Source of the DNA: Myxococcota bacterium | GTDB lineage: Bacteria > Myxococcota_A > SURF-8 > G963663525 | Assembly (NCBI GenBank): GCA_963676915.2 | Contig: CAXXVK010000055.1 | Location: forward strand, 1-58,420 | Length of the DNA: 58,420 nucleotides | Reading direction: 5' to 3' | Part shown: positions 1 through 58,420 of the stretch, piece by piece | Position numbering within the stretch: position 1 is the first letter of the stretch | Layout of the letters: each line of letters starts with the position of its first letter | Program-made: the position numbers and the translations under genes | Notes under the pieces: model-generated | What the model saw: only the letters and a program-made list of their open reading frames with translations | Told to the model about the DNA's origin: nothing | Databases searched by the model: none

Positions 1-403
1 CGAGACTTGATTGATAAAGGAGGTTCAATCAACACTGAACTTACAAACAAAGATGAGCCCACATTTCTATTGAATTTCAAGTTGGCTAGCAAACCTGCAG
101 ATAGGAAAAGCAGTGACTGAAGTGGTTTCATATTGTGAAAGATTCAACCTGTTCGATATTATTCTTAGTGGAATATATACTAGGCATTACTGTAGGATGG
201 TCCATGATTTATCTTGGTTATCTGCAGCGACGGGAGGAAAACCAAGGCAAGGTTAAAATTAGCAAAGAATATCGCTTCACATTCCGACCAAAAGGAAAGC
301 ATGGGCTAAAGGAATCCTACTATCCTTTGCATTAGTTACAGTTAACCGGTACGAGAAAGAGCAAACATAACCAGTTTCCTTCACGACTCAATAGAGATAA
401 CGA

Positions 404-432
404 TTGACATCATACCGACCGGTTGGTATGTT
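404..432 (+). promoter_or_regulatory. Sigma70-type promoter with overlapping palindromic operator (probable TetR autoregulatory site)
   Basis: TTGACA at 404-409, 17-bp spacer, TATGTT at 427-432. Near-perfect 20-bp palindrome CATACCGACCGGTTGGTATG at 411-430. Confidence 0.7.
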
Positions 433-437
433 TAGAT

Positions 438-1040
438 ATGAAGACCTCCGAAACACAACCTGGAACCCGCGAGCGTTTGATTCTCGCCATGCTGGACCGA
501 CTCCAACGACAAGGCTTTCATGGTGTCGGCATTCAAGAGGTGTATCGAGCGGCAAACGTTTCCAAGGGCGCTTTGTATCACTACTTTCCCGGCGGAAAAA
601 CGGACCTGGCTATTGCCGCGGTTCAACACGCTCTCTCCTTCGTGCAGGAGCAATTCAGTAAGTTCGCAAAAGAGAAAAACGATCCCGCCTCCATCCTTGA
701 AGCGTGGTTTACTAAAACTCAGCGCCAGCTTGTGAAAAGCGGTTTCGAACGAGGTTGTCCTTTGGCCACCATCGCTTTGGAGACGACTTCTCAGGATGAT
801 CGGCTGAGAGGCGCTTTGAATCAAGCCTTTGAACAGTTGAGAGAAACAATCTGTGAGATGTTGATAAAAGCCAATATGAATCACGCTCGTGCCCGGCAGT
901 TGACCATGTTGATCGTTTCATACTACGAGGGTTCATTGATGCAGGCGCGTGTATCGGAACGTATTGATCCCATTGAAGAAACCCAATCGATCCTCATTTC
1001 GCTCATTCGATCCGAGTTGGCATCGGTGAAGAACGATTGA
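438..1040 (+). CDS. TetR/AcrR family transcriptional regulator
   Basis: N-terminal HTH (GFHGVGIQEVYRAANVSKGALYHYFPGGK) and C-terminal GCP motif. Start taken at ATG 438; the ORF track starts at 423. Confidence 0.93.
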   Translation: MKTSETQPGTRERLILAMLDRLQRQGFHGVGIQEVYRAANVSKGALYHYFPGGKTDLAIAAVQHALSFVQEQFSKFAKEKNDPASILEAWFTKTQRQLVKSGFERGCPLATIALETTSQDDRLRGALNQAFEQLRETICEMLIKANMNHARARQLTMLIVSYYEGSLMQARVSERIDPIEETQSILISLIRSELASVKND

Positions 1041-1065
1041 GTCAAATTCCAAGAAAGGTGAGGTC

Positions 1066-3414
1066 ATGACGGAATGGAAAACAACCAGTTGCGCGCTTTG
1101 TGCTCAAAATTGCGGACTGTTGGTTCAGGTCGAAAACAACCGCATCGTCAAGGTCAAGCCCGACAAATCCAATCCGAGAAGCCGTGGCTACGCCTGCCGC
1201 AAAGGGTTGAAAATCAAGCACTTCCAGCATCATGCCGATCGACTGACACATCCATTGAAAAGACGGATCAAGGTTTCGAAAAGATAAGCTGGGATCAGGC
1301 AACCTCTGAAATCGCAGAAAAACTAGGTACAATAATTCAAAAATATGGCCCAAAGTCCTACGCTTATATCGGAGGTGGAGGACAAGGTTGCCATTTTGAA
1401 GCTGCCTTCGGTACAGCGCTCATGAAAGCTATAGGCTCCCGCTATCATTATAATGCCGTGGCGCAGGAGTTGACCGGGTATTTCTGGGCCTGCGGAAGGA
1501 TGCTTGGTCGCCAGAACCATTTCTCCATTCCTGACGAGCAGGCCGCCGACATGTTGTTGGCGATAGGCTGGAACGGCGTGGCGTCGCATCAAGCACCACG
1601 TGCACCGCTGATGCTGAAAAAATTCTCCCGAGAGCCAGATAAAAAGCTGGTGGCGATCGATCCGAGGAAGTCGGAAACCGCCCAGCTTGCCAATACGCAT
1701 ATCGCGCTTGCTCCGGGAACCGATGCCCTACTGGCCAAAAGCATGATTGCCATCATCTTGCGGGAAGGCTGGGAAAACACGTCCTACCTTGAGAAACACT
1801 GCACGGGTTTCGATTCGATTCGCCCATGGTTCGCCAACGTGGACATCGATCGAAGCCTGGAAATCTGCGAAGTGCCAAAAGATCAAATTTACGAACTCTG
1901 CAAGGAGCTAAGCACTCGGAAATGGTGCATGCACACCGATCTGGGCGTGTACATGAACCGCCATAGCACCTTGGCAACCTACTTATACATGGTACTCGCC
2001 GCCGTGTGCGGCAGATTTTGCGTTCCGGGTGGTAATGTCATTCCGGGAATCATCATGCCACTGGGTTCTCACACCGACGAGAGGGACGAAAAGAATTGGC
2101 GGTGCCAAACCACCGATTTTCCAGCGCTGATGGGCTATTTTCCACCGAATGTGCTGCCGGAGGAAATTCTGTCGGATCACCCGGAGCGGACTCGTGCCGT
2201 GCTTTGCAGCAATGCCAATCCACTGCGATCCTACGCGGATACAACTGCCTATGAAAAGGCTTTCGAACGGCTGGACCTGAGCGTGACCATCGATGTTGCC
2301 ATGACCGAAACAGCGCGGATGTCCGATTATGTGCTTCCGGCGAAAAGTCCCTATGAGAAATACGACGGGACGTTTTTCCCCTGGAACTTTCCCGAAGTCT
2401 ATTTCCAGCTGCGCCAACCGGTCGTCGAAAGTGAAGGAGAGCAAAAAGAAGAAGGCGAGATTTACACGGCGTTGGCGAAGAAAATGGGGGTTATTACCCA
2501 ACTTTCCGCAGGTCATTACGCAATGCGGTGAAGGGGAATCGTCGAGATTTCGCCGCCGCTTTGGCTGCCTTCATCTTGAAAAATCGAAAAGCGATAAAGG
2601 TCTTGCCGCTCATCCTTGCTGACACATTGGGGAGAGAAATCGCTTCAACGCATCTCGCCGCCGCCTGGGGGGTCATGTTCGCCTTGCCGAATCGCGTGCG
2701 AGACTATACGGCGCGGGTCGGCATGGGAGCACCCTCTAAATTGGAGACGACACTGTCTCCTGCGAATATCAGCCGAGCCGTGGGGAGTGCCCTGAAGCAT
2801 CGCAGCCCGGCGGCTCTGGTCCATCTCGTGCCTCAATTAACACACGCCGAGTTCCTTTTCGAAACCGTTCTAGCGCATCCCGAAGGATTGTGGTTTGGCA
2901 AAACCGACCCGGAAAACAATTTTTCCGAGCTTCGCACCGATGACCGCAAGGTGCATCTGTACATTCCCGAAATGGAGGAATGGCTCAACGAGATTACCCC
3001 GGAAAACGAAGAAAAGGCGCTTCGATCCGATCCCGAATTCCTCCTTTGATTTTAAGTTCCGGCAGTCACTCCCCGAACAATGCGAACACCAACATGCGCG
3101 ATCCGGTCTGGAATTCCGGTCGACGCGCCTGCACGCTTGCCATGCATCCCGCCGATGCGGAAAACCTTGGAGTTTCCGATGGTGAAACGGTACGTGTCAT
3201 GACAATCGCGGGAGCAGAAGATATCGAGCTGGAAGTGACAGATCGAATGCGTCCGGGAATGGTGCTTCTACCTCACGGCTTTGGTCTTGAGTTCGATGGG
3301 CATACTTACGGAGCCAACGCCAACAGACTGACTCCGGCCAAGCATAGGGATCGGTTTGCCGCTACCCCGTACCATCGGAACATCCCGTGCAGGGTGGAAA
3401 AGATAACAACATGA
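1066..3414 (+). pseudogene. Molybdopterin-dependent oxidoreductase (DMSO-reductase superfamily) split by three frameshifts
   Basis: Four consecutive ORFs give the expected domain order: 1066-1287 4Fe-4S motif CALCAQNC...C; 1074-2531 catalytic core (IDPRKSETA, NANP, SDYVLPA); 2528-3049 middle; 2980-3414 Mo-bisPGD C-terminal domain (MHPADAENLGV, NANRLT). Breaks near 1260, 2500 and 3045. True decay and assembly error cannot be distinguished. Confidence 0.85.
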
Positions 3415-4126
3415 GGGAACAGGACTCAGCACAGAATTGATACTCTTGAGACTATTCTCGTTTTTAGCAAGTGAATTCCGATTGTGAAATTTGTACAATC
3501 ACAAAAATACGTGCTCATTGCGAACAAATAGCTCCAGGTTTCTCTGGTAACCTGGAAAGCTTCGGACCCAATCAAGGTGTCTTCATTTCAACATCGAATT
3601 TCTCCAACCCTGTGTGAACTGCTATCAACGAACATCACAAGCATTTGCTATCTGTTGCCGGAAAGTTTGACGGAGGAAAACCAATAAATCTGAATAGTAG
3701 GAAAGACTCTAAAACAGTTCCTTGATTGCCCTATTGTTTTAATGGATTATTATTTCATGCACCAACTTAGTCTATATTGGATGTCAACAATATCCATTAT
3801 ATAAGAAATCAAGACCACCAAACGCTGGCTTCCCAAGCTTTACTTCTTTGCTAGTCGAATCTGTATGAAGATATACCTGATTCAATTCAAGCTCGTCCAA
3901 CGGTCGCTACGGAGAATGGCACTTCAATCACATCAAGAAATAAATGGTCAAGTATCTCTCTCTGCAAGACCAGTCCCACTTCTTTATATCGACGTAGCTT
4001 ATCAGGATACACGCAAAGAAGTCGACAGCAAAACGTGAGACAGGCATCTTTTTCAAGGCAATACAAATCACACATCAAGGGATTTCCCGCATCAAGCCAA
4101 TAATAATGACTCCTACCATTTTTCTA

Positions 4127-4170
4127 TTGACTAGCAATATAATTCACTCTATACTTGAAATTACAGGAGA
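4127..4170 (+). promoter_or_regulatory. Near-consensus sigma70 promoter and RBS for the 4180-8222 cassette
   Basis: TTGACT (4127-4132), 17 bp, TATACT (4150-4155); AGGAGA RBS at about 4165-4170 before ATG 4180. Confidence 0.7.
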
Positions 4171-4179
4171 ATAAATACC

Positions 4180-5193
4180 ATGTCCAAAAATATACAAAAT
4201 ACTGAAATTACTAATAAAAATATTTTTTCACATCCCACCTTACGATCCTACTTGGATTCTATTCGACAAAAATATAAATTAAAAGAGGTAGCTACCAAGG
4301 CAGGCGTTTCCTATCAAGCCGTTGGATTTATTTTCTCAGACAAGAAAGAGCACTGGGTTCTCGGTCATCTGTCGGGGTTTAAAAAAGCTTTCAAATTAAA
4401 AAAGGAAGAAGGAGCGTATTTCGAGCTCCTGGCTATTTTAGCTGCGTATCCATACGAGAAAAAAACCGCTCCTCTACTCAAGCGTGCTTTCCATCTGGCT
4501 GGACGTCTTGAAGCAGTGATGAACACCGATCAAGAGGTTGCCTCGAGTCTCGTATACTGGATCGATCCACTTTGTGCTGTTTTGCGAAACGCAGTGGAAT
4601 TGCATGGGTTTCCGGCAGAAGAATCGGGGATTCCCGGATGGATTAGCGATAGGGTTGCAACGATTGAAGCTTTGAATTCAAGCGCAACCAAAAGCTTTGC
4701 CCAGCGGATCGTGACCTCGTGGTCCTGGCTGAAAAAGATGCAAGCGGTCTCTTTCAGCGAAGAGAAACAGCGATGGGTAAAAACAAATCCGATGGTAGTT
4801 TCCGAAGGCAGGTTCGGTCCGGACTTGCAAGACCTGCGCTCGGCAATCTTTTCCATCGTTTTCTTAAATCTTTTCAATGATTTCTCGCGGGACTTGAATT
4901 CCTCCCGCATCCTTGTTACGAAGTTCGGCAACTTCACCATCTCCAGCAAAAACCTCAATCTAGTGAAAGAATTGTGTACGGACTTTGTTGTCGAAACCGT
5001 AAAAAAATTGAACTACGCCTGCAATAAGGAAGATCTCAAACAGTTGAAAAAAGAAGATCCTGCTTACTATCAAGCAGTATTGGACTATCAAAAAAGTCTG
5101 ACAGCTCGCGGTTTCGAAATACACACCGGAACCAACGAGGATGTGGACACTTCCGTTCAGCTCGTCCTGGCGGCAAGGAAGTTGCTGGCATGA
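4180..5193 (+). CDS. TIGR02147-like HTH protein (putative regulator)
   Basis: XRE-like N-terminus (LKEVATKAGVSYQAVGFIFS) followed by FKLKKEEGAYFELL, the pattern I recognise from TIGR02147/DUF4423 proteins. Its stop overlaps the next start (ATGA). Confidence 0.6.
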   Translation: MSKNIQNTEITNKNIFSHPTLRSYLDSIRQKYKLKEVATKAGVSYQAVGFIFSDKKEHWVLGHLSGFKKAFKLKKEEGAYFELLAILAAYPYEKKTAPLLKRAFHLAGRLEAVMNTDQEVASSLVYWIDPLCAVLRNAVELHGFPAEESGIPGWISDRVATIEALNSSATKSFAQRIVTSWSWLKKMQAVSFSEEKQRWVKTNPMVVSEGRFGPDLQDLRSAIFSIVFLNLFNDFSRDLNSSRILVTKFGNFTISSKNLNLVKELCTDFVVETVKKLNYACNKEDLKQLKKEDPAYYQAVLDYQKSLTARGFEIHTGTNEDVDTSVQLVLAARKLLA

Positions 5194-6767
5194 AACCGTT
5201 CATTTCTATCATTGTTTTGATCTCTTTTTTGGCTTTTGCAATGCAGTCTTGCAACGGAGAAGACAACGGGAATTCAGAGGCGAATACCTCTGGAGACACT
5301 GAACTTGCGATTGTCGAATCAGACAAGACAACCCCTGGAAATCGAGTTTTGTCCTTCGAAGATTCGACGGGGGAAGGCGATGAAATCCACATCGTTGTTG
5401 AGGCGCAAGATTTCGATTTTTCCACGTTGTTAAGACTCGCCACCTTTTTGGATGAAGACGGAACGATTCTCCAAACAAACAAAGGGAACGTTAAAATCGA
5501 TACAACGCGAGACTGGACTACCATTATTCTCAAAAACGCTCCCTCCGATTTTGCCAAGATCGATTTTTGGTTTGATGGATTTTACCTCGGAGGAGGGGAT
5601 GTCGGTGGATTCGGCACGGCTGACCTGGGTGGAGGAGATGTCGGTGGCCACGGTATCGAAAATCTTGGTGGTGGAGATGTTGGCGGGTTGGATGTCAATA
5701 ATCTCGGTGGAGGAGACGTCGGCGGACTGGAAACCGTTGGGATTATCATTCCTCATTTCGTTTTAACCCGAAATCAGGATGTTCGATGGAATTCCGTGTC
5801 ATTGAGAATTCCCGTAGAGCAAACCCAATTTGTGGATTCCAACCAGCGCAAGATTTTTGCGCAAACGGTGGTCGGCAATTCGAAAGTTTTCCAGGAAGAA
5901 ACGCTTGCCGGAATAGGCGATGCGGAAAGTACCGCACTTCTCAACAACCGTTGGCCCGCCGTCGTGTCAGGACAGCAAAAATGTTACGATTCGTTGGGAG
6001 TTGTAATGGCTTGTCCAGGTACCGCAGGGACAAGCGAATGCGTCGAATCGGCCTATTGCGGCCAAGATGCCCAGTATGCAATGGACAGAGGCTGGCTGTT
6101 TCCAGATGAATCGACGGTTTACGATCCGGCAACCCAGTTGACATGGTTGCGAGAACCGGTTCAATGTGGAGGCCAAGGATGTTCGTATGAAGAGGCAAAC
6201 GACTATTGCGCTTCCCAGCAAATGCGTCTTCCAAACCTCTGGGAGGCTCGTACCATTCTTGATTTTGGACGTTCTCGACCTGTTTTACCTGAAGAATTCG
6301 GCTCTTTGGATGATTTACTATGGACGGCTCCACTTCCCGGCAGCGATGTCGAGGGTTGGGTCATTGATCTAGCGACAGGTAAACCTAAACCAAACGAAGC
6401 CACGACAGAGGGAATCACCGTTTGCGTTCAAGGAAAAGAATTTACCGAGTATGAGGATATCTTTCCGAATCAAGCCGATACGCTTTCCGGTTTGATGTGG
6501 AACCACTTGACTACTACACACGATTGGGAAAGTGCCTTATCGGCCTGTGAAAGTTCTGTGAATTTAGGCTTTTCGGATTGGCGTTTGCCGAATATTGCCG
6601 AACTTTCTCTGTTGCTGTTCCGCGAATCGCTCGAACTGGAAAGTACATGGAGTTCGACCACGTTTGATGATCAGCCGGCAGAGGCATGGGTGCTATCTCC
6701 TCCTGGATGGGACACAAAGCCGAAAACAGACCAAAAGTCAGTGTATTGCGTAAGAACGATTCCATAG
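5190..6767 (+). CDS. Lipoprotein with LGGGDVGG repeats and two DUF1566 (Lcl C-terminal-like) domains
   Basis: Lipobox AMQSC; SGQQKCYD...GQDAQY motif; DPATQLTW...RLPNLWE and DTLSGLMW...DWRLPNIAEL DUF1566 signatures. Confidence 0.8.
   Translation: MKPFISIIVLISFLAFAMQSCNGEDNGNSEANTSGDTELAIVESDKTTPGNRVLSFEDSTGEGDEIHIVVEAQDFDFSTLLRLATFLDEDGTILQTNKGNVKIDTTRDWTTIILKNAPSDFAKIDFWFDGFYLGGGDVGGFGTADLGGGDVGGHGIENLGGGDVGGLDVNNLGGGDVGGLETVGIIIPHFVLTRNQDVRWNSVSLRIPVEQTQFVDSNQRKIFAQTVVGNSKVFQEETLAGIGDAESTALLNNRWPAVVSGQQKCYDSLGVVMACPGTAGTSECVESAYCGQDAQYAMDRGWLFPDESTVYDPATQLTWLREPVQCGGQGCSYEEANDYCASQQMRLPNLWEARTILDFGRSRPVLPEEFGSLDDLLWTAPLPGSDVEGWVIDLATGKPKPNEATTEGITVCVQGKEFTEYEDIFPNQADTLSGLMWNHLTTTHDWESALSACESSVNLGFSDWRLPNIAELSLLLFRESLELESTWSSTTFDDQPAEAWVLSPPGWDTKPKTDQKSVYCVRTIP
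5586..5727 (+). repeat. Four tandem 39-bp (13-aa) repeats encoding LGGGDVGG
   Basis: Protein reads LGGGDVGGFGTAD LGGGDVGGHGIEN LGGGDVGGLDVNN LGGGDVGG; synonymous codons differ between copies. Confidence 0.9.
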
Positions 6768-6807
6768 CTTGGTCGTCATGGGGAAGAATTCAACATAGGA
6801 GATTGCA

Positions 6808-7347
6808 ATGAAGAATTTCGCTTCGAAGTATTCATGGACGATTAGTGGAGTGATTGTCCTCGCCATTTTGATGATGTATCCCTCTCAAGCCAAATCCACG
6901 GTTACGAAGTGGTGGAAAATCTCTCCAAACACTTGTGCGATTTCCACATTGGGAAGTGACTTGGACCAGGCTGACAATGCCGACCTGTACAGCGACCTTT
7001 CCATTCAGTCCAGTTTGTCCGGAGCTATTTCCATTAGTGCCCATTGCCCTGTCTTCCTACCGGACGGCGTAACCGCCAACAAACTGCGTATCAGAACCTT
7101 TCAAGCAGGTGGAATTCCAAGCTATAGCGATGTCACGGTTCGATTGCGTCGCACGTCATGGAGTGGAAGTACTTACACGCTCGCAACAGCCTATATGTCT
7201 GAAGGTTATACCTACGACGACTATAACTTCACCACAACCATCGACAATGAGGATTATGAGTACGGTCTCCACATTACGCTGTACAAAGGAAATTCGGCGA
7301 CTTCGGAACCCGAACTTGGAATGATCGAAATCCGTTACGAGGAATAG
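6808..7347 (+). CDS. Secreted hypothetical protein (beta-rich)
   Basis: AGGAGA RBS, signal peptide, PVFLPDGVT...TIDNEDYEY pattern. Confidence 0.75.
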   Translation: MKNFASKYSWTISGVIVLAILMMYPSQAKSTVTKWWKISPNTCAISTLGSDLDQADNADLYSDLSIQSSLSGAISISAHCPVFLPDGVTANKLRIRTFQAGGIPSYSDVTVRLRRTSWSGSTYTLATAYMSEGYTYDDYNFTTTIDNEDYEYGLHITLYKGNSATSEPELGMIEIRYEE

Positions 7348-7373
7348 CAGCAAACCTGGCAAAGGAGACGGTC

Positions 7374-8222
7374 ATGAAATTCTCCACATTTTTCAAGATA
7401 TGCCTAGGAATGACCTTGTGGTTTGCGCTGGTGAATAATGCCGTAGCGGAAGAACAGATTTCCCCCAACACGGGTGATTCTTCATTCTGTGATTTGGAGA
7501 CGTGGAAACAAACCTGCGAGGTTGGCTGTCCGGACGGATATGCCCACGATGAAAACGGTTGTCCTATCTGCGAATGTTTTTCGCCACTTTTGGAGCACGA
7601 AGACAGCGTATGTGGTCGTTCGCCCATTTGCCGCGTTCATTGCAAAGAATACGCTAAAGATCAATACGGATGTGCGACGTGCGAATGCGCTGAGGAAAAC
7701 GTTTCGGACCTTTCCTTTGTGGCAGAAAGAGAAGAGATAGAGGCAACATGCAATATCTCTCTGTTCAAGGAGTCTTGTACGTTGGGTTGTCCTTCGGGCT
7801 ATGCACATGATTCTCGCGGTTGCCCGGTGTGCGAGTGTTTTGTAAGTCCCTCTGACTTTCTTTCACGTTGCGGTTCACCAGTCACTTGTGCGACAAAATG
7901 TAAAAACTTTAAGTCGGACGATGAGGGTTGTCCAACGTGCCAATGCTCCGAAGAAGACCTCCTCGTACTGAGGTCTACGAGCATTTCTCAGCCATCACCA
8001 AGAGAGTTAAACGAAATCTCGTGCGATTTCTCAACGTTCAAGGAAACCTGCTCTATTGGGTGCCCAAACGGTTATTCTCATGATGAAAACGGTTGCCCTG
8101 TTTGTCAATGTTTCGAAAAACCTGGAGAAGATCGAAACAGGTGTGAAACCATGGTTTGCGACCGCCGATGTGAGAATTACAGGATTGACGATCATGGATG
8201 CCCAACGTGTGAGTGTAATTGA
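7374..8222 (+). CDS. Secreted Cys-rich protein with six antistasin-like repeats (putative protease inhibitor)
   Basis: Signal peptide ending AVA; six copies of C-x3-C-x(2-3)-[YF]-x2-D-x2-GC-x2-C-x-C. Confidence 0.8.
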   Translation: MKFSTFFKICLGMTLWFALVNNAVAEEQISPNTGDSSFCDLETWKQTCEVGCPDGYAHDENGCPICECFSPLLEHEDSVCGRSPICRVHCKEYAKDQYGCATCECAEENVSDLSFVAEREEIEATCNISLFKESCTLGCPSGYAHDSRGCPVCECFVSPSDFLSRCGSPVTCATKCKNFKSDDEGCPTCQCSEEDLLVLRSTSISQPSPRELNEISCDFSTFKETCSIGCPNGYSHDENGCPVCQCFEKPGEDRNRCETMVCDRRCENYRIDDHGCPTCECN

Positions 8223-8421
8223 TTCTTGTTTTCACAGAACTGCTTTCTTATGAGGTATAGATCGACGGGATCAAGCAACCCTTTGGGGTTTACCTTGTAA
8301 TTTATAGTAGTTATCGACTCCTTTGAGGAGTTGACTGAAATACTCCTGTTGTAAAATTTCTATTCTAGTGAATATTGTTACAAGCTTCATAGGATTTTCT
8401 TCTTGGGAAACAGATAGCATC

Positions 8422-9855
8422 ATGAATGAGAATGAATACCTGAAATCCGTTTCGAAAGAACATCGATACTTCACGGATAGAACCTCGGAAAACAACGGAG
8501 TTGATTTTCTTGGTTACAAAGAATCGGAGGCAAAGAAATTGCTTCATGAACTTCGAATCCAAAACATTCAGTTGGAAATGCAAAGAAGAAAGCTTCAAAA
8601 AGCAAAAGAAGATTTCGAAACATCACGCATGGAATATTTCAACTGGCGAAGGCATTCGCCGGAAACCAATAAAATTTCCGAACTCTGCAAATTAAATGAA
8701 CACAAGAGAAAACTGGAATATCAACTCCATCAGTCTCAGAAAATGGAATCTCTTGGTGAATTGGCCGGAGGAATTGCACATGATTTCAACAACATTCTGA
8801 CAGGTATTATCGGTTATTCGGAATTGGCTTTGGAAAATCTTCGTCCGAACGATCCCGTTTCAGAAATGCTGTTTGAAATCCTCAAGGCATCAGAAAGTGC
8901 CGCCACGGTAACTCGTCAACTTCTGAATTTTTCCAAAAAGCAGCAAATTGAAGCCGAGGTCACCAATCCAAACGATTTGCTTATGTCGATGGGGAAATTG
9001 CTTAAACAACTTATTGGAGAGAACATCGATTTGCGAATCATTCCTTGCATTTCGGACGTTCAGATAAAAATCAATCCCTGTCAGTTCGATCATATTCTCG
9101 TCAACCTTGCAGTCAATGCCCGTGACGCTATGCCTTTGGGCGGTCAACTGACTCTGGAAGCAGAGTTCGTCGAATTGGATGAAAATTCCATATCTTTTCA
9201 TGGAGATATTCCGTTCGGCGAGTATGTGCTGTTGAAAGTGTCTGATACTGGTTGCGGGATGAATCAGGAGGTCCGCGAACATCTTTTCGAACCTTTTTTC
9301 ACGACCAAAGAAAATGGGACTGGCTTAGGGCTGGCTATGGTCTATGGAGTCACGAAAAAAAATGGTGGATATATTCAAGTTGATTCTGAAGAAGGACAAG
9401 GCACGACTTTTAGAATCTATCTTCCCAAAGCGGATAAAAAACGAAATCCACTACAGAAAAAAATCGATATAAAAGAACATGGTGGCATAGAAACGATTTT
9501 TCTCGTAGAAGACGAGTTTATGGTTCGTAAAGTCGCCCAACGAATTTTAGAAAGGCAAGGATATCGCGTTTTTGCCTTTTCCAATGGCATTGATGCTCTC
9601 AAAGCATTGGAGTCGACAAAAGAATCCGTACATTTGCTGTTTACAGATTTGATTCTGCCAGGCATGAGTGGTCAGGATTTGGCTAAAAAAGTGAAACGTT
9701 TGAAACCTGAGATAAACATCCTATTTTCTTCTGGCCATACTCGAAAAGCTCCAGATCATTTTGATTTTAAAGATACTCACTTTCTGGATAAGCCTTATTC
9801 CTCATCGTCACTTTCCCATAAAGTAAGACAAATCCTTGATTCTGCCAGTATATGA
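8422..9855 (+). CDS. Hybrid histidine kinase/response regulator without a sensor domain
   Basis: QSQKMESLGELAGGIAHDFNN H-box, NARDAM N-box, DTGCGM, FFTTK, GTGLGL, and a C-terminal receiver (LLFTDLILP). Start uncertain (8368 or 8422). Confidence 0.9.
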   Translation: MNENEYLKSVSKEHRYFTDRTSENNGVDFLGYKESEAKKLLHELRIQNIQLEMQRRKLQKAKEDFETSRMEYFNWRRHSPETNKISELCKLNEHKRKLEYQLHQSQKMESLGELAGGIAHDFNNILTGIIGYSELALENLRPNDPVSEMLFEILKASESAATVTRQLLNFSKKQQIEAEVTNPNDLLMSMGKLLKQLIGENIDLRIIPCISDVQIKINPCQFDHILVNLAVNARDAMPLGGQLTLEAEFVELDENSISFHGDIPFGEYVLLKVSDTGCGMNQEVREHLFEPFFTTKENGTGLGLAMVYGVTKKNGGYIQVDSEEGQGTTFRIYLPKADKKRNPLQKKIDIKEHGGIETIFLVEDEFMVRKVAQRILERQGYRVFAFSNGIDALKALESTKESVHLLFTDLILPGMSGQDLAKKVKRLKPEINILFSSGHTRKAPDHFDFKDTHFLDKPYSSSSLSHKVRQILDSASI

Positions 9856-9869
9856 CGATTCTTCGTTTT

Positions 9870-10022
9870 GATCTCTGCTTTACGATGATTTGCTCGGAGA
9901 TTATCCTTTTGTGACGGAAACAGACAAAGTTACCAAGATTGCTGCGTCCAATCTTCCTTTCGTGATTCGAAGGTTTGATAGCCCCCAACACAATTGATTG
10001 AAGCTCCTTACACAGGATAGCG
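9870..10022 (+). pseudogene. Degenerate fragment homologous to the island primase/helicase gene (26974-27129)
   Basis: Direct nucleotide similarity: shared blocks gatctctgcttt, atgatttgctcggagatt, ccttttgtgacggaa, gattgctgcgt, tcttcctttcgtgattcgaaggtttgat and attgaagctcct, in the same order, with indels. Confidence 0.9.
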
Positions 10023-10144
10023 CCTCCTGTAATGTGTCGCACTATCTGGTTCCCTTGCCGTTCATCCTTCATTTTTCGCTAAAATCACCTTGTTTTCGTG
10101 CAATTTTGGCACAGATTGGCACAGGATTTCGGGGCATTCCTCCC

Positions 10145-12607
10145 TTATTCTTCTCCCAAATACCACTGACCATCGGTAAGACGGCGGAAGATACGTCCTT
10201 CAGTCGCCCCTGCCAGTACCTCCCCTGTGGGAAGTTTGATCAGAGTGTAAAATGTTTTCCTGTACAGGGTATAATCGTCTGCAATATTGCCTGTCGGGTA
10301 AACACCACCCAATCCTGTCCATGCCGTTAGAGGAGTCGAATATTCTTGAGTCAGGGCATCGTATTCGTACAAATATCTGGATGCCACGACCCATCGACTT
10401 TCTTCCACCTTCACCGCATCGTACAAGCAACCGGCCAACTCTCCTTGTTCGGTAACGAGTTGCGTGATTTCCTGATGCAATACGCCTGTGTGCGGATCCA
10501 TACTCCACGCTCCATTGCAACTGGAAAGGATGTAGTCCTCACCATGAACGTGAAGTGCGGCATCGGAATCGGAACGGGCGATCTCGGTCAACTGTCCCTC
10601 TTTGAGGCGATACACCACTGAATCCCCTGTCGGAATACTATTTACATCTTCCAGATCGATCGAAGCAACCAACACTATCGGACCCGTCCGGGAGCGATCC
10701 AAGAAGGTCGGATTCCAATAGTCGAACCCTTCGGGAGCAGGAATTTCGACCCAATTCGTTGCTGTATCCTCCACCGATGTGGACTTGTAATACAGGGAGC
10801 AATGGAGACGATTCGAATTCTCGATAGGCTCGCCGATGACATAGGTTTCCCCGGTTACGTCTTCCACGATGTCACGTCCCTTGACCCATCCACCTCCTTG
10901 TACCTCGACCGCTGTATGTGCTTGGGGGTCCAGCACCATTACCTGCGAGTTGTCCCCCACTCCCAACAGTCTACTACCCGTGTCGTACAGCTTGTAAACC
11001 CACTCGCTGTCTTGGGCGCCTTCTTCCCATTCATGGCAGCCGGTACGACGCATGACCGGAAGAGCGGGACCGGTTGCATGCAGTCGATAGCGGCCATCTT
11101 CCCCTTCATGCAAGGCCAATGAACGTACTTGTGTAAGAGCCATAAAACCGGGCGGTTGCAAAAGGGGATGTTCGTAGGCGACTACAAAACGATCTTCCTC
11201 CGGTCTGTAGCGAAAGGGAACGACCGAAGCGGCCACGAAAAGTTGATCCAGGTTCGGACCACCCATCTGGCGTTGGACCCAAGCCTCATAACCTAAATCA
11301 TAAGAAAAAGTCCAGGATGGTCCAATATCATCACAACTGGAAAGATCGTCTGACAAGCGAGCAAAGGGGAGAATACTTTCCTCTCCATTGCAATTCACCG
11401 GTGAGCAGGAAAAACGTGTTCCCGTTTCCCAGTCCATGTGGGCGATATACCCCAGACTTCCACCACCGAAAGAAGTATCAGTTTGATAGACATTAATGGT
11501 CGGAGGATTTCCCAAAGTTCCCTCCACCCAGATACGGTACCCCGCTGCAAGAAAATCGCAGCCGTCGGGAGCGATGGAAGTAGAAAGGAAGGTACCTCCT
11601 CGGTTCGGTGACTGCCAGATGGGAATCAGTTCCGTTTCCTCCTCGTTCAGCAGAAAGATGGTCGAACCGCCGTTTCGGTCATCATCTCTCAAGCCCCCGA
11701 AGAAGTATTTTCGTCCATTACAAAGGGTACTCGCACGTACTTCGGAGTCCCATGTTTCGTCACTACCTTGAATAGGGATACTACGCCCACTTGTTCCATC
11801 CCAACGAAATAATGGTATATTGGGCTGCGCGTAGATACTTAACCAAAAAACGCCCTCGGCATCCACTAAAAGAAAAACTCCCCTGGCTATGTCATTATTC
11901 ACTTTCTCCCAATCTTCACCTAAACCTCTGTAGTGCCAGACTCCTCTTTCACTGTTTGCGAACCAAACTCCTGATGGTGCTTGATAAATATTGTAATATC
12001 GTCCGACAGGTGGGTAGTAGGTCACCGGGTCGTCGTCTTCTGGAAAGAGAGAGACATGGTTTCCCGAAATGGCTACCATATTATCGGCTAGACTTTGAAC
12101 GGTACCCGTTTCACTGCCCGTAGGAACTCGGGGAAAATCCAATAACCAACGAGCCACCCGTGGAAGCGGCGGGGTACAAAGACCTGTCAATGGATGAGGA
12201 TCCAGAAGTTCATCTTCCTCCGTTTGATCTATTGTTTCCTCGTCTGACTCCCTGTCCGTTTCATTTTCCTCTACATCTTCTATGTCTGTGTCCTCATCGT
12301 TCAATGGGTCACCGTCTCCGGGGAGATCCTCTCCGTCCCTATCCGACATCGGGTCATCGTCGGGTGAATCTACGTTTTCTTCCACTTCTTCCGTCTCGTC
12401 GACATCAATTGTGTCTAGGGATTCATCCCAATCATAAGCTTTCTCGTCCAGATCCATATCCGAGGAGGAAGTATTTTCCTCACCTTTATCGAGTGTATCA
12501 CTCCAATCGCCATCCCCAACTCCAACGCTGCCGTTGTTCGACGAACAGGAAACCAGAAACAGCAACAGCAGCCAAACAAGCGGTTTTTTGATTTGGGGAG
12601 AAATCAT
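10145..12607 (-). CDS. Lipoprotein with Asp/Glu-rich linker and probable beta-propeller domains
   Basis: Lipobox LVSC; about 110-aa acidic stalk; Trp/Gly-rich blade-like segments; 820 aa. Confidence 0.8.
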   Translation of the reverse strand: MISPQIKKPLVWLLLLFLVSCSSNNGSVGVGDGDWSDTLDKGEENTSSSDMDLDEKAYDWDESLDTIDVDETEEVEENVDSPDDDPMSDRDGEDLPGDGDPLNDEDTDIEDVEENETDRESDEETIDQTEEDELLDPHPLTGLCTPPLPRVARWLLDFPRVPTGSETGTVQSLADNMVAISGNHVSLFPEDDDPVTYYPPVGRYYNIYQAPSGVWFANSERGVWHYRGLGEDWEKVNNDIARGVFLLVDAEGVFWLSIYAQPNIPLFRWDGTSGRSIPIQGSDETWDSEVRASTLCNGRKYFFGGLRDDDRNGGSTIFLLNEEETELIPIWQSPNRGGTFLSTSIAPDGCDFLAAGYRIWVEGTLGNPPTINVYQTDTSFGGGSLGYIAHMDWETGTRFSCSPVNCNGEESILPFARLSDDLSSCDDIGPSWTFSYDLGYEAWVQRQMGGPNLDQLFVAASVVPFRYRPEEDRFVVAYEHPLLQPPGFMALTQVRSLALHEGEDGRYRLHATGPALPVMRRTGCHEWEEGAQDSEWVYKLYDTGSRLLGVGDNSQVMVLDPQAHTAVEVQGGGWVKGRDIVEDVTGETYVIGEPIENSNRLHCSLYYKSTSVEDTATNWVEIPAPEGFDYWNPTFLDRSRTGPIVLVASIDLEDVNSIPTGDSVVYRLKEGQLTEIARSDSDAALHVHGEDYILSSCNGAWSMDPHTGVLHQEITQLVTEQGELAGCLYDAVKVEESRWVVASRYLYEYDALTQEYSTPLTAWTGLGGVYPTGNIADDYTLYRKTFYTLIKLPTGEVLAGATEGRIFRRLTDGQWYLGEE

Positions 12608-12692
12608 CGCAACCTCGTTGCCTTTTGAACGATTGTGTCAAGCAAGGAACCGATAAATACACATATCCTACAACATCTATTCTCGGAAATTT

Positions 12693-14210
12693 TTAACGGT
12701 TTAGTTTTATGCGGCTTGGTCCGAAAGAGTACCAACCGTGCTTTTCTTCTTCGTCGAACCAAAGGTTTTGTCGTAATCCGAACGAATAGCCTCCATGAGG
12801 AACTGGAAATGAAGTATAACCAAGCCCATCACAGTATTTTGATAAATAATCTTGACCATCAAAGTTTTGAGTTGTTTTATGAAATTCATAAAAATAGTGT
12901 AAATTAACTTGAATAATGCATACCTGTACCCAACCTATATAGCTTCTTAAGACTGCAACTGCCGATCCTTCAGCAACAAACAATCCTGAATTCAAGTCGA
13001 TGAAAGTGGATACTTCGGCATCGATTTCCGTCGATTCGTTCCAAATACTATTGAGGCATTCTCCTGCTTTCTCTGTATGGTTGTAAATGGTAGTCCAGGG
13101 ATCACCGGGGTAATCGTGTCCTCCCTGCACACTCCTACCAACGACCACCCGGTCCGTTCTTCCCGGAGCAACGGCAAGCTGGCCCTCGTCAGTTGTGCAA
13201 ATCGCTTCGCAGGTTCCTGAATTTTTATCGATAGCCACCACGGTCCGATTCGCACCGGCGAGTAGCCGATCCTCCATCCATCGTAGACCGACGAACGGAA
13301 GATGATCGATTTTCAGGTAGTACGTCGTGCTCGTTGCAACCGGCATCCCCCAATTTACGCCGGTACAGTCGGCGACCGTCCAGACACCGGATGGATCACG
13401 CAACGCCAGACCAAGCGGTCCCTGCACTGCCAACGTGCCGTCTTCATGCACGGCCAAAGCCCAGATCATCCCCTGCCATTCTTCCAGTTCTTCTGCGTCG
13501 TCTCCCGTCGCAACCTCATCTTGAATTGCTTCAGGAACCGTCTCGAAATACCAGCTTCCATTACGCCAGCGACCCACTTTACCCCGTGCAAATCCGGCCC
13601 AAAGCTCTGTTTCGTCTCCGACTCGGCGGCCATCGAGACAGATCACTTTTTCTCCCACCTCTTCGTCACAATGCAGGGATGGAGAAGGTTCTTCGTCGTA
13701 GACCCAGATGCCATTGAGCGCTCCGAACCAAGTGCGCCCCCCTCCATCGCTCCAAACTGCGTTGTTGTTGTTAATGTTCGTACGTCCCATGTCACGTTCG
13801 CAAGGCTCGACCGGCACATCCCAAAGCGGAGTAAAATCGTACTCGATCAACGGTGGCTCGGTATCTTCCTCCACCTCCGCTTCGTCACTCTCCGGTTCCG
13901 TTTCATTCAAATCCGGTTCACCTTCGTCCATTTCGGATTCATCTTCATCCGTGATTTCTTGTGGAATTTCTTCCTCGTCGGGATCGGCAGGAGGGATTGC
14001 CATTTCATCGACATCGAGTAAATCTACATCCGGATCGGAATCACTCGGCGGAAAATCCGAGGTCTCGACAATATCCGAATCTTCTGGAGCGATGATCGAT
14101 GCTACACCGCTTGACTCGCTACACCCACCTGCCAGCATGAAAATAGACAAGGCCAGGAATGCCACAAGATTTACAAAACCGGTGTCACGGAAAACGGATA
14201 GCAACTTCAA
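12693..14210 (-). CDS. Lipoprotein with Asp/Glu-rich linker and probable beta-propeller domain
   Basis: AGGAGG RBS, TTG start, lipobox LAGGC, acidic stalk, GRTWFGALNGIWVYD blade-like motif. Confidence 0.78.
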   Translation of the reverse strand: MKLLSVFRDTGFVNLVAFLALSIFMLAGGCSESSGVASIIAPEDSDIVETSDFPPSDSDPDVDLLDVDEMAIPPADPDEEEIPQEITDEDESEMDEGEPDLNETEPESDEAEVEEDTEPPLIEYDFTPLWDVPVEPCERDMGRTNINNNNAVWSDGGGRTWFGALNGIWVYDEEPSPSLHCDEEVGEKVICLDGRRVGDETELWAGFARGKVGRWRNGSWYFETVPEAIQDEVATGDDAEELEEWQGMIWALAVHEDGTLAVQGPLGLALRDPSGVWTVADCTGVNWGMPVATSTTYYLKIDHLPFVGLRWMEDRLLAGANRTVVAIDKNSGTCEAICTTDEGQLAVAPGRTDRVVVGRSVQGGHDYPGDPWTTIYNHTEKAGECLNSIWNESTEIDAEVSTFIDLNSGLFVAEGSAVAVLRSYIGWVQVCIIQVNLHYFYEFHKTTQNFDGQDYLSKYCDGLGYTSFPVPHGGYSFGLRQNLWFDEEEKHGWYSFGPSRIKLNR

Positions 14211-14367
14211 GATAAATCCTCCTACGATACGAATATTCTTTGGTATTGGACGCTCGAAGTCAACCTATTTGTTGCTCAGCATCTGACCCATTCCCAGCAA
14301 AATTGAAGAAAAGGAGCCTTCACGGGAATCTCTTTGGCGACCAAACCAATTTGGAGGTTTCCGCTGA

Positions 14368-14688
14368 ATGCGCCCTACGTCATTTTCCACTGGATCGAAG
14401 AAAATGGTAAGCCTACCCACTGATGCTATTCAGTTCGTAGAGCCGGCACTCAGAGGTAAAAAACCTGAAGACCTCCTCTTTCCTACCTGGTGTCAAGACA
14501 CCTCCTATCACAAACTCAAAACAGCCTGTAAGCGGCTAAACCTACCCCGGGTCGGCATGCATGACCTCCGTCACATGTGTGAAAGCCGATTTGGACCCGC
14601 TCTTGCTCAGGCTGTCCTTGGCCACAAGGATATATCGACAACGGTCGATATGTACGGTCATCTTACGGCAGCGTATTTGGGCATCTAA
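14368..14688 (+). pseudogene. C-terminal remnant of a tyrosine recombinase/integrase
   Basis: LLFP...HDLRH...LGHKDISTTVDMYGH catalytic motifs are present; the N-terminal domains and the first catalytic Arg are absent. Confidence 0.85.
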
Positions 14689-14911
14689 GATGGAAACGAC
14701 ATTCCTTAAGCAAGAGAAAATGGATAGAGTTAGCAGTCTAAGCTCTGAGCTCATACAGAGTGACGACCTAAAAGTACAGGAATTGGCCATGTTGACGGAA
14801 CTGCTCATCCGGTGCATTTACCGAGGCGGTGAAAACACACTGCGCAAGGAGGTGGAACTCACGGAGTCCTTTATTTACTCTGCACTTTTGTCAAGATTCG
14901 TCAATTTCAAT

Positions 14912-14945
14912 AAAAAAAGCCACTCACGAATGAACGTAAGTGGCT
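14912..14945 (-). terminator. Intrinsic terminator downstream of the displaced tRNA-His 3' fragment
   Basis: Minus strand AGCCACTTACG-TTCATT-CGTGAGTGGCT followed by a T-run. Confidence 0.75.
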
Positions 14946-14949
14946 GCAT

Positions 14950-15002
14950 TTTCTGGTACTGTTGGGAGGACTTGAACCTCCGACCCCCTGATCCACAATC
15001 AG
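14950..15002. repeat. att direct repeat, left copy (tRNA-His 3' fragment)
   Basis: 53 bp identical to 28970-29022: tttctggtactgttgggaggacttgaacctccgaccccctgatccacaatcag. Confidence 0.97.
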
Positions 15003-15109
15003 AATTCTACAGGATGTGTCGTTTTTAATGTAGTTTTATATACTATTAATATCCTTGACTTTTCTTTGCTATATGCCCAATACTTGCCTTGATATATTTT
15101 AGTTTATTT

Positions 15110-15160
15110 TGGTGACTTATTGGTGACTTTTCTGCTCGACTGATGACTTATAGGTGACTT
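15110..15160 (+). repeat. Putative integrase arm-type sites, left (four TGGTGACTT-like copies)
   Basis: TGGTGACTT at 15110 and 15121, TGATGACTT at 15141, AGGTGACTT at 15152 (pairs at 11-bp spacing). The same pair occurs at the other end of the element. Confidence 0.75.
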
Positions 15161-15211
15161 GTAGAGCCACTGATTTCAGCTCTCAAACCTCTGATTTTTT
15201 CGGATTTTTTC

Positions 15212-16405
15212 ATGAGACTAACGAAAAAAGCTATCGATTCGGCCAACTACAGCCCGGAAGGTCCATCGGTTCAACGGCTCTGGGACGATACTCTTTCCGG
15301 CTTCGGTGTTCGCCTATACCCGAGTGGACGAAAAAGTTTCATCTATAAATATCGCTACAAAGGCAGGCAACGAACGGCTGTAATCGGACAGTACGGCGCA
15401 ATAACCCTACAGCAAGCCAGAAATGAAGCATTCAAAATGCATACAGCGTTGCTATCTGATTTCGACCCTCTTGCTCAGAAAAACGAGCACAGGCAAATTC
15501 CCACTTTCAAAGCTTTTTGTCATGAATACCTTGAACGCCACGCCAAAACCAAGAAGAAGACTTGGCAACAAGATGAATGGCGCATCAATAAACGCATCAT
15601 TCCGACCTGGGGAACGTGGCGCGTGGATGCAATCTCCCGAAAGGATGTTGCCAATTTGCACCAAAAAATTGGAAAAACAGCACCTTATGAAGCCAATCGC
15701 GTATTGGCTCTTTTACGAAAAATGTTCGATCTTGCTATTCAGTGGGGAGTCATTGACGAAAATCGATCAAATCCTGCCAGCCGTATTCAAAAGTATCGTG
15801 AAATCAAACGTGATCGTTGGGTCACAGAAACCGAACTTCCCAAACTGGCAAAAAAGATCGATCAAGCAGAAAATGTCTTCGTCCGTGCCGCAATCTGGCT
15901 TTATTTGTTGACAGGTCTTCGAAAAATGGAGTTGTTACAAGCAAAATGGGAGGATATAGATTTTGAGCGCGAAGAGTGGCGAATCCCTGATACGAAAGCC
16001 AATCGAACGCACTACGTCCCTCTGTCTGCTTCCGCTATTGCTATCTTAAAAGCCATACCAAGGTTTGAAAATAACCCATACATTTTTCCAGGCCGTCGAA
16101 AAGGTCAACCTTTAGTCAATATCAGCAAACCCTGGAGAGCAATCCGCAAGGCGGCTGGGCTAGATGATGTCCGCTTACACGACTTGCGACGCACGGTTGG
16201 TTCATGGCTTGCGCAAAGTGGAAACAGCATGTTGGTTATCCAGAAAGCCCTCAATCACAGCACCTATAGTGCTACCCAAGTCTATGCACGTATGAGTGAA
16301 AACCCTGTGCGAACTGCCTTCATAGAACATGACAAGCATTTGATGTCGGTTGCCGGAAAGATTGATGCAGGTGAACTTATCTTGTTGCAGGGTGAAAAAG
16401 AGTAG
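15212..16405 (+). CDS. int: Tyrosine integrase with N-terminal arm-binding domain
   Basis: LWDDTLSGFGVRLYPSGRKSF arm domain; TGLRKMEL, DTK, HDLRRT, LNH and TQVYA give an intact catalytic set; adjacent to att. Confidence 0.95.
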   Translation: MRLTKKAIDSANYSPEGPSVQRLWDDTLSGFGVRLYPSGRKSFIYKYRYKGRQRTAVIGQYGAITLQQARNEAFKMHTALLSDFDPLAQKNEHRQIPTFKAFCHEYLERHAKTKKKTWQQDEWRINKRIIPTWGTWRVDAISRKDVANLHQKIGKTAPYEANRVLALLRKMFDLAIQWGVIDENRSNPASRIQKYREIKRDRWVTETELPKLAKKIDQAENVFVRAAIWLYLLTGLRKMELLQAKWEDIDFEREEWRIPDTKANRTHYVPLSASAIAILKAIPRFENNPYIFPGRRKGQPLVNISKPWRAIRKAAGLDDVRLHDLRRTVGSWLAQSGNSMLVIQKALNHSTYSATQVYARMSENPVRTAFIEHDKHLMSVAGKIDAGELILLQGEKE

Positions 16406-16755
16406 ATTCTTAAAATTCCATATCTATTGGGAGCAGACCACTTTGCAGTTGGTCCACTCAACCTGGAGTTACGGCAGTTTTTCTTCACAGAATCTATGAG
16501 TCATTACTTTGCTCCCTTTAGCTGATCTAGTTTTTTCTTTGCAACCCATTCCAAGAACTATCTACTGAATATTGTGATTTCGAGAATAATTATTCCTATC
16601 CTATGCCTTCTGAAGTACCCATACAGTAATCCATACGTAACCAAACCATTTGGAAAATTGGAAAACAATACGATTACTATGCCTTTAAAAGCTTGACAAC
16701 AATAAACCTTATAGTTTATTTTTTGTTTAATCATAGAAAATTTTAGGAGCTTTTC

Positions 16756-19374
16756 ATGAGTGAGTTTCCTGCTTCAATTTTGGAAAAATCTCGTCCATGC
16801 TTAAAATCAAAAAAATGGCTTGAAGATTTTATTGAAGCTATTTATAGTTTGTTAAAAGTGGATTTTGCGGTATATATTGAAATTGATCCAATTAAACGTA
16901 GATTTATATATCGCTGTAGTGGAGATAAAAGTTTCTGTGAAATTCATGCAGGCAAATATAATCAAATTATTCCCGAGATTCCTAATGAAAATTCAGGAAT
17001 CTCGGTTAAAGCGTATTTCGATAAGAAAGATAACAACGAATTTGATTATATTTGCCTGCCTGATGTAGAGGATAAGAAAGATCCCAATCACAAATACTAT
17101 AAAGATCTTGGAATAGGTGTAAAAAGTGAAATAAGTATTCCCATTTCCACCTCGTTTCTTGATACAGACAAGTTCACCATATCTGGTATTTTAGTACTTA
17201 GCAGTAAGCAAAAAAATTATTTCAATAATAAACAACATCCAGAACTTTTCAATAAATTGAAAACGATAATAGCAGCACTCACTTCTTCGATTTCTTGGGA
17301 GCGATTGTCAATTATTGAGGAAACTTGGAAGAAGATTTATAAAGATGTGTCTTTTTCCAATAAACATAAGAAGTTTTCTGATTTTTACAAAAATATTTTT
17401 CAAATTCTTAAAGCATTAACTCCAAACCAATTAAAATATATTGGAATATGGTTCAAGTATTCCGATGAAAAGGGTCATTACTTAATCAAGCAAAACTACG
17501 AAGACTACATGGTAGAATTGGAACGTAAGGAAGAGCACAAAATTTGTTCCGTTTATTCATTGATAACACCAACGACTGATCACGAATATAGAGACTTTTT
17601 AGAAGAGCTTGAACGATCCAAAGAGAAAGATGGGAAATACTGTTTTAAAAAAAGATTAAAAACTCTTAGATCAGCAAAATTGGATGATAAGCAAGCTTTT
17701 ATTAGCAACTATAGGCTATTAGAAAATGACATATTACTTCTTACTCCTATCCTCGATCCAATGAATCAAGACCTTCGGGGCATTATTACTTGGGTAGTCA
17801 GCAGAGATTTTGATCCTTTTATGCTATCTGATAATAATATGAAACTATTCTCCAGTCTTCTTTTCAATTCAATAGAACAGATCAAAAAAAATAAAAAACG
17901 AGAATTGAAAAAAAAGCTCTATATGGTGACAAAGAATATGTTAAACAATCAAGATTTTTTTGGAGAAAAAGTCTTACAAATCGCAAAAGATGTATTGAAC
18001 ATTGAAGGTTGTTCAATATTTTTATATGATGACTTATACAAGAGACTTAACCTTAAATATACTACCGGTATATACAGAGTGGGTACTTGTAAGTGCGCTA
18101 AATTGAAGGCGATTCCATCTAACGAATATCAGAAAATTTCCTATACAAAAGATCAGGACTTCAGCTCAAAAACCTGGGAGGCTTTTGATTCAAAAAAAAT
18201 CGTTATTTGCTATTCTTCTAATGAGTGCATTAAACATCACCCCAAAACAACAGAAGTCGCAAAAATAGAAAACTGTCGATCCTTCATGGCTGCACTAATT
18301 GAAGCTCCAGATGGTGAGAAATTAGGAGTAATCAGGTGCATTAATAAGAAAAGTCCATTTGGCGATAAAGCCAAGGACAAAGAATACTTTTCCGATGTAG
18401 ACAAAGACATGTTAGAACATTTTTCTGAAATGCTTGGAATGAGATTTCAGCTAATAGCAACTTACAAAAAAAGTATCAGCAATGAACGAACTCTTTATCA
18501 TGAGATATCAACACAATCTCTAGCGGCTTACAACCGAATAGAGTGGATATTGAAAAATACAAAACAAAGCGATTATATTCGCGAAAAATTAATAGATGTT
18601 TTTACGTGGAATTACAATATCAATTTTTATACCAGAGTTACAAATGTTTTCACTTTAAACGCCAAAGATTTAGAAAAGGAAATTGTTCCATTATTCGGGA
18701 GTATAATAATAAAATGGGTAAATGATCTAACTAGAGAAGCAAGAAAAAGAGCCATCAGTTTCAATTTAGGTGAAATACATGATCTGCCAAGAGTTTTCGT
18801 TAATTCGAATCTCATGGAAATGGCTATTTACAATCTTTTAAGAAATGCTGTGCAATATGCAATCGATGGCTCCACAGTCGAAATAGAAGGGGTGAGAATA
18901 AATAATTTTGCCGTATTAAAAATTACAAACTATGGTATACCAATTTATGAAGAAGAAAAAGAGAAAATTTTTCAAATTGATTATCGAACAAAAGAAGCAA
19001 AGATCGTCAGAAGTGAAGGAACTGGTTTAGGACTTCCCTTAGTTAACCAAATCGTAGATGAGCTACATGGAGGGATGATAGATGTAGAAAGCGTGGAAGT
19101 AGCAAAAAAAAATACAGTCCTTTTGCAGGAGATTTATAGAAGGTTTGCGCATGATTCTGAAAAATTACAGGAGTTAGTTGACAAAGAGGATATAGAAATG
19201 TTAAATATATTAAATGTGAGTAGGGGGCGAGATGTCCCAAGAATGACAGAAGCATTTGCTGATTGGTTTGTAAAAAACAAAGAATATATAATTGAAAACA
19301 AGGATGACTTTGATTATTATTTAAATAAACCAACATACAAAACAACCTTTAGTATGCATATACCGGTTAGATAA
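16756..19374 (+). CDS. Cytoplasmic multi-GAF histidine kinase
   Basis: GAF signatures (KSEISIPI...GILVLSSKQKNYF; RSFMAALI...LGVIRCINK...YFSDVD); H-box LYHEI; N-box NLLRNAVQYA; ITNYGIPI; GTGLGL. AT-rich; no TM segment evident. Confidence 0.85.
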   Translation: MSEFPASILEKSRPCLKSKKWLEDFIEAIYSLLKVDFAVYIEIDPIKRRFIYRCSGDKSFCEIHAGKYNQIIPEIPNENSGISVKAYFDKKDNNEFDYICLPDVEDKKDPNHKYYKDLGIGVKSEISIPISTSFLDTDKFTISGILVLSSKQKNYFNNKQHPELFNKLKTIIAALTSSISWERLSIIEETWKKIYKDVSFSNKHKKFSDFYKNIFQILKALTPNQLKYIGIWFKYSDEKGHYLIKQNYEDYMVELERKEEHKICSVYSLITPTTDHEYRDFLEELERSKEKDGKYCFKKRLKTLRSAKLDDKQAFISNYRLLENDILLLTPILDPMNQDLRGIITWVVSRDFDPFMLSDNNMKLFSSLLFNSIEQIKKNKKRELKKKLYMVTKNMLNNQDFFGEKVLQIAKDVLNIEGCSIFLYDDLYKRLNLKYTTGIYRVGTCKCAKLKAIPSNEYQKISYTKDQDFSSKTWEAFDSKKIVICYSSNECIKHHPKTTEVAKIENCRSFMAALIEAPDGEKLGVIRCINKKSPFGDKAKDKEYFSDVDKDMLEHFSEMLGMRFQLIATYKKSISNERTLYHEISTQSLAAYNRIEWILKNTKQSDYIREKLIDVFTWNYNINFYTRVTNVFTLNAKDLEKEIVPLFGSIIIKWVNDLTREARKRAISFNLGEIHDLPRVFVNSNLMEMAIYNLLRNAVQYAIDGSTVEIEGVRINNFAVLKITNYGIPIYEEEKEKIFQIDYRTKEAKIVRSEGTGLGLPLVNQIVDELHGGMIDVESVEVAKKNTVLLQEIYRRFAHDSEKLQELVDKEDIEMLNILNVSRGRDVPRMTEAFADWFVKNKEYIIENKDDFDYYLNKPTYKTTFSMHIPVR

Positions 19375-19406
19375 TAGCTCAGTCAAAAGCATATTAGGAT
19401 TTTAAC

Positions 19407-19835
19407 ATGAGTAAAAACATTCTATTTATTGAAGATAAGCTCGTTGATCTTTCAGACTTTGTTGAAGCTTTAGAAAAATATGGAAAAGTTTACAAAGCAA
19501 TTGGTGTACGACAGGCAAGAAATTATCTTAGTAAACATCCAAAGGAAATAAATTTCGATTTTATCATTCTGGATATTATGATGCCTCCAGAAGGTTTGTA
19601 TGAGCTAGATCAGAGTGAAGATGGAAAAGCAACTGGAATTCTTTTTTATCATGACTATATAGATATTAAAGATATTCCTACAATAGCATTCACAGCACAT
19701 GATAACGACATATTATTGGATTCTTTTTATAGAAATAATTCCAACGTTATAGGAATTATAAAAAAAAGAGCGATTTTATATCATGAGTTTAGTAAAAAAA
19801 TAATGGAAATTATTTCTCAGCATGAATGCAAATAA
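19407..19835 (+). CDS. Stand-alone response-regulator receiver domain
   Basis: ILFIED, IILDIMMP (phospho-Asp), AFTA and IIKK motifs; no output domain. Confidence 0.88.
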   Translation: MSKNILFIEDKLVDLSDFVEALEKYGKVYKAIGVRQARNYLSKHPKEINFDFIILDIMMPPEGLYELDQSEDGKATGILFYHDYIDIKDIPTIAFTAHDNDILLDSFYRNNSNVIGIIKKRAILYHEFSKKIMEIISQHECK

Positions 19836-19844
19836 CATTAAATT

Positions 19845-20651
19845 ATGAAAGTTTTATACTATAAATTTTTTTGTAATGTTATTATTTTTATTATTATGGC
19901 TACCCTGTTGTCATTAGGAGTCTCTTTTGTTTTGGATATTGAATCCGTAACTAACTCTGAAATAAGCGCTATTAAGAAAGAAATTAATGAGATAAAGTCA
20001 ATTAATCCTAGATTCTTTCATAAGAGAACTAACCCAATACGGAAAAATTCTTTTCATGATGATAAAAACATTTCATCAAGTTATTCTATTGAAAAATTCG
20101 GAATATTTTTATTTACATTCCTTGTTGCACTGATGTCAATGTTCGGCCTTGCTAATGTATTTAAGATTTTTGAATATAAAGAAAAAATTTTAAATAACAT
20201 TAAAGAGTTTGATGAAAAGCACAGAGCAGATGAACTTAAAGGCTTGCTATCTTATATAACATCAAATAAAAAAGATATTGAAGACATGCAAAATTCCACA
20301 ATACAACTTGCTAGAAACCTTAAAAAAACTAAGGATAGTATGGAAAACCTTTTTCAGTCATCTAACCTATTTTCTACTCGAGTAAGATATGCTGCAATTC
20401 AATCAATGATTCGAGAATCAGACGAATTTCGGTTAGCTTCATATCAGGACTACTTTGAAAATATTCTTGAAACAGAAGAGTTGGTGCTAAAAGAAATGCA
20501 AGAGATTGTCAAAAGAAACCAAGCAACTACTGTATCTCATGAGTCTGTTAGCGATATTGACTTGCAAAATCAAAACCTGCTAGTGAATTCAATTAAAGAA
20601 GCTATAGAAAAGGCAAAGTCATCAAGTAGAAATATTAATAGGCATCATTAA
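19845..20651 (+). CDS. Hypothetical membrane protein (two TM segments plus C-terminal coiled coil)
   Basis: Hydrophobic stretches at about aa 10-31 and 85-106; helical, heptad-like C-terminus; 9-bp gap after the receiver gene. Confidence 0.72.
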   Translation: MKVLYYKFFCNVIIFIIMATLLSLGVSFVLDIESVTNSEISAIKKEINEIKSINPRFFHKRTNPIRKNSFHDDKNISSSYSIEKFGIFLFTFLVALMSMFGLANVFKIFEYKEKILNNIKEFDEKHRADELKGLLSYITSNKKDIEDMQNSTIQLARNLKKTKDSMENLFQSSNLFSTRVRYAAIQSMIRESDEFRLASYQDYFENILETEELVLKEMQEIVKRNQATTVSHESVSDIDLQNQNLLVNSIKEAIEKAKSSSRNINRHH

Positions 20652-20672
20652 CCTAGATTGAAAATAATTCAG

Positions 20673-22493
20673 CTATTTCTTCCACTCATTCACAATCTTA
20701 TCAAATGATACTTCTTTCCACTTTTCCTTCCATGTTTCCAGGTATTTAATATCGTTTGAAGAAGGTTGCTTGTTATCATCACACCTATCAATTTTAACCA
20801 ATGAAGGCATAATCACAGATTCTCCAAGCAATAGCCCCTCTCCAGATTGCAAAGCTGGTAAATTTTCAATTAAGTTACCAAGTGCATCAGGAAGTAATCT
20901 TTTAACATAGCTTTGATCACTTGGATTGGTAAGTCTCATCGCAATGAAAGTATTACACTGAGAAAATATTGTTTCAGAGATTTCTGATGGTCTTTGACTT
21001 ACAATTCCCAGGGTAACACCGTATTTTCTACCCTCTTTGGCGATTCTTTCTATAGCGAATCTTGAAGCATTATACTTTGCCAAATCTGTTCTTGGTACGT
21101 ATTTATGCGCCTCTTCATATACCAGCAACAGAGGGGTATCTAGACTAGATTCGTTGTTGAGGAACTTTTTATAAAAATAGCCAAAATCAAATAGTATTCT
21201 AGAAATTAAAGAAACAGTGATACTAAGAACCTCAAACGGAATGCCGCTCAAATCAATTACCGTCACATTGGATTTCTTTCCTTCTTGGTATCCAATAAAT
21301 TGCTTGAGAGTTTCCTCAAATGAAATATTCTCAGATTTTTCACCTAGCAAAAATTCTAATCGACTGTCGTTGATTTTATTTTCGAGTCTCGATATAAACT
21401 TATCGAGGGTACCATCTGCATATTCTCCCTTTTTGATACTTTGACTTTTAGGAGAGTGAAACTCTTGAATTCCCGAATAATACTTTTCAAGTCTTTCTGT
21501 CTTTGATAGCTCAATACCACTATTTTCATTTGTTTTCCCATCTTTCAATAACTCATATAAAGAATCTTCTTTTATCATGTATCTATTTGCACTGCTTTTC
21601 GCATTCTTCGTTTCAATGGAATAGTTTTTTAAAGCATTGAGTATTTGTTTTAAGTTAAACTTCAATGGAGAATCGAAGTATATATTTGATTCAGGAGAAT
21701 TATTTGTTTGCCGTTTATTTTCAATAACCAATTCCCTTAACACAGATGCTTGGTTGTAATTATTACGATCCCCAGATTCCAGAAACAGTTCTTCTAGTTC
21801 TTCGCTATTCATCAACCAATAGGGCAATATCAGGTTGCTAATATTAATTTGATTTGCACCTGGGAATGCAGAATTGTATTCATTATGAATATCAAAGATA
21901 ACTACGTGAGAATTGTTTAATACATAATTCCCATTTTTTAGAGAAATTGCATTCTGTAAAATTTTTGCAATTGTGTGAGATTTACCCGAACCACTTGAAC
22001 CTACAATTGCGAAATGTTTATTAAAAAATTTATTTCCATTGACAGGAACCTCAATTTTGCAGTCCTGCGACAATCTTGCAAAAAGAAATTTCTCCTTTGG
22101 CTCAAACCCATTTTCATATATCAGCTTAATATCTTCATGACTTGCGGGTTTTACTTCTGTTGGAGGTATCGCCAACGCATCACCTCCACGCATAAACTTA
22201 CCACTCTCAATCGAACCTAATGGCGTGGCTTCCAAAACATAGGCTCTATATGTTTTCTTTTTGCCGCTTTCAGGATTCGTCCGCTCTTTTAATTCAATTT
22301 TGTAGCTTTCAATGACAGCAATGAGCTTGCATCCCATATTGTCAGAAACTTCAAGATAGGAACCAATTTTAAGATCTTCAAGAGCTTTATCTGTTGTCTC
22401 TTTAAACGCGGTAAGGTTTTCAATTTCAATAATTATTTTATTAGGATATACAGCGGTAACTACTGCAAGCACATTCTTCTTTTGCTTTTTCAT
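20673..22493 (-). CDS. herA: HerA-like (DUF87) ATPase of the DUF4297-HerA anti-phage system
   Basis: N-terminal HAS barrel; FFNKHFAIVGSSGSGKS Walker A; LLVYEEAH Walker B; IAKEGRKYG; SQRPSE. Confidence 0.92.
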   Translation of the reverse strand: MKKQKKNVLAVVTAVYPNKIIIEIENLTAFKETTDKALEDLKIGSYLEVSDNMGCKLIAVIESYKIELKERTNPESGKKKTYRAYVLEATPLGSIESGKFMRGGDALAIPPTEVKPASHEDIKLIYENGFEPKEKFLFARLSQDCKIEVPVNGNKFFNKHFAIVGSSGSGKSHTIAKILQNAISLKNGNYVLNNSHVVIFDIHNEYNSAFPGANQINISNLILPYWLMNSEELEELFLESGDRNNYNQASVLRELVIENKRQTNNSPESNIYFDSPLKFNLKQILNALKNYSIETKNAKSSANRYMIKEDSLYELLKDGKTNENSGIELSKTERLEKYYSGIQEFHSPKSQSIKKGEYADGTLDKFISRLENKINDSRLEFLLGEKSENISFEETLKQFIGYQEGKKSNVTVIDLSGIPFEVLSITVSLISRILFDFGYFYKKFLNNESSLDTPLLLVYEEAHKYVPRTDLAKYNASRFAIERIAKEGRKYGVTLGIVSQRPSEISETIFSQCNTFIAMRLTNPSDQSYVKRLLPDALGNLIENLPALQSGEGLLLGESVIMPSLVKIDRCDDNKQPSSNDIKYLETWKEKWKEVSFDKIVNEWKK

Positions 22494-22511
22494 AGATTTT
22501 ATCTCCTATAC

Positions 22512-23705
22512 TCATGCAAGTATTTGACTTATGTCAGCAATATTGTTGATATTGATATTAACATGCTTGATATCTTCTGTAACTTCAATATGGGTCGAAA
22601 AATAGAACTGATATAATTTTACAGGTGCTTTGTGATCATCATCTTGTAAAACGGCAAGAAGTTTTTCTTCATTGTTGATAAACTTAACAGATACATTATC
22701 GTCAATTGTTGACGCAGATATCAATGATTCTACATCGAAACGTGCATCTTTAAAATCATACCCATCTTTAATAATAATATTATCTCTTACAAGTGACCAC
22801 TTAAGTTTCGATAATTCTTCAGTTTTACAGTTGTGGATATATATATAAGGTGCCCTCGATTTGAGTACGTCTCTCTGCTTTTTATAGAATTTGTTTCTTA
22901 TGGCAAGTATTTCATTCTTAATTTCAGAAGGACTTTCATTTCCTTTCAAGTGGATGATGAATATCCTTGCAAAGTTGTCTATATTACGAAACTTAAAATT
23001 CTTTTCTTTTACTAACTTGAAATACTTTCTCTCACCTTGATACATTCTTAGAGATGTATTAAATATTAGCTTTTGGCCATTTTTAAGAATATCTATTATA
23101 GCCCTTCTCGTGCAGGTTCGTCTTTCTTTTTCACCAGGAGAGTTATTTACAACTAGCTTAGTGAAATACTCACAAATGTTTGAATAATAGAAAATGGCTT
23201 CCTCATCTGAATTACCTATAAATTCAAGGCATTTAAGCTGGTGAATAACTTGTTGAAATTGACACTGAAATTCCGAAGAAAAAACAAGCTGGAATTTTTT
23301 AACGAATGCTGATTTTTCCTTATGTGAAAAATCATTCTTTCTATTGCCTAAAACGTTGTTTAAGTTTTCCATTGTGATCATATTATTCTTGTCAACAAAA
23401 TTCTCATTCTTGTTTAGGTCCTTGAAATAGGCATACAGAATATATATTTTTGTGGGATCAACATTGAAATCTTTAATAAGCTGAATGACTGGTTCTTTAA
23501 TTACATTGGGTGTAAACTTTTTTGTTTCTCTATATTTTACCTGTATCACGAAACTGTCTGAATCAATGTCTTGTATTTGTTCTATATTTATTGGATCATC
23601 TTCATTGGAAGCATTAAGGAGTTCTAGTATTGCTTTGTCTATTTGATATGCAAATCCTTTAATTGCGTAATAGCCACCATCTTGGAGTTTTTGTTTTAAT
23701 GTCAT
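22512..23705 (-). CDS. DUF4297-like (Cap4-type PD-(D/E)xK nuclease) anti-phage protein
   Basis: N-terminal YYAIKGFAYQ...IEQIQDID...IQVKY nuclease motif, directly upstream of herA (18-bp gap). Start taken at ATG 23705. Confidence 0.8.
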   Translation of the reverse strand: MTLKQKLQDGGYYAIKGFAYQIDKAILELLNASNEDDPINIEQIQDIDSDSFVIQVKYRETKKFTPNVIKEPVIQLIKDFNVDPTKIYILYAYFKDLNKNENFVDKNNMITMENLNNVLGNRKNDFSHKEKSAFVKKFQLVFSSEFQCQFQQVIHQLKCLEFIGNSDEEAIFYYSNICEYFTKLVVNNSPGEKERRTCTRRAIIDILKNGQKLIFNTSLRMYQGERKYFKLVKEKNFKFRNIDNFARIFIIHLKGNESPSEIKNEILAIRNKFYKKQRDVLKSRAPYIYIHNCKTEELSKLKWSLVRDNIIIKDGYDFKDARFDVESLISASTIDDNVSVKFINNEEKLLAVLQDDDHKAPVKLYQFYFSTHIEVTEDIKHVNININNIADISQILA

Positions 23706-24006
23706 TATTAACCCTATATAAATGTTTCTTTGAAGAAACAAGAAAGAGAAGAAACATCGTTGGAGGACAAGAGAGATAAGAATAACTGATTACAATTGAA
23801 ATGTAAAAGAAAATATGTATTTCTTAAAGATTAGTAAGGGACTACAACTTGTACAAGTTTCGTAGTTTCTGATACGTTGGTGTACATTGCAATGAATATA
23901 ATCAAAAATCTGAAACTGATTTCTTCTGATATAATCCCCTGAGCTTACTGGAAATTTGAAAACGCCAATAGTTTTGGGAAATTGAAAAGGCAAAAAGGAA
24001 AGTCCA

Positions 24007-24990
24007 ATGGCTCCAAATTCAGAAATCGACTTCACAATCTGGGGAAATATTTATCTTCATGTAAATGAGGTTTTAGATAAAGTTAAAAAGAATAAGGATA
24101 GTGATCATTTTAAAAATTTACTCCTAGGAACAGAAATAAAAAAAAGCGAACTAAGGATGATTCACAATCTATTTATACGTCTAAAGCTGCTTTTCCAAGA
24201 TTACTATCTTTGTAAACGGAATCATGATCAACCCCATTTAAAAATATCTTCCAGAAAAGCTGACTTGAAAAAGATCATGAATCTTAGTGAAGAACTATTC
24301 ATTCTTTTACGTAGTAGTCACTGTGTTCCGCAAGATTTACACAGGGAGGCAGTCGATGAACTGGCAATGGGTATAAATGGTGCATTAACAATGTCCAGAG
24401 AATTTTCTGGAATGTTTAGAGCAAATGGTGTCACAAAGAAAAGTAACTTTCTGAATATGTTGCTTTATATAAATCGTCTTTCCCAAAAAATACTTAACGA
24501 TGGCTTAAGAGAAAATAAAGCGATTTATAAAACTGGCAAAAACGAAAATGGGAAAAAAGTTAAAATTCTCATTGGTCATGAAGAAGTAAGGACCCATAAA
24601 GGTGGACGCCCAACAAAATTTGCCGAAGCGCACCTTATAAATGAAGCAACATGGGTTGTTTCTTATTATTGGGCAAGAAAACACTGTGTCGAGAAGGATT
24701 TTAAAAAGCTTCAATCAGCTATTAATGATTTTCCGAGGAAAAGAAATATTTTCATTCGGGAGTGTTTCAAGATTCTCGAAATTCCCTTCGAAAAAAACAG
24801 CACTCTAAATAAACGAATTCAAAGGACACTTGCTCAGGACGCCAATGATAGAAAAGGTTCGCAAATAGATAAATTTCCTGATGAAGCCAGCATTGAAGCA
24901 CATCTGGAACGAGCCAGAAACAAAGCCAATTTCTTTTTACCGTCATTGAGTCTATGGGGGAGAGGGACTAAAGCTGAAGATACACCATAG
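24007..24990 (+). CDS. Hypothetical protein of the island
   Basis: 327-aa ORF with an AAGGA RBS; basic and helical; no family recognised. Confidence 0.65.
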   Translation: MAPNSEIDFTIWGNIYLHVNEVLDKVKKNKDSDHFKNLLLGTEIKKSELRMIHNLFIRLKLLFQDYYLCKRNHDQPHLKISSRKADLKKIMNLSEELFILLRSSHCVPQDLHREAVDELAMGINGALTMSREFSGMFRANGVTKKSNFLNMLLYINRLSQKILNDGLRENKAIYKTGKNENGKKVKILIGHEEVRTHKGGRPTKFAEAHLINEATWVVSYYWARKHCVEKDFKKLQSAINDFPRKRNIFIRECFKILEIPFEKNSTLNKRIQRTLAQDANDRKGSQIDKFPDEASIEAHLERARNKANFFLPSLSLWGRGTKAEDTP

Positions 24991-25284
24991 TTGAATTTCA
25001 TTTAGTATCATCTGATTTGGGGCAATAATACCCACCCTGTGCGAAAAAGGGTTGGGATATTTTGAATAGTTTATTTTAGGGTTATTTCCCACCTACTCAA
25101 CGTTGCCTATAAAACCGTAAAACAATCATGATATCAATTACATATAGATACACATCAGCAAAAAGAAGGATAAATCTCGTTAAAAGTTATTTCCCATCCC
25201 TGAACTGACAAAGTTTTGTATTTGGCTAATGTTGCTCCTGTTTGGTTTTGTTTATTTCTATTTCACCATTCCAAAGGAGCCATT

Positions 25285-25509
25285 ATGCAAAAAGCACTAT
25301 TAAATCAGAAACAAGCTGCCGATTATATCGGGGTGAAGACTGGAACGATGGAAATTTGGCGCTATCGCGGTGGTGGTCCTCCCTTCATTCGAATTTCGAG
25401 ACGCTGTATTCGCTATCGACCCTGCGAAATTGATGAATGGTTAAATAAAAGGCGTGCTGCAAACACCACAGAAATCACCGAAGCAGAGAAAGAGAATGAT
25501 TATGAATAA
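25285..25509 (+). CDS. AlpA/HTH_17 excisionase-like regulator
   Basis: LLNQKQAADYIGVKTGTMEIWRYRGGGPPFIRISRRCIRY...IDEWL; AAGGAG RBS before ATG 25285. Confidence 0.9.
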   Translation: MQKALLNQKQAADYIGVKTGTMEIWRYRGGGPPFIRISRRCIRYRPCEIDEWLNKRRAANTTEITEAEKENDYE

Positions 25510-26785
25510 CTTCTCCCCGGAATTTGCTCACTGTAAATTAAAATGGTCAATCATCCCAACTCAAGGAAATAAGCGTCCGCAATTCTCATGGAAAGAATAT
25601 CAAACCCGAAAACCTTCAGATGAAGAATTTGACTCGTGGATGGGTCGCAATCCTCCTTGCTGGGCTGTTATTACGGGTGCGATTAGCGGAATCGTAGTTC
25701 TTGACTTCGATGGGCCGCAAGGATGTGACCTTGTACATAAATGGAACGTTAAACCACACGTTCAGACACCTTCCGGGGGATATCACCTTTACTTGATTCA
25801 TCCCGGTTTTTCGATTCAAACACTGAATTCCAAAAGCAAGCGCGCCCTTGGAGTAAAGTATCCTGGTCTCGATATCCGTGGAGATGGTGGGTATGCCTTG
25901 TTTTTTGGGAAAACAGAAAAAGGCAAATACCAATGGTTACGAGAGCCTTTTCCTGATCCCATCGAAGTGATTCCTTATGAAGTTGCGCGGTTTTTAAACC
26001 TGCTTTCGGAGAAATCTCAAGAAAAAAAGCAAACACCTACAAGTATTGAGTATTCAAGTCGTTGTCAAATGAATCCTGGAAAGTGGCTCCAATGGGGTTT
26101 GAATCGAGTTCGATCATTGGGAGGAAGAAACAATGCCTGTAAAACCCTTGCGGATCAATTGAGAGACAACGGCATTCCCTATACTGAGGCAAAAAGTATC
26201 ATCCTTGGGTATCAAGCATCCGTTCCGCCTACAAATGCGAGGGGAGAATGGGAAGAGTTTTCCGAGAGAGAAGCCTTGGTCTGTTTGGATTCCTCCTACA
26301 ATTCACCTCCTCGCTTTCCATGGAACCTTAAATATAGGGAAAAGGAGAGCAAGGAAAAATCAGCGGGACAATTGGATACTACCGATTGTGAAAAAAAAGA
26401 CTGTTGTGAGTCACTTCCTCAAGCCAAGCCGATCATCCTCCATAATTGGCAACTGCGCTTCGCTTTAGAAAGAATCTGGCTCCAAATCAAGAAACAAAAC
26501 GATGCTGTTATTCAATCTGGGCACGTCATGAAAAATTTGGAACCGTTGTTTTTATCAGGCAATCATAAACTTACTCGTCTTGTACGACTCGAAAAACCGG
26601 ATGCCAACAACAGTATTGAAATTCAAATTATGAGTCGTGAACAGGTTTATGGATTACTTGCAAGGATGTTCGATTGGAAAACAGAGGGTAAAGATGGAGC
26701 CTTGTCCAATCGGGATCCCAAAAAAAAACGCTGTAGATTTGATCTATGGCGATCCCACTTCTGCTGTTTTACCTGGCGAGTCTAA
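25502..26785 (+). CDS. Bifunctional primase-polymerase (Prim-Pol plus PriCT-like), N-terminal part of a split replication gene
   Basis: NKRP..SWKEYQ, TGAISGIVVLDFDG, QTPSGGYHLY, LDIRGDGGY and GGRNN motifs. The frame breaks at the A9 run 26720-26728. Confidence 0.88.
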   Translation: MNNFSPEFAHCKLKWSIIPTQGNKRPQFSWKEYQTRKPSDEEFDSWMGRNPPCWAVITGAISGIVVLDFDGPQGCDLVHKWNVKPHVQTPSGGYHLYLIHPGFSIQTLNSKSKRALGVKYPGLDIRGDGGYALFFGKTEKGKYQWLREPFPDPIEVIPYEVARFLNLLSEKSQEKKQTPTSIEYSSRCQMNPGKWLQWGLNRVRSLGGRNNACKTLADQLRDNGIPYTEAKSIILGYQASVPPTNARGEWEEFSEREALVCLDSSYNSPPRFPWNLKYREKESKEKSAGQLDTTDCEKKDCCESLPQAKPIILHNWQLRFALERIWLQIKKQNDAVIQSGHVMKNLEPLFLSGNHKLTRLVRLEKPDANNSIEIQIMSREQVYGLLARMFDWKTEGKDGALSNRDPKKKRCRFDLWRSHFCCFTWRV

Positions 26786-28007
26786 CAACCCCGAACTCCC
26801 TCTTCCGTATATTCACAGTATTGCCGATACCCCCCAATATGGCAAAGGTGGTGCTTTGATAACCCGAGTTGGCTACTATAAGGAAGACCGTCTATGGTAT
26901 GAACCAAGCACAGCTTTGAAAACCATGCCAGGTATCCCCAAAGAACCAACTCAAATTGACGTGAAAAAAGCCCGATCTCTGCTTTGTAATGATTTGCTCG
27001 GAGATTTTCCTTTTGTGACGGAAGCTGACAAGGCGACCATGATTGCTGCGTTCATTCTTCCTTTCGTGATTCGAAGGTTTGATGGGCAAACCCCGATACA
27101 TTTAATTGAAGCTCCTGTACAGGGTAGCGGAAAAACGATACTGGCAAGTCTGGTTTCAATTGTAGCAACGGGAAAAGCTTCCGTGCCAATTATTTTTAGC
27201 CAAAGTGAAGAAGAAAACCATAAGGCATTGGCGGCAGAACTATCAAAAAGAAAGCCGATTATTACCATCGATAACGTCGATACTTCCTACCGCCCTTTGA
27301 AAAGCCCCACATTATCCTCCATTACAACTGAAAGCTATTTTTCCAGCCGTATTTTGGGAACATCGGAAATGATGGAGATTCCCAACCAAGCGGTATGGAT
27401 CATGACCGGGAATAATGTGAAAATCGCTCAAGATTTGATCCGGCGTTTCATTCGTTGCAGAATTGATCCCGGTGAAGAAAATCCATGGATGAGAAATCCA
27501 AAGCAATTCAGACATCCCGATATCAAACAGTGGACTAAGGAAAATCGTTCCCAAATCGTTCATGCCATACTAACCCTCTGTGAAGCATGGCGACAAAGTG
27601 AAAAAGACCTTGAAGTAAAAAGTCTTGGCTCCTTTGAGGCATGGAGTGAAACTATTGGGGGGATTCTTGAAGTTGCCGAAATACCTGGATTCCTCGATAA
27701 CCTTGAAGATTTTTACGGAATGAGCAACGAAGAGTCTGAATCTTTCGCTCCCTTGATTCAAGCATGGCAAGAAGAGTTCGGAAATAGTCCTGTAAAAGCA
27801 AAACACCTACAAGAGCTTTGTGAATCCAAGGAACTCATGCTCGAAACACGCGGTCACGGCACTGATCATTCACAGAGAACCAGATTAGGACGAGCTTTAA
27901 AATCTGCTAACGGACGAGTCTTTGGAAATCGTAAAATCATGGCGCAGATGGATAAACGCAGCAAAACCCTCGAATATTGCCTGACGCCAATCCAAACGGA
28001 CGAATAA
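26637..28007 (+). CDS. P-loop helicase/ATPase-like C-terminal part of the split replication gene
   Basis: DFPF, APVQGSGKT Walker A, ITIDNV, RILG, MTGNN and DLIRR motifs. In frame with the upstream ORF if one A is removed from the A9 run. Confidence 0.82.
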   Translation: MNRFMDYLQGCSIGKQRVKMEPCPIGIPKKNAVDLIYGDPTSAVLPGESNNPELPLPYIHSIADTPQYGKGGALITRVGYYKEDRLWYEPSTALKTMPGIPKEPTQIDVKKARSLLCNDLLGDFPFVTEADKATMIAAFILPFVIRRFDGQTPIHLIEAPVQGSGKTILASLVSIVATGKASVPIIFSQSEEENHKALAAELSKRKPIITIDNVDTSYRPLKSPTLSSITTESYFSSRILGTSEMMEIPNQAVWIMTGNNVKIAQDLIRRFIRCRIDPGEENPWMRNPKQFRHPDIKQWTKENRSQIVHAILTLCEAWRQSEKDLEVKSLGSFEAWSETIGGILEVAEIPGFLDNLEDFYGMSNEESESFAPLIQAWQEEFGNSPVKAKHLQELCESKELMLETRGHGTDHSQRTRLGRALKSANGRVFGNRKIMAQMDKRSKTLEYCLTPIQTDE

Positions 28008-28153
28008 TCTCCCATCAAGCAAGACAATTGTTATTGTTGTGCCTTGATACCTCCCTATAACCTTAGATTTCATGGGTTTAAAGCTTTACACGGGTATTAC
28101 AAGGATAAACCATTGCCTTTTAACTATTTGATAATAGTCAACAATAATCACCC

Positions 28154-28422
28154 TGCGGGGGATGCGGGTCTATAAATTAACTCCACACGTAAAAAATTCC
28201 TAAAAAACAGTGTATACGCCCTATGTGGATGCATGTAAGGACAGGTGGGTGCACTACCCCCGCATGTCCCGCACATGAATTTATCTCTTACAAAAATCAA
28301 TGTTTTATTGCGCGGCATTGTAAGTTCCCATGTACCGCTTGGAATCCATATCCCCCCGCAAAGAAATCCCCAACGACGTTGTTTATTAGCTTGGGTCCTT
28401 CCTAGCAACTTCACTATGCGGG
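28154..28422. repeat. TGCGGG/CCCGCA hexamer cluster (candidate replication-origin iterons)
   Basis: TGCGGG at 28154, 28163 and 28417; CCCGCA at 28259, 28268 and 28355; non-coding region just after the helicase gene. Confidence 0.5.
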
Positions 28423-28907
28423 TACCGCGTGAGCGCGATGTTCTTATTGTGCGCAAGATTAAAATAGGTTGACAATACTTAATTAGAGCTGCATAACAAT
28501 CCAAGTTATACCTATATTTGCTAATAAAAAGCACGATGAGCATTTCATTTCAATCTCAATTTCAAAGTTGACAAAATTGACGGATTATTTCGATTGACAT
28601 TTGCCGTAGTGTTTCCTGTTTCTTTTTGGCGCTGAAACCATTGTTCAATACCAAGTATTTGCGTCTTGTATTTATTTGAAAAGATTGGAAACGTTTAAAT
28701 TTATTTACAAGTGCCAGTAGTTTTTTCCGCTTTAAATCCAGCGATACACCTTCGAAACGCTCCTCGCCATGCGATTACCAGGTGATGGGAGTTTAAATTT
28801 GGCGTTTTTGTGTAAAAATATCGGGTTGGCAGTTGTTTTTAAAAAGGATTTTCCTTTGGACAACAAAGAAAACAGCTTCATATACCTTGATACATCTTTC
28901 CTAGCAA

Positions 28908-28927
28908 TGGTGACTTATTGGTGACTT
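28908..28927 (+). repeat. Putative integrase arm-type sites, right
   Basis: TGGTGACTTATTGGTGACTT, identical to 15110-15129. Confidence 0.75.
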
Positions 28928-28928
28928 G

Positions 28929-28965
28929 AAAAAGAAAAAGGACTTACGAAAACTCGTAAGTCCTT
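28929..28965 (-). terminator. Intrinsic terminator of tRNA-His (supplied by the island)
   Basis: Perfect 12-bp stem AAGGACTTACGA/TCGTAAGTCCTT with a 4-nt loop, followed by a T-tract on the minus strand. Confidence 0.85.
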
Positions 28966-28969
28966 GAAA

Positions 28970-29022
28970 TTTCTGGTACTGTTGGGAGGACTTGAACCTC
29001 CGACCCCCTGATCCACAATCAG
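28970..29022. repeat. att direct repeat, right copy (within the intact tRNA-His)
   Basis: Identical to 14950-15002. Confidence 0.97.
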
Positions 29023-29050
29023 GTGCTCTAACCAACTGAGCTACAACAGC
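28974..29050 (-). tRNA. tRNA-His (GTG)
   Basis: GCTGTTG TA GCTC AGTTGGTTA GAGC A CCTGA TTGTGGA TCAGG GGGTC GGAGG TTCAAGT CCTCC CAACAGT A CCA: full cloverleaf, 77 nt, encoded CCA. Confidence 0.97.
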
Positions 29051-29060
29051 GCTGGGCGGT

Positions 29061-29089
29061 ACTATGCCGCGAGGTGTTTTCAATGTCAA
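29061..29089 (-). promoter_or_regulatory. tRNA promoter
   Basis: Minus strand TTGACA, 17 bp, CATAGT, followed by a GC-rich discriminator ACCGCCC. Confidence 0.72.
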
Positions 29090-29664
29090 TTTTTTTCCGA
29101 TAGTTCTAATCGGAAATACTGTAATAATTGAAAAATCGAAAGGACTGATTTGAGGAAAAAGCCTGGATCGTTTTGAAAATTTACTGCAACGTGAAAAGTC
29201 TCGAATTTTCACGTTGTTTCACAATTTTTAACTTAAACAAGTTGTCACGAATGTTTCCGTTGGAAATCACTCCAACTTTTTAAAAGTTCGCCAATTTTCG
29301 GAGCACGGAAAAGATCCATCGGAATAAATCCGGCAAAAGCGTTGAGAAAAGGACCAATGTGGAGCCTGAGAATGAAAATTCCTGAAACATCCTGATGGTT
29401 CGGATTTTCTAGCTGGCTCTAAACGGGGGAGAGTTAAAAACTCCTATTTATCGTGACTTTTCGGCACCCAACTCTCCAACCGACTCCTGTTCGTCACCTT
29501 TTTGCAAATTTGATTCATACCAAAGTAAGGATACTTCCATGAGCATCCGACGATAACTTGACATTTTTCCTTGGGAGCGATAGCTCTAGTAACCTAATGG
29601 TGAACGTTCCGATTTTTCTTACCTTCCGGATTTTTTCGATCCGGACCGACGTGAGGACGATGGC

Positions 29665-30402
29665 ATGAGAGCATGGTTGATTTTCTGTGTTTCGGCGTGG
29701 GTAGTGATGCTTGCCGGAACGGCGTGGAGCAACGAACCTTCCGAGAACCTTCCGAGCTATTCTTCCGTTACGGACGTTCATGCCGACACCTCCCGTAAGG
29801 TTGCGTATTCCATGACGAAAATCGAAGGTGAGTGCCGCCCGGAATGCAAAGAGGGTGAGGTCTGCCGAGAAGGTAAATGTATGCCTGCGGAACGGGCCGA
29901 AAAACTCAACCTGAAGAAAGTCTACTGCGATCCTTTGCGTTATGACACCGTTGGAGAGAACTGTGTGCTCAAGGAAGGGTTGGAGCCGGTGTCCGTGGCA
30001 GGCGCCTGGGCGCTTGAATTTTTCATCGGTTTCGGTGCGGGCGGTTATTACGCTCACAACACGGGAATCGGCGTGGCCGGAACCGTGTTCTCTCTGATGT
30101 TTTACGGCGGCATGGCGGCGATTATCGTGAACAACATGAACGGTGAAAATCTTTCCAAAGAACTCGGACCTTTCGGAATGGGCTTTATGGCACTGGGCAG
30201 CACCGGTCGGTTGATTACCGTTCTCGCCGTACCGCTGTATGCCACTCAATACAATGATGAAATCGCAGCCAACCAAAGCGGCGTTCCGAGTGCCATGTTG
30301 CCACCGGGCAGCAAGATCGGCACGGAGGAAACTCTCAAAAGCGACGAAGACAAAAAGGTCGTGTTCAAACCCGGAATCGGGGGATTTTCCTTGACGTGGT
30401 AA
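29665..30402 (+). CDS. Hypothetical secreted/membrane protein
   Basis: Signal peptide, short Cys motif (CRPECKEGEVCREGKC), FFIGFGAGGYYA hydrophobic segments, aromatic C-terminal residue. Confidence 0.75.
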   Translation: MRAWLIFCVSAWVVMLAGTAWSNEPSENLPSYSSVTDVHADTSRKVAYSMTKIEGECRPECKEGEVCREGKCMPAERAEKLNLKKVYCDPLRYDTVGENCVLKEGLEPVSVAGAWALEFFIGFGAGGYYAHNTGIGVAGTVFSLMFYGGMAAIIVNNMNGENLSKELGPFGMGFMALGSTGRLITVLAVPLYATQYNDEIAANQSGVPSAMLPPGSKIGTEETLKSDEDKKVVFKPGIGGFSLTW

Positions 30403-31115
30403 GCCCTCTGCTCGATGCCCGCGACCTGGAATTCGCCTATGGCCGGAAAAAGGTGCTGCATGGCGTGTCCGTGATGGTGGAACCCGGCGAGTGCGTAGGC
30501 TTGCTTGGTCCCAACGGAGCCGGAAAAACCACTCTCATTCATCTGTTGGTCGGCATCTTGACCTCACGAAAGGGAAAAATCGTTTTCAACGATCGAGATA
30601 TTTCCCTGTTGCCGATGTGGAAAAGAGCGCGGTTGGGCATCGGCTATCTGTCTCAAAATCCCAGTCTTTTCAAAAAGATGACGGTTGCAGAGAACCTGAA
30701 AATGGCGGTCGAGGAATCCGTGCGGGCCGGGGACATGTCGGAACTCGAACCTATGGCTCGACGATACGGTCTGGAAGAACTTCTCGATGCTCCTGCAGGA
30801 ACTCTCTCGGGTGGGGAACGGCGACGTTGTGAGTTGGCGCGGATGCTGCTCACGCACCCCGAACTTTTGCTGTTCGACGAGCCCTTTGCCGGAGTGGACC
30901 CACTGACCGTCGAAGTGCTCCAGCAGCATATTCGACAACTCACCGGCAAGGACCGGGCGATCCTGTTGAGCGACCACAACGCGTATGCTGCCTTCGATCT
31001 TTGCCAACGCCTGTATCTGATCCACGAAGGACGGATAGTCGCCGAAGGCAATCCCGATGAATTGCGGCAAAACGACAAGGTTCGAAAGCTTTATCTGGGC
31101 CAAACCTTCGGATAA
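30396..31115 (+). CDS. lptB: LPS export ABC transporter ATP-binding protein (LptB-like)
   Basis: GLLGPNGAGKTT, PMWKRARLGIGYL, LSGGERRR, DEPFAGVDP, DHN, VRKLYLG. Confidence 0.85.
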   Translation: MVSPLLDARDLEFAYGRKKVLHGVSVMVEPGECVGLLGPNGAGKTTLIHLLVGILTSRKGKIVFNDRDISLLPMWKRARLGIGYLSQNPSLFKKMTVAENLKMAVEESVRAGDMSELEPMARRYGLEELLDAPAGTLSGGERRRCELARMLLTHPELLLFDEPFAGVDPLTVEVLQQHIRQLTGKDRAILLSDHNAYAAFDLCQRLYLIHEGRIVAEGNPDELRQNDKVRKLYLGQTFG

Positions 31116-31325
31116 CAACGACCTACCCGCTGTTTCACTCGACAACAGAACGATCATTCTTCATGATTTTTACATAACCCATTGATTTCTACCCTATCGT
31201 TCGAATTGTTATCCGTGGCTCAATCTGTGATCCCGTTTGCTGTATGAGTTGTAAAATCTCTGTAAAAACATGGGGTTGTATAAATTGTACTTGCATTTAA
31301 AAAACAGTGGAAATAGGGTACGGAT

Positions 31326-32207
31326 ATGAAAAAGTCCGTTTTTCCCATTACAGCCTTCGTGCTGGCACAACTTGCCGGAATCACCATTCTGGTGCTGTGG
31401 ATCGTCTGGTCCGCGTCGGGGCAGTCCCACGTCTGGTGGATGATCCAGGGTATCCTCTTGATGTTCCTCGTCATTGTCGGCGTAACCACGGTGTTCGTGT
31501 TCTGGACCAAATCCCGCCGCCTCGATGCCGAGCGGGTGAATTTCATCTCCAGTATCAGTCACGAACTGCTTACGCCGTTGTCCTCGTTGCGTTTGTATCT
31601 GGAAACCATGCAAATGCGCAGCCTGGACGAAGAGCAGCGTACGAAATTTCTCGAACGGATGCTGGGCGATATCGACCGGCTCTCCGATTCCATCAAAAGC
31701 CTGTTGGGTGCATCGAGGATCGAAAGTGCCAAGCAGCTGTATCATTTCGAAGTCGAAAACGTGGCTCACCTGGTCGAGGATCTTCTTGAAAATAATGGGG
31801 ATTTCCATCGCGATGCGAAAATCAAGCTCGATCTTGAAAGCGAAATCTATGCCCGCGTGGACAAGGAAACGTTTTCCAATGCCCTGAAAAACATCGTCGC
31901 CAATTCGATTCGCTATTCCACAGGTCGGGCACGGATCGAAATTTCTTTGAATCGGCAAGGAAAATGGGTACATATCGCTGTCCAGGACCATGGCGAGGGC
32001 GTGGACCCCGATGAATTGAAGCGGATTTTCAAACTGTTTTATCGTTCGTCCTCCAACCCGGTCGGCACCGGATTGGGATTGTATATCGTGCAGAAAGTCG
32101 TCCGCGCCCATCGAGGAAAAGTCTGGGCGCAAAGCCAGGGGTCTGGAGAAGGATTATGCGTCCATATCCGTATTCCTGCCGTCGAAAATGCCAAGGAGAC
32201 GACATGA
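31326..32207 (+). CDS. Membrane sensor histidine kinase
   Basis: Two N-terminal TM segments; SHELLTPL H-box; NSIRYS; DHGEG; GTGLGL. Confidence 0.92.
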   Translation: MKKSVFPITAFVLAQLAGITILVLWIVWSASGQSHVWWMIQGILLMFLVIVGVTTVFVFWTKSRRLDAERVNFISSISHELLTPLSSLRLYLETMQMRSLDEEQRTKFLERMLGDIDRLSDSIKSLLGASRIESAKQLYHFEVENVAHLVEDLLENNGDFHRDAKIKLDLESEIYARVDKETFSNALKNIVANSIRYSTGRARIEISLNRQGKWVHIAVQDHGEGVDPDELKRIFKLFYRSSSNPVGTGLGLYIVQKVVRAHRGKVWAQSQGSGEGLCVHIRIPAVENAKETT

Positions 32208-32887
32208 ACCGCTTGTTGATCGTCGAAGACGAACTGAATCTCGCCGAGGGGCTTAAGTTCAATCTCGAACTCGAAGGCCATGAGGTCGATACCGTGGAAT
32301 GCGCCGAGGATGCGTTGGGGATCTTCGAAAACTACGACATGCTGGTGCTCGACGTAATGTTGCCCGGCATGAACGGTTTTCAACTGCTCGAAAAAATTCG
32401 CAAGAAAAACCACCGGTTCCCTGTCCTGATTCTTTCGGCGAAAGCCAGCGAAGACGACCGGTTGGACGGCCTGAACGCCGGAGCGGACGACTACATGACC
32501 AAACCGTTTTCCCTTCCCGAACTGATCGCCCGCATACGCCGGATGTTGGAAAGACAAAGCTGGTACCATCAAAAAACCGAACCGCAAGGCACCTACGAAT
32601 TCGGCTCGTATCGTATCGATTTCGAAACGTTTGAGGCGCAAACCGAAAAAGGTCCGAAGCAGTTAACACCTTACGAATGCTACGTCATGAAATACCTGAT
32701 CGAAAATGCCGACCGGCCGGTTTCGCGCTCCGAGTTGCTGGAGAAAGTCTGGGGCTATTCGTCTTCGCCCGAAACACGCACCGTGGACGCTTTTATTGCG
32801 AGATTGCGCAAACTGTTCGAAAAAGATCCGAAAAATCCCCGTCACATTCTAAGCATTCGCGGCGTGGGGTACCGGTTTTCTTCCTGA
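32204..32887 (+). CDS. OmpR-family response regulator
   Basis: LLIVEDE, LDVMLP, GADDYMTKPF and a winged helix (RTVDAFIARLR...RGVGYRF); ATGA overlap with the kinase. Confidence 0.95.
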   Translation: MNRLLIVEDELNLAEGLKFNLELEGHEVDTVECAEDALGIFENYDMLVLDVMLPGMNGFQLLEKIRKKNHRFPVLILSAKASEDDRLDGLNAGADDYMTKPFSLPELIARIRRMLERQSWYHQKTEPQGTYEFGSYRIDFETFEAQTEKGPKQLTPYECYVMKYLIENADRPVSRSELLEKVWGYSSSPETRTVDAFIARLRKLFEKDPKNPRHILSIRGVGYRFSS

Positions 32888-33015
32888 CGATTTTTCACTC
32901 TGTAGTCGTCGTTCGTTGATTTTGATGGTCATTACTGGGCATGGTTTGAAGGCGTTTCACGTAGCTTGGACCGTTCCACCTTCGTTTCCGCAGTCAATTC
33001 AACACTGCCCTGCTC

Positions 33016-33846
33016 TCAAGATGTTTTCTTCCCAAGGGTAACGATTTTTCCCGCAAAAATCCCGATTTCGAACAGAACGACCAACGGCACCAGCAGCAGG
33101 ACGAGGCTCAACGGGTCTTTCGGTGTAAGCGCCGCGCTGACGACGGCGAACCCCACATACCACAACCCACGGATCGGACCGAGGTTGCGGGGGACGATCA
33201 GCCCGTAACGGGACGCCAAGGCCAGTCCGGCGGGTAGCGCCAAGGCCAGTCCGCAAATGAAAAAAGCCAGAATCAGGAAATCGGAGTATTGCGACATGGA
33301 AACGGCCAGAAGGTCGCTTTGGGGGCCTTGTTCCACGGGTGGGGGAAAGAAGAGCGGGTCACCTTCGATGGAATACGCCACGAGAAAACGCATAATGGCG
33401 GGAAAAATCACGAAATAGGCGGTCGAAAACCCGCCGTAGAGCAGGATCGATACCACCCAGGCCAACCGGTGCAGACGCCGTTTTCCGATAACGGGAAAAT
33501 ACGCGCCCAGCAGCCATCCCAGTCGGGAAAAAATCGGCGGTAAAGCCACCACGAAAGCCGCCGCTGCACAAAGCTTGATGTGAATGAAAAAGAGGTCGGT
33601 GATTTTCAACAGCACGGTGCCGCCGCCGGTGTTCGGTAACGCCAACGCCAGCGGAAAACGCACCAACGCCAGAAGATCGTGACGGTGAACCCAGGCCAGC
33701 ACGAACAACACCGCCAACAACAGCAGTATGCGAAGCAATTCGTTCTTGATCAGGCGCAAAACCGGGATCAGAGACGAGTTGTTTTCGTTCTCCGTCGTCT
33801 GAGATGGTTCATCGGAAGGAAATGCGGAAACCGACTCCGTCATCAC
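33016..33846 (-). CDS. tatC: Twin-arginine translocase subunit TatC (divergent)
   Basis: Six TM segments; AYFVIFP, Y..F and SAALTPKDPLS...PLVVLFEIGI C-terminal signature. Confidence 0.8.
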   Translation of the reverse strand: MMTESVSAFPSDEPSQTTENENNSSLIPVLRLIKNELLRILLLLAVLFVLAWVHRHDLLALVRFPLALALPNTGGGTVLLKITDLFFIHIKLCAAAAFVVALPPIFSRLGWLLGAYFPVIGKRRLHRLAWVVSILLYGGFSTAYFVIFPAIMRFLVAYSIEGDPLFFPPPVEQGPQSDLLAVSMSQYSDFLILAFFICGLALALPAGLALASRYGLIVPRNLGPIRGLWYVGFAVVSAALTPKDPLSLVLLLVPLVVLFEIGIFAGKIVTLGKKTS

Positions 33847-33873
33847 GTCACCGGGGAAAGATGTTGGAACGTC

Positions 33874-35034
33874 CTACGCGTCTTCGCCGTCCTCGTCCTT
33901 CTTTTCCACTTCGGGTGAGGAAGGAACCGAGTCGGGATGGTCGTTCGGCAAGGGCGGCGGTCCGCCGTTTTCACCCATCGGACGAGGTGAAAACACCTCC
34001 AACGTGGTTTCGGTTTCGACCGAAAGAGCCTTGTCCTCGAAATTTTCGGGAAGAGGAAGTTCTTCGGATTCTTCTAAAAAAATGTCCGTGCTGTTGCCGT
34101 TTTTCTCGGCCTCATCGAGATCGGGTTGCGGCAGCGGCGGCGGCGCATCGTCCAGTTCGGGATAGGCGTTTTCTTTAATATCCGAGTCCGCAAGATTGGT
34201 TTCTTCGGACTGCATCACGGTGTTGGAGATCGTCGAATCGAACAGATCGGAGGGCAGAATCTCTTCTTCCGGTCCATCGACGACTTCGAGAAACACGATG
34301 GTGGAGTTATCGTCACCTCCACGCTGGTTGGTCAACTGAATCAGGTTTTCGAGAGCGCGTTCCGGCGGTTCCGTTTCGGTGATGCGGGCGATTTCCTCGT
34401 CTCGCACGTTATTGGTCAAACCGTCGGAGCAGAGCAGAAACCGGTCGCCGATTTTCACCGGTACGTACGCGGTATCCACTTCCACCAGGCTTTCGAAACC
34501 CACCGAACGCGTAATGATGTTTTTGAATTTGCTTCTTTCGGCTTCCTCTTTCGTGATGATGCCTGCGTCCACTTGTTCCTGCACAAGGGAGTGGTCCGTA
34601 CTGATCTGCTGAATGTTTCCGTTGCGTATCCGGTAGATACGACTGTCTCCGACATGCCCGTAAGAGGCATGGTCGTTGAGAAACAGCAGGGCGGACACCG
34701 TCGTACCCATGCCGTGAAGACTGGCGTTATGGGCAACGAGATCCAGGATGGCTTTCGAAGCGCCCTGAATCGCCTTGGTGATCACCTGTTGCACCGGGTC
34801 GTCATCGCCGTTGGCCTGGGGAGCGCTGGAGTCGTCGTCCAGGTGGCTTTCCAGAGATTCAACGACTTCGGCAATGGTATCGATAGCGGTGCGGCTTGCG
34901 GTTTCTCCAGCAGCGTGACCGCCCATGCCGTCGGCGACAACATACAGCATTAGATCGTCATCACGAAAATGGCTGTCTTCGTTGTGGTCGCGTTTCAATC
35001 CGACATCGGTAATGGACCATGATTTGATTCGCAT
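33874..35034 (-). CDS. PP2C-family (Stp1/PrpC) Ser/Thr phosphatase with acidic Pro-rich tail
   Basis: TDVGLKRDHNED, VADGMGGH, MGTT, HVGDSR, LLCSDGL, GGDDN; AGGAGG RBS before ATG 35034. Confidence 0.93.
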   Translation of the reverse strand: MRIKSWSITDVGLKRDHNEDSHFRDDDLMLYVVADGMGGHAAGETASRTAIDTIAEVVESLESHLDDDSSAPQANGDDDPVQQVITKAIQGASKAILDLVAHNASLHGMGTTVSALLFLNDHASYGHVGDSRIYRIRNGNIQQISTDHSLVQEQVDAGIITKEEAERSKFKNIITRSVGFESLVEVDTAYVPVKIGDRFLLCSDGLTNNVRDEEIARITETEPPERALENLIQLTNQRGGDDNSTIVFLEVVDGPEEEILPSDLFDSTISNTVMQSEETNLADSDIKENAYPELDDAPPPLPQPDLDEAEKNGNSTDIFLEESEELPLPENFEDKALSVETETTLEVFSPRPMGENGGPPPLPNDHPDSVPSSPEVEKKDEDGEDA

Positions 35035-35344
35035 AATGCCGTCATCCTCCTTTTCAGGCAACGGCCAGTGAAAAACCAGTTGAGTATAGGAATGTAACAA
35101 CAAACCGGGCGACTGGCAAACCCCCAAACCGGAAATTCGATCAAAATAGCAATTTTCGACAGGTTTTGGGAACAAAAAGTCGTTTTTATTTCAAATCGTT
35201 CCAATCCAAGGTTGCATGAAACAACAAATTCGGGTAAAAATATATTCAAAAGCGATTCAAAAGGGACGTTCGGCTGTCGGTGTTAAAGATATGTGGGTGA
35301 AAACACCTGAAAAAGATCCGTTTTTTATACCCCGCGTCTGCGCA

Positions 35345-37114
35345 ATGCCTACGAGTGTGCGGCTTTTCGTTTTTGCGTCAATCGTGCTGTTTTCCTGGAT
35401 TGGCGCTCTCGAAGCGCAGGCCGCCGACCGCAACTACGATAAAGGCAAAGCGCTGATGTTGCGGCTCGACAAAGATCCCAAACGATTCAAATATCGAGAC
35501 CGCTGGCTGAAGGTCATCGCGGCCTTCGACGACGTGCACCGGCGCTCCTCCATGTGGTGTCCGGCTCAGTACAACATCGGCGTGCTGTATCAACGGCTCT
35601 CCTCCGTCTCCTACAGCGACAAGGACCGGTCGCAATCGGTCGAAGCCTTCGACCGGGTGGTCAAGCACTGTCCCTCTTCCAGTCTCGCCGACGATTCCGC
35701 CTTGCTGGCCGCAACCGTAGAAATGGAACGCGGTCACAAGGACGAGGCCCGCAACCGGGCGTATCAAGCCTTGCACGCCTATCCCAAAGGAGACATGCGC
35801 GGGCAACTCAAAGACCTTCTCGATCGACTCGGAGGAACTCCCGAGGGTAGCCCTCCCCCGCCGGAGACGTTGAAAGAAGCCGTTCGGGAAGTGGCTCTAA
35901 AAGATGCCATCGACCAGGTATTGACAACGCTTGAGGGTGAGGAGAAAACCGAGCCGGAACAAAAACCTCAACCGAAATTCGAAATCGGCAAGAACGAAAC
36001 CTTGATCAAACCCACGGATACCGGGCACACCATCCGCTCGGTAACGCATGGGCACAGCGACGGAAAAACCTCGATTACGGTTCATTTCGACTCATTCCCT
36101 CCGTTCACACGGGGAGAACTCAAGGCGACTGCCACGAAATCACGCCGGGTGTACTTCGATTTCTCGGATACCGGGGTGTCCGAGGGTATCGACACACACC
36201 GTCTGCTTCCGGCCGGATACGTAGAAGCCATACGCATCGGACAAGATCCCAAAGGGCAAACCCGAATCGTATTCGATGTACGCAAAGATGCGGGAGAGAT
36301 GGAGTGGAACACCTCTCTGCGACCGCCAAGGGTCAACCTGTCGTTTTCGGGAGTCCGGCACAAAACCGAACAGGACAACCGTCCGAGAGTGGCTCAATCT
36401 TCGAAAATGGGCTACCGCTTCGAAACGGTGGTGATCGATCCCGGCCATGGTGGCAAAGACATGGGTGCGGTCGGACGAGGCGGCTTGAGAGAAAAAGACG
36501 TTGTCCTGAAAATCGCCATTACCTTGCGAAAAGAGTTGAAAAAACGCTTTCCCGGCCTGAAAATCTACATGACCCGTGAACGGGACAAATGGTTGACCCT
36601 GAAAGACCGCTCGGACCTCGCCAACCGAGTGAATGCCGACCTGTTTATTTCCATCCACAACAACGCAGTCACCGCGCGGCGTTTTCAGGGGCTGGAAACC
36701 TTTTATCTCGACAACTCCGCCGACCGTTACTCGGTGCGACTGGCCAATCGGGAGAACCGGGATGCAGGATACCAGGTCGATAACCTCGAATTCATCCTCG
36801 CCGACCTGATGACGGCGGCCAACGTCTCGGAGTCCATCGAATTGGCCAAACGGGTACAAACCTCTATGATTGGGGAATTACGAAAGAAATACCGCAACAT
36901 AGAGGATCGCGGCGTACGCAAAGCGCTGTTTTTCGTCCTGCTCAACGTGCGGATGCCTGCTATTCTGGTTGAAGCCTCGTTCATCTCCAACCCGTTGGAG
37001 GAAAAGCGCCTCGGAACGCCGAGCTACCGACGGGACGTGGCGCACTCCATCGCCGAGGGCGTCGAGGAATACGTCAACTACATGAAGTCCCGGCATAGCG
37101 CCCAAGTATATTGA
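35345..37114 (+). CDS. N-acetylmuramoyl-L-alanine amidase (Amidase_3) with TPR and AMIN-like domains
   Basis: VVIDPGHGGKD, EKDVVL, MTR, FISIHNN, PAILVEASFISN; signal peptide. Start uncertain. Confidence 0.92.
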   Translation: MPTSVRLFVFASIVLFSWIGALEAQAADRNYDKGKALMLRLDKDPKRFKYRDRWLKVIAAFDDVHRRSSMWCPAQYNIGVLYQRLSSVSYSDKDRSQSVEAFDRVVKHCPSSSLADDSALLAATVEMERGHKDEARNRAYQALHAYPKGDMRGQLKDLLDRLGGTPEGSPPPPETLKEAVREVALKDAIDQVLTTLEGEEKTEPEQKPQPKFEIGKNETLIKPTDTGHTIRSVTHGHSDGKTSITVHFDSFPPFTRGELKATATKSRRVYFDFSDTGVSEGIDTHRLLPAGYVEAIRIGQDPKGQTRIVFDVRKDAGEMEWNTSLRPPRVNLSFSGVRHKTEQDNRPRVAQSSKMGYRFETVVIDPGHGGKDMGAVGRGGLREKDVVLKIAITLRKELKKRFPGLKIYMTRERDKWLTLKDRSDLANRVNADLFISIHNNAVTARRFQGLETFYLDNSADRYSVRLANRENRDAGYQVDNLEFILADLMTAANVSESIELAKRVQTSMIGELRKKYRNIEDRGVRKALFFVLLNVRMPAILVEASFISNPLEEKRLGTPSYRRDVAHSIAEGVEEYVNYMKSRHSAQVY

Positions 37115-37150
37115 ACGTCTTGACATTCTTCATAAAAACCGGTGTACAGG

Positions 37151-38494
37151 ATGAAAGACACCCAAGAGCTTGTATTTCCCGCCTCCTTTCTTTGGGGAGC
37201 CGCGACCAGCGCCCACCAGGTGGAAGGCGCGTTTAACGAAGACGGCAAATGGCCCAGTGTATGGGACAGCTTCGAGCTGGAGCCCGGTCGCATCGCCAAG
37301 GGATACACCGCCCGGATGTCCTGCGATCAATACCACCGCCTGGAAGAAGACCTCGACCTGATGCAAGCGCTGCACCTCAAAGCCTACCGCTTTTCGGTAT
37401 CCTGGCCACGAGTGATTCCAAGGGGGTATGGAGATATCAACGAAGCCGGGCTGGACTACTACGACCGTCTGGTGGACGGCTTGTTGTCGCGTGGAATCGA
37501 GCCGTTTTTGACCCTGTACCATTGGGATCTTCCACAGGCGTTGCAGTGGGAACGAGGTGGCTGGGAACATCGCGAAACCACACGGCTTTTTTCACGCTAC
37601 GCCGAGGTTGTCGGACGGCGTCTGGGCGACCGCGTACGTTTCTGGAGCACTCACAACGAACCGGGAGTGGCGCTTGAAGCCTATCTCGACGGCAGCATGC
37701 CGCCAGGCCTTGTGGACAGGGCTTTGGGGTATCAGGTCGCGCACCACATTCTCGTTTCGCACGGTCTGGCGGTCGAAGCGCTACGCTCGGCCTGTTCCGA
37801 AACACCGAAGGTCGGGATGGTGCAGGATCTCTGGCCGGTGCATCCGGCGAGCGATTCCGAGGCAGACCACCTAGCCGCAAAACGTCGCTGGGAGTTGCGC
37901 TGGGATTGGTTTTTAAGTCCGGTGGCCTTCGGTCGCTATCCTGAAGAAGCATTCGAGTGGCTCGGTGAGGATGCTCCCACGGTAGATGATGGAGACATGG
38001 AAACCATTGGAATTCCACTTGATTTCATGGGCATCAACTATTATTCGCGGCTGGTCACTTCCTCCGATGGCGATGTTTTACCCAAAGATACTCCCACAAC
38101 GGCGATGGACTGGGAAGTGTATCCCCAGGGATTCTATGACGTCTTGAAACTTGCCCGAGATCACTACGGTTTTACGACTTTGTACGTAACCGAAAACGGG
38201 GCGGCTTTCGACGATATCGTGGAAGCGGATGGCGCGATTCACGACGAGGCACGCCTCCGGTATCTCGCCGAACACCTGGAGCAGGTCCATATAGCCATAA
38301 CCGACGGCATCGACGTACGAGGGTACTTCGCCTGGTCGCTGCTTGACAATTTCGAGTGGTGCCACGGTTACACGAAACGTTTCGGGCTGGTACATGTGGA
38401 TTTCGATACTCTGGAGCGCCGAATCAAGGACAGTGGCATTTGGTACGCGAAGATAATTGAAGAAAATGCTTTGAAAACAGATGGTTGCACGTAG
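37151..38494 (+). CDS. GH1 beta-glucosidase
   Basis: FLWGAATSAHQVEG, TLYHWDLP, NEP acid/base, TENG nucleophile, WSLLDNFEW. Confidence 0.95.
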   Translation: MKDTQELVFPASFLWGAATSAHQVEGAFNEDGKWPSVWDSFELEPGRIAKGYTARMSCDQYHRLEEDLDLMQALHLKAYRFSVSWPRVIPRGYGDINEAGLDYYDRLVDGLLSRGIEPFLTLYHWDLPQALQWERGGWEHRETTRLFSRYAEVVGRRLGDRVRFWSTHNEPGVALEAYLDGSMPPGLVDRALGYQVAHHILVSHGLAVEALRSACSETPKVGMVQDLWPVHPASDSEADHLAAKRRWELRWDWFLSPVAFGRYPEEAFEWLGEDAPTVDDGDMETIGIPLDFMGINYYSRLVTSSDGDVLPKDTPTTAMDWEVYPQGFYDVLKLARDHYGFTTLYVTENGAAFDDIVEADGAIHDEARLRYLAEHLEQVHIAITDGIDVRGYFAWSLLDNFEWCHGYTKRFGLVHVDFDTLERRIKDSGIWYAKIIEENALKTDGCT

Positions 38495-38531
38495 AAAAGG
38501 TTTCCATTCAGATACAGTGTGAGGTCATACC

Positions 38532-38855
38532 ATGAAACGGGTCGGATTTCTTTTGAAGGTCAAATCGGACAAACTCGACGAATACAAAAAACGCCACGAA
38601 GCCGTCTGGCCGGAGATGCTCGATGCCCTGAAAAAGCACGGATGGCGCAATTATTCCCTGTTTTTGCGGGATGATGGCCTGCTGTTCGGCTATTTCGAAG
38701 CGACAGAAAGCTTTCAGGCGTCACTCGACGGCATGGCTGCCGAGGAAATCAACGCCCGCTGGCAGAAAGACATGGCGCCGTATTTCGAAAACCTGGGCGG
38801 TGGTCACCCGGACGAGGGCATGATCGAGTTGGAAGAAGTTTTTCACCTCGATTGA
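38532..38855 (+). CDS. rhaM: L-rhamnose mutarotase family protein
   Basis: EYKKRHEAVWPEML...NYSLF...LFGY...RWQ..M...EVFHLD. Confidence 0.88.
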   Translation: MKRVGFLLKVKSDKLDEYKKRHEAVWPEMLDALKKHGWRNYSLFLRDDGLLFGYFEATESFQASLDGMAAEEINARWQKDMAPYFENLGGGHPDEGMIELEEVFHLD

Positions 38856-38907
38856 AACCCGTCAATGTTGACTTACCAGGAATCTTTCTTTACGTAAGCT
38901 GTGGATT

Positions 38908-39954
38908 TTACTCCAGATCCAGAACGACTTTTCCGCATTGGCCGGTCCGCATCAATTCAAAACCTTCCAGGTAGTCGTCGAAAGCGAAACGGTGGGTGAT
39001 GATCGGGTCCACGTTGAGCGCTCCCGAGCGGAACAGTCCCGCCATACGCAACCAGGTGTCCCAGATTTTCCGTCCGGTGACACCGTACAGGCGTAAAGCG
39101 CGAAAGACGATTTTTTCGCTGATGTCGAGCGGCACCTGCTGCGAAGGCAACCCCAACAGCACGACATGTCCCGCCGGATGCACGGTATCGAGGGCGTCGT
39201 TGACCGCCTTGGGAGAACCGGAAATCTCGATAGCCACATCCACACCGTAACCGTTTGTATGTTTGCGAATATACTCGATGGGATCTTGACTTTTCGCGTG
39301 AATCACATGATGTGCGCCGACTTCCATGGCCAGGCGGCTGCGGTAGGCGTTATCCCATTCCACGGCGAAAATCTGCGAAGCGCCGATGGTTTTCAGGACA
39401 CTGATCGCCAACAGTCCCACAGGTCCGCAACCGAATACGGCGACGGATTTGGTGGTGCAATCGGTCTGGAACACGGCATGCACCGCGTTTCCCAGAGGAT
39501 CTTGGATGGCGGCGTGCGCCGGATCGAGATCCGCATCATTGTGCCAGACGTTGCGTTCGGGAATCACCACGTATTCGGCAAACGCGCCGTCCACGTCGTA
39601 ACCGATGCCCTTCCAATCGCGGCAGACATGGCCTTCTCCGGTGCGGCAGCGCTCGCAGAACCCGCAGACCAGATGCCCTTCTCCGGTAACGTAATCACCC
39701 ACCTGGACGTGCTCGACGTGCGCGCCGACTTCGACCACCTCGCCCGCGAATTCATGACCCAGAATCCGGGGAGTTTTGACACGCTGCTGAGACCAGGCAT
39801 CCCAGTTGTAGATATGGAGATCGGTCCCGCAAATGGACACGGCGCGGGTGCGAATCATCACGTCCGTGGCTCCGACATCGGGGATGGGAACGTGTTTCAA
39901 TTCCAGAGCTTCCGGTTCAGGTCGGGTTTTCACCAGGGCTTTCATGGACTTCAT
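38908..39954 (-). CDS. tdh: L-threonine 3-dehydrogenase
   Basis: ICGTDLHIYNWDAWSQ, GHEF, GEGHLVCGFCERC, DPLGNAVH, GVTGR, GKVVL. Confidence 0.9.
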   Translation of the reverse strand: MKSMKALVKTRPEPEALELKHVPIPDVGATDVMIRTRAVSICGTDLHIYNWDAWSQQRVKTPRILGHEFAGEVVEVGAHVEHVQVGDYVTGEGHLVCGFCERCRTGEGHVCRDWKGIGYDVDGAFAEYVVIPERNVWHNDADLDPAHAAIQDPLGNAVHAVFQTDCTTKSVAVFGCGPVGLLAISVLKTIGASQIFAVEWDNAYRSRLAMEVGAHHVIHAKSQDPIEYIRKHTNGYGVDVAIEISGSPKAVNDALDTVHPAGHVVLLGLPSQQVPLDISEKIVFRALRLYGVTGRKIWDTWLRMAGLFRSGALNVDPIITHRFAFDDYLEGFELMRTGQCGKVVLDLE

Positions 39955-40031
39955 ATCACGTACCTTCCTTCCATCGGATCGTCAAAATCGTATCGAATCG
40001 CTTCAAATCATATAAAAAGATGCACGTTCGT

Positions 40032-42608
40032 TTACCGTTGGATGTCGAATACCAGTTGTCTCGCGGAATCTCCACCCTCGACGATGAATGTCGCCACCGC
40101 CGTCGAACCGTCCGCAACCTCCAGCACACCCGTTCCAACCACCTTGATCCGTTCGCGTCGCGTTCCCGTTTCGAGAATGCAGGGCGCGGAAGAATCCGTC
40201 GATGGACAAACCGGCACACTGTTTCCCTGCCACGAATACGTCACCGTGGCCAAATCACCCATTTCCGTAAGTTGTTCGAGTCGATAAGTCAATCCCTTTT
40301 TCTCGCGAAACTCTCCACTCGCCCCAAGAAAGACTTTTACGACACGATCATCTCCCACGCTTTCCGGTCCCAAAACCTCGTCCGAAGCGTTGGCCAGAGT
40401 CATCACACCGTCCGGGAACATGGGAATCACGCCGCCCGCTCGCACCAGAACGGGGATTTCCGTCCATGATGCATCGAGTGTGATGTTCGTTTCTCCCTGC
40501 GTCGGACCATCTTCATCATCCCAGGTAAACCAAGAGCCTTTCGGCAGATACACTTCTCGCGAGAGCGCACCTTCGGTCATCACCGGGGCGATCATTACCG
40601 CATCTCCGACCATGACCTGATCGTTGATCGGCCAGACCTTTTCATCCTCGGGAAACGCCGTCCCCAACCCGCGCCAGATCGACAAGCCCGTTTCGTGAGC
40701 GATCTTGGCCAGACCTTCCCAATACGGAACGAGATTCATGTGAAACGCGGCCCAGCGACGGAAATGCTCCACGGTTTCGTCATCGGATTCCCAATTCCAG
40801 TTGAGATTCGCTTGCTTGCCGTGGTGGGTACGCATGACCGGCGACCACGCGCCCAATGTCGTCCAACGGAAAAACAACTCTTTGGTGGCCGGTGGATTGG
40901 TGTTGTTGACGGCCTGATATCCGGCGATGTCGTGGCCGTAGGTTGAAACACCCACCACACCCAAACCGATACCGATCGGTAGAATCGTTGGCATACCATC
41001 GTCTTCCCAAAAGGCCGTTCGTTGATCGGCGGCCCAGATCACATCAGCCAGTTCCGGCGTTCCAAAATAGCCGGAGCGAGAAAAAAACAGTCGCTCCACA
41101 CCATCCGTCCGTTCGTCGATCGCCTCCCGTTGAACCTCCTGCCACTGAACCGGGTGCAGGTTGTGCTGGTCCATGCCGTTACCGCCGGTGGTTTGCGCCG
41201 TGACGGGCATCCACTCGCCGAAATCGCCCATCCAGCCGTCCGCGCCCAGATCCATAGCATCGTCCAGCTTGCTTTTAGCCCATGTACGCGCCTCGGGATC
41301 GGAGAGATCCACAAGACTGCAATCGCTGAACTTATGACCGAGAAACGTGAATGGATCGCCGTTGTCATCCTTTATCAGATAGCCGTTGGGAGCGGTTTCG
41401 TTCCAAACGTTCGCATTTTTGTAGATAAAAGAGTTGAAATACACGAAAAATTTGAATCCCGAGTCGTGCAGGTCGTCGGCCAGATCCTCGAAGTCCGGGT
41501 ACAACGTGCGATCCACTTCCCATTCTTCGGTCAGCACGTAATCGTCACCGCTCCAGTATGCCCCTTTCCAGTCCTCGGACCAGATCACGGATGAAGGAAT
41601 GTTTTTCTCCCGCAATTTCAAAGCCACGCGGCGGACGTTTTCCGAACCGTAGGTGGCATCCAGCCAGGGAGCGAAAGCGAAACTCGGCGGTTGCCTCGGA
41701 CGCCCGAAACGAGCCGTGGCGCGTTCGATGGCTTCCGGGTAGGTGGGACCGTTGAACAGATGGAGAGCAGAGGGAGTTTCGATCTCCACGCGGGCGGTTT
41801 GTTCGTTTTCGGAACAAAGTGCGAAAATGGCACGCAGATTCGTTTCCGCGGTGAGAATGTAACCTCTTCGTGACCAGTATTGTGGAATCGGGATGTGTGC
41901 CGAATGCCTACGCCCGGTTCCCAGTAACCAGGACGTATCGTATTCGTCGTTCTCCACTTTTCCCAGTCCTTGTTCTTCAACCCACGTTGGAACGGTGAAG
42001 CCTCGATGATCCACGTCCCAGCTTTGCGAACCGAATCCCATGAAGTGGTCGTCGCCATCGCAGGCGAATCCCCAGCTGAAACGGCTTCCGGCCTCTTGCG
42101 GCTCGATGGACATCTGCAAATGTCCTTCGTCGGGAGAGGTGAAAATCAACAAAGCCAGCACGCGACCGTCCGCCGCATCGAGCGCAAAAGTGATTTCGCC
42201 GTCCTTGTGATCGGCCACTCGTAGTTTGGAAGCGACAAGCCACGGTCCATTGGCCTCTTCGATGGGTCGGAAACTTCCGAATTTTTCCTCGAAACTCAGA
42301 TCAATGTCCCGTACCGCAAAACCGCTATCGGTGGGCTTGTCACCTTCCACCGGAGCGGCACCCAAACCCTGGAGAAGCAATCGGCCATCCGGTGCGATAA
42401 TGTCCAACTGTGCGGATTCAAAGGTAAAATCCAGCAGAAAACCACCGACCTCGTAGGTGGACAGCGGCGTAGGCTCCTCGTCGCCGGAGGGTGTGTCGGT
42501 ATCGCCGCCTGAGTTGTCCGAATTGTCGCTGCAAGCCGTCAATAAACCTGTCGCAATCACGATCAGTACAAAAGCCATGAACTTTCTTACTTCTCGAACC
42601 TTTTCCAT
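40032..42608 (-). CDS. GH31 glycoside hydrolase lipoprotein (YihQ-like clade)
   Basis: Lipobox LTAC; WMGDFGE nucleophile; WAADQ acid/base; HDIAGY, KELFFRW, MRTHHG. Confidence 0.88.
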   Translation of the reverse strand: MEKVREVRKFMAFVLIVIATGLLTACSDNSDNSGGDTDTPSGDEEPTPLSTYEVGGFLLDFTFESAQLDIIAPDGRLLLQGLGAAPVEGDKPTDSGFAVRDIDLSFEEKFGSFRPIEEANGPWLVASKLRVADHKDGEITFALDAADGRVLALLIFTSPDEGHLQMSIEPQEAGSRFSWGFACDGDDHFMGFGSQSWDVDHRGFTVPTWVEEQGLGKVENDEYDTSWLLGTGRRHSAHIPIPQYWSRRGYILTAETNLRAIFALCSENEQTARVEIETPSALHLFNGPTYPEAIERATARFGRPRQPPSFAFAPWLDATYGSENVRRVALKLREKNIPSSVIWSEDWKGAYWSGDDYVLTEEWEVDRTLYPDFEDLADDLHDSGFKFFVYFNSFIYKNANVWNETAPNGYLIKDDNGDPFTFLGHKFSDCSLVDLSDPEARTWAKSKLDDAMDLGADGWMGDFGEWMPVTAQTTGGNGMDQHNLHPVQWQEVQREAIDERTDGVERLFFSRSGYFGTPELADVIWAADQRTAFWEDDGMPTILPIGIGLGVVGVSTYGHDIAGYQAVNNTNPPATKELFFRWTTLGAWSPVMRTHHGKQANLNWNWESDDETVEHFRRWAAFHMNLVPYWEGLAKIAHETGLSIWRGLGTAFPEDEKVWPINDQVMVGDAVMIAPVMTEGALSREVYLPKGSWFTWDDEDGPTQGETNITLDASWTEIPVLVRAGGVIPMFPDGVMTLANASDEVLGPESVGDDRVVKVFLGASGEFREKKGLTYRLEQLTEMGDLATVTYSWQGNSVPVCPSTDSSAPCILETGTRRERIKVVGTGVLEVADGSTAVATFIVEGGDSARQLVFDIQR

Positions 42609-42804
42609 GGTTTATCTCTTTTTTTCGATCAATTCGTGATTTCTTCACCTGTGAGGAGGTGTAGCATGTTCTTTGGAGAAGGAACAGGTTATTTCAAGGA
42701 ATCCTATTCGTTGTCTGCTTCACATAATATTGAAGAAAAAATGGGAGCCAATGGTTCTCAGTTTCCACCTTTTCGAGAGACTCACAATGAATTGAAGCCC
42801 TTTG

Positions 42805-42853
42805 AAATAAAAAAGCCTGTCGGTCAACGCGGTAACCGGCAGGCTTTTATTTT
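42805..42853. terminator. Intrinsic (bidirectional-type) terminator
   Basis: AAAAGCCTGTCGGT...ACCGGCAGGCTTTT stem with A/T tracts, just after the stop at 42869. Confidence 0.8.
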
Positions 42854-42868
42854 CGGTTCGTAAAGGAA

Positions 42869-45800
42869 TCAGTCGGGGACTTGTTCCTCAGCGCACTGGC
42901 CATCCTGATCGACGTATCCGGGGTTGCAATTACAGGCCGGATCGCGACCGTCCATGGTACAGATATTCTTGTTGGGTTCGGTGCAGGGATTGATGGTGCA
43001 ACGGTTGCCGCAACTGGGGAAGCACATGCCTTTATGCACCACTTCGGAGAGGTCGTAGCCATAGTCGTCGTTCAACTGTTGGAGATAGGGATCGGAATAG
43101 TTGATCGGCGAGCCGCAGTAGCTTCCGGAAGGACAACCCGGTAACACTCCATTGTAATCGCACGGACCCCATACCTCACCAAAACCGAAGGGATTTTGCG
43201 GAGCATCATAGTTGCTGTAGCTGGAGGGGACACAAACGAACACACCCCATGACTCTCCCAAGTCGTCCACGAGATCCATGCAGGAGAGCAACTCACCCGC
43301 GAGATCCGAGGGACAACGTGGCCGGTCGGTGCTGTAACCGATCGACGAAAAATCGAGGTCGGGACAGCTTGACAGGTTCACGATATCCTGCTGCGCTTCG
43401 CAGGCCGGGAACTGGTATTCATTGGGCGGCGGTCCCGTCGGACGAATGCGAGGATCGAAATCGTTGCAGTCGTAGGCTTTGTCTTCACCCAGCGTCGGAT
43501 CGCCGTAGGCCGTCCAGCCGTCGCCATCCAGGTCGGTGAAGTACCCGTCGCAGTTGTAGTCGATCAGTTTTTCGTCAACCGTCTGCTCGATTCTATTGGC
43601 GGCGAAATCGGTGCAGAATTCGGCCAGTCGGGTATCTCCGTCATAATAGAGCGTATTCACGATGCTTTCGCTATGTGTCGATCCTGGGAAAACCTCGGGG
43701 TTGTCATCGTCGCAGTCGGAGCATTCAACCGGCTCGCCTTCGGCGTTGAGCACGCCCTCGGATTCGAGGCAATGGTCCACCGAGCCGAAACCGTCCAAAT
43801 CCTTGTCGATAATGATGTCATCGCAGTTTTCATCCACCAGATTGCTACCGACTTCCGGCATGCCGGGATTGATTTCGGCTATCGTGTCTTCGCAATCGCC
43901 TTCTTTGTCGGCACCCAAATAGGTATCACCCTCGATGGTCCAACCGTCGCCATCCATATCCGAAGCGATTCCGTCGCAGTTTTCGTCCACGGTGTTTCCG
44001 GCTTCATCTTCCACGCCGGGGTTGATTTCGAAGATCGTATCCTCGCAGTCGCCTTCTTTGTCTTCACCCAGATACGTATCCCCTTCGACCGTCCAGCCAT
44101 CGCCGTCACGGTCGGAGGCGATGCCGTCGCAGTTTTCATCCACATCGTTTCCTGTGGTGTCGATTACCCACGGATTGATATCGAAGATCGTGTCGGCACA
44201 ATCGCCTTCTTTGTCTTCTCCGAGGAAATCGTCCCCTTCGACCGTCCAGCCGTCACCGTCGCGGTCGGAAGCGAAACCGTTGCAATCTTCGTCGTATTCG
44301 TTGGCCGTGGTTTCCTCATCGAGCAGAGCGCAGGGATTATCCTGGCATAATTCGTTCCATAGCTCGGCATCATCGGGATAAAACTCCCAGGCGATGAGCT
44401 GGTCGTCTTCGCAATCGTTGTATTTTTTACAAACTCCTGCGTCACAAATCCGGCTTCGGCATTCGGCATTTTCGTTGCAGGCTTTGCCGGAGTCGCAGGG
44501 CTGACAATCGCCACCGCAATCCACGTCGGTTTCGGTGCCGTTTTTCACGCCATCGCTGCAATCGGAGGCCTGACAGACGCTATCCGTGCAAACCAGACTG
44601 ACGCAATCGCTGGCCACCGCACAGGTTTTTCCGTCGCCGCAGGGATCGCAGAACGTTCCGCCGCAGTCCACGTCGGTTTCATCCCGGCTGGTCACGCTGT
44701 CTTCGCAGGTCGCCGGAACGCAGGTGTCCAGACAATGGTCGTGATTGTCAAGGTTGCCGTCGTCGCAGGTTTCGTGACCCGCCCAGAGAAACCCGTCGCC
44801 GCAGGTCGCGGCCAGACAGGTATCCAGGCAATCGTCGGTGTTGTCGTCGTTGGAGTCGTCGCATTCCTCAGCCCAGAAATCATAGTAGGTATCGCCGCAA
44901 ACCGTTTCGGGCAACACGAGATTGACGGTGATGTAACCGGGTTTCGACTCCATCGGGTCGTGGTTCTCATCGATGTAGCCGTCCGTGAAATAGTAGCCGA
45001 TATCGGCTTCGGAGTATTCCACGTTGTTGTAGACCGGCGGCTCGTAGATCACGAAAAGCTTGTCCTCGGAGAGGCTCATCCTCCCCTTGATGGTAATGCG
45101 TTCCTCATTGAAATTGTTCACGGTCAACAGGGTTATGGGAGCGTCGGGATAGTAGGTGTCGTGCCACAGCGTGTCCCAATAATCGTTCGCCAGAACATCC
45201 AGTTGAGCGGGACCGCGATTGAATTCCACATCGAATTCGTCGGAAACGCCCCGGGGAACGTCGTAGCCCAGTTTCACGGTGACCGTCGCCGTTTCCTGTA
45301 CCGTGTCGGTACCGATGGTGTAGGTAAAGGTTTCGAATCCCTTGAAATCCTCCGCAGGCTGGTAGACGACTTTATGCAGGTCGTCGGTTACGCCCACCTG
45401 GCCGCCGTTGTCCGGTGTGCCGACTTCCAGAATCGTGGGAACGCCGGAGATCGAGTCCGAATCGTTGGCCGTGACATTGAAGCGGGCCGGAGGCGAATTC
45501 AGCGGCAGGGCATAGTGGTCCCCGGCTGCGATCAACTCGGGTGCGAGCGGTTCCTCGTCGTCCAGTTTCGCCCCGGAAAACGAAGCCCACATCGCCAACG
45601 ACATGGCATCGAGTACTTCCACATCGTCATCGGGGTTCGAATCGATGTCCGCGAACTGCCCCATGTTTTCCATGAGAACGCACAGCGGAATCAGATTGGT
45701 ACAGACAAATCCGTACAGTTCTTTTACACAGTCGTCACCCGGATTGCTGCTGGGTTCGTCGTTTACGCCACTGACATCCTGGGCGCAACTCACGGCGATT

Positions 45801-46897
45801 TTTCCATCTTTGACTTCGTGCGTAATTACGGGTTGTGTCTGATCGAGACCGCCGCAATCGCAATCGCTGGCCAACTCCTGCATTTTGTCGGCTACGTCGG
45901 CGATCATCATATACCCGCCGACCCGCACGCCGCCGAGCACACCCCAGAACTCGTCTTCGTTATCAACCGATTGCAGCTTCCGCGCCCGATCCACCGAGCG
46001 CAGTTTGCCGTTTTCGTCGATCAACGGAGCCACCATCTTGAAATTGATGATGTTGAGCGGGAACGGCGTACCATCGGGAAGAGCGATATTAAAGGTGATG
46101 CGATCCGCTTCGGTGACGAGATCCACCGAACCGTCGTTCTTTTTGCTTCCCGCGAGATAGGCGCGATTCAACTGGTTACCCGGACCGTAGCCACCCGCGA
46201 ACGTTCCTCGATTGACTTTGTATACGCCGTTGCCCTGGATGCGCTCCGCCATGGACTGGTCACGGCCACCGTCGAAGTCGAGATCTCCTTCGCCTTCCAG
46301 CATCGCCACTTGGGCCGGTCCGCACATATCCAACGGAAGTTCCCGATATTCCACGAGATAATTCGTCATGTCCTTGTCGATGGATTTCTGAATTTCCGGC
46401 GAGATATCGAGTTCGGTATCCGGCATCAGCACACGCAACAGGGTCAATAATTCACCCATGCGGTCGTCCGGGTCGCCATCCTTGTTGTGGTCGAACCCCG
46501 TCTCGGTACCGCCGCCGAACTCCACCGGAACCTGAAGCCGGGACAAGTAACTGAGTCTGCTGGAGAATTCGTAATTTTCCGCATCGATCGGAGCGACGCA
46601 TTTCGTATTGATGCACTTTTCGTCGCCCGAACAGTCGGCGTCCTCAGCACACTCCGGCTCGGCGTAGGTACAGAAGGGTTCGTCATCTTCGATACCCTCT
46701 TGTCCGTCGTCCTCGGTTTGATCGACAACCTCCTCATCTCCCCCGGTTTCCCCGAGATCGTCGTCCGCGACCGGCTGATCTCCTCCCGGATTCTGCGTAT
46801 TGTCTCCTCCACCGGAACATCCCGAAAGGAAACCGAGAATCAGAATGGAAATCATAAAGATCAGGAAAAGCCCTGAATTTGCAAGTCGGTGTTTCAT
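42869..46897 (-). CDS. Large surface lipoprotein with Ig-like, myxobacterial Cys-rich, MopE-like and EGF-like modules
   Basis: Lipobox LSGC; NVTAND...YQPAEDFKGFETFTYT Ig-like domain; EECDDSN/ETCDDGN repeats; ETDVDCGG repeats; DGDG...DC.D...INP...DENCDG repeats; CNCNPGY EGF-like end. Confidence 0.85.
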   Translation of the reverse strand: MKHRLANSGLFLIFMISILILGFLSGCSGGGDNTQNPGGDQPVADDDLGETGGDEEVVDQTEDDGQEGIEDDEPFCTYAEPECAEDADCSGDEKCINTKCVAPIDAENYEFSSRLSYLSRLQVPVEFGGGTETGFDHNKDGDPDDRMGELLTLLRVLMPDTELDISPEIQKSIDKDMTNYLVEYRELPLDMCGPAQVAMLEGEGDLDFDGGRDQSMAERIQGNGVYKVNRGTFAGGYGPGNQLNRAYLAGSKKNDGSVDLVTEADRITFNIALPDGTPFPLNIINFKMVAPLIDENGKLRSVDRARKLQSVDNEDEFWGVLGGVRVGGYMMIADVADKMQELASDCDCGGLDQTQPVITHEVKDGKIAVSCAQDVSGVNDEPSSNPGDDCVKELYGFVCTNLIPLCVLMENMGQFADIDSNPDDDVEVLDAMSLAMWASFSGAKLDDEEPLAPELIAAGDHYALPLNSPPARFNVTANDSDSISGVPTILEVGTPDNGGQVGVTDDLHKVVYQPAEDFKGFETFTYTIGTDTVQETATVTVKLGYDVPRGVSDEFDVEFNRGPAQLDVLANDYWDTLWHDTYYPDAPITLLTVNNFNEERITIKGRMSLSEDKLFVIYEPPVYNNVEYSEADIGYYFTDGYIDENHDPMESKPGYITVNLVLPETVCGDTYYDFWAEECDDSNDDNTDDCLDTCLAATCGDGFLWAGHETCDDGNLDNHDHCLDTCVPATCEDSVTSRDETDVDCGGTFCDPCGDGKTCAVASDCVSLVCTDSVCQASDCSDGVKNGTETDVDCGGDCQPCDSGKACNENAECRSRICDAGVCKKYNDCEDDQLIAWEFYPDDAELWNELCQDNPCALLDEETTANEYDEDCNGFASDRDGDGWTVEGDDFLGEDKEGDCADTIFDINPWVIDTTGNDVDENCDGIASDRDGDGWTVEGDTYLGEDKEGDCEDTIFEINPGVEDEAGNTVDENCDGIASDMDGDGWTIEGDTYLGADKEGDCEDTIAEINPGMPEVGSNLVDENCDDIIIDKDLDGFGSVDHCLESEGVLNAEGEPVECSDCDDDNPEVFPGSTHSESIVNTLYYDGDTRLAEFCTDFAANRIEQTVDEKLIDYNCDGYFTDLDGDGWTAYGDPTLGEDKAYDCNDFDPRIRPTGPPPNEYQFPACEAQQDIVNLSSCPDLDFSSIGYSTDRPRCPSDLAGELLSCMDLVDDLGESWGVFVCVPSSYSNYDAPQNPFGFGEVWGPCDYNGVLPGCPSGSYCGSPINYSDPYLQQLNDDYGYDLSEVVHKGMCFPSCGNRCTINPCTEPNKNICTMDGRDPACNCNPGYVDQDGQCAEEQVPD
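43808..44266 (-). repeat. Three tandem 153-bp (51-aa) MopE-like repeats
   Basis: DxDGDGWTxEGDxxLGxDKEGDCxDTIxxINP...GNxVDENCD repeated three times. Confidence 0.85.
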
Positions 46898-47488
46898 GAT
46901 ACGAGCCTTTCAAAAAGATAGATATCCACTTTTATTTAGGTAAAAAAAAGATTGAAGAACTTCCCTCCCCCTTTGTCCATGTTAATGATGGACATTTATT
47001 ATCTAAAAATCTTAAGCTTGGGTCAAGAGTTAATGGCATTCACTGTCAACAAAAGATGCGTCACAAAATACAGCGACTGTAGAAATTTTTTACGTTTTTC
47101 TGGTGCCGTCTTCGTCTTTGCAAAGTTGGTTTGCTACGCACCAATCCCCTTTTTCGGCAGGTTTACACCTCGTGACTACAACCAAAAGAACGAAAGTTTC
47201 ATCATCAGTGCGCCAATTGGCTGGACTTCGCGATGCATCCGTCAACAAACGACAGATGGTCTTTCATGATCGTTCTTTACCATCTGTAACATCAATAGGT
47301 TACGACATTTCCCAATCATCTTTGCCGGACATCGATGGCTAGGAGACTTGCTGCGGTATGGAGTTCGTTCCGATAGGTGCGCACAATTCTTTCATTCGTC
47401 TGAAAACGATAACGTTTTTCGTTACCCCCCAACGTCTAATTGTGTTACAAGTAGGATGAATTATTAGCTTTTTTATCCGGGAGACATC

Positions 47489-50452
47489 GTGATGCGCCGT
47501 TCGATCTTCGTACTATGGGCTTGTTTGGTAGGAATACTGGGACTGGTTTCCGCCTGTGATACGGTCACCGCCACCATGGGAGGCTTGATCGACAATGGCG
47601 ACAAGGACGTTGTCGCCGATGAGGACGAAACCGTCCCGACGGCGGATGTCGATGAGGCTGTGGAACTCGACGACGAGGCGGACACCCCCACCGAAGCGGA
47701 CGAAGTGGAAAACGACGCCGTGGACGAAGAACCGGTGGAGATCGAAGAAGACGCCTCTGACCCGGCCTCTTGCGAAACGTTCCTGGGTGAGTACTGCCCG
47801 GTAGTCACCGCAACGCTTTGCAGCGATCTCCTGAGCGTGAGTATACAGGCAAACTCGGACACAAGTTCCGAAAATCCTTACATTTTCGTCCTTCAGACCG
47901 CCTCGGGTCCGTGGCCGTTCGAAGTGCCCGACTGCACTGTCAGAAGTCTGCCGCTTGGCGATTGCACGCTGGGTTGGAATCCCGAGCAGCGCACCTTCCG
48001 AGCCGATTGCACGGGCGATGAAACCTGCGCTACCGACTACCGCGAGAACGAATGCGGAGGCGTGGACGGTGACGCAGAAGAAGTGGAAGCAGATGACGAT
48101 CCTGAAGAGGAGTGGGATTTCGAATGCGAGGAATGCACCCATTTTGTGGGGAATTATTGCGAATTGTCCGGGGATTGCATGATTTTCTCCAGCCTGCGGG
48201 TCGAACCTCGGGACGGCTCTTGCGGCTTCACGGTGATCGTCAACCGTGCCATCGGCGGTCCGCTGGAAATCGAAGTCGATAGCTGCCACAACTGGCAACA
48301 GAACGTCGATGTGGGCGCGGGACAGCAATGCCTCGTGGAATACGTCGCCGTTTCGGGCGAATGGACCGTCACCTGCACCGGGCAACTCGCCTGTGAATCC
48401 ACCTACACCCAAGACGCCTGCCATATGGTCGATGGCGATGCGGATGGCCTCGTTTGCGAAGGCTGCGAAACGTTTTCGGGAACCTACTGCGAAGGCGAAG
48501 GCGCCAACACCTGCGGCGTCCCTGAATTCGAAGTCGTGCCGGGTGCCGCCGAATGTCAGTGGGATATAGAAGCCAACATCATGGGCTACCCGATTTCCTA
48601 CTCGGTGGACGGCTGCGGCGACTGGTCGATGGAACAGATGGGCTGTTCTCTCCAATACACCGCCTCAACCGAGCATTTTTCCGTGAATTGTACGGGCTAC
48701 CTCAATTGCCAGTCCGACTTCTCGAAAGACTACTGTGCGGCGGTGGATGGCGACGAGGAAGAACCGTTGCCCGATTACCCCGAACTGGAACCGGACGATC
48801 CAGTCACCTGCACGGGGTGCGAAGATTTCCCCGGAACCTACTGCGAAGATGGAGAGGGACAATCCTGTAACCTACCCTATTTTGATGTCTACGCAGGAAC
48901 GGAAGACTGTGCGTTCATCGTTGCCGGGGAAATGATGGGGCAACCGCTATCCTACAATGTCAACGGCTGCGGAGCCATGAGCGAATCCATGTATGGCTGC
49001 AACGTTGTCTACGATCCCACGGTTGGGGAATTTTCGGTCGTTTGCAGCGGAATGCTCAACTGTCAGGCCACGTATTCGAAAGCGAACTGCGGCACGGTCG
49101 ATGGTGATGTAGACCCGGACGCAGATCTCGAAGAGGCGGCGGTGGTTTGCACGGGTTGCGATACCATGCAGTCTTATTACTGCGCCGAGCCGTCTCCGTC
49201 CCCCTGTGATTTCGTCGAATACATCGAGTTCGCAGCCGGTGAGGGGGACTGCTCCTACACCACCTGGCTGCGTGCGTTCAATCAGGAACTTCAATACGAA
49301 ATGAACGGCTGCGGCGACCAGTCCTGGGATGTCGGTATGTTCGGTTGCACGCTGCAATGGCTTCACGACGAGCAGGAATATCTTGGAGAATGCGATTCCT
49401 CCTACTTTACCTGCAGCCAGTTTTTCGCTGCCGGAACCGAATGCGCTCCCGAACCGGACGGCGACATCGACGACGATGTGGAAGTGGTCGATTGCGCCTA
49501 TTGCGATGGGTATCCCGGCGAGTATTGCAAGGGTTCCGGCGATTGCGAAAACGTGGTTTCCATAGGCATCGAAACCCTCGACGAGAACGCCTGCACATTT
49601 AACGTCACCATCGATCGGGTCGTCGGACAACCGGTTGAATTCACCGCCAGTGGTTGCGAAGACTGGAACCGTCTCGTGGATGTCGGCGGCGGCCAGGAAT
49701 GTCCCCTGACCTACGAAGCCTTAACGAAGGAATTCTCTCTCGACTGCGAAGGTTTCCAGGGTTGCTTCGCGATTTACGACCAGGAATCCTGCCAGGTGGA
49801 CGGCGACCAGGAAGGCGTCGTCTGTACCGGTTGCGAAGCCTTTGCCGACCGCTACTGCGAGTTGCAGAGTTCGACCAGTTGCGGCGTGGATTACTTCGAT
49901 GTCATAACGGACGGCGAATGTAGCTGGCTGATCGAAGGTAACGTGCAGGGCTTCCCGATTTCCTATCCGGTCGAAGGTTGCGGCGACTGGCAGACCGAGC
50001 AATACGGCTGCGTCATCACCTACGATTCGGCAACACAGACATTCGCTGCGGACTGCAATTCGCCGTACATGACCTGCGAATCCGAGTTCGCCGTTCGATA
50101 CTGCGATGTTCCCGACGGCGACCTTGTAGAAGACGATACGGACGGGGAAGATCCGCAGGTCTGTGCGGGTTGCGAGGAATTTTCGGGCTCCTATTGCGAG
50201 GTCGAAAGCCAGAATGCCTGCGGCGTCGATGAATTTTCCGTCACGCAAACGGGAACCTGCGCCTGGAACGTTTCCGGTTCGTTGAGAGGATTCCCGCTGT
50301 CTTACGACATCGATGGCTGTGGAGACTGGCAACAGGAACAGATGGGGTGTACCTTTACGTACACGGCAGCAACACAGCAATTCGGTATGGCCTGCTCCAA
50401 TATCCTGCTCGACTGTACTTCGGACTTTTCCAAGACGGTTTGTGCTCCTTGA
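47489..50452 (+). CDS. Lipoprotein with eight ~100-aa Cys-rich repeats
   Basis: Lipobox VSAC, acidic stalk, then repeats CxxCxxFxGxYC...C...C...GCxDW...GC..Y...C...C...C separated by DGD linkers. Confidence 0.85.
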   Translation: MMRRSIFVLWACLVGILGLVSACDTVTATMGGLIDNGDKDVVADEDETVPTADVDEAVELDDEADTPTEADEVENDAVDEEPVEIEEDASDPASCETFLGEYCPVVTATLCSDLLSVSIQANSDTSSENPYIFVLQTASGPWPFEVPDCTVRSLPLGDCTLGWNPEQRTFRADCTGDETCATDYRENECGGVDGDAEEVEADDDPEEEWDFECEECTHFVGNYCELSGDCMIFSSLRVEPRDGSCGFTVIVNRAIGGPLEIEVDSCHNWQQNVDVGAGQQCLVEYVAVSGEWTVTCTGQLACESTYTQDACHMVDGDADGLVCEGCETFSGTYCEGEGANTCGVPEFEVVPGAAECQWDIEANIMGYPISYSVDGCGDWSMEQMGCSLQYTASTEHFSVNCTGYLNCQSDFSKDYCAAVDGDEEEPLPDYPELEPDDPVTCTGCEDFPGTYCEDGEGQSCNLPYFDVYAGTEDCAFIVAGEMMGQPLSYNVNGCGAMSESMYGCNVVYDPTVGEFSVVCSGMLNCQATYSKANCGTVDGDVDPDADLEEAAVVCTGCDTMQSYYCAEPSPSPCDFVEYIEFAAGEGDCSYTTWLRAFNQELQYEMNGCGDQSWDVGMFGCTLQWLHDEQEYLGECDSSYFTCSQFFAAGTECAPEPDGDIDDDVEVVDCAYCDGYPGEYCKGSGDCENVVSIGIETLDENACTFNVTIDRVVGQPVEFTASGCEDWNRLVDVGGGQECPLTYEALTKEFSLDCEGFQGCFAIYDQESCQVDGDQEGVVCTGCEAFADRYCELQSSTSCGVDYFDVITDGECSWLIEGNVQGFPISYPVEGCGDWQTEQYGCVITYDSATQTFAADCNSPYMTCESEFAVRYCDVPDGDLVEDDTDGEDPQVCAGCEEFSGSYCEVESQNACGVDEFSVTQTGTCAWNVSGSLRGFPLSYDIDGCGDWQQEQMGCTFTYTAATQQFGMACSNILLDCTSDFSKTVCAP

Positions 50453-50540
50453 CAAGTTGCTTTTTTTTAGAAGCAGCGCTACACTGCCCACGTTTTCCAA
50501 AAGGGGACGGGGCGAACTTTTTCGATGATACGGTGAACTT

Positions 50541-50942
50541 ATGGGTAAGATTGCACAACTTTTCGCAGTATGGATCGTTCTTTCGGTATTGGTTCTGAAT
50601 GCCTGCCAGGAGCCGGACGATATCGTGGTCAAGGGCGAGTGCCTGACGGACGAACAGTGCCAGGGCCGATACAAAAATAAAACCTATCACTGCAACGATC
50701 AGTTCGCCTGCGAGGCGTTGTCCTGCACCGAACATAAGGAATGTTGGACAAAAGCCCAGGACATCACCTATTACTGCGACGACAGCGGAGCCACAGCGGT
50801 TTGTACGCCGTTCAAATGCGAAAACGACGGCGATTGCGTCGAGCGTTTCGGCACCACCGAGTTCGTCTGCAACCTGGATTCGAAAACCTGCGAATTGTCC
50901 GAGCCTGAATCGGTACAACCCGCAGAAGACAAAATCCTGTAG
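50541..50942 (+). CDS. Small Cys-rich lipoprotein
   Basis: Lipobox LNAC; three C-x4-C...YxC...C modules. Confidence 0.78.
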   Translation: MGKIAQLFAVWIVLSVLVLNACQEPDDIVVKGECLTDEQCQGRYKNKTYHCNDQFACEALSCTEHKECWTKAQDITYYCDDSGATAVCTPFKCENDGDCVERFGTTEFVCNLDSKTCELSEPESVQPAEDKIL

Positions 50943-51079
50943 CTCCGACTTCCAAAGCAAACATGTGCAGGGATTGGTACATCAAAACGAAGTGATGATT
51001 TGCCTGTAATTTTCGCGACTTTCTGAAATCTAAGTCGCAGGTCAGGCTAAATTCTTGCCCCTGATTGGAGTTCTTCCGA

Positions 51080-53683
51080 TTACCAGTTGATGTTGTCTTC
51101 CACCTTCGATCGAATCCGGCGGCGCAGGTTCCAGCTTGTGAATTCCCCGGCATAAAGGTAGCGGTAGGTCGAGGCGACTTTCAGCACTTTTTTCACGTAG
51201 TTACGTGTCTGGCTGAAGGGGATGGACTCGACAAAGGCATCCCACGAGAGATGGCGGTTGTCGGCCAGCCAGCGTTCTACGTTATGCGGACCGCCATTGT
51301 AAGAGGCAATCGCGAGGGGCCATTGTCCCTGGAATTTCTTCAGCAATTCTCCCAGATACCACAAACCGTATCGAATGCTGGTTTCGGGATCGTAGAGATC
51401 GGCCTGCCGAAAAGTGTCCGCTTCCCCCAATCGGGCGGCGATTTTCTTGCCGGTCATCGGCATGATCTGCATCAGCCCCACCGCTCCGACGTTGGATACG
51501 ACATCCGGCCGAAACCCGCTTTCCGTACGCATGATGGCCAGTGCCAGTTCCAGCGGAACATCGTAGCGCAGGGCGTAATGGTGAATGGTGTCGAAATAGG
51601 GAACGGGATAACGGTATCGATAATGATGCTTGGGATCTTGCTTTCGCAATTCCTTGCCACGAAGAAGATGGACGGCGATGCGGTAGGCGTCGGATTCATC
51701 TCCGATGGAACGTGCATACAACAACAGCGCCCAGGATAATGTCTCCCGATGTTTGAGCAGGTAGTCCCGATGAGCGTTTCTGCGGGTGGTTTGTTCCGGG
51801 GATTCGCCGTCCAGCGCTTTTGTGCCGTTTTTCATCGCTTTCAGCAGGTTTTTCAGGTGATGGCGCAATTCTTCACGGGCTTCCCGATTCACACCGAGAC
51901 GACTCCAAGCCAGAGAAGACGCCAAGTGGGGGAAGTGCTTGAAACTGCGGCTGGATGTCTCCAGAAATTTCCGGGCATCCTGAACCTTTTTATGAGAAGC
52001 ATTCGCCTCACCAAGCCACCGCCGCATGGAACTTGCCATGGTTTCTTCTTTCCAGGGACTCCATTTGCGGTATTTTTTCCGAATCTTGCGCCAGGTACCA
52101 TACCCGGAACGACGAGGTTCTTTCCCATAAACTTCGTTGCGGCCTTCCTCTTCGATTCGCAAACGAAAAGCCGCTGCGAGACGATAATAGCTGAAACGGT
52201 TCTGCGTCGAGAGCTCAAGCAGTTCCGACAGGGCTTTGTCGGTTTCTCCCATGTGCAGTTTCGCTCGGGCGATGTAATACTTCGTCGCCGCACGATACCC
52301 GGAATGCCGAGAGCGTTTTCGTAAGGTTTCCCAGTGCTTGACGGCTTCGGGATAGCGTCCGTCACGGTAGGCGTACCACCCCGCAAACCAAAGTGCTTTG
52401 TTGCGATTGCGGCGGGTATCGGCCATGTATTCGACGAGTCGTTCGTAGGCTTCCCCGAAGCGCTGATCTTCTCCGAGAATCCACGCGGCCAGAAAACGTG
52501 CCGAGGCTGCAGCCTGTCCGCTCTTTTTGCTAGCCAATCGATCATAGGTTTGGGAAGCTTTTTGCAATTGTCCCAGCCGGGAATAGGCTTTCGCCATCCC
52601 TTTGAGATCGCCACGCTTACGGAAAATCTCCAAAGATTCCTTGTAGTTCTGTTGCCTGACCAGACAATTGCCTACAACCAGATGCAAATCCCGGTCGATT
52701 TCAGGAAGATAGTCGGCATGGCCTTCGGGAACGCGAGAACGGTAGCGTTCGACGGCTTGCACGGCGTCGTCCAGGCGGCCGGTCCAGTACAGATGCGAGA
52801 CGAAATCCACAGCTTCCTTGCCATACGGAGGATCGGTGTTGTGCCCACCATGCTGCAACGCCACCAAGCGCTCATGAGCTTCCGGATATTCGGGGAAATC
52901 GACATGGTATAGATCGATTTTTCGTAGAATTTCGATTTCTTGCGCACGATTTCCCTTTTCACGCTCTATCCGACTTTTCAGCCACAGCAGCCCGGCGATG
53001 TCCTCGTGTTCTTCGTGCACCCCGAGCAACCGGCGCAATTCCTCGGCAGCTTCGACTCCCCGCCCGCTTTTCCACAGACACTCCACGCGCAGACGTGCGG
53101 CGGGAACGTTGTACCGGCTGTCGTTCCGATCGAATACGTGATTGAAATGCTGCAACGCCTGTTCGTATCGCCCCAGATTCATCAAGGTCTGACCGATGAA
53201 ATAATGCAGACTCACCGATATTTCCTGAAAATTTTCAAGGGCTTCGGTCAGATAAGGCAAGGCCTGCTCGAAAGCTCCGGTATGCTGATAGGCCATTCCG
53301 AGCAACAACGGACAGGTGGGTTGATCGAAACGTTCCCGATTCCATAGACAGCAGGATTCGATGTAAGGCAACGCTTCTTTCCATGCGCCTCGGTCGATCT
53401 CGTCCCGTGCGACCTCGAAGGCATCTTCCGGTTCCAGCAACATCGCCGCCGAAAGAGAATCGGCGGGAGGCAACGAGGATTGCAGCGGTTGCGACGTGGA
53501 CTGAATCGACAACTCCAGACCGGGAATCGTCAATCCAACGCCCGCTGCTTGACTGTACGGTCCGCGCTCCAATAAAACATGTGGAACGCAGGCCAGAGGA
53601 AACAGCAGGACGATCAGCAACCATGGGCCGATAGTTGCGAAGGTTCCCAGTCGGGATTTATCAAACGGTTTCAATGGGTTCAT
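51080..53683 (-). CDS. Soluble lytic transglycosylase (Slt70-like) with TPR repeats
   Basis: AIMRTESGF, SNVGAVGLMQIMP, ASYNGG, ESIPFSQTRNYVKKV; TPR-rich N-terminus; lipobox PLAC. Confidence 0.92.
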   Translation of the reverse strand: MNPLKPFDKSRLGTFATIGPWLLIVLLFPLACVPHVLLERGPYSQAAGVGLTIPGLELSIQSTSQPLQSSLPPADSLSAAMLLEPEDAFEVARDEIDRGAWKEALPYIESCCLWNRERFDQPTCPLLLGMAYQHTGAFEQALPYLTEALENFQEISVSLHYFIGQTLMNLGRYEQALQHFNHVFDRNDSRYNVPAARLRVECLWKSGRGVEAAEELRRLLGVHEEHEDIAGLLWLKSRIEREKGNRAQEIEILRKIDLYHVDFPEYPEAHERLVALQHGGHNTDPPYGKEAVDFVSHLYWTGRLDDAVQAVERYRSRVPEGHADYLPEIDRDLHLVVGNCLVRQQNYKESLEIFRKRGDLKGMAKAYSRLGQLQKASQTYDRLASKKSGQAAASARFLAAWILGEDQRFGEAYERLVEYMADTRRNRNKALWFAGWYAYRDGRYPEAVKHWETLRKRSRHSGYRAATKYYIARAKLHMGETDKALSELLELSTQNRFSYYRLAAAFRLRIEEEGRNEVYGKEPRRSGYGTWRKIRKKYRKWSPWKEETMASSMRRWLGEANASHKKVQDARKFLETSSRSFKHFPHLASSLAWSRLGVNREAREELRHHLKNLLKAMKNGTKALDGESPEQTTRRNAHRDYLLKHRETLSWALLLYARSIGDESDAYRIAVHLLRGKELRKQDPKHHYRYRYPVPYFDTIHHYALRYDVPLELALAIMRTESGFRPDVVSNVGAVGLMQIMPMTGKKIAARLGEADTFRQADLYDPETSIRYGLWYLGELLKKFQGQWPLAIASYNGGPHNVERWLADNRHLSWDAFVESIPFSQTRNYVKKVLKVASTYRYLYAGEFTSWNLRRRIRSKVEDNINW

Positions 53684-54059
53684 AGTGGCCCGAGTTTGGT
53701 TTCTCTATCGAAAAAGTCGATGAAAAATATATAGTGAATGTAACAAAATCTCCCCAAGGAATCAAGATTGAGGTATGGAAAGAATGTGAATTTTTTCTCT
53801 GGAAACAAGCCGTCGATCAACGTTTTCAAACGAGCGTAGCAACATAACGTTAACCCACTGTAATTTCAGTCCTTTTCAGTCGTACATACCAACTCTTTCG
53901 CATCGCACTTTGAAGTTCCCCACATTTCCAGTCACACTTTCTGCTGCTTGATATCACATGAACCGAAATTCTTTTTGCTAGGATTTGCCTATCCAACACG
54001 GTATAGTGCATACCATCGTTACCTTTCCGTTGAATATTCTGTTTTTACGGGTGTTTACC

Positions 54060-55217
54060 ATGAAGCGATTTATGACGATCTGGACGTTTTCTTTTGTTCT
54101 TATTCTTTGTATTTCGTGCGATTCCGGTTCCGATTCCAATGGACCTCCAGCGGATCTTGACCGGGATATCGTCGAATTCGAGGAGCAATTCACCGAGACG
54201 GACTCGGAACACGTTGCAGACATTGACGTTGACATCGAGGTTGAGGACGACGGCGATGTTTCGTCCGAACAAGAAGAGGATTCCTCTGAAATCACCGATA
54301 CAACGGAAGAAGAACAGGGCTGCAATCCGATAGCTCCTCAATTCCTATCCAATCTTAACAGCGAGAACGCCAGAGATGTTTTCATTCTCGACAACATTGC
54401 CTACATTGCGGATAGCAGCAAGGGCTTGCTTATCGTGGACATCAGCAATCTGTTATCGCCTCATCTGCTTGGTTCAATCGCAACACCCCGCCTGGCGATG
54501 AGCGTTTTCGTTGCAAACGGGGTAGCTTATGTTTCGGCCTACGGGAGCGGACTGAAGATCATCGATGTCAGCAACCCCTCTTCTCCGGTACTGCTCGGTA
54601 GCCTGGATACAAGCGGAAGCGGAGGCGGAATTTTCGTCAAAGATTCCTACGCTTATATCGCAGATGGAGACAGCGGTTTGAAAATCGTGAACGTCAGCGA
54701 TCCTACATCACCGGAATTGGAAGGAAAATTCAACACGTCGGGATCGGCTTTGAACGTGGTCGTAGAAGGTCAATACGCCTATATTTCCGATAAAACCGGG
54801 TTGCAAATCCTAAACGTCAGCAATCCTTCGGTCCCCGTGCTTGCCGGGAACTATTACGACTCGTCCGATGAATTCCGTAGCCTGTTCATCAAAGACAATC
54901 TTGCATTCATCGCTACGTGCAACACCGGACTGTTGATCGTCGATGTCAGCAATCCCACCACACCTTCGAAAGTAAGTAGTTTCAATGACTTGGACTATGC
55001 CTATATCGTCGGTGTTTCCGTAATGGACGATAGAGCCTACCTGGCAGACTACGGTGGAAATCTACAAATCGTGGATGTTAGCGATCCTGCACAGCCAAAC
55101 TTTGTCACAAAGTTCGAAACGGAGTGCGCCAAGGATGTGTTCGTAGAAGACGGGTTGGCTTACGTGGCAGACGGCGAAGACGGTTTGCAAATTCTCCGTG
55201 TCGCCACTTGCCAATAG
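54060..55217 (+). CDS. LVIVD-repeat lipoprotein
   Basis: Repeated AYIAD..GL.IVDVSNP blades; lipobox CISC; acidic stalk. Confidence 0.9.
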   Translation: MKRFMTIWTFSFVLILCISCDSGSDSNGPPADLDRDIVEFEEQFTETDSEHVADIDVDIEVEDDGDVSSEQEEDSSEITDTTEEEQGCNPIAPQFLSNLNSENARDVFILDNIAYIADSSKGLLIVDISNLLSPHLLGSIATPRLAMSVFVANGVAYVSAYGSGLKIIDVSNPSSPVLLGSLDTSGSGGGIFVKDSYAYIADGDSGLKIVNVSDPTSPELEGKFNTSGSALNVVVEGQYAYISDKTGLQILNVSNPSVPVLAGNYYDSSDEFRSLFIKDNLAFIATCNTGLLIVDVSNPTTPSKVSSFNDLDYAYIVGVSVMDDRAYLADYGGNLQIVDVSDPAQPNFVTKFETECAKDVFVEDGLAYVADGEDGLQILRVATCQ

Positions 55218-55304
55218 GAAAATGGTTCTTCTTCGATTTCAGTTTGTGGTGCCAAGGTGTCGGGCAAATTTCTTGCCCGACCTGCCTGTGTAATCGAAAA
55301 TTCT

Positions 55305-56084
55305 TTATTTTCGCCAGTTTACATGATGAACGCTGGCCTGGTCGATGGACTGGATGACAATTTCGTCGATGTTGACGTGCGGCGGTCGCAAGGCTGACCA
55401 GACCACGGTTTCGGCGATATCTTCGGCTTCCAGCGGGATCAATTTGTCGTAAAAACGTTGCGCGCTTTCCTCGTCACCACCGTTGATGACCTTGGCGAAT
55501 TCGGTGCGTACAAGGCCGGGAGAAATGTTCGTCACCCGGATGTTTTTCCCCAGCAGATCCATGCGCAAAGCGCGGGAAAGCGCCGTCACGGCGTGTTTGG
55601 TCGCACTGTACACGTTGCCGGTGGGGTACATGTCGTGTCCCGAGTTGGACCCAATGTTGATAATGTGCCCGAAATCCCGCTCGATCATTCCCGGTAGCAC
55701 ACTGCGGGTCACAGTCAACAAGCCTTTGATGTTTGTATCGATCATCTGTTCCCACTGGTCGAGATCTCCATCCTGGATTTTACCCAACCCAAGACCTACT
55801 CCGGCGTTGTTCACCAACAGGTCCACGCGCTTCCAGATGCGCGGTAGTTTTTCGAGTTTTTCGACCACTTCATCTTTTTTAGAAATGTCCAACTCTACCG
55901 TATGGATACCGACATCGTAGGTATTGACGATCTGCTCGGCCAGTTCTTCCATGCGGTCCAATCGACGTCCGACCAGTACGAGAAACATGTCTTTGGCGGC
56001 AAGCGCACGGGCGCAGGCTTGACCGATACCGCTCGAAGCACCGGTAATCAGGGCGACTTTTCCATCCAGGGGGTTCGGAGTCAT
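55305..56084 (-). CDS. SDR family oxidoreductase (YdfG-like)
   Basis: ITGASSGIG, LVNNAG, YSATK, ISPGLVRTEF, PPHVNI. Confidence 0.92.
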   Translation of the reverse strand: MTPNPLDGKVALITGASSGIGQACARALAAKDMFLVLVGRRLDRMEELAEQIVNTYDVGIHTVELDISKKDEVVEKLEKLPRIWKRVDLLVNNAGVGLGLGKIQDGDLDQWEQMIDTNIKGLLTVTRSVLPGMIERDFGHIINIGSNSGHDMYPTGNVYSATKHAVTALSRALRMDLLGKNIRVTNISPGLVRTEFAKVINGGDEESAQRFYDKLIPLEAEDIAETVVWSALRPPHVNIDEIVIQSIDQASVHHVNWRK

Positions 56085-56348
56085 GACATGTCCTTTCGTC
56101 GTTTTCTCGTACAAGATTCGGGCAATGGTCGCATACGACATCGAAACGCCGCGCCGAGTGTTTTCAAATTGCGTCCTAACCCCGAAAGGTCAAGTTCAGA
56201 TTTACGATCTTTCTTCCCAATGAAGTTGCATTTCGAAATTCAGGGGCAATGGTTGTTTTTCAGGAAGGCAGGAAAAGCGTTGACCTATCGAACGAAATGT
56301 GACAAAAAGCCGCCAACGATTGAAAAAGGCTCAAGAAAGGGAAAAACC

Positions 56349-56822
56349 ATGCATAAAACTCTCGTATTGATCAAACCCGATGCCATGCAACGCGGACTGG
56401 CGGGAAAAATCATCACCCGTTTCGAAGAAAAAGGGTTGAAACTCGTTGGTGCGAAACTGATGCAACTCGACGACGATCTGCTGTCCCGCCACTATGCCCA
56501 TTTGGCCGACAAGCCGTTTTTCGGGGAAATCCGCGACTTTATGAAAAGCAGCCCCGTCTTGGCCATGTGCTGGTACGGATTGGATTCCGTGGCTACCGTT
56601 CGCCGCATCTGTGGAATCACGCTGGCCCGCGAAGCCAATCCCGGAACCATCCGAGGCGATTTCGGCATGTCGATCCAGTGCAACCTCGTCCATGCCAGCG
56701 AAGACGAAGAGAACGCCGAGAAGGAATTGGCGCTGTTCTTCAAAGACGGCGAAATTTTCGATTATCCGGTAAAACTTTACACGTCGCTGTATTCAGAGCG
56801 CGAACAGGGCGATCTCAAGTAA
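56349..56822 (+). CDS. ndk: Nucleoside diphosphate kinase
   Basis: TLVLIKPDAMQRGL, HYAHL..KPFF, PGTIRGDF, NLVHAS. Confidence 0.96.
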   Translation: MHKTLVLIKPDAMQRGLAGKIITRFEEKGLKLVGAKLMQLDDDLLSRHYAHLADKPFFGEIRDFMKSSPVLAMCWYGLDSVATVRRICGITLAREANPGTIRGDFGMSIQCNLVHASEDEENAEKELALFFKDGEIFDYPVKLYTSLYSEREQGDLK

Positions 56823-57068
56823 CCCTTCGTTGTTTCGGAAGCCACTGGCGCATTCAAAAAAGGCGACATCGCGGAACGGGCGTGAACGTCCGACGGTCGA
56901 TGGCGTCTTTTTGCGTTTGAGAGGGAAAACGAAACTTGAAAAATTGGACCATTAGCAGTATGATGCTTGATCAAGAATATTCAGGATTGAAAAGTGTCTT
57001 TTCGATATCTTCTTCAAAGAATGTATTGGAAGGCTTCTTGCTGTACTAATCACCCGATTGGGAAAACC

Positions 57069-57440
57069 ATGAAAGATTATCGTATGTGGGGCAATCGTCG
57101 AGGCAGTGGAAAAATTGAAAGTTTCGTAATGCTGGCCTTCGCTCTAGCTGTGGTTCTTGTCGTCGGTCGCCTCGTGCCGATTTATTACGATAAATACCAA
57201 GTAAACAAAACATTGTCGAGGGTGGCTGAAATTTCCAAAATGGAAGACACCGACGAATCTATAGTATTTCGCATTCAAAGTCATTTCCAAGATCGGGGAC
57301 TACCCAATATGGACCCCGAATTGCTCGAAATCAAACGGGCTCATAACGTTCTGGTTTTGCAGTACGAATTCATTCAGGAAATGGATTATCCCGTTGTCGG
57401 GACCGTTCACACCTTCCATTTCAATACGTCGAGCCGGTAG
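57069..57440 (+). CDS. DUF4845-like single-TM protein
   Basis: Pilin-like leader (RRGSG), hydrophobic helix, LVPIYYDKYQV pattern. Confidence 0.55.
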   Translation: MKDYRMWGNRRGSGKIESFVMLAFALAVVLVVGRLVPIYYDKYQVNKTLSRVAEISKMEDTDESIVFRIQSHFQDRGLPNMDPELLEIKRAHNVLVLQYEFIQEMDYPVVGTVHTFHFNTSSR

Positions 57441-57445
57441 ATACG

Positions 57446-57769
57446 ATGTTTTTCGATGCTACATCTTTTGAGCCGGTCGAGGTTCTGCCAGGACTGACTC
57501 GCCGTTATCTCGGACACGGAAAGCGCATTTTGGGAGTCGAGTTCGTGATCGCACCCGGCGTGGCGATTCCCGCTCATAGTCATCCTTACGAGCAGGCAGG
57601 GTACCTCGTTCAAGGCAAAGGGAAAATGCGAATCGGCGACGAGTGGCGCGACGTGCAGACCGGTGCTTCCTATGTCATCGCCGAGGATGTCGAGCACGAA
57701 TTCATCGCGGAAGAACCAACCACCGTCATCGATTTCTTCTCACCGCCTCGCGAGGACTACCAACCTTAA
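57446..57769 (+). CDS. Cupin domain protein
   Basis: HSHPYEQAGYLVQG...VEH...IDFFSPPREDY. Confidence 0.9.
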   Translation: MFFDATSFEPVEVLPGLTRRYLGHGKRILGVEFVIAPGVAIPAHSHPYEQAGYLVQGKGKMRIGDEWRDVQTGASYVIAEDVEHEFIAEEPTTVIDFFSPPREDYQP

Positions 57770-57796
57770 GGTTGTGTTTTTAAAACGGATTCCTGA

Positions 57797-57839
57797 AATA
57801 AAAAAGAAGCCGCCCGTAATAGGCGGCTTCTTTTATTTT
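57797..57839. terminator. Bidirectional intrinsic terminator
   Basis: AAAAGAAGCCGCC-loop-GGCGGCTTCTTTT between convergent genes. Confidence 0.88.
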
Positions 57840-57854
57840 ATCGATACCTCTCGA

Positions 57855-58420
57855 TCAATCTTCGAGAATTTTGATCGTCGGTTTGAGTTGGTATTCGCCG
57901 TTTCCTTTTTCGATCAATGATTCTTCAGCATCGAAATCCAGCCGAATCGTAATTTCTTCATCGGCCACGATGTCGAAATTGCTGACAAGTTTCACCGTTC
58001 CCGAAGAAACCGACACCTCGGATTCTTCTCCATCGATGGTTACGGTCGAAGGAGTCGTTTCGGAGACGATCAGCCGGATTTGGGTGACTTTACCTTCCGG
58101 CAGCTCGGCCAGCCCCAGATCCGTAGGATTGTCCTTCAACTGGATCAGGTCGAATTCGGTCGGCGTATTCATAATGGTTTTCCAACCCGTGTCATCAAAC
58201 AGATCCGTTTCTTCTTCCGCTACCTCTTCTTCGGCGGCTTCTTCCGTGGCTTCTTCCGTGATTTCCGCTACTTCCACTTCATCATCCACATCGCCATCTG
58301 CATCTTTCAATAGTTTCGATGAGGCGTTTTCTTCAGCGTTTTGTTCGGTATTGGCTTCTTCGTTGCCATCTTTGGCAACAAAATGCAGCGAAACTTCATC
58401 CACGGTAATCATCAGTTTCT
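57855..58420 (-). CDS. DUF4382-like protein, 5' end outside the window
   Basis: FDLIQL...LPEGKVTQIRLIV...VKL...LDFDAEES...YQLKPTI; the frame runs off the window edge. Confidence 0.7.
   Translation of the reverse strand, partial: KLMITVDEVSLHFVAKDGNEEANTEQNAEENASSKLLKDADGDVDDEVEVAEITEEATEEAAEEEVAEEETDLFDDTGWKTIMNTPTEFDLIQLKDNPTDLGLAELPEGKVTQIRLIVSETTPSTVTIDGEESEVSVSSGTVKLVSNFDIVADEEITIRLDFDAEESLIEKGNGEYQLKPTIKILED

Follow-up and report, generated by a model that had tools for sequence, protein, structure and literature searches.

A very rare kinase, receiver and two-TM protein cassette on a tRNA-His island as a possible new type of phosphorylation-driven phage defence

What would a soluble sensor kinase, a receiver lacking an output domain and a small membrane protein do together in the cargo of a mobile element? 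This question is raised by a very rare three-gene cassette in a 58,420-nt stretch of DNA from a Myxococcota bacterium (the window). The initial annotation suggested a phosphorelay that senses infection and gates a membrane effector. Below we describe the locus, the relatives of the cassette and its three products, and then weigh the role that they may have. Our results indicate that the cassette may represent a novel form of phage defence driven by phosphorylation.

A three-gene cassette in the cargo of a tRNA-His island

The cassette belongs to the cargo of a 14-kb element that has inserted into a tRNA-His gene and whose ends are marked by a 53-nt exact repeat (Table 1), which forms the identical final part of the longer direct repeat D1 (14906-15002 and 28926-29022). 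The cargo is positioned between the integrase gene and the excisionase and primase genes of the element. As initially annotated, the cassette is a tight, AT-rich operon of three same-strand ORFs separated by gaps of 32 and 9 nt; it follows the integrase gene, which ends 350 nt upstream of the kinase gene, and it is convergent with DUF4297-HerA, a 21-nt gap leading to the HerA gene and then to that of DUF4297. AGGAG is located 5' of the kinase ATG, and prediction returned no terminator-like site between 16756 and 20651 on the + strand. Since each of the three ORFs has a same-order homologue on a metagenome contig, L016 (next section), they are genuine genes rather than chance ORFs.

Table 1 Features of the island and its cassette in the window
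Feature	Coordinates	Strand	Evidence or remark
attL, left island end	14950..15002	.	53-nt exact copy of the tRNA-His 3' part
Tyrosine integrase of the island	15212..16405	+	Pfam Phage_integrase 4.9e-29, Arm-DNA-bind_3 1.7e-16; phrog_1 integrase 2.3e-65
Promoter-like site TTGACA-18-TATTTT	16693..16722	+	Consensus scan 10/12; consensus match only
Kinase gene	16756..19374	+	872 aa; ORF intact
Receiver gene	19407..19835	+	142 aa; ORF intact
Two-TM protein gene	19845..20651	+	268 aa; ORF intact
HerA ATPase	20673..22493	-	PADLOC HerA 5.2e-251, full length (residues 4-606); Pfam DUF87 3.6e-32
DUF4297 nuclease, HerA partner	22512..23741	-	PADLOC DUF4297 3.4e-59 (residues 26-408)
327-aa ORF, same low-GC cargo block	24007..24990	+	GC3 0.29
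HTH_17 excisionase/regulator, island backbone	25216..25509	+	Pfam HTH_17 1.7e-7; phrog_66 excisionase 7.4e-10
Prim-Pol + helicase replication gene	25454..28007	+	Pfam Prim-Pol 3.5e-18; phrog_10537, phrog_19930
tRNA-His (28974-29050) with attR (28970-29022)	28970..29050	-	ARAGORN, Rfam; repeat D1

The cassette genes have a GC content of 28-32% and a GC3 of 20-28%, compared with 55% and 62% in a flanking host gene. A GC3 of 0.20-0.30 is common to the triplet and DUF4297-HerA, while that of the island backbone is 0.34-0.44 and that of the host 0.62. The HerA and DUF4297 genes are adjacent on the same strand with 18 nt between them and make up a complete defence pair; the DUF4297 protein also matches the NCBIfam model DUF4297_antiphage (4.2e-68, 230 bits, below the 300-bit cut-off). 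DUF4297-HerA has been characterised as a two-gene system and shown to defend by abortive infection (PMC11291478). Because the genes are convergent and the system was characterised there as a two-gene one, we rejected the cassette as a component of DUF4297-HerA. The 327-aa ORF found in the same cargo block matched no model in Pfam, PADLOC, NCBIfam or PHROGs.

The replication gene of the island consists of two overlapping ORFs (25454-26785 and 26637-28007) and its relatives are single frames of 800-1000 aa, so that from its reading frames it looks frameshifted. A strong PADLOC match besides a RecD-like helicase was found in three of the seven neighbourhoods of homologous primases, which were surveyed as neighbourhoods rather than as delimited islands, and of these three positives, the one that is a Ser/Thr kinase may be a generic match; the RecD-like helicase that stands beside the primase in two of the seven was not counted as positive. 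In the five nearest genomes, only tRNA- or att-like pieces of the island DNA were matched.

Relatives of the cassette and their distribution

On the L016 contig, homologues of the kinase, the receiver and the two-TM protein stand in the same order, with 36%, 34% and 26% identity (BLASTP), respectively. The two-TM protein encoded there is the sole relative of ours among 1.84 billion representative proteins, so that the expected co-occurrence of homologues as a triplet is borne out by the only relative that could show it. The TM family is thus carried by two loci only, namely the window and L016, the latter being a contig without surroundings. The receiver subfamily, on the other hand, has genomic context at four loci (the window, L016, G007 and G118). 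A large kinase is encoded directly upstream of the receiver at all four, and a two-TM helical protein directly downstream at three, the third gene at G118 encoding a TPR-S protein. At G007 the receiver gene again lies between those of a soluble sensor kinase and of a two-TM helical protein; the latter has no sequence relation to the one in the window, which points to a pattern of swappable effectors. The G007 cassette, the only relative whose surroundings could be read, is surrounded by housekeeping genes of sugar and amino-acid metabolism (GH31/MFS and formiminotransferase genes), and no PADLOC match and no integrase or mobility gene was found among the neighbourhood ORFs scanned.

Wider searches found few or no further relatives. 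Among 401 genomes of the phylum, the TM profile is found only in the genome of the window, and the G007 TM protein only in G007. When the TM and kinase alignments were used for pattern scans of the genome contigs of 185,579 species, one genome per species, nothing was found, and IMG/VR scans with the kinase, the receiver, the receiver relative P0031 (from a Logan contig) and the TM protein as queries were negative as well. By tblastn, neither the TM protein nor the receiver had a match in 50,697 phage records; 72,556 plasmid records contained none for the TM protein, and for the kinase only kinase cores. A search of sequencing runs recovered one run containing the sequence, probably the source sample, and no RNA run was among the matches.

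The sensor kinase

The kinase comprises a GAF-like region (residues 1-400), a marginal GAF domain (405-562), a DHp domain with His582, and a CA domain with an insert of about 80 aa ahead of its last strand. It lacks hydrophobic segments (the highest Kyte-Doolittle mean over 19 residues is 1.34), in line with its initial description as soluble. Of the two clear and one degenerate GAF domains proposed initially, one is recognised marginally by Pfam at 405-562 (19.7 bits when the whole protein is searched, 22.9 bits for the segment alone, with a cut-off of 22.4), but residues 1-400 have no profile match. This region gave no Pfam match when searched as segments and no PDB sequence match; its 30 nearest named ESM-Atlas clusters are all GAF families (score 0.97), a result that does not separate one domain from two. 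The AlphaFold2 model of residues 1-400 (pLDDT 32.9) was too poor for fold searches, and aligning the three putative GAF segments with each other and searching PDB sequences with each yielded nothing usable. No TPR was detected in the kinase by Pfam at E<=0.1 in the whole protein or at E<=10 in segments. Searches for full-length homologues, using words from the first 500 residues or from residues 543-872, returned only generic kinase cores.

The catalytic core matches HATPase_c (8e-15, Pfam) and has the N and G2 boxes, and no HisKA match was found by Pfam. The putative phospho-acceptor His582 (H582-E) falls on the H-box of SrrB (6paj) in the alignment and is kept in the L016 kinase (P0014). However, in both the window kinase (P0001) and P0014, N-Y-G-I-P takes the place of D-x-G-x-G at the G1 box. 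The adenine-binding Asp is present at this position in all 19 comparator kinase cores, two further comparators having been dropped for a missing G2 pattern. Given this Asn, ordinary ATP-dependent autophosphorylation is not assured.

The receiver and the two-TM protein

The receiver has E9/D10, D56, T96 and K120, with no further domain and no DNA-binding or enzymatic output by Pfam, which sustains the view that its Asp is intact and that the cassette includes no DNA-binding partner. D56, T96 and K120 are invariant in all four family sequences, and the subfamily is marked by a D-x-MMP...G-x-x-TG insert. The receiver scores 17.9 bits against Pfam Response_reg, below the cut-off of 30.2, which its G007 relative passes with 38.7 bits.

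The third protein has the two hydrophobic segments expected of a two-TM protein and is otherwise predicted to be helical by AlphaFold2, at low confidence (pLDDT 47.5, too poor for fold searches). Its C-terminal tail is likewise predicted to be helical, and its most conserved motif, MF[GS]LANVFKIFE, lies in the juxtamembrane region at the end of TM2. No Response_reg domain was found in this protein at E<=0.1 (Pfam), and the cytoplasmic tail matched no family in Pfam, PADLOC, NCBIfam, PHROGs or a protein search. The best ESM Atlas score was 0.87, to unnamed clusters, and serves as a lead only. We also considered an Hpt or Spo0B-type phosphotransfer protein, and rejected this identity because there is no invariant His in the columns common to the window protein (P0003) and its relative (P0013).

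Comparison with known defence and signalling systems

For the cassette proteins, PADLOC gave generic domain matches only. The kinase match to PDC-M43B spans only the HATPase part, positions 226-320 of a 347-position profile, and three of four unrelated control kinases match this model as well (2.6e-11 to 4.8e-8). The receiver matches PDC-M60B and PDC-M60C weakly (2.4e-3 and 1.6e-4), the L016 receiver matched no PADLOC model, and no member of the PDC-M60C family was recovered from 61 genomes or from 14 control genomes. With no full-length specific match, the candidate systems PDC-M43 and PDC-M60 were rejected.

It had been stated initially that the cassette matches no named system; this agrees with the PADLOC results, but the logic of the cassette is that of Detocs, the closest named system and one that the initial annotation did not mention. 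Detocs (DtcA/DtcB/DtcC) is a defence system formed by a kinase, receivers and a cell-killing effector, and its effectors are modular, with transmembrane types among them (bioRxiv 10.1101/2023.01.24.525353). Both are three-gene operons in which a stand-alone receiver accompanies a sensor kinase of the cytoplasm and a third product other than a DNA-binding output, and the His-to-Asp phosphotransfer that carries the signal in Detocs is proposed for the cassette as well. The cassette receiver occupies the position of DtcB, between the kinase and the third gene; no Detocs-named profile was matched. The two differ in that DtcA has an N-terminal TPR sensor, whereas our kinase has a GAF-like N-terminus; and in that Detocs has two receivers, the buffer DtcB and the effector-fused DtcC, whereas the cassette has one, which would need to be a messenger instead of a buffer. 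Since a TPR sensor is missing from the cassette and a receiver domain from its third protein, we place the cassette outside Detocs, and liken it to that system by layout and logic rather than by sequence.

Single-domain receivers, as in the CheA-CheY-FliM and DivJ/PleC-DivK-DivL pathways, act by phosphorylation-dependent binding to a protein target. The cassette is similar to these pathways in having a receiver without an output domain, but differs in that its presumed target is a two-TM helical protein outside known families, its kinase is soluble and multi-GAF-like, and a mobile element carries the entire set as cargo. The TM effectors of CBASS, Pycsar and Thoeris likewise combine a small TM module with a cytoplasmic sensor part that an infection signal turns on. 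They sense nucleotide second messengers via known domains; in contrast, the signal proposed for the cassette is a phosphorylated protein and the tail of its TM protein matches no family. Finally, the defence gene cluster Ambrosia encodes both a sensor kinase of the HATPase type and a REC protein; this receiver carries a wHTH and is proposed to control an RM-like module transcriptionally (bioRxiv 10.1101/2025.09.30.679545). As described there, Ambrosia has neither a membrane protein nor a bare receiver, and the cassette has both.

Proposed role and alternative explanations

In our best explanation, which we put forward tentatively as a whole, the cassette is a horizontally acquired, self-contained, three-gene phospho-signalling unit carried as island cargo, with a Detocs-like role in defence or conflict in which activation of the effector would damage the membrane and abort infection. 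The cytoplasmic kinase would sense an intracellular cue via its GAF-like N-terminal region, autophosphorylate on His582 and pass the phosphate to Asp56 of the receiver. As the receiver lacks an output domain, it would act on the sole other product of the operon; once phosphorylated, it may bind the two-TM protein at its helical tail in the cytoplasm and thereby switch the membrane activity of that protein.

The infection-sensing phosphorelay envisaged initially is upheld in part: the recurrence of the triplet, the G007 analogue and the cargo slot beside DUF4297-HerA speak for it, but the analogue lies among metabolic genes. Points for defence are the adjoining DUF4297-HerA, the cargo slot, the shared low GC3 and the gene order kept on L016; points against it are PADLOC matches at the domain level only, a TM family confined to two loci, the metabolic setting of G007 and the Asn in the G1 box.

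The foremost alternative, which is a real possibility although we do not prefer it, is an accessory two-component cargo that tunes a property of the membrane or envelope and is unrelated to phage defence. The two-TM protein would then be the output, or an input or accessory partner reporting the state of the membrane to the kinase, and the receiver a CheY/DivK-like switch or a phosphate sink. Single-domain receivers and accessory membrane proteins of kinases are common in ordinary signalling. The metabolic neighbourhood of G007 with its lack of PADLOC matches, and the lack of a defence model specific to any of the three proteins, are consistent with such a function, and the extracytoplasmic loop and TM helices could sense the membrane state, the TM2/juxtamembrane motif being the best conserved. 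However, the extreme rarity and patchiness of the cassette (in one of the 401 phylum genomes by the TM profile, and in none of the scans of 185,579 species), its strongly foreign composition, its cargo slot beside DUF4297-HerA and the exchange of the third gene among related receivers agree better with conflict genes than with genes of physiology.

It is improbable that the kinase is a pseudo-kinase or a phosphatase-biased scaffold, with signalling by binding instead of phosphotransfer, or that the cassette is decaying. The corresponding Asp-to-Asn change eliminates ATP binding in other GHKL ATPases, and this, the N-Y-G-I-P box of both family members against the Asp of all 19 comparators, and the missing HisKA match would agree with a loss of activity. 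But the three ORFs are intact, and His582, the N and G2 boxes and the receiver residues D56, T96 and K120 are all kept although the window and L016 proteins share only 34-36% identity, which argues for selection on phosphochemistry. Least probable of all is that the cassette serves the mobile element by competitor exclusion, addiction or stabilisation, or by sensing the host state to time excision, because, although it lies directly 3' of the integrase gene inside the element, no integrase or mobility gene was seen among the ORFs scanned around the G007 analogue, no DNA-binding output could control the excision genes, the TM protein and receiver are unmatched in phage records and IMG/VR and the TM protein in plasmid records, and the replication gene of the element looks frameshifted.

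Implications of a possible Detocs-like role

In the literature searched, Detocs is the only two-component defence system found in which the chain ends directly in a cell-damaging effector; Ambrosia, the other one found, is proposed to act via transcription. If the cassette defends, then phosphorelay immunity would be wider and more modular than Detocs, a phosphorylated bare receiver would be a protein messenger to a separately encoded membrane effector, and the two-TM protein would represent a new membrane-effector family essentially without relatives. Its kinase would be a natural variant without the canonical adenine-binding Asp, bearing on how a lethal relay is silenced. If it does not defend, the cassette would be a clean example of a mobile signalling cassette with an output protein of unknown fold.

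A broader reading, which we regard as rather unlikely, is that the cassette is one branch of a so far undescribed 'split Detocs' class of anti-phage or conflict systems, in which the bare receiver with the D-x-MMP...G-x-x-TG signature would be a diffusible messenger between large cytoplasmic GAF/PAS kinases and swappable, separate effectors, and the Asn in G1 would reflect an altered nucleotide need (e.g. GTP) or a silenced basal activity. The effectors in this class would comprise a TPR-S protein and two kinds of two-TM helical protein that are unrelated to each other, and silenced basal kinase activity would hold a lethal effector off until infection.

Organization of the cassette

The kinase, receiver and two-TM protein genes form a genuine three-gene signalling set that is intact, very rare and horizontally mobile, and whose gene order is conserved. 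All three ORFs lie exactly where the initial annotation had placed them, on one strand (+) and separated by 32 and 9 nt. An AGGAG precedes the ATG of the kinase, the first gene of the cassette, and a sequence scan predicted a promoter-like site ahead of it and no terminator-like hairpin on the + strand within the cassette. The annotation was also right in describing the genes as AT-rich (28-32% G+C, with a GC3 of 0.20-0.28 against 0.62 in a flanking host gene), as following directly on the integrase gene, which ends 350 nt upstream, and as convergent with the DUF4297-HerA pair, where HerA faces the third gene across a 21-nt gap and DUF4297 lies beyond HerA.

Features of the cassette and of the element that carries it
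Feature	Position	Strand	Description
Promoter-like TTGACA-18-TATTTT	16693-16722	+	Ahead of kinase; putative, from sequence scan
Kinase	16756-19374	+	872-aa ORF
Receiver	19407-19835	+	142-aa ORF
Two-TM protein	19845-20651	+	268-aa ORF
Integrase	15212-16405		Element part
327-aa ORF	24007-24990		In low-GC cargo block, divergent from DUF4297; no Pfam, PADLOC, NCBIfam or PHROGs match
HTH_17 excisionase-like gene	25216-25509		Element part
Prim-Pol/helicase replication gene	25454-28007		Element part

Features of the three proteins

The kinase is soluble, as had been proposed, being without any hydrophobic segment. It has a clear HATPase_c domain (Pfam, 8e-15), and its H-box, containing His582 and then a Glu, aligns with the SrrB H-box. 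The three GAF domains described earlier were recovered only in part: one marginal Pfam GAF match covers residues 405-562, but three copies were not demonstrated. Residues 1-400 had no match by profile or PDB sequence search, and AlphaFold2 run on them without an alignment gave a pLDDT of 33; all 30 of their 30 nearest named clusters in the ESM-Atlas are GAF families (score 0.97), and this region is probably GAF-like. Unusually, the G1 box reads N-Y-G-I-P in the window kinase and its only relative, and D-x-G-x-G in all 19 comparator cores, two of the 21 comparator proteins having been dropped because they lacked the G2 pattern used. Also unusual is an insert of ~80 residues between the G2-box strand and the last catalytic-domain strand, which is likewise kept in the only relative.

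The receiver is a bare REC domain, in agreement with the annotation, with E9/D10, D56, T96 and K120 present. After the phospho-Asp strand it carries an insert, D-x-MMP...G-x-x-TG, common to the few relatives found, namely P0015 (from the metagenome contig L016), P0030 (a fragment) and the more distant P0031 (from an 18-kb contig of a Logan assembly). The third protein does have two hydrophobic segments, for which 19-residue windows start at residues 3-17 and 84-92, and it is all-helical in a low-confidence model; no family match was found in Pfam, PADLOC, NCBIfam or PHROGs. A role as phosphotransfer protein was ruled out because no His is conserved with its relative, P0013.

Related loci

When 1.84 billion representative proteins were searched exhaustively with phmmer, a single relative of the TM protein emerged, P0013 (E 6.8e-4); both carry the motif MF[GS]LANVFKIFE where TM2 ends. 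P0013 is encoded on the 2.5-kb contig L016 behind a partial kinase (its C-terminal 336 residues) and a bare receiver, in the same order as in the window. The kinases are 36% identical over 331 residues, a span containing the H-box as well as the N-Y-G-I-P box and the insert; the receivers are 34% identical, and the TM proteins 26% (BLASTP) or 29-30% (phmmer, MAFFT). With 39-46% G+C, L016 represents a different background from the window cassette. Since the only relative of the TM protein sits in a same-order triplet, the homologues do co-occur as a triplet, as far as two loci can tell. L016 also contains a 43-nt direct repeat (1066-1108 and 2332-2374): the opening 43 nt of the receiver gene, a ribosome-binding site of their own included, return directly after the TM gene and there run into a short unrelated ORF. 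This repeat could be an assembly artefact, or else the scar left when a cassette was duplicated or exchanged.

We built a profile from four receivers and searched it over 401 phylum genomes. The standout match (1.6e-14) was in the genome G007, which belongs to the same order as the window genome, followed by a weaker one (2.4e-10) in G118; the others mostly covered the N-terminal half, with scores like those of generic receivers. The G007 receiver (132 aa) has the same D-x-MMP...G-x-x-TG insert and lies directly behind a soluble PAS-GAF kinase of 935 aa, whose G1 box is canonical (D-Y-G-V-G); 12 nt after the receiver comes a gene for a two-TM protein of 240 aa whose tail is helical. This triplet (locus L062, 6766-10722) falls within a block of 38-42% G+C between flanks of 52-58%. 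Its TM protein has no sequence similarity to that of the window (BLASTP E 3.1; hhalign probability 0.1%) and is present in 1 of the 401 genomes. The G118 locus (L063, 4303-11319, minus strand) encodes a kinase of 907 aa followed by a receiver from the same subfamily; where the other loci have the TM protein, it has a TPR-S protein and a Ser/Thr kinase that carries TPR-S repeats. At all four loci for which context is available, the receiver has a large kinase upstream; at three of them a two-TM helical protein, from at least two unrelated families, lies downstream.

Comparison with known systems

The closest named system is Detocs, whose preprint describes a kinase with a bare receiver and a fusion of receiver and effector, the effectors being modular, TM types included (bioRxiv 10.1101/2023.01.24.525353). 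The window cassette has a kinase and, in the corresponding place, a bare receiver, but two Detocs-defining features are missing, the TPR sensor of the kinase and the receiver domain of the third protein, and there is one receiver instead of two; the cassette would therefore be Detocs-like in its working and is not a member. The claim that it matches no named system holds for PADLOC, in which none of the three proteins has a specific model match, but the resemblance to Detocs in working qualifies it. Ambrosia, a kinase with a wHTH receiver apparently serving transcription control according to its preprint (bioRxiv 10.1101/2025.09.30.679545), is more distant than Detocs. No defence cassette composed of a GAF kinase, a bare receiver and a TM protein was found in the literature covered, in which subscription journals are thinly represented.

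Proposed role and alternatives

Judged from its sequence, the cassette is best read as a fresh variant on the defensive two-component theme, with little, and mixed, evidence from context. The GAF-like region of the kinase would read a cytoplasmic cue, phosphate would pass from His582 to Asp56 (both residues are present), and the phosphorylated receiver, which has no output domain, would act on the cytoplasmic, helical tail (residues 108-268) of the presumably co-transcribed TM protein, with altered membrane integrity as the presumed outcome. The action of the receiver on the tail is suggested by operon logic, by the conservation of the triplet and by the fact that related receivers are followed by different third genes. 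We hold this defensive reading as a whole only tentatively, short of an even chance.

The initial annotation had placed the cassette in a defence slot. Homologues of the element's primase-helicase occur in 32 of 301 phylum genomes, and we compared 106 ORFs from 20-kb neighbourhoods of seven such homologues with PADLOC. Three of the seven held a strong defence-model match beyond a RecD-like helicase: a DRT-type reverse transcriptase with QatC-like pieces, SoFic, and a PD-T4-6-type kinase, the last of which may be a generic Ser/Thr kinase. The RecD-like helicase adjoins the primase in two; one neighbourhood (L042) had only this helicase and a weaker Ppl/mad3-type ATPase match, and three (L044, L045 and L046) had no PADLOC match except PrimPol on the primase itself. 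As these are 20-kb neighbourhoods and not delimited islands, the support for a defence slot is suggestive only.

Several observations speak against defence. The lack of a specific PADLOC model is one: the kinase's PDC-M43B match was seen equally in three of four unrelated control kinases, and the receiver has weak PDC-M60B/C matches that the L016 receiver lacks. Moreover, the G007 cassette sits between GH31/MFS and formiminotransferase genes, and the ORFs scanned around it gave no PADLOC match beyond a weak one to the receiver. An accessory signalling role outside defence is a serious, if doubtful, alternative. The G1-box Asn also counts against defence, as it raises the possibility that the kinase might not use ATP conventionally; a non-canonical or decaying kinase, or a role in serving the element, shares the remaining probability and is unlikely.

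The mobile element and its surroundings

A 97-nt direct repeat (14906-15002 and 28926-29022; final 53 nt exact) matches the 3' part of tRNA-His (28974-29050) and thereby delimits a 14-kb element. GC3 is 0.20-0.30 in its cargo block (the cassette, HerA, DUF4297 and the 327-aa ORF, which may be further cargo of no recognised family) and 0.34-0.44 in the backbone genes. DNA matches in the five nearest genomes fell in the right-hand host flank, in a stretch to the left of attL that holds an integrase fragment, and in tRNA/att-like pieces, with none in the island interior. The neighbouring DUF4297-HerA pair is complete (PADLOC: HerA 5.2e-251, DUF4297 3.4e-59); this abortive-infection system has been characterised by experiment, as reported in PMC11291478.

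Two ORFs (25454-26785 and 26637-28007) with a 149-nt overlap make up the Prim-Pol/helicase gene, whose homologues elsewhere are single frames of ~800-1000 aa. A frameshift is probable, so autonomous replication or movement of the element may be lost. The 20-nt repeat TGGTGACTTATTGGTGACTT has two copies by attL (15110-15160; the second 90%) and one by attR (28908-28927), which are candidate arm-type integrase binding sites.

Immediately beyond attL lies a C-terminal integrase fragment (14368-14688), followed outwards by two large minus-strand ORFs, 12693-14210 (505 aa) and 10145-12607 (820 aa), neither with a Pfam or PADLOC match; the stretch 10145-14688 may be what remains of an older element that had used this tRNA-His site. 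Among the host genes, 5190-6767 codes for an Lcl_C-domain protein and 7374-8222 for one with antistasin-family repeats, the latter a domain more familiar from animals.
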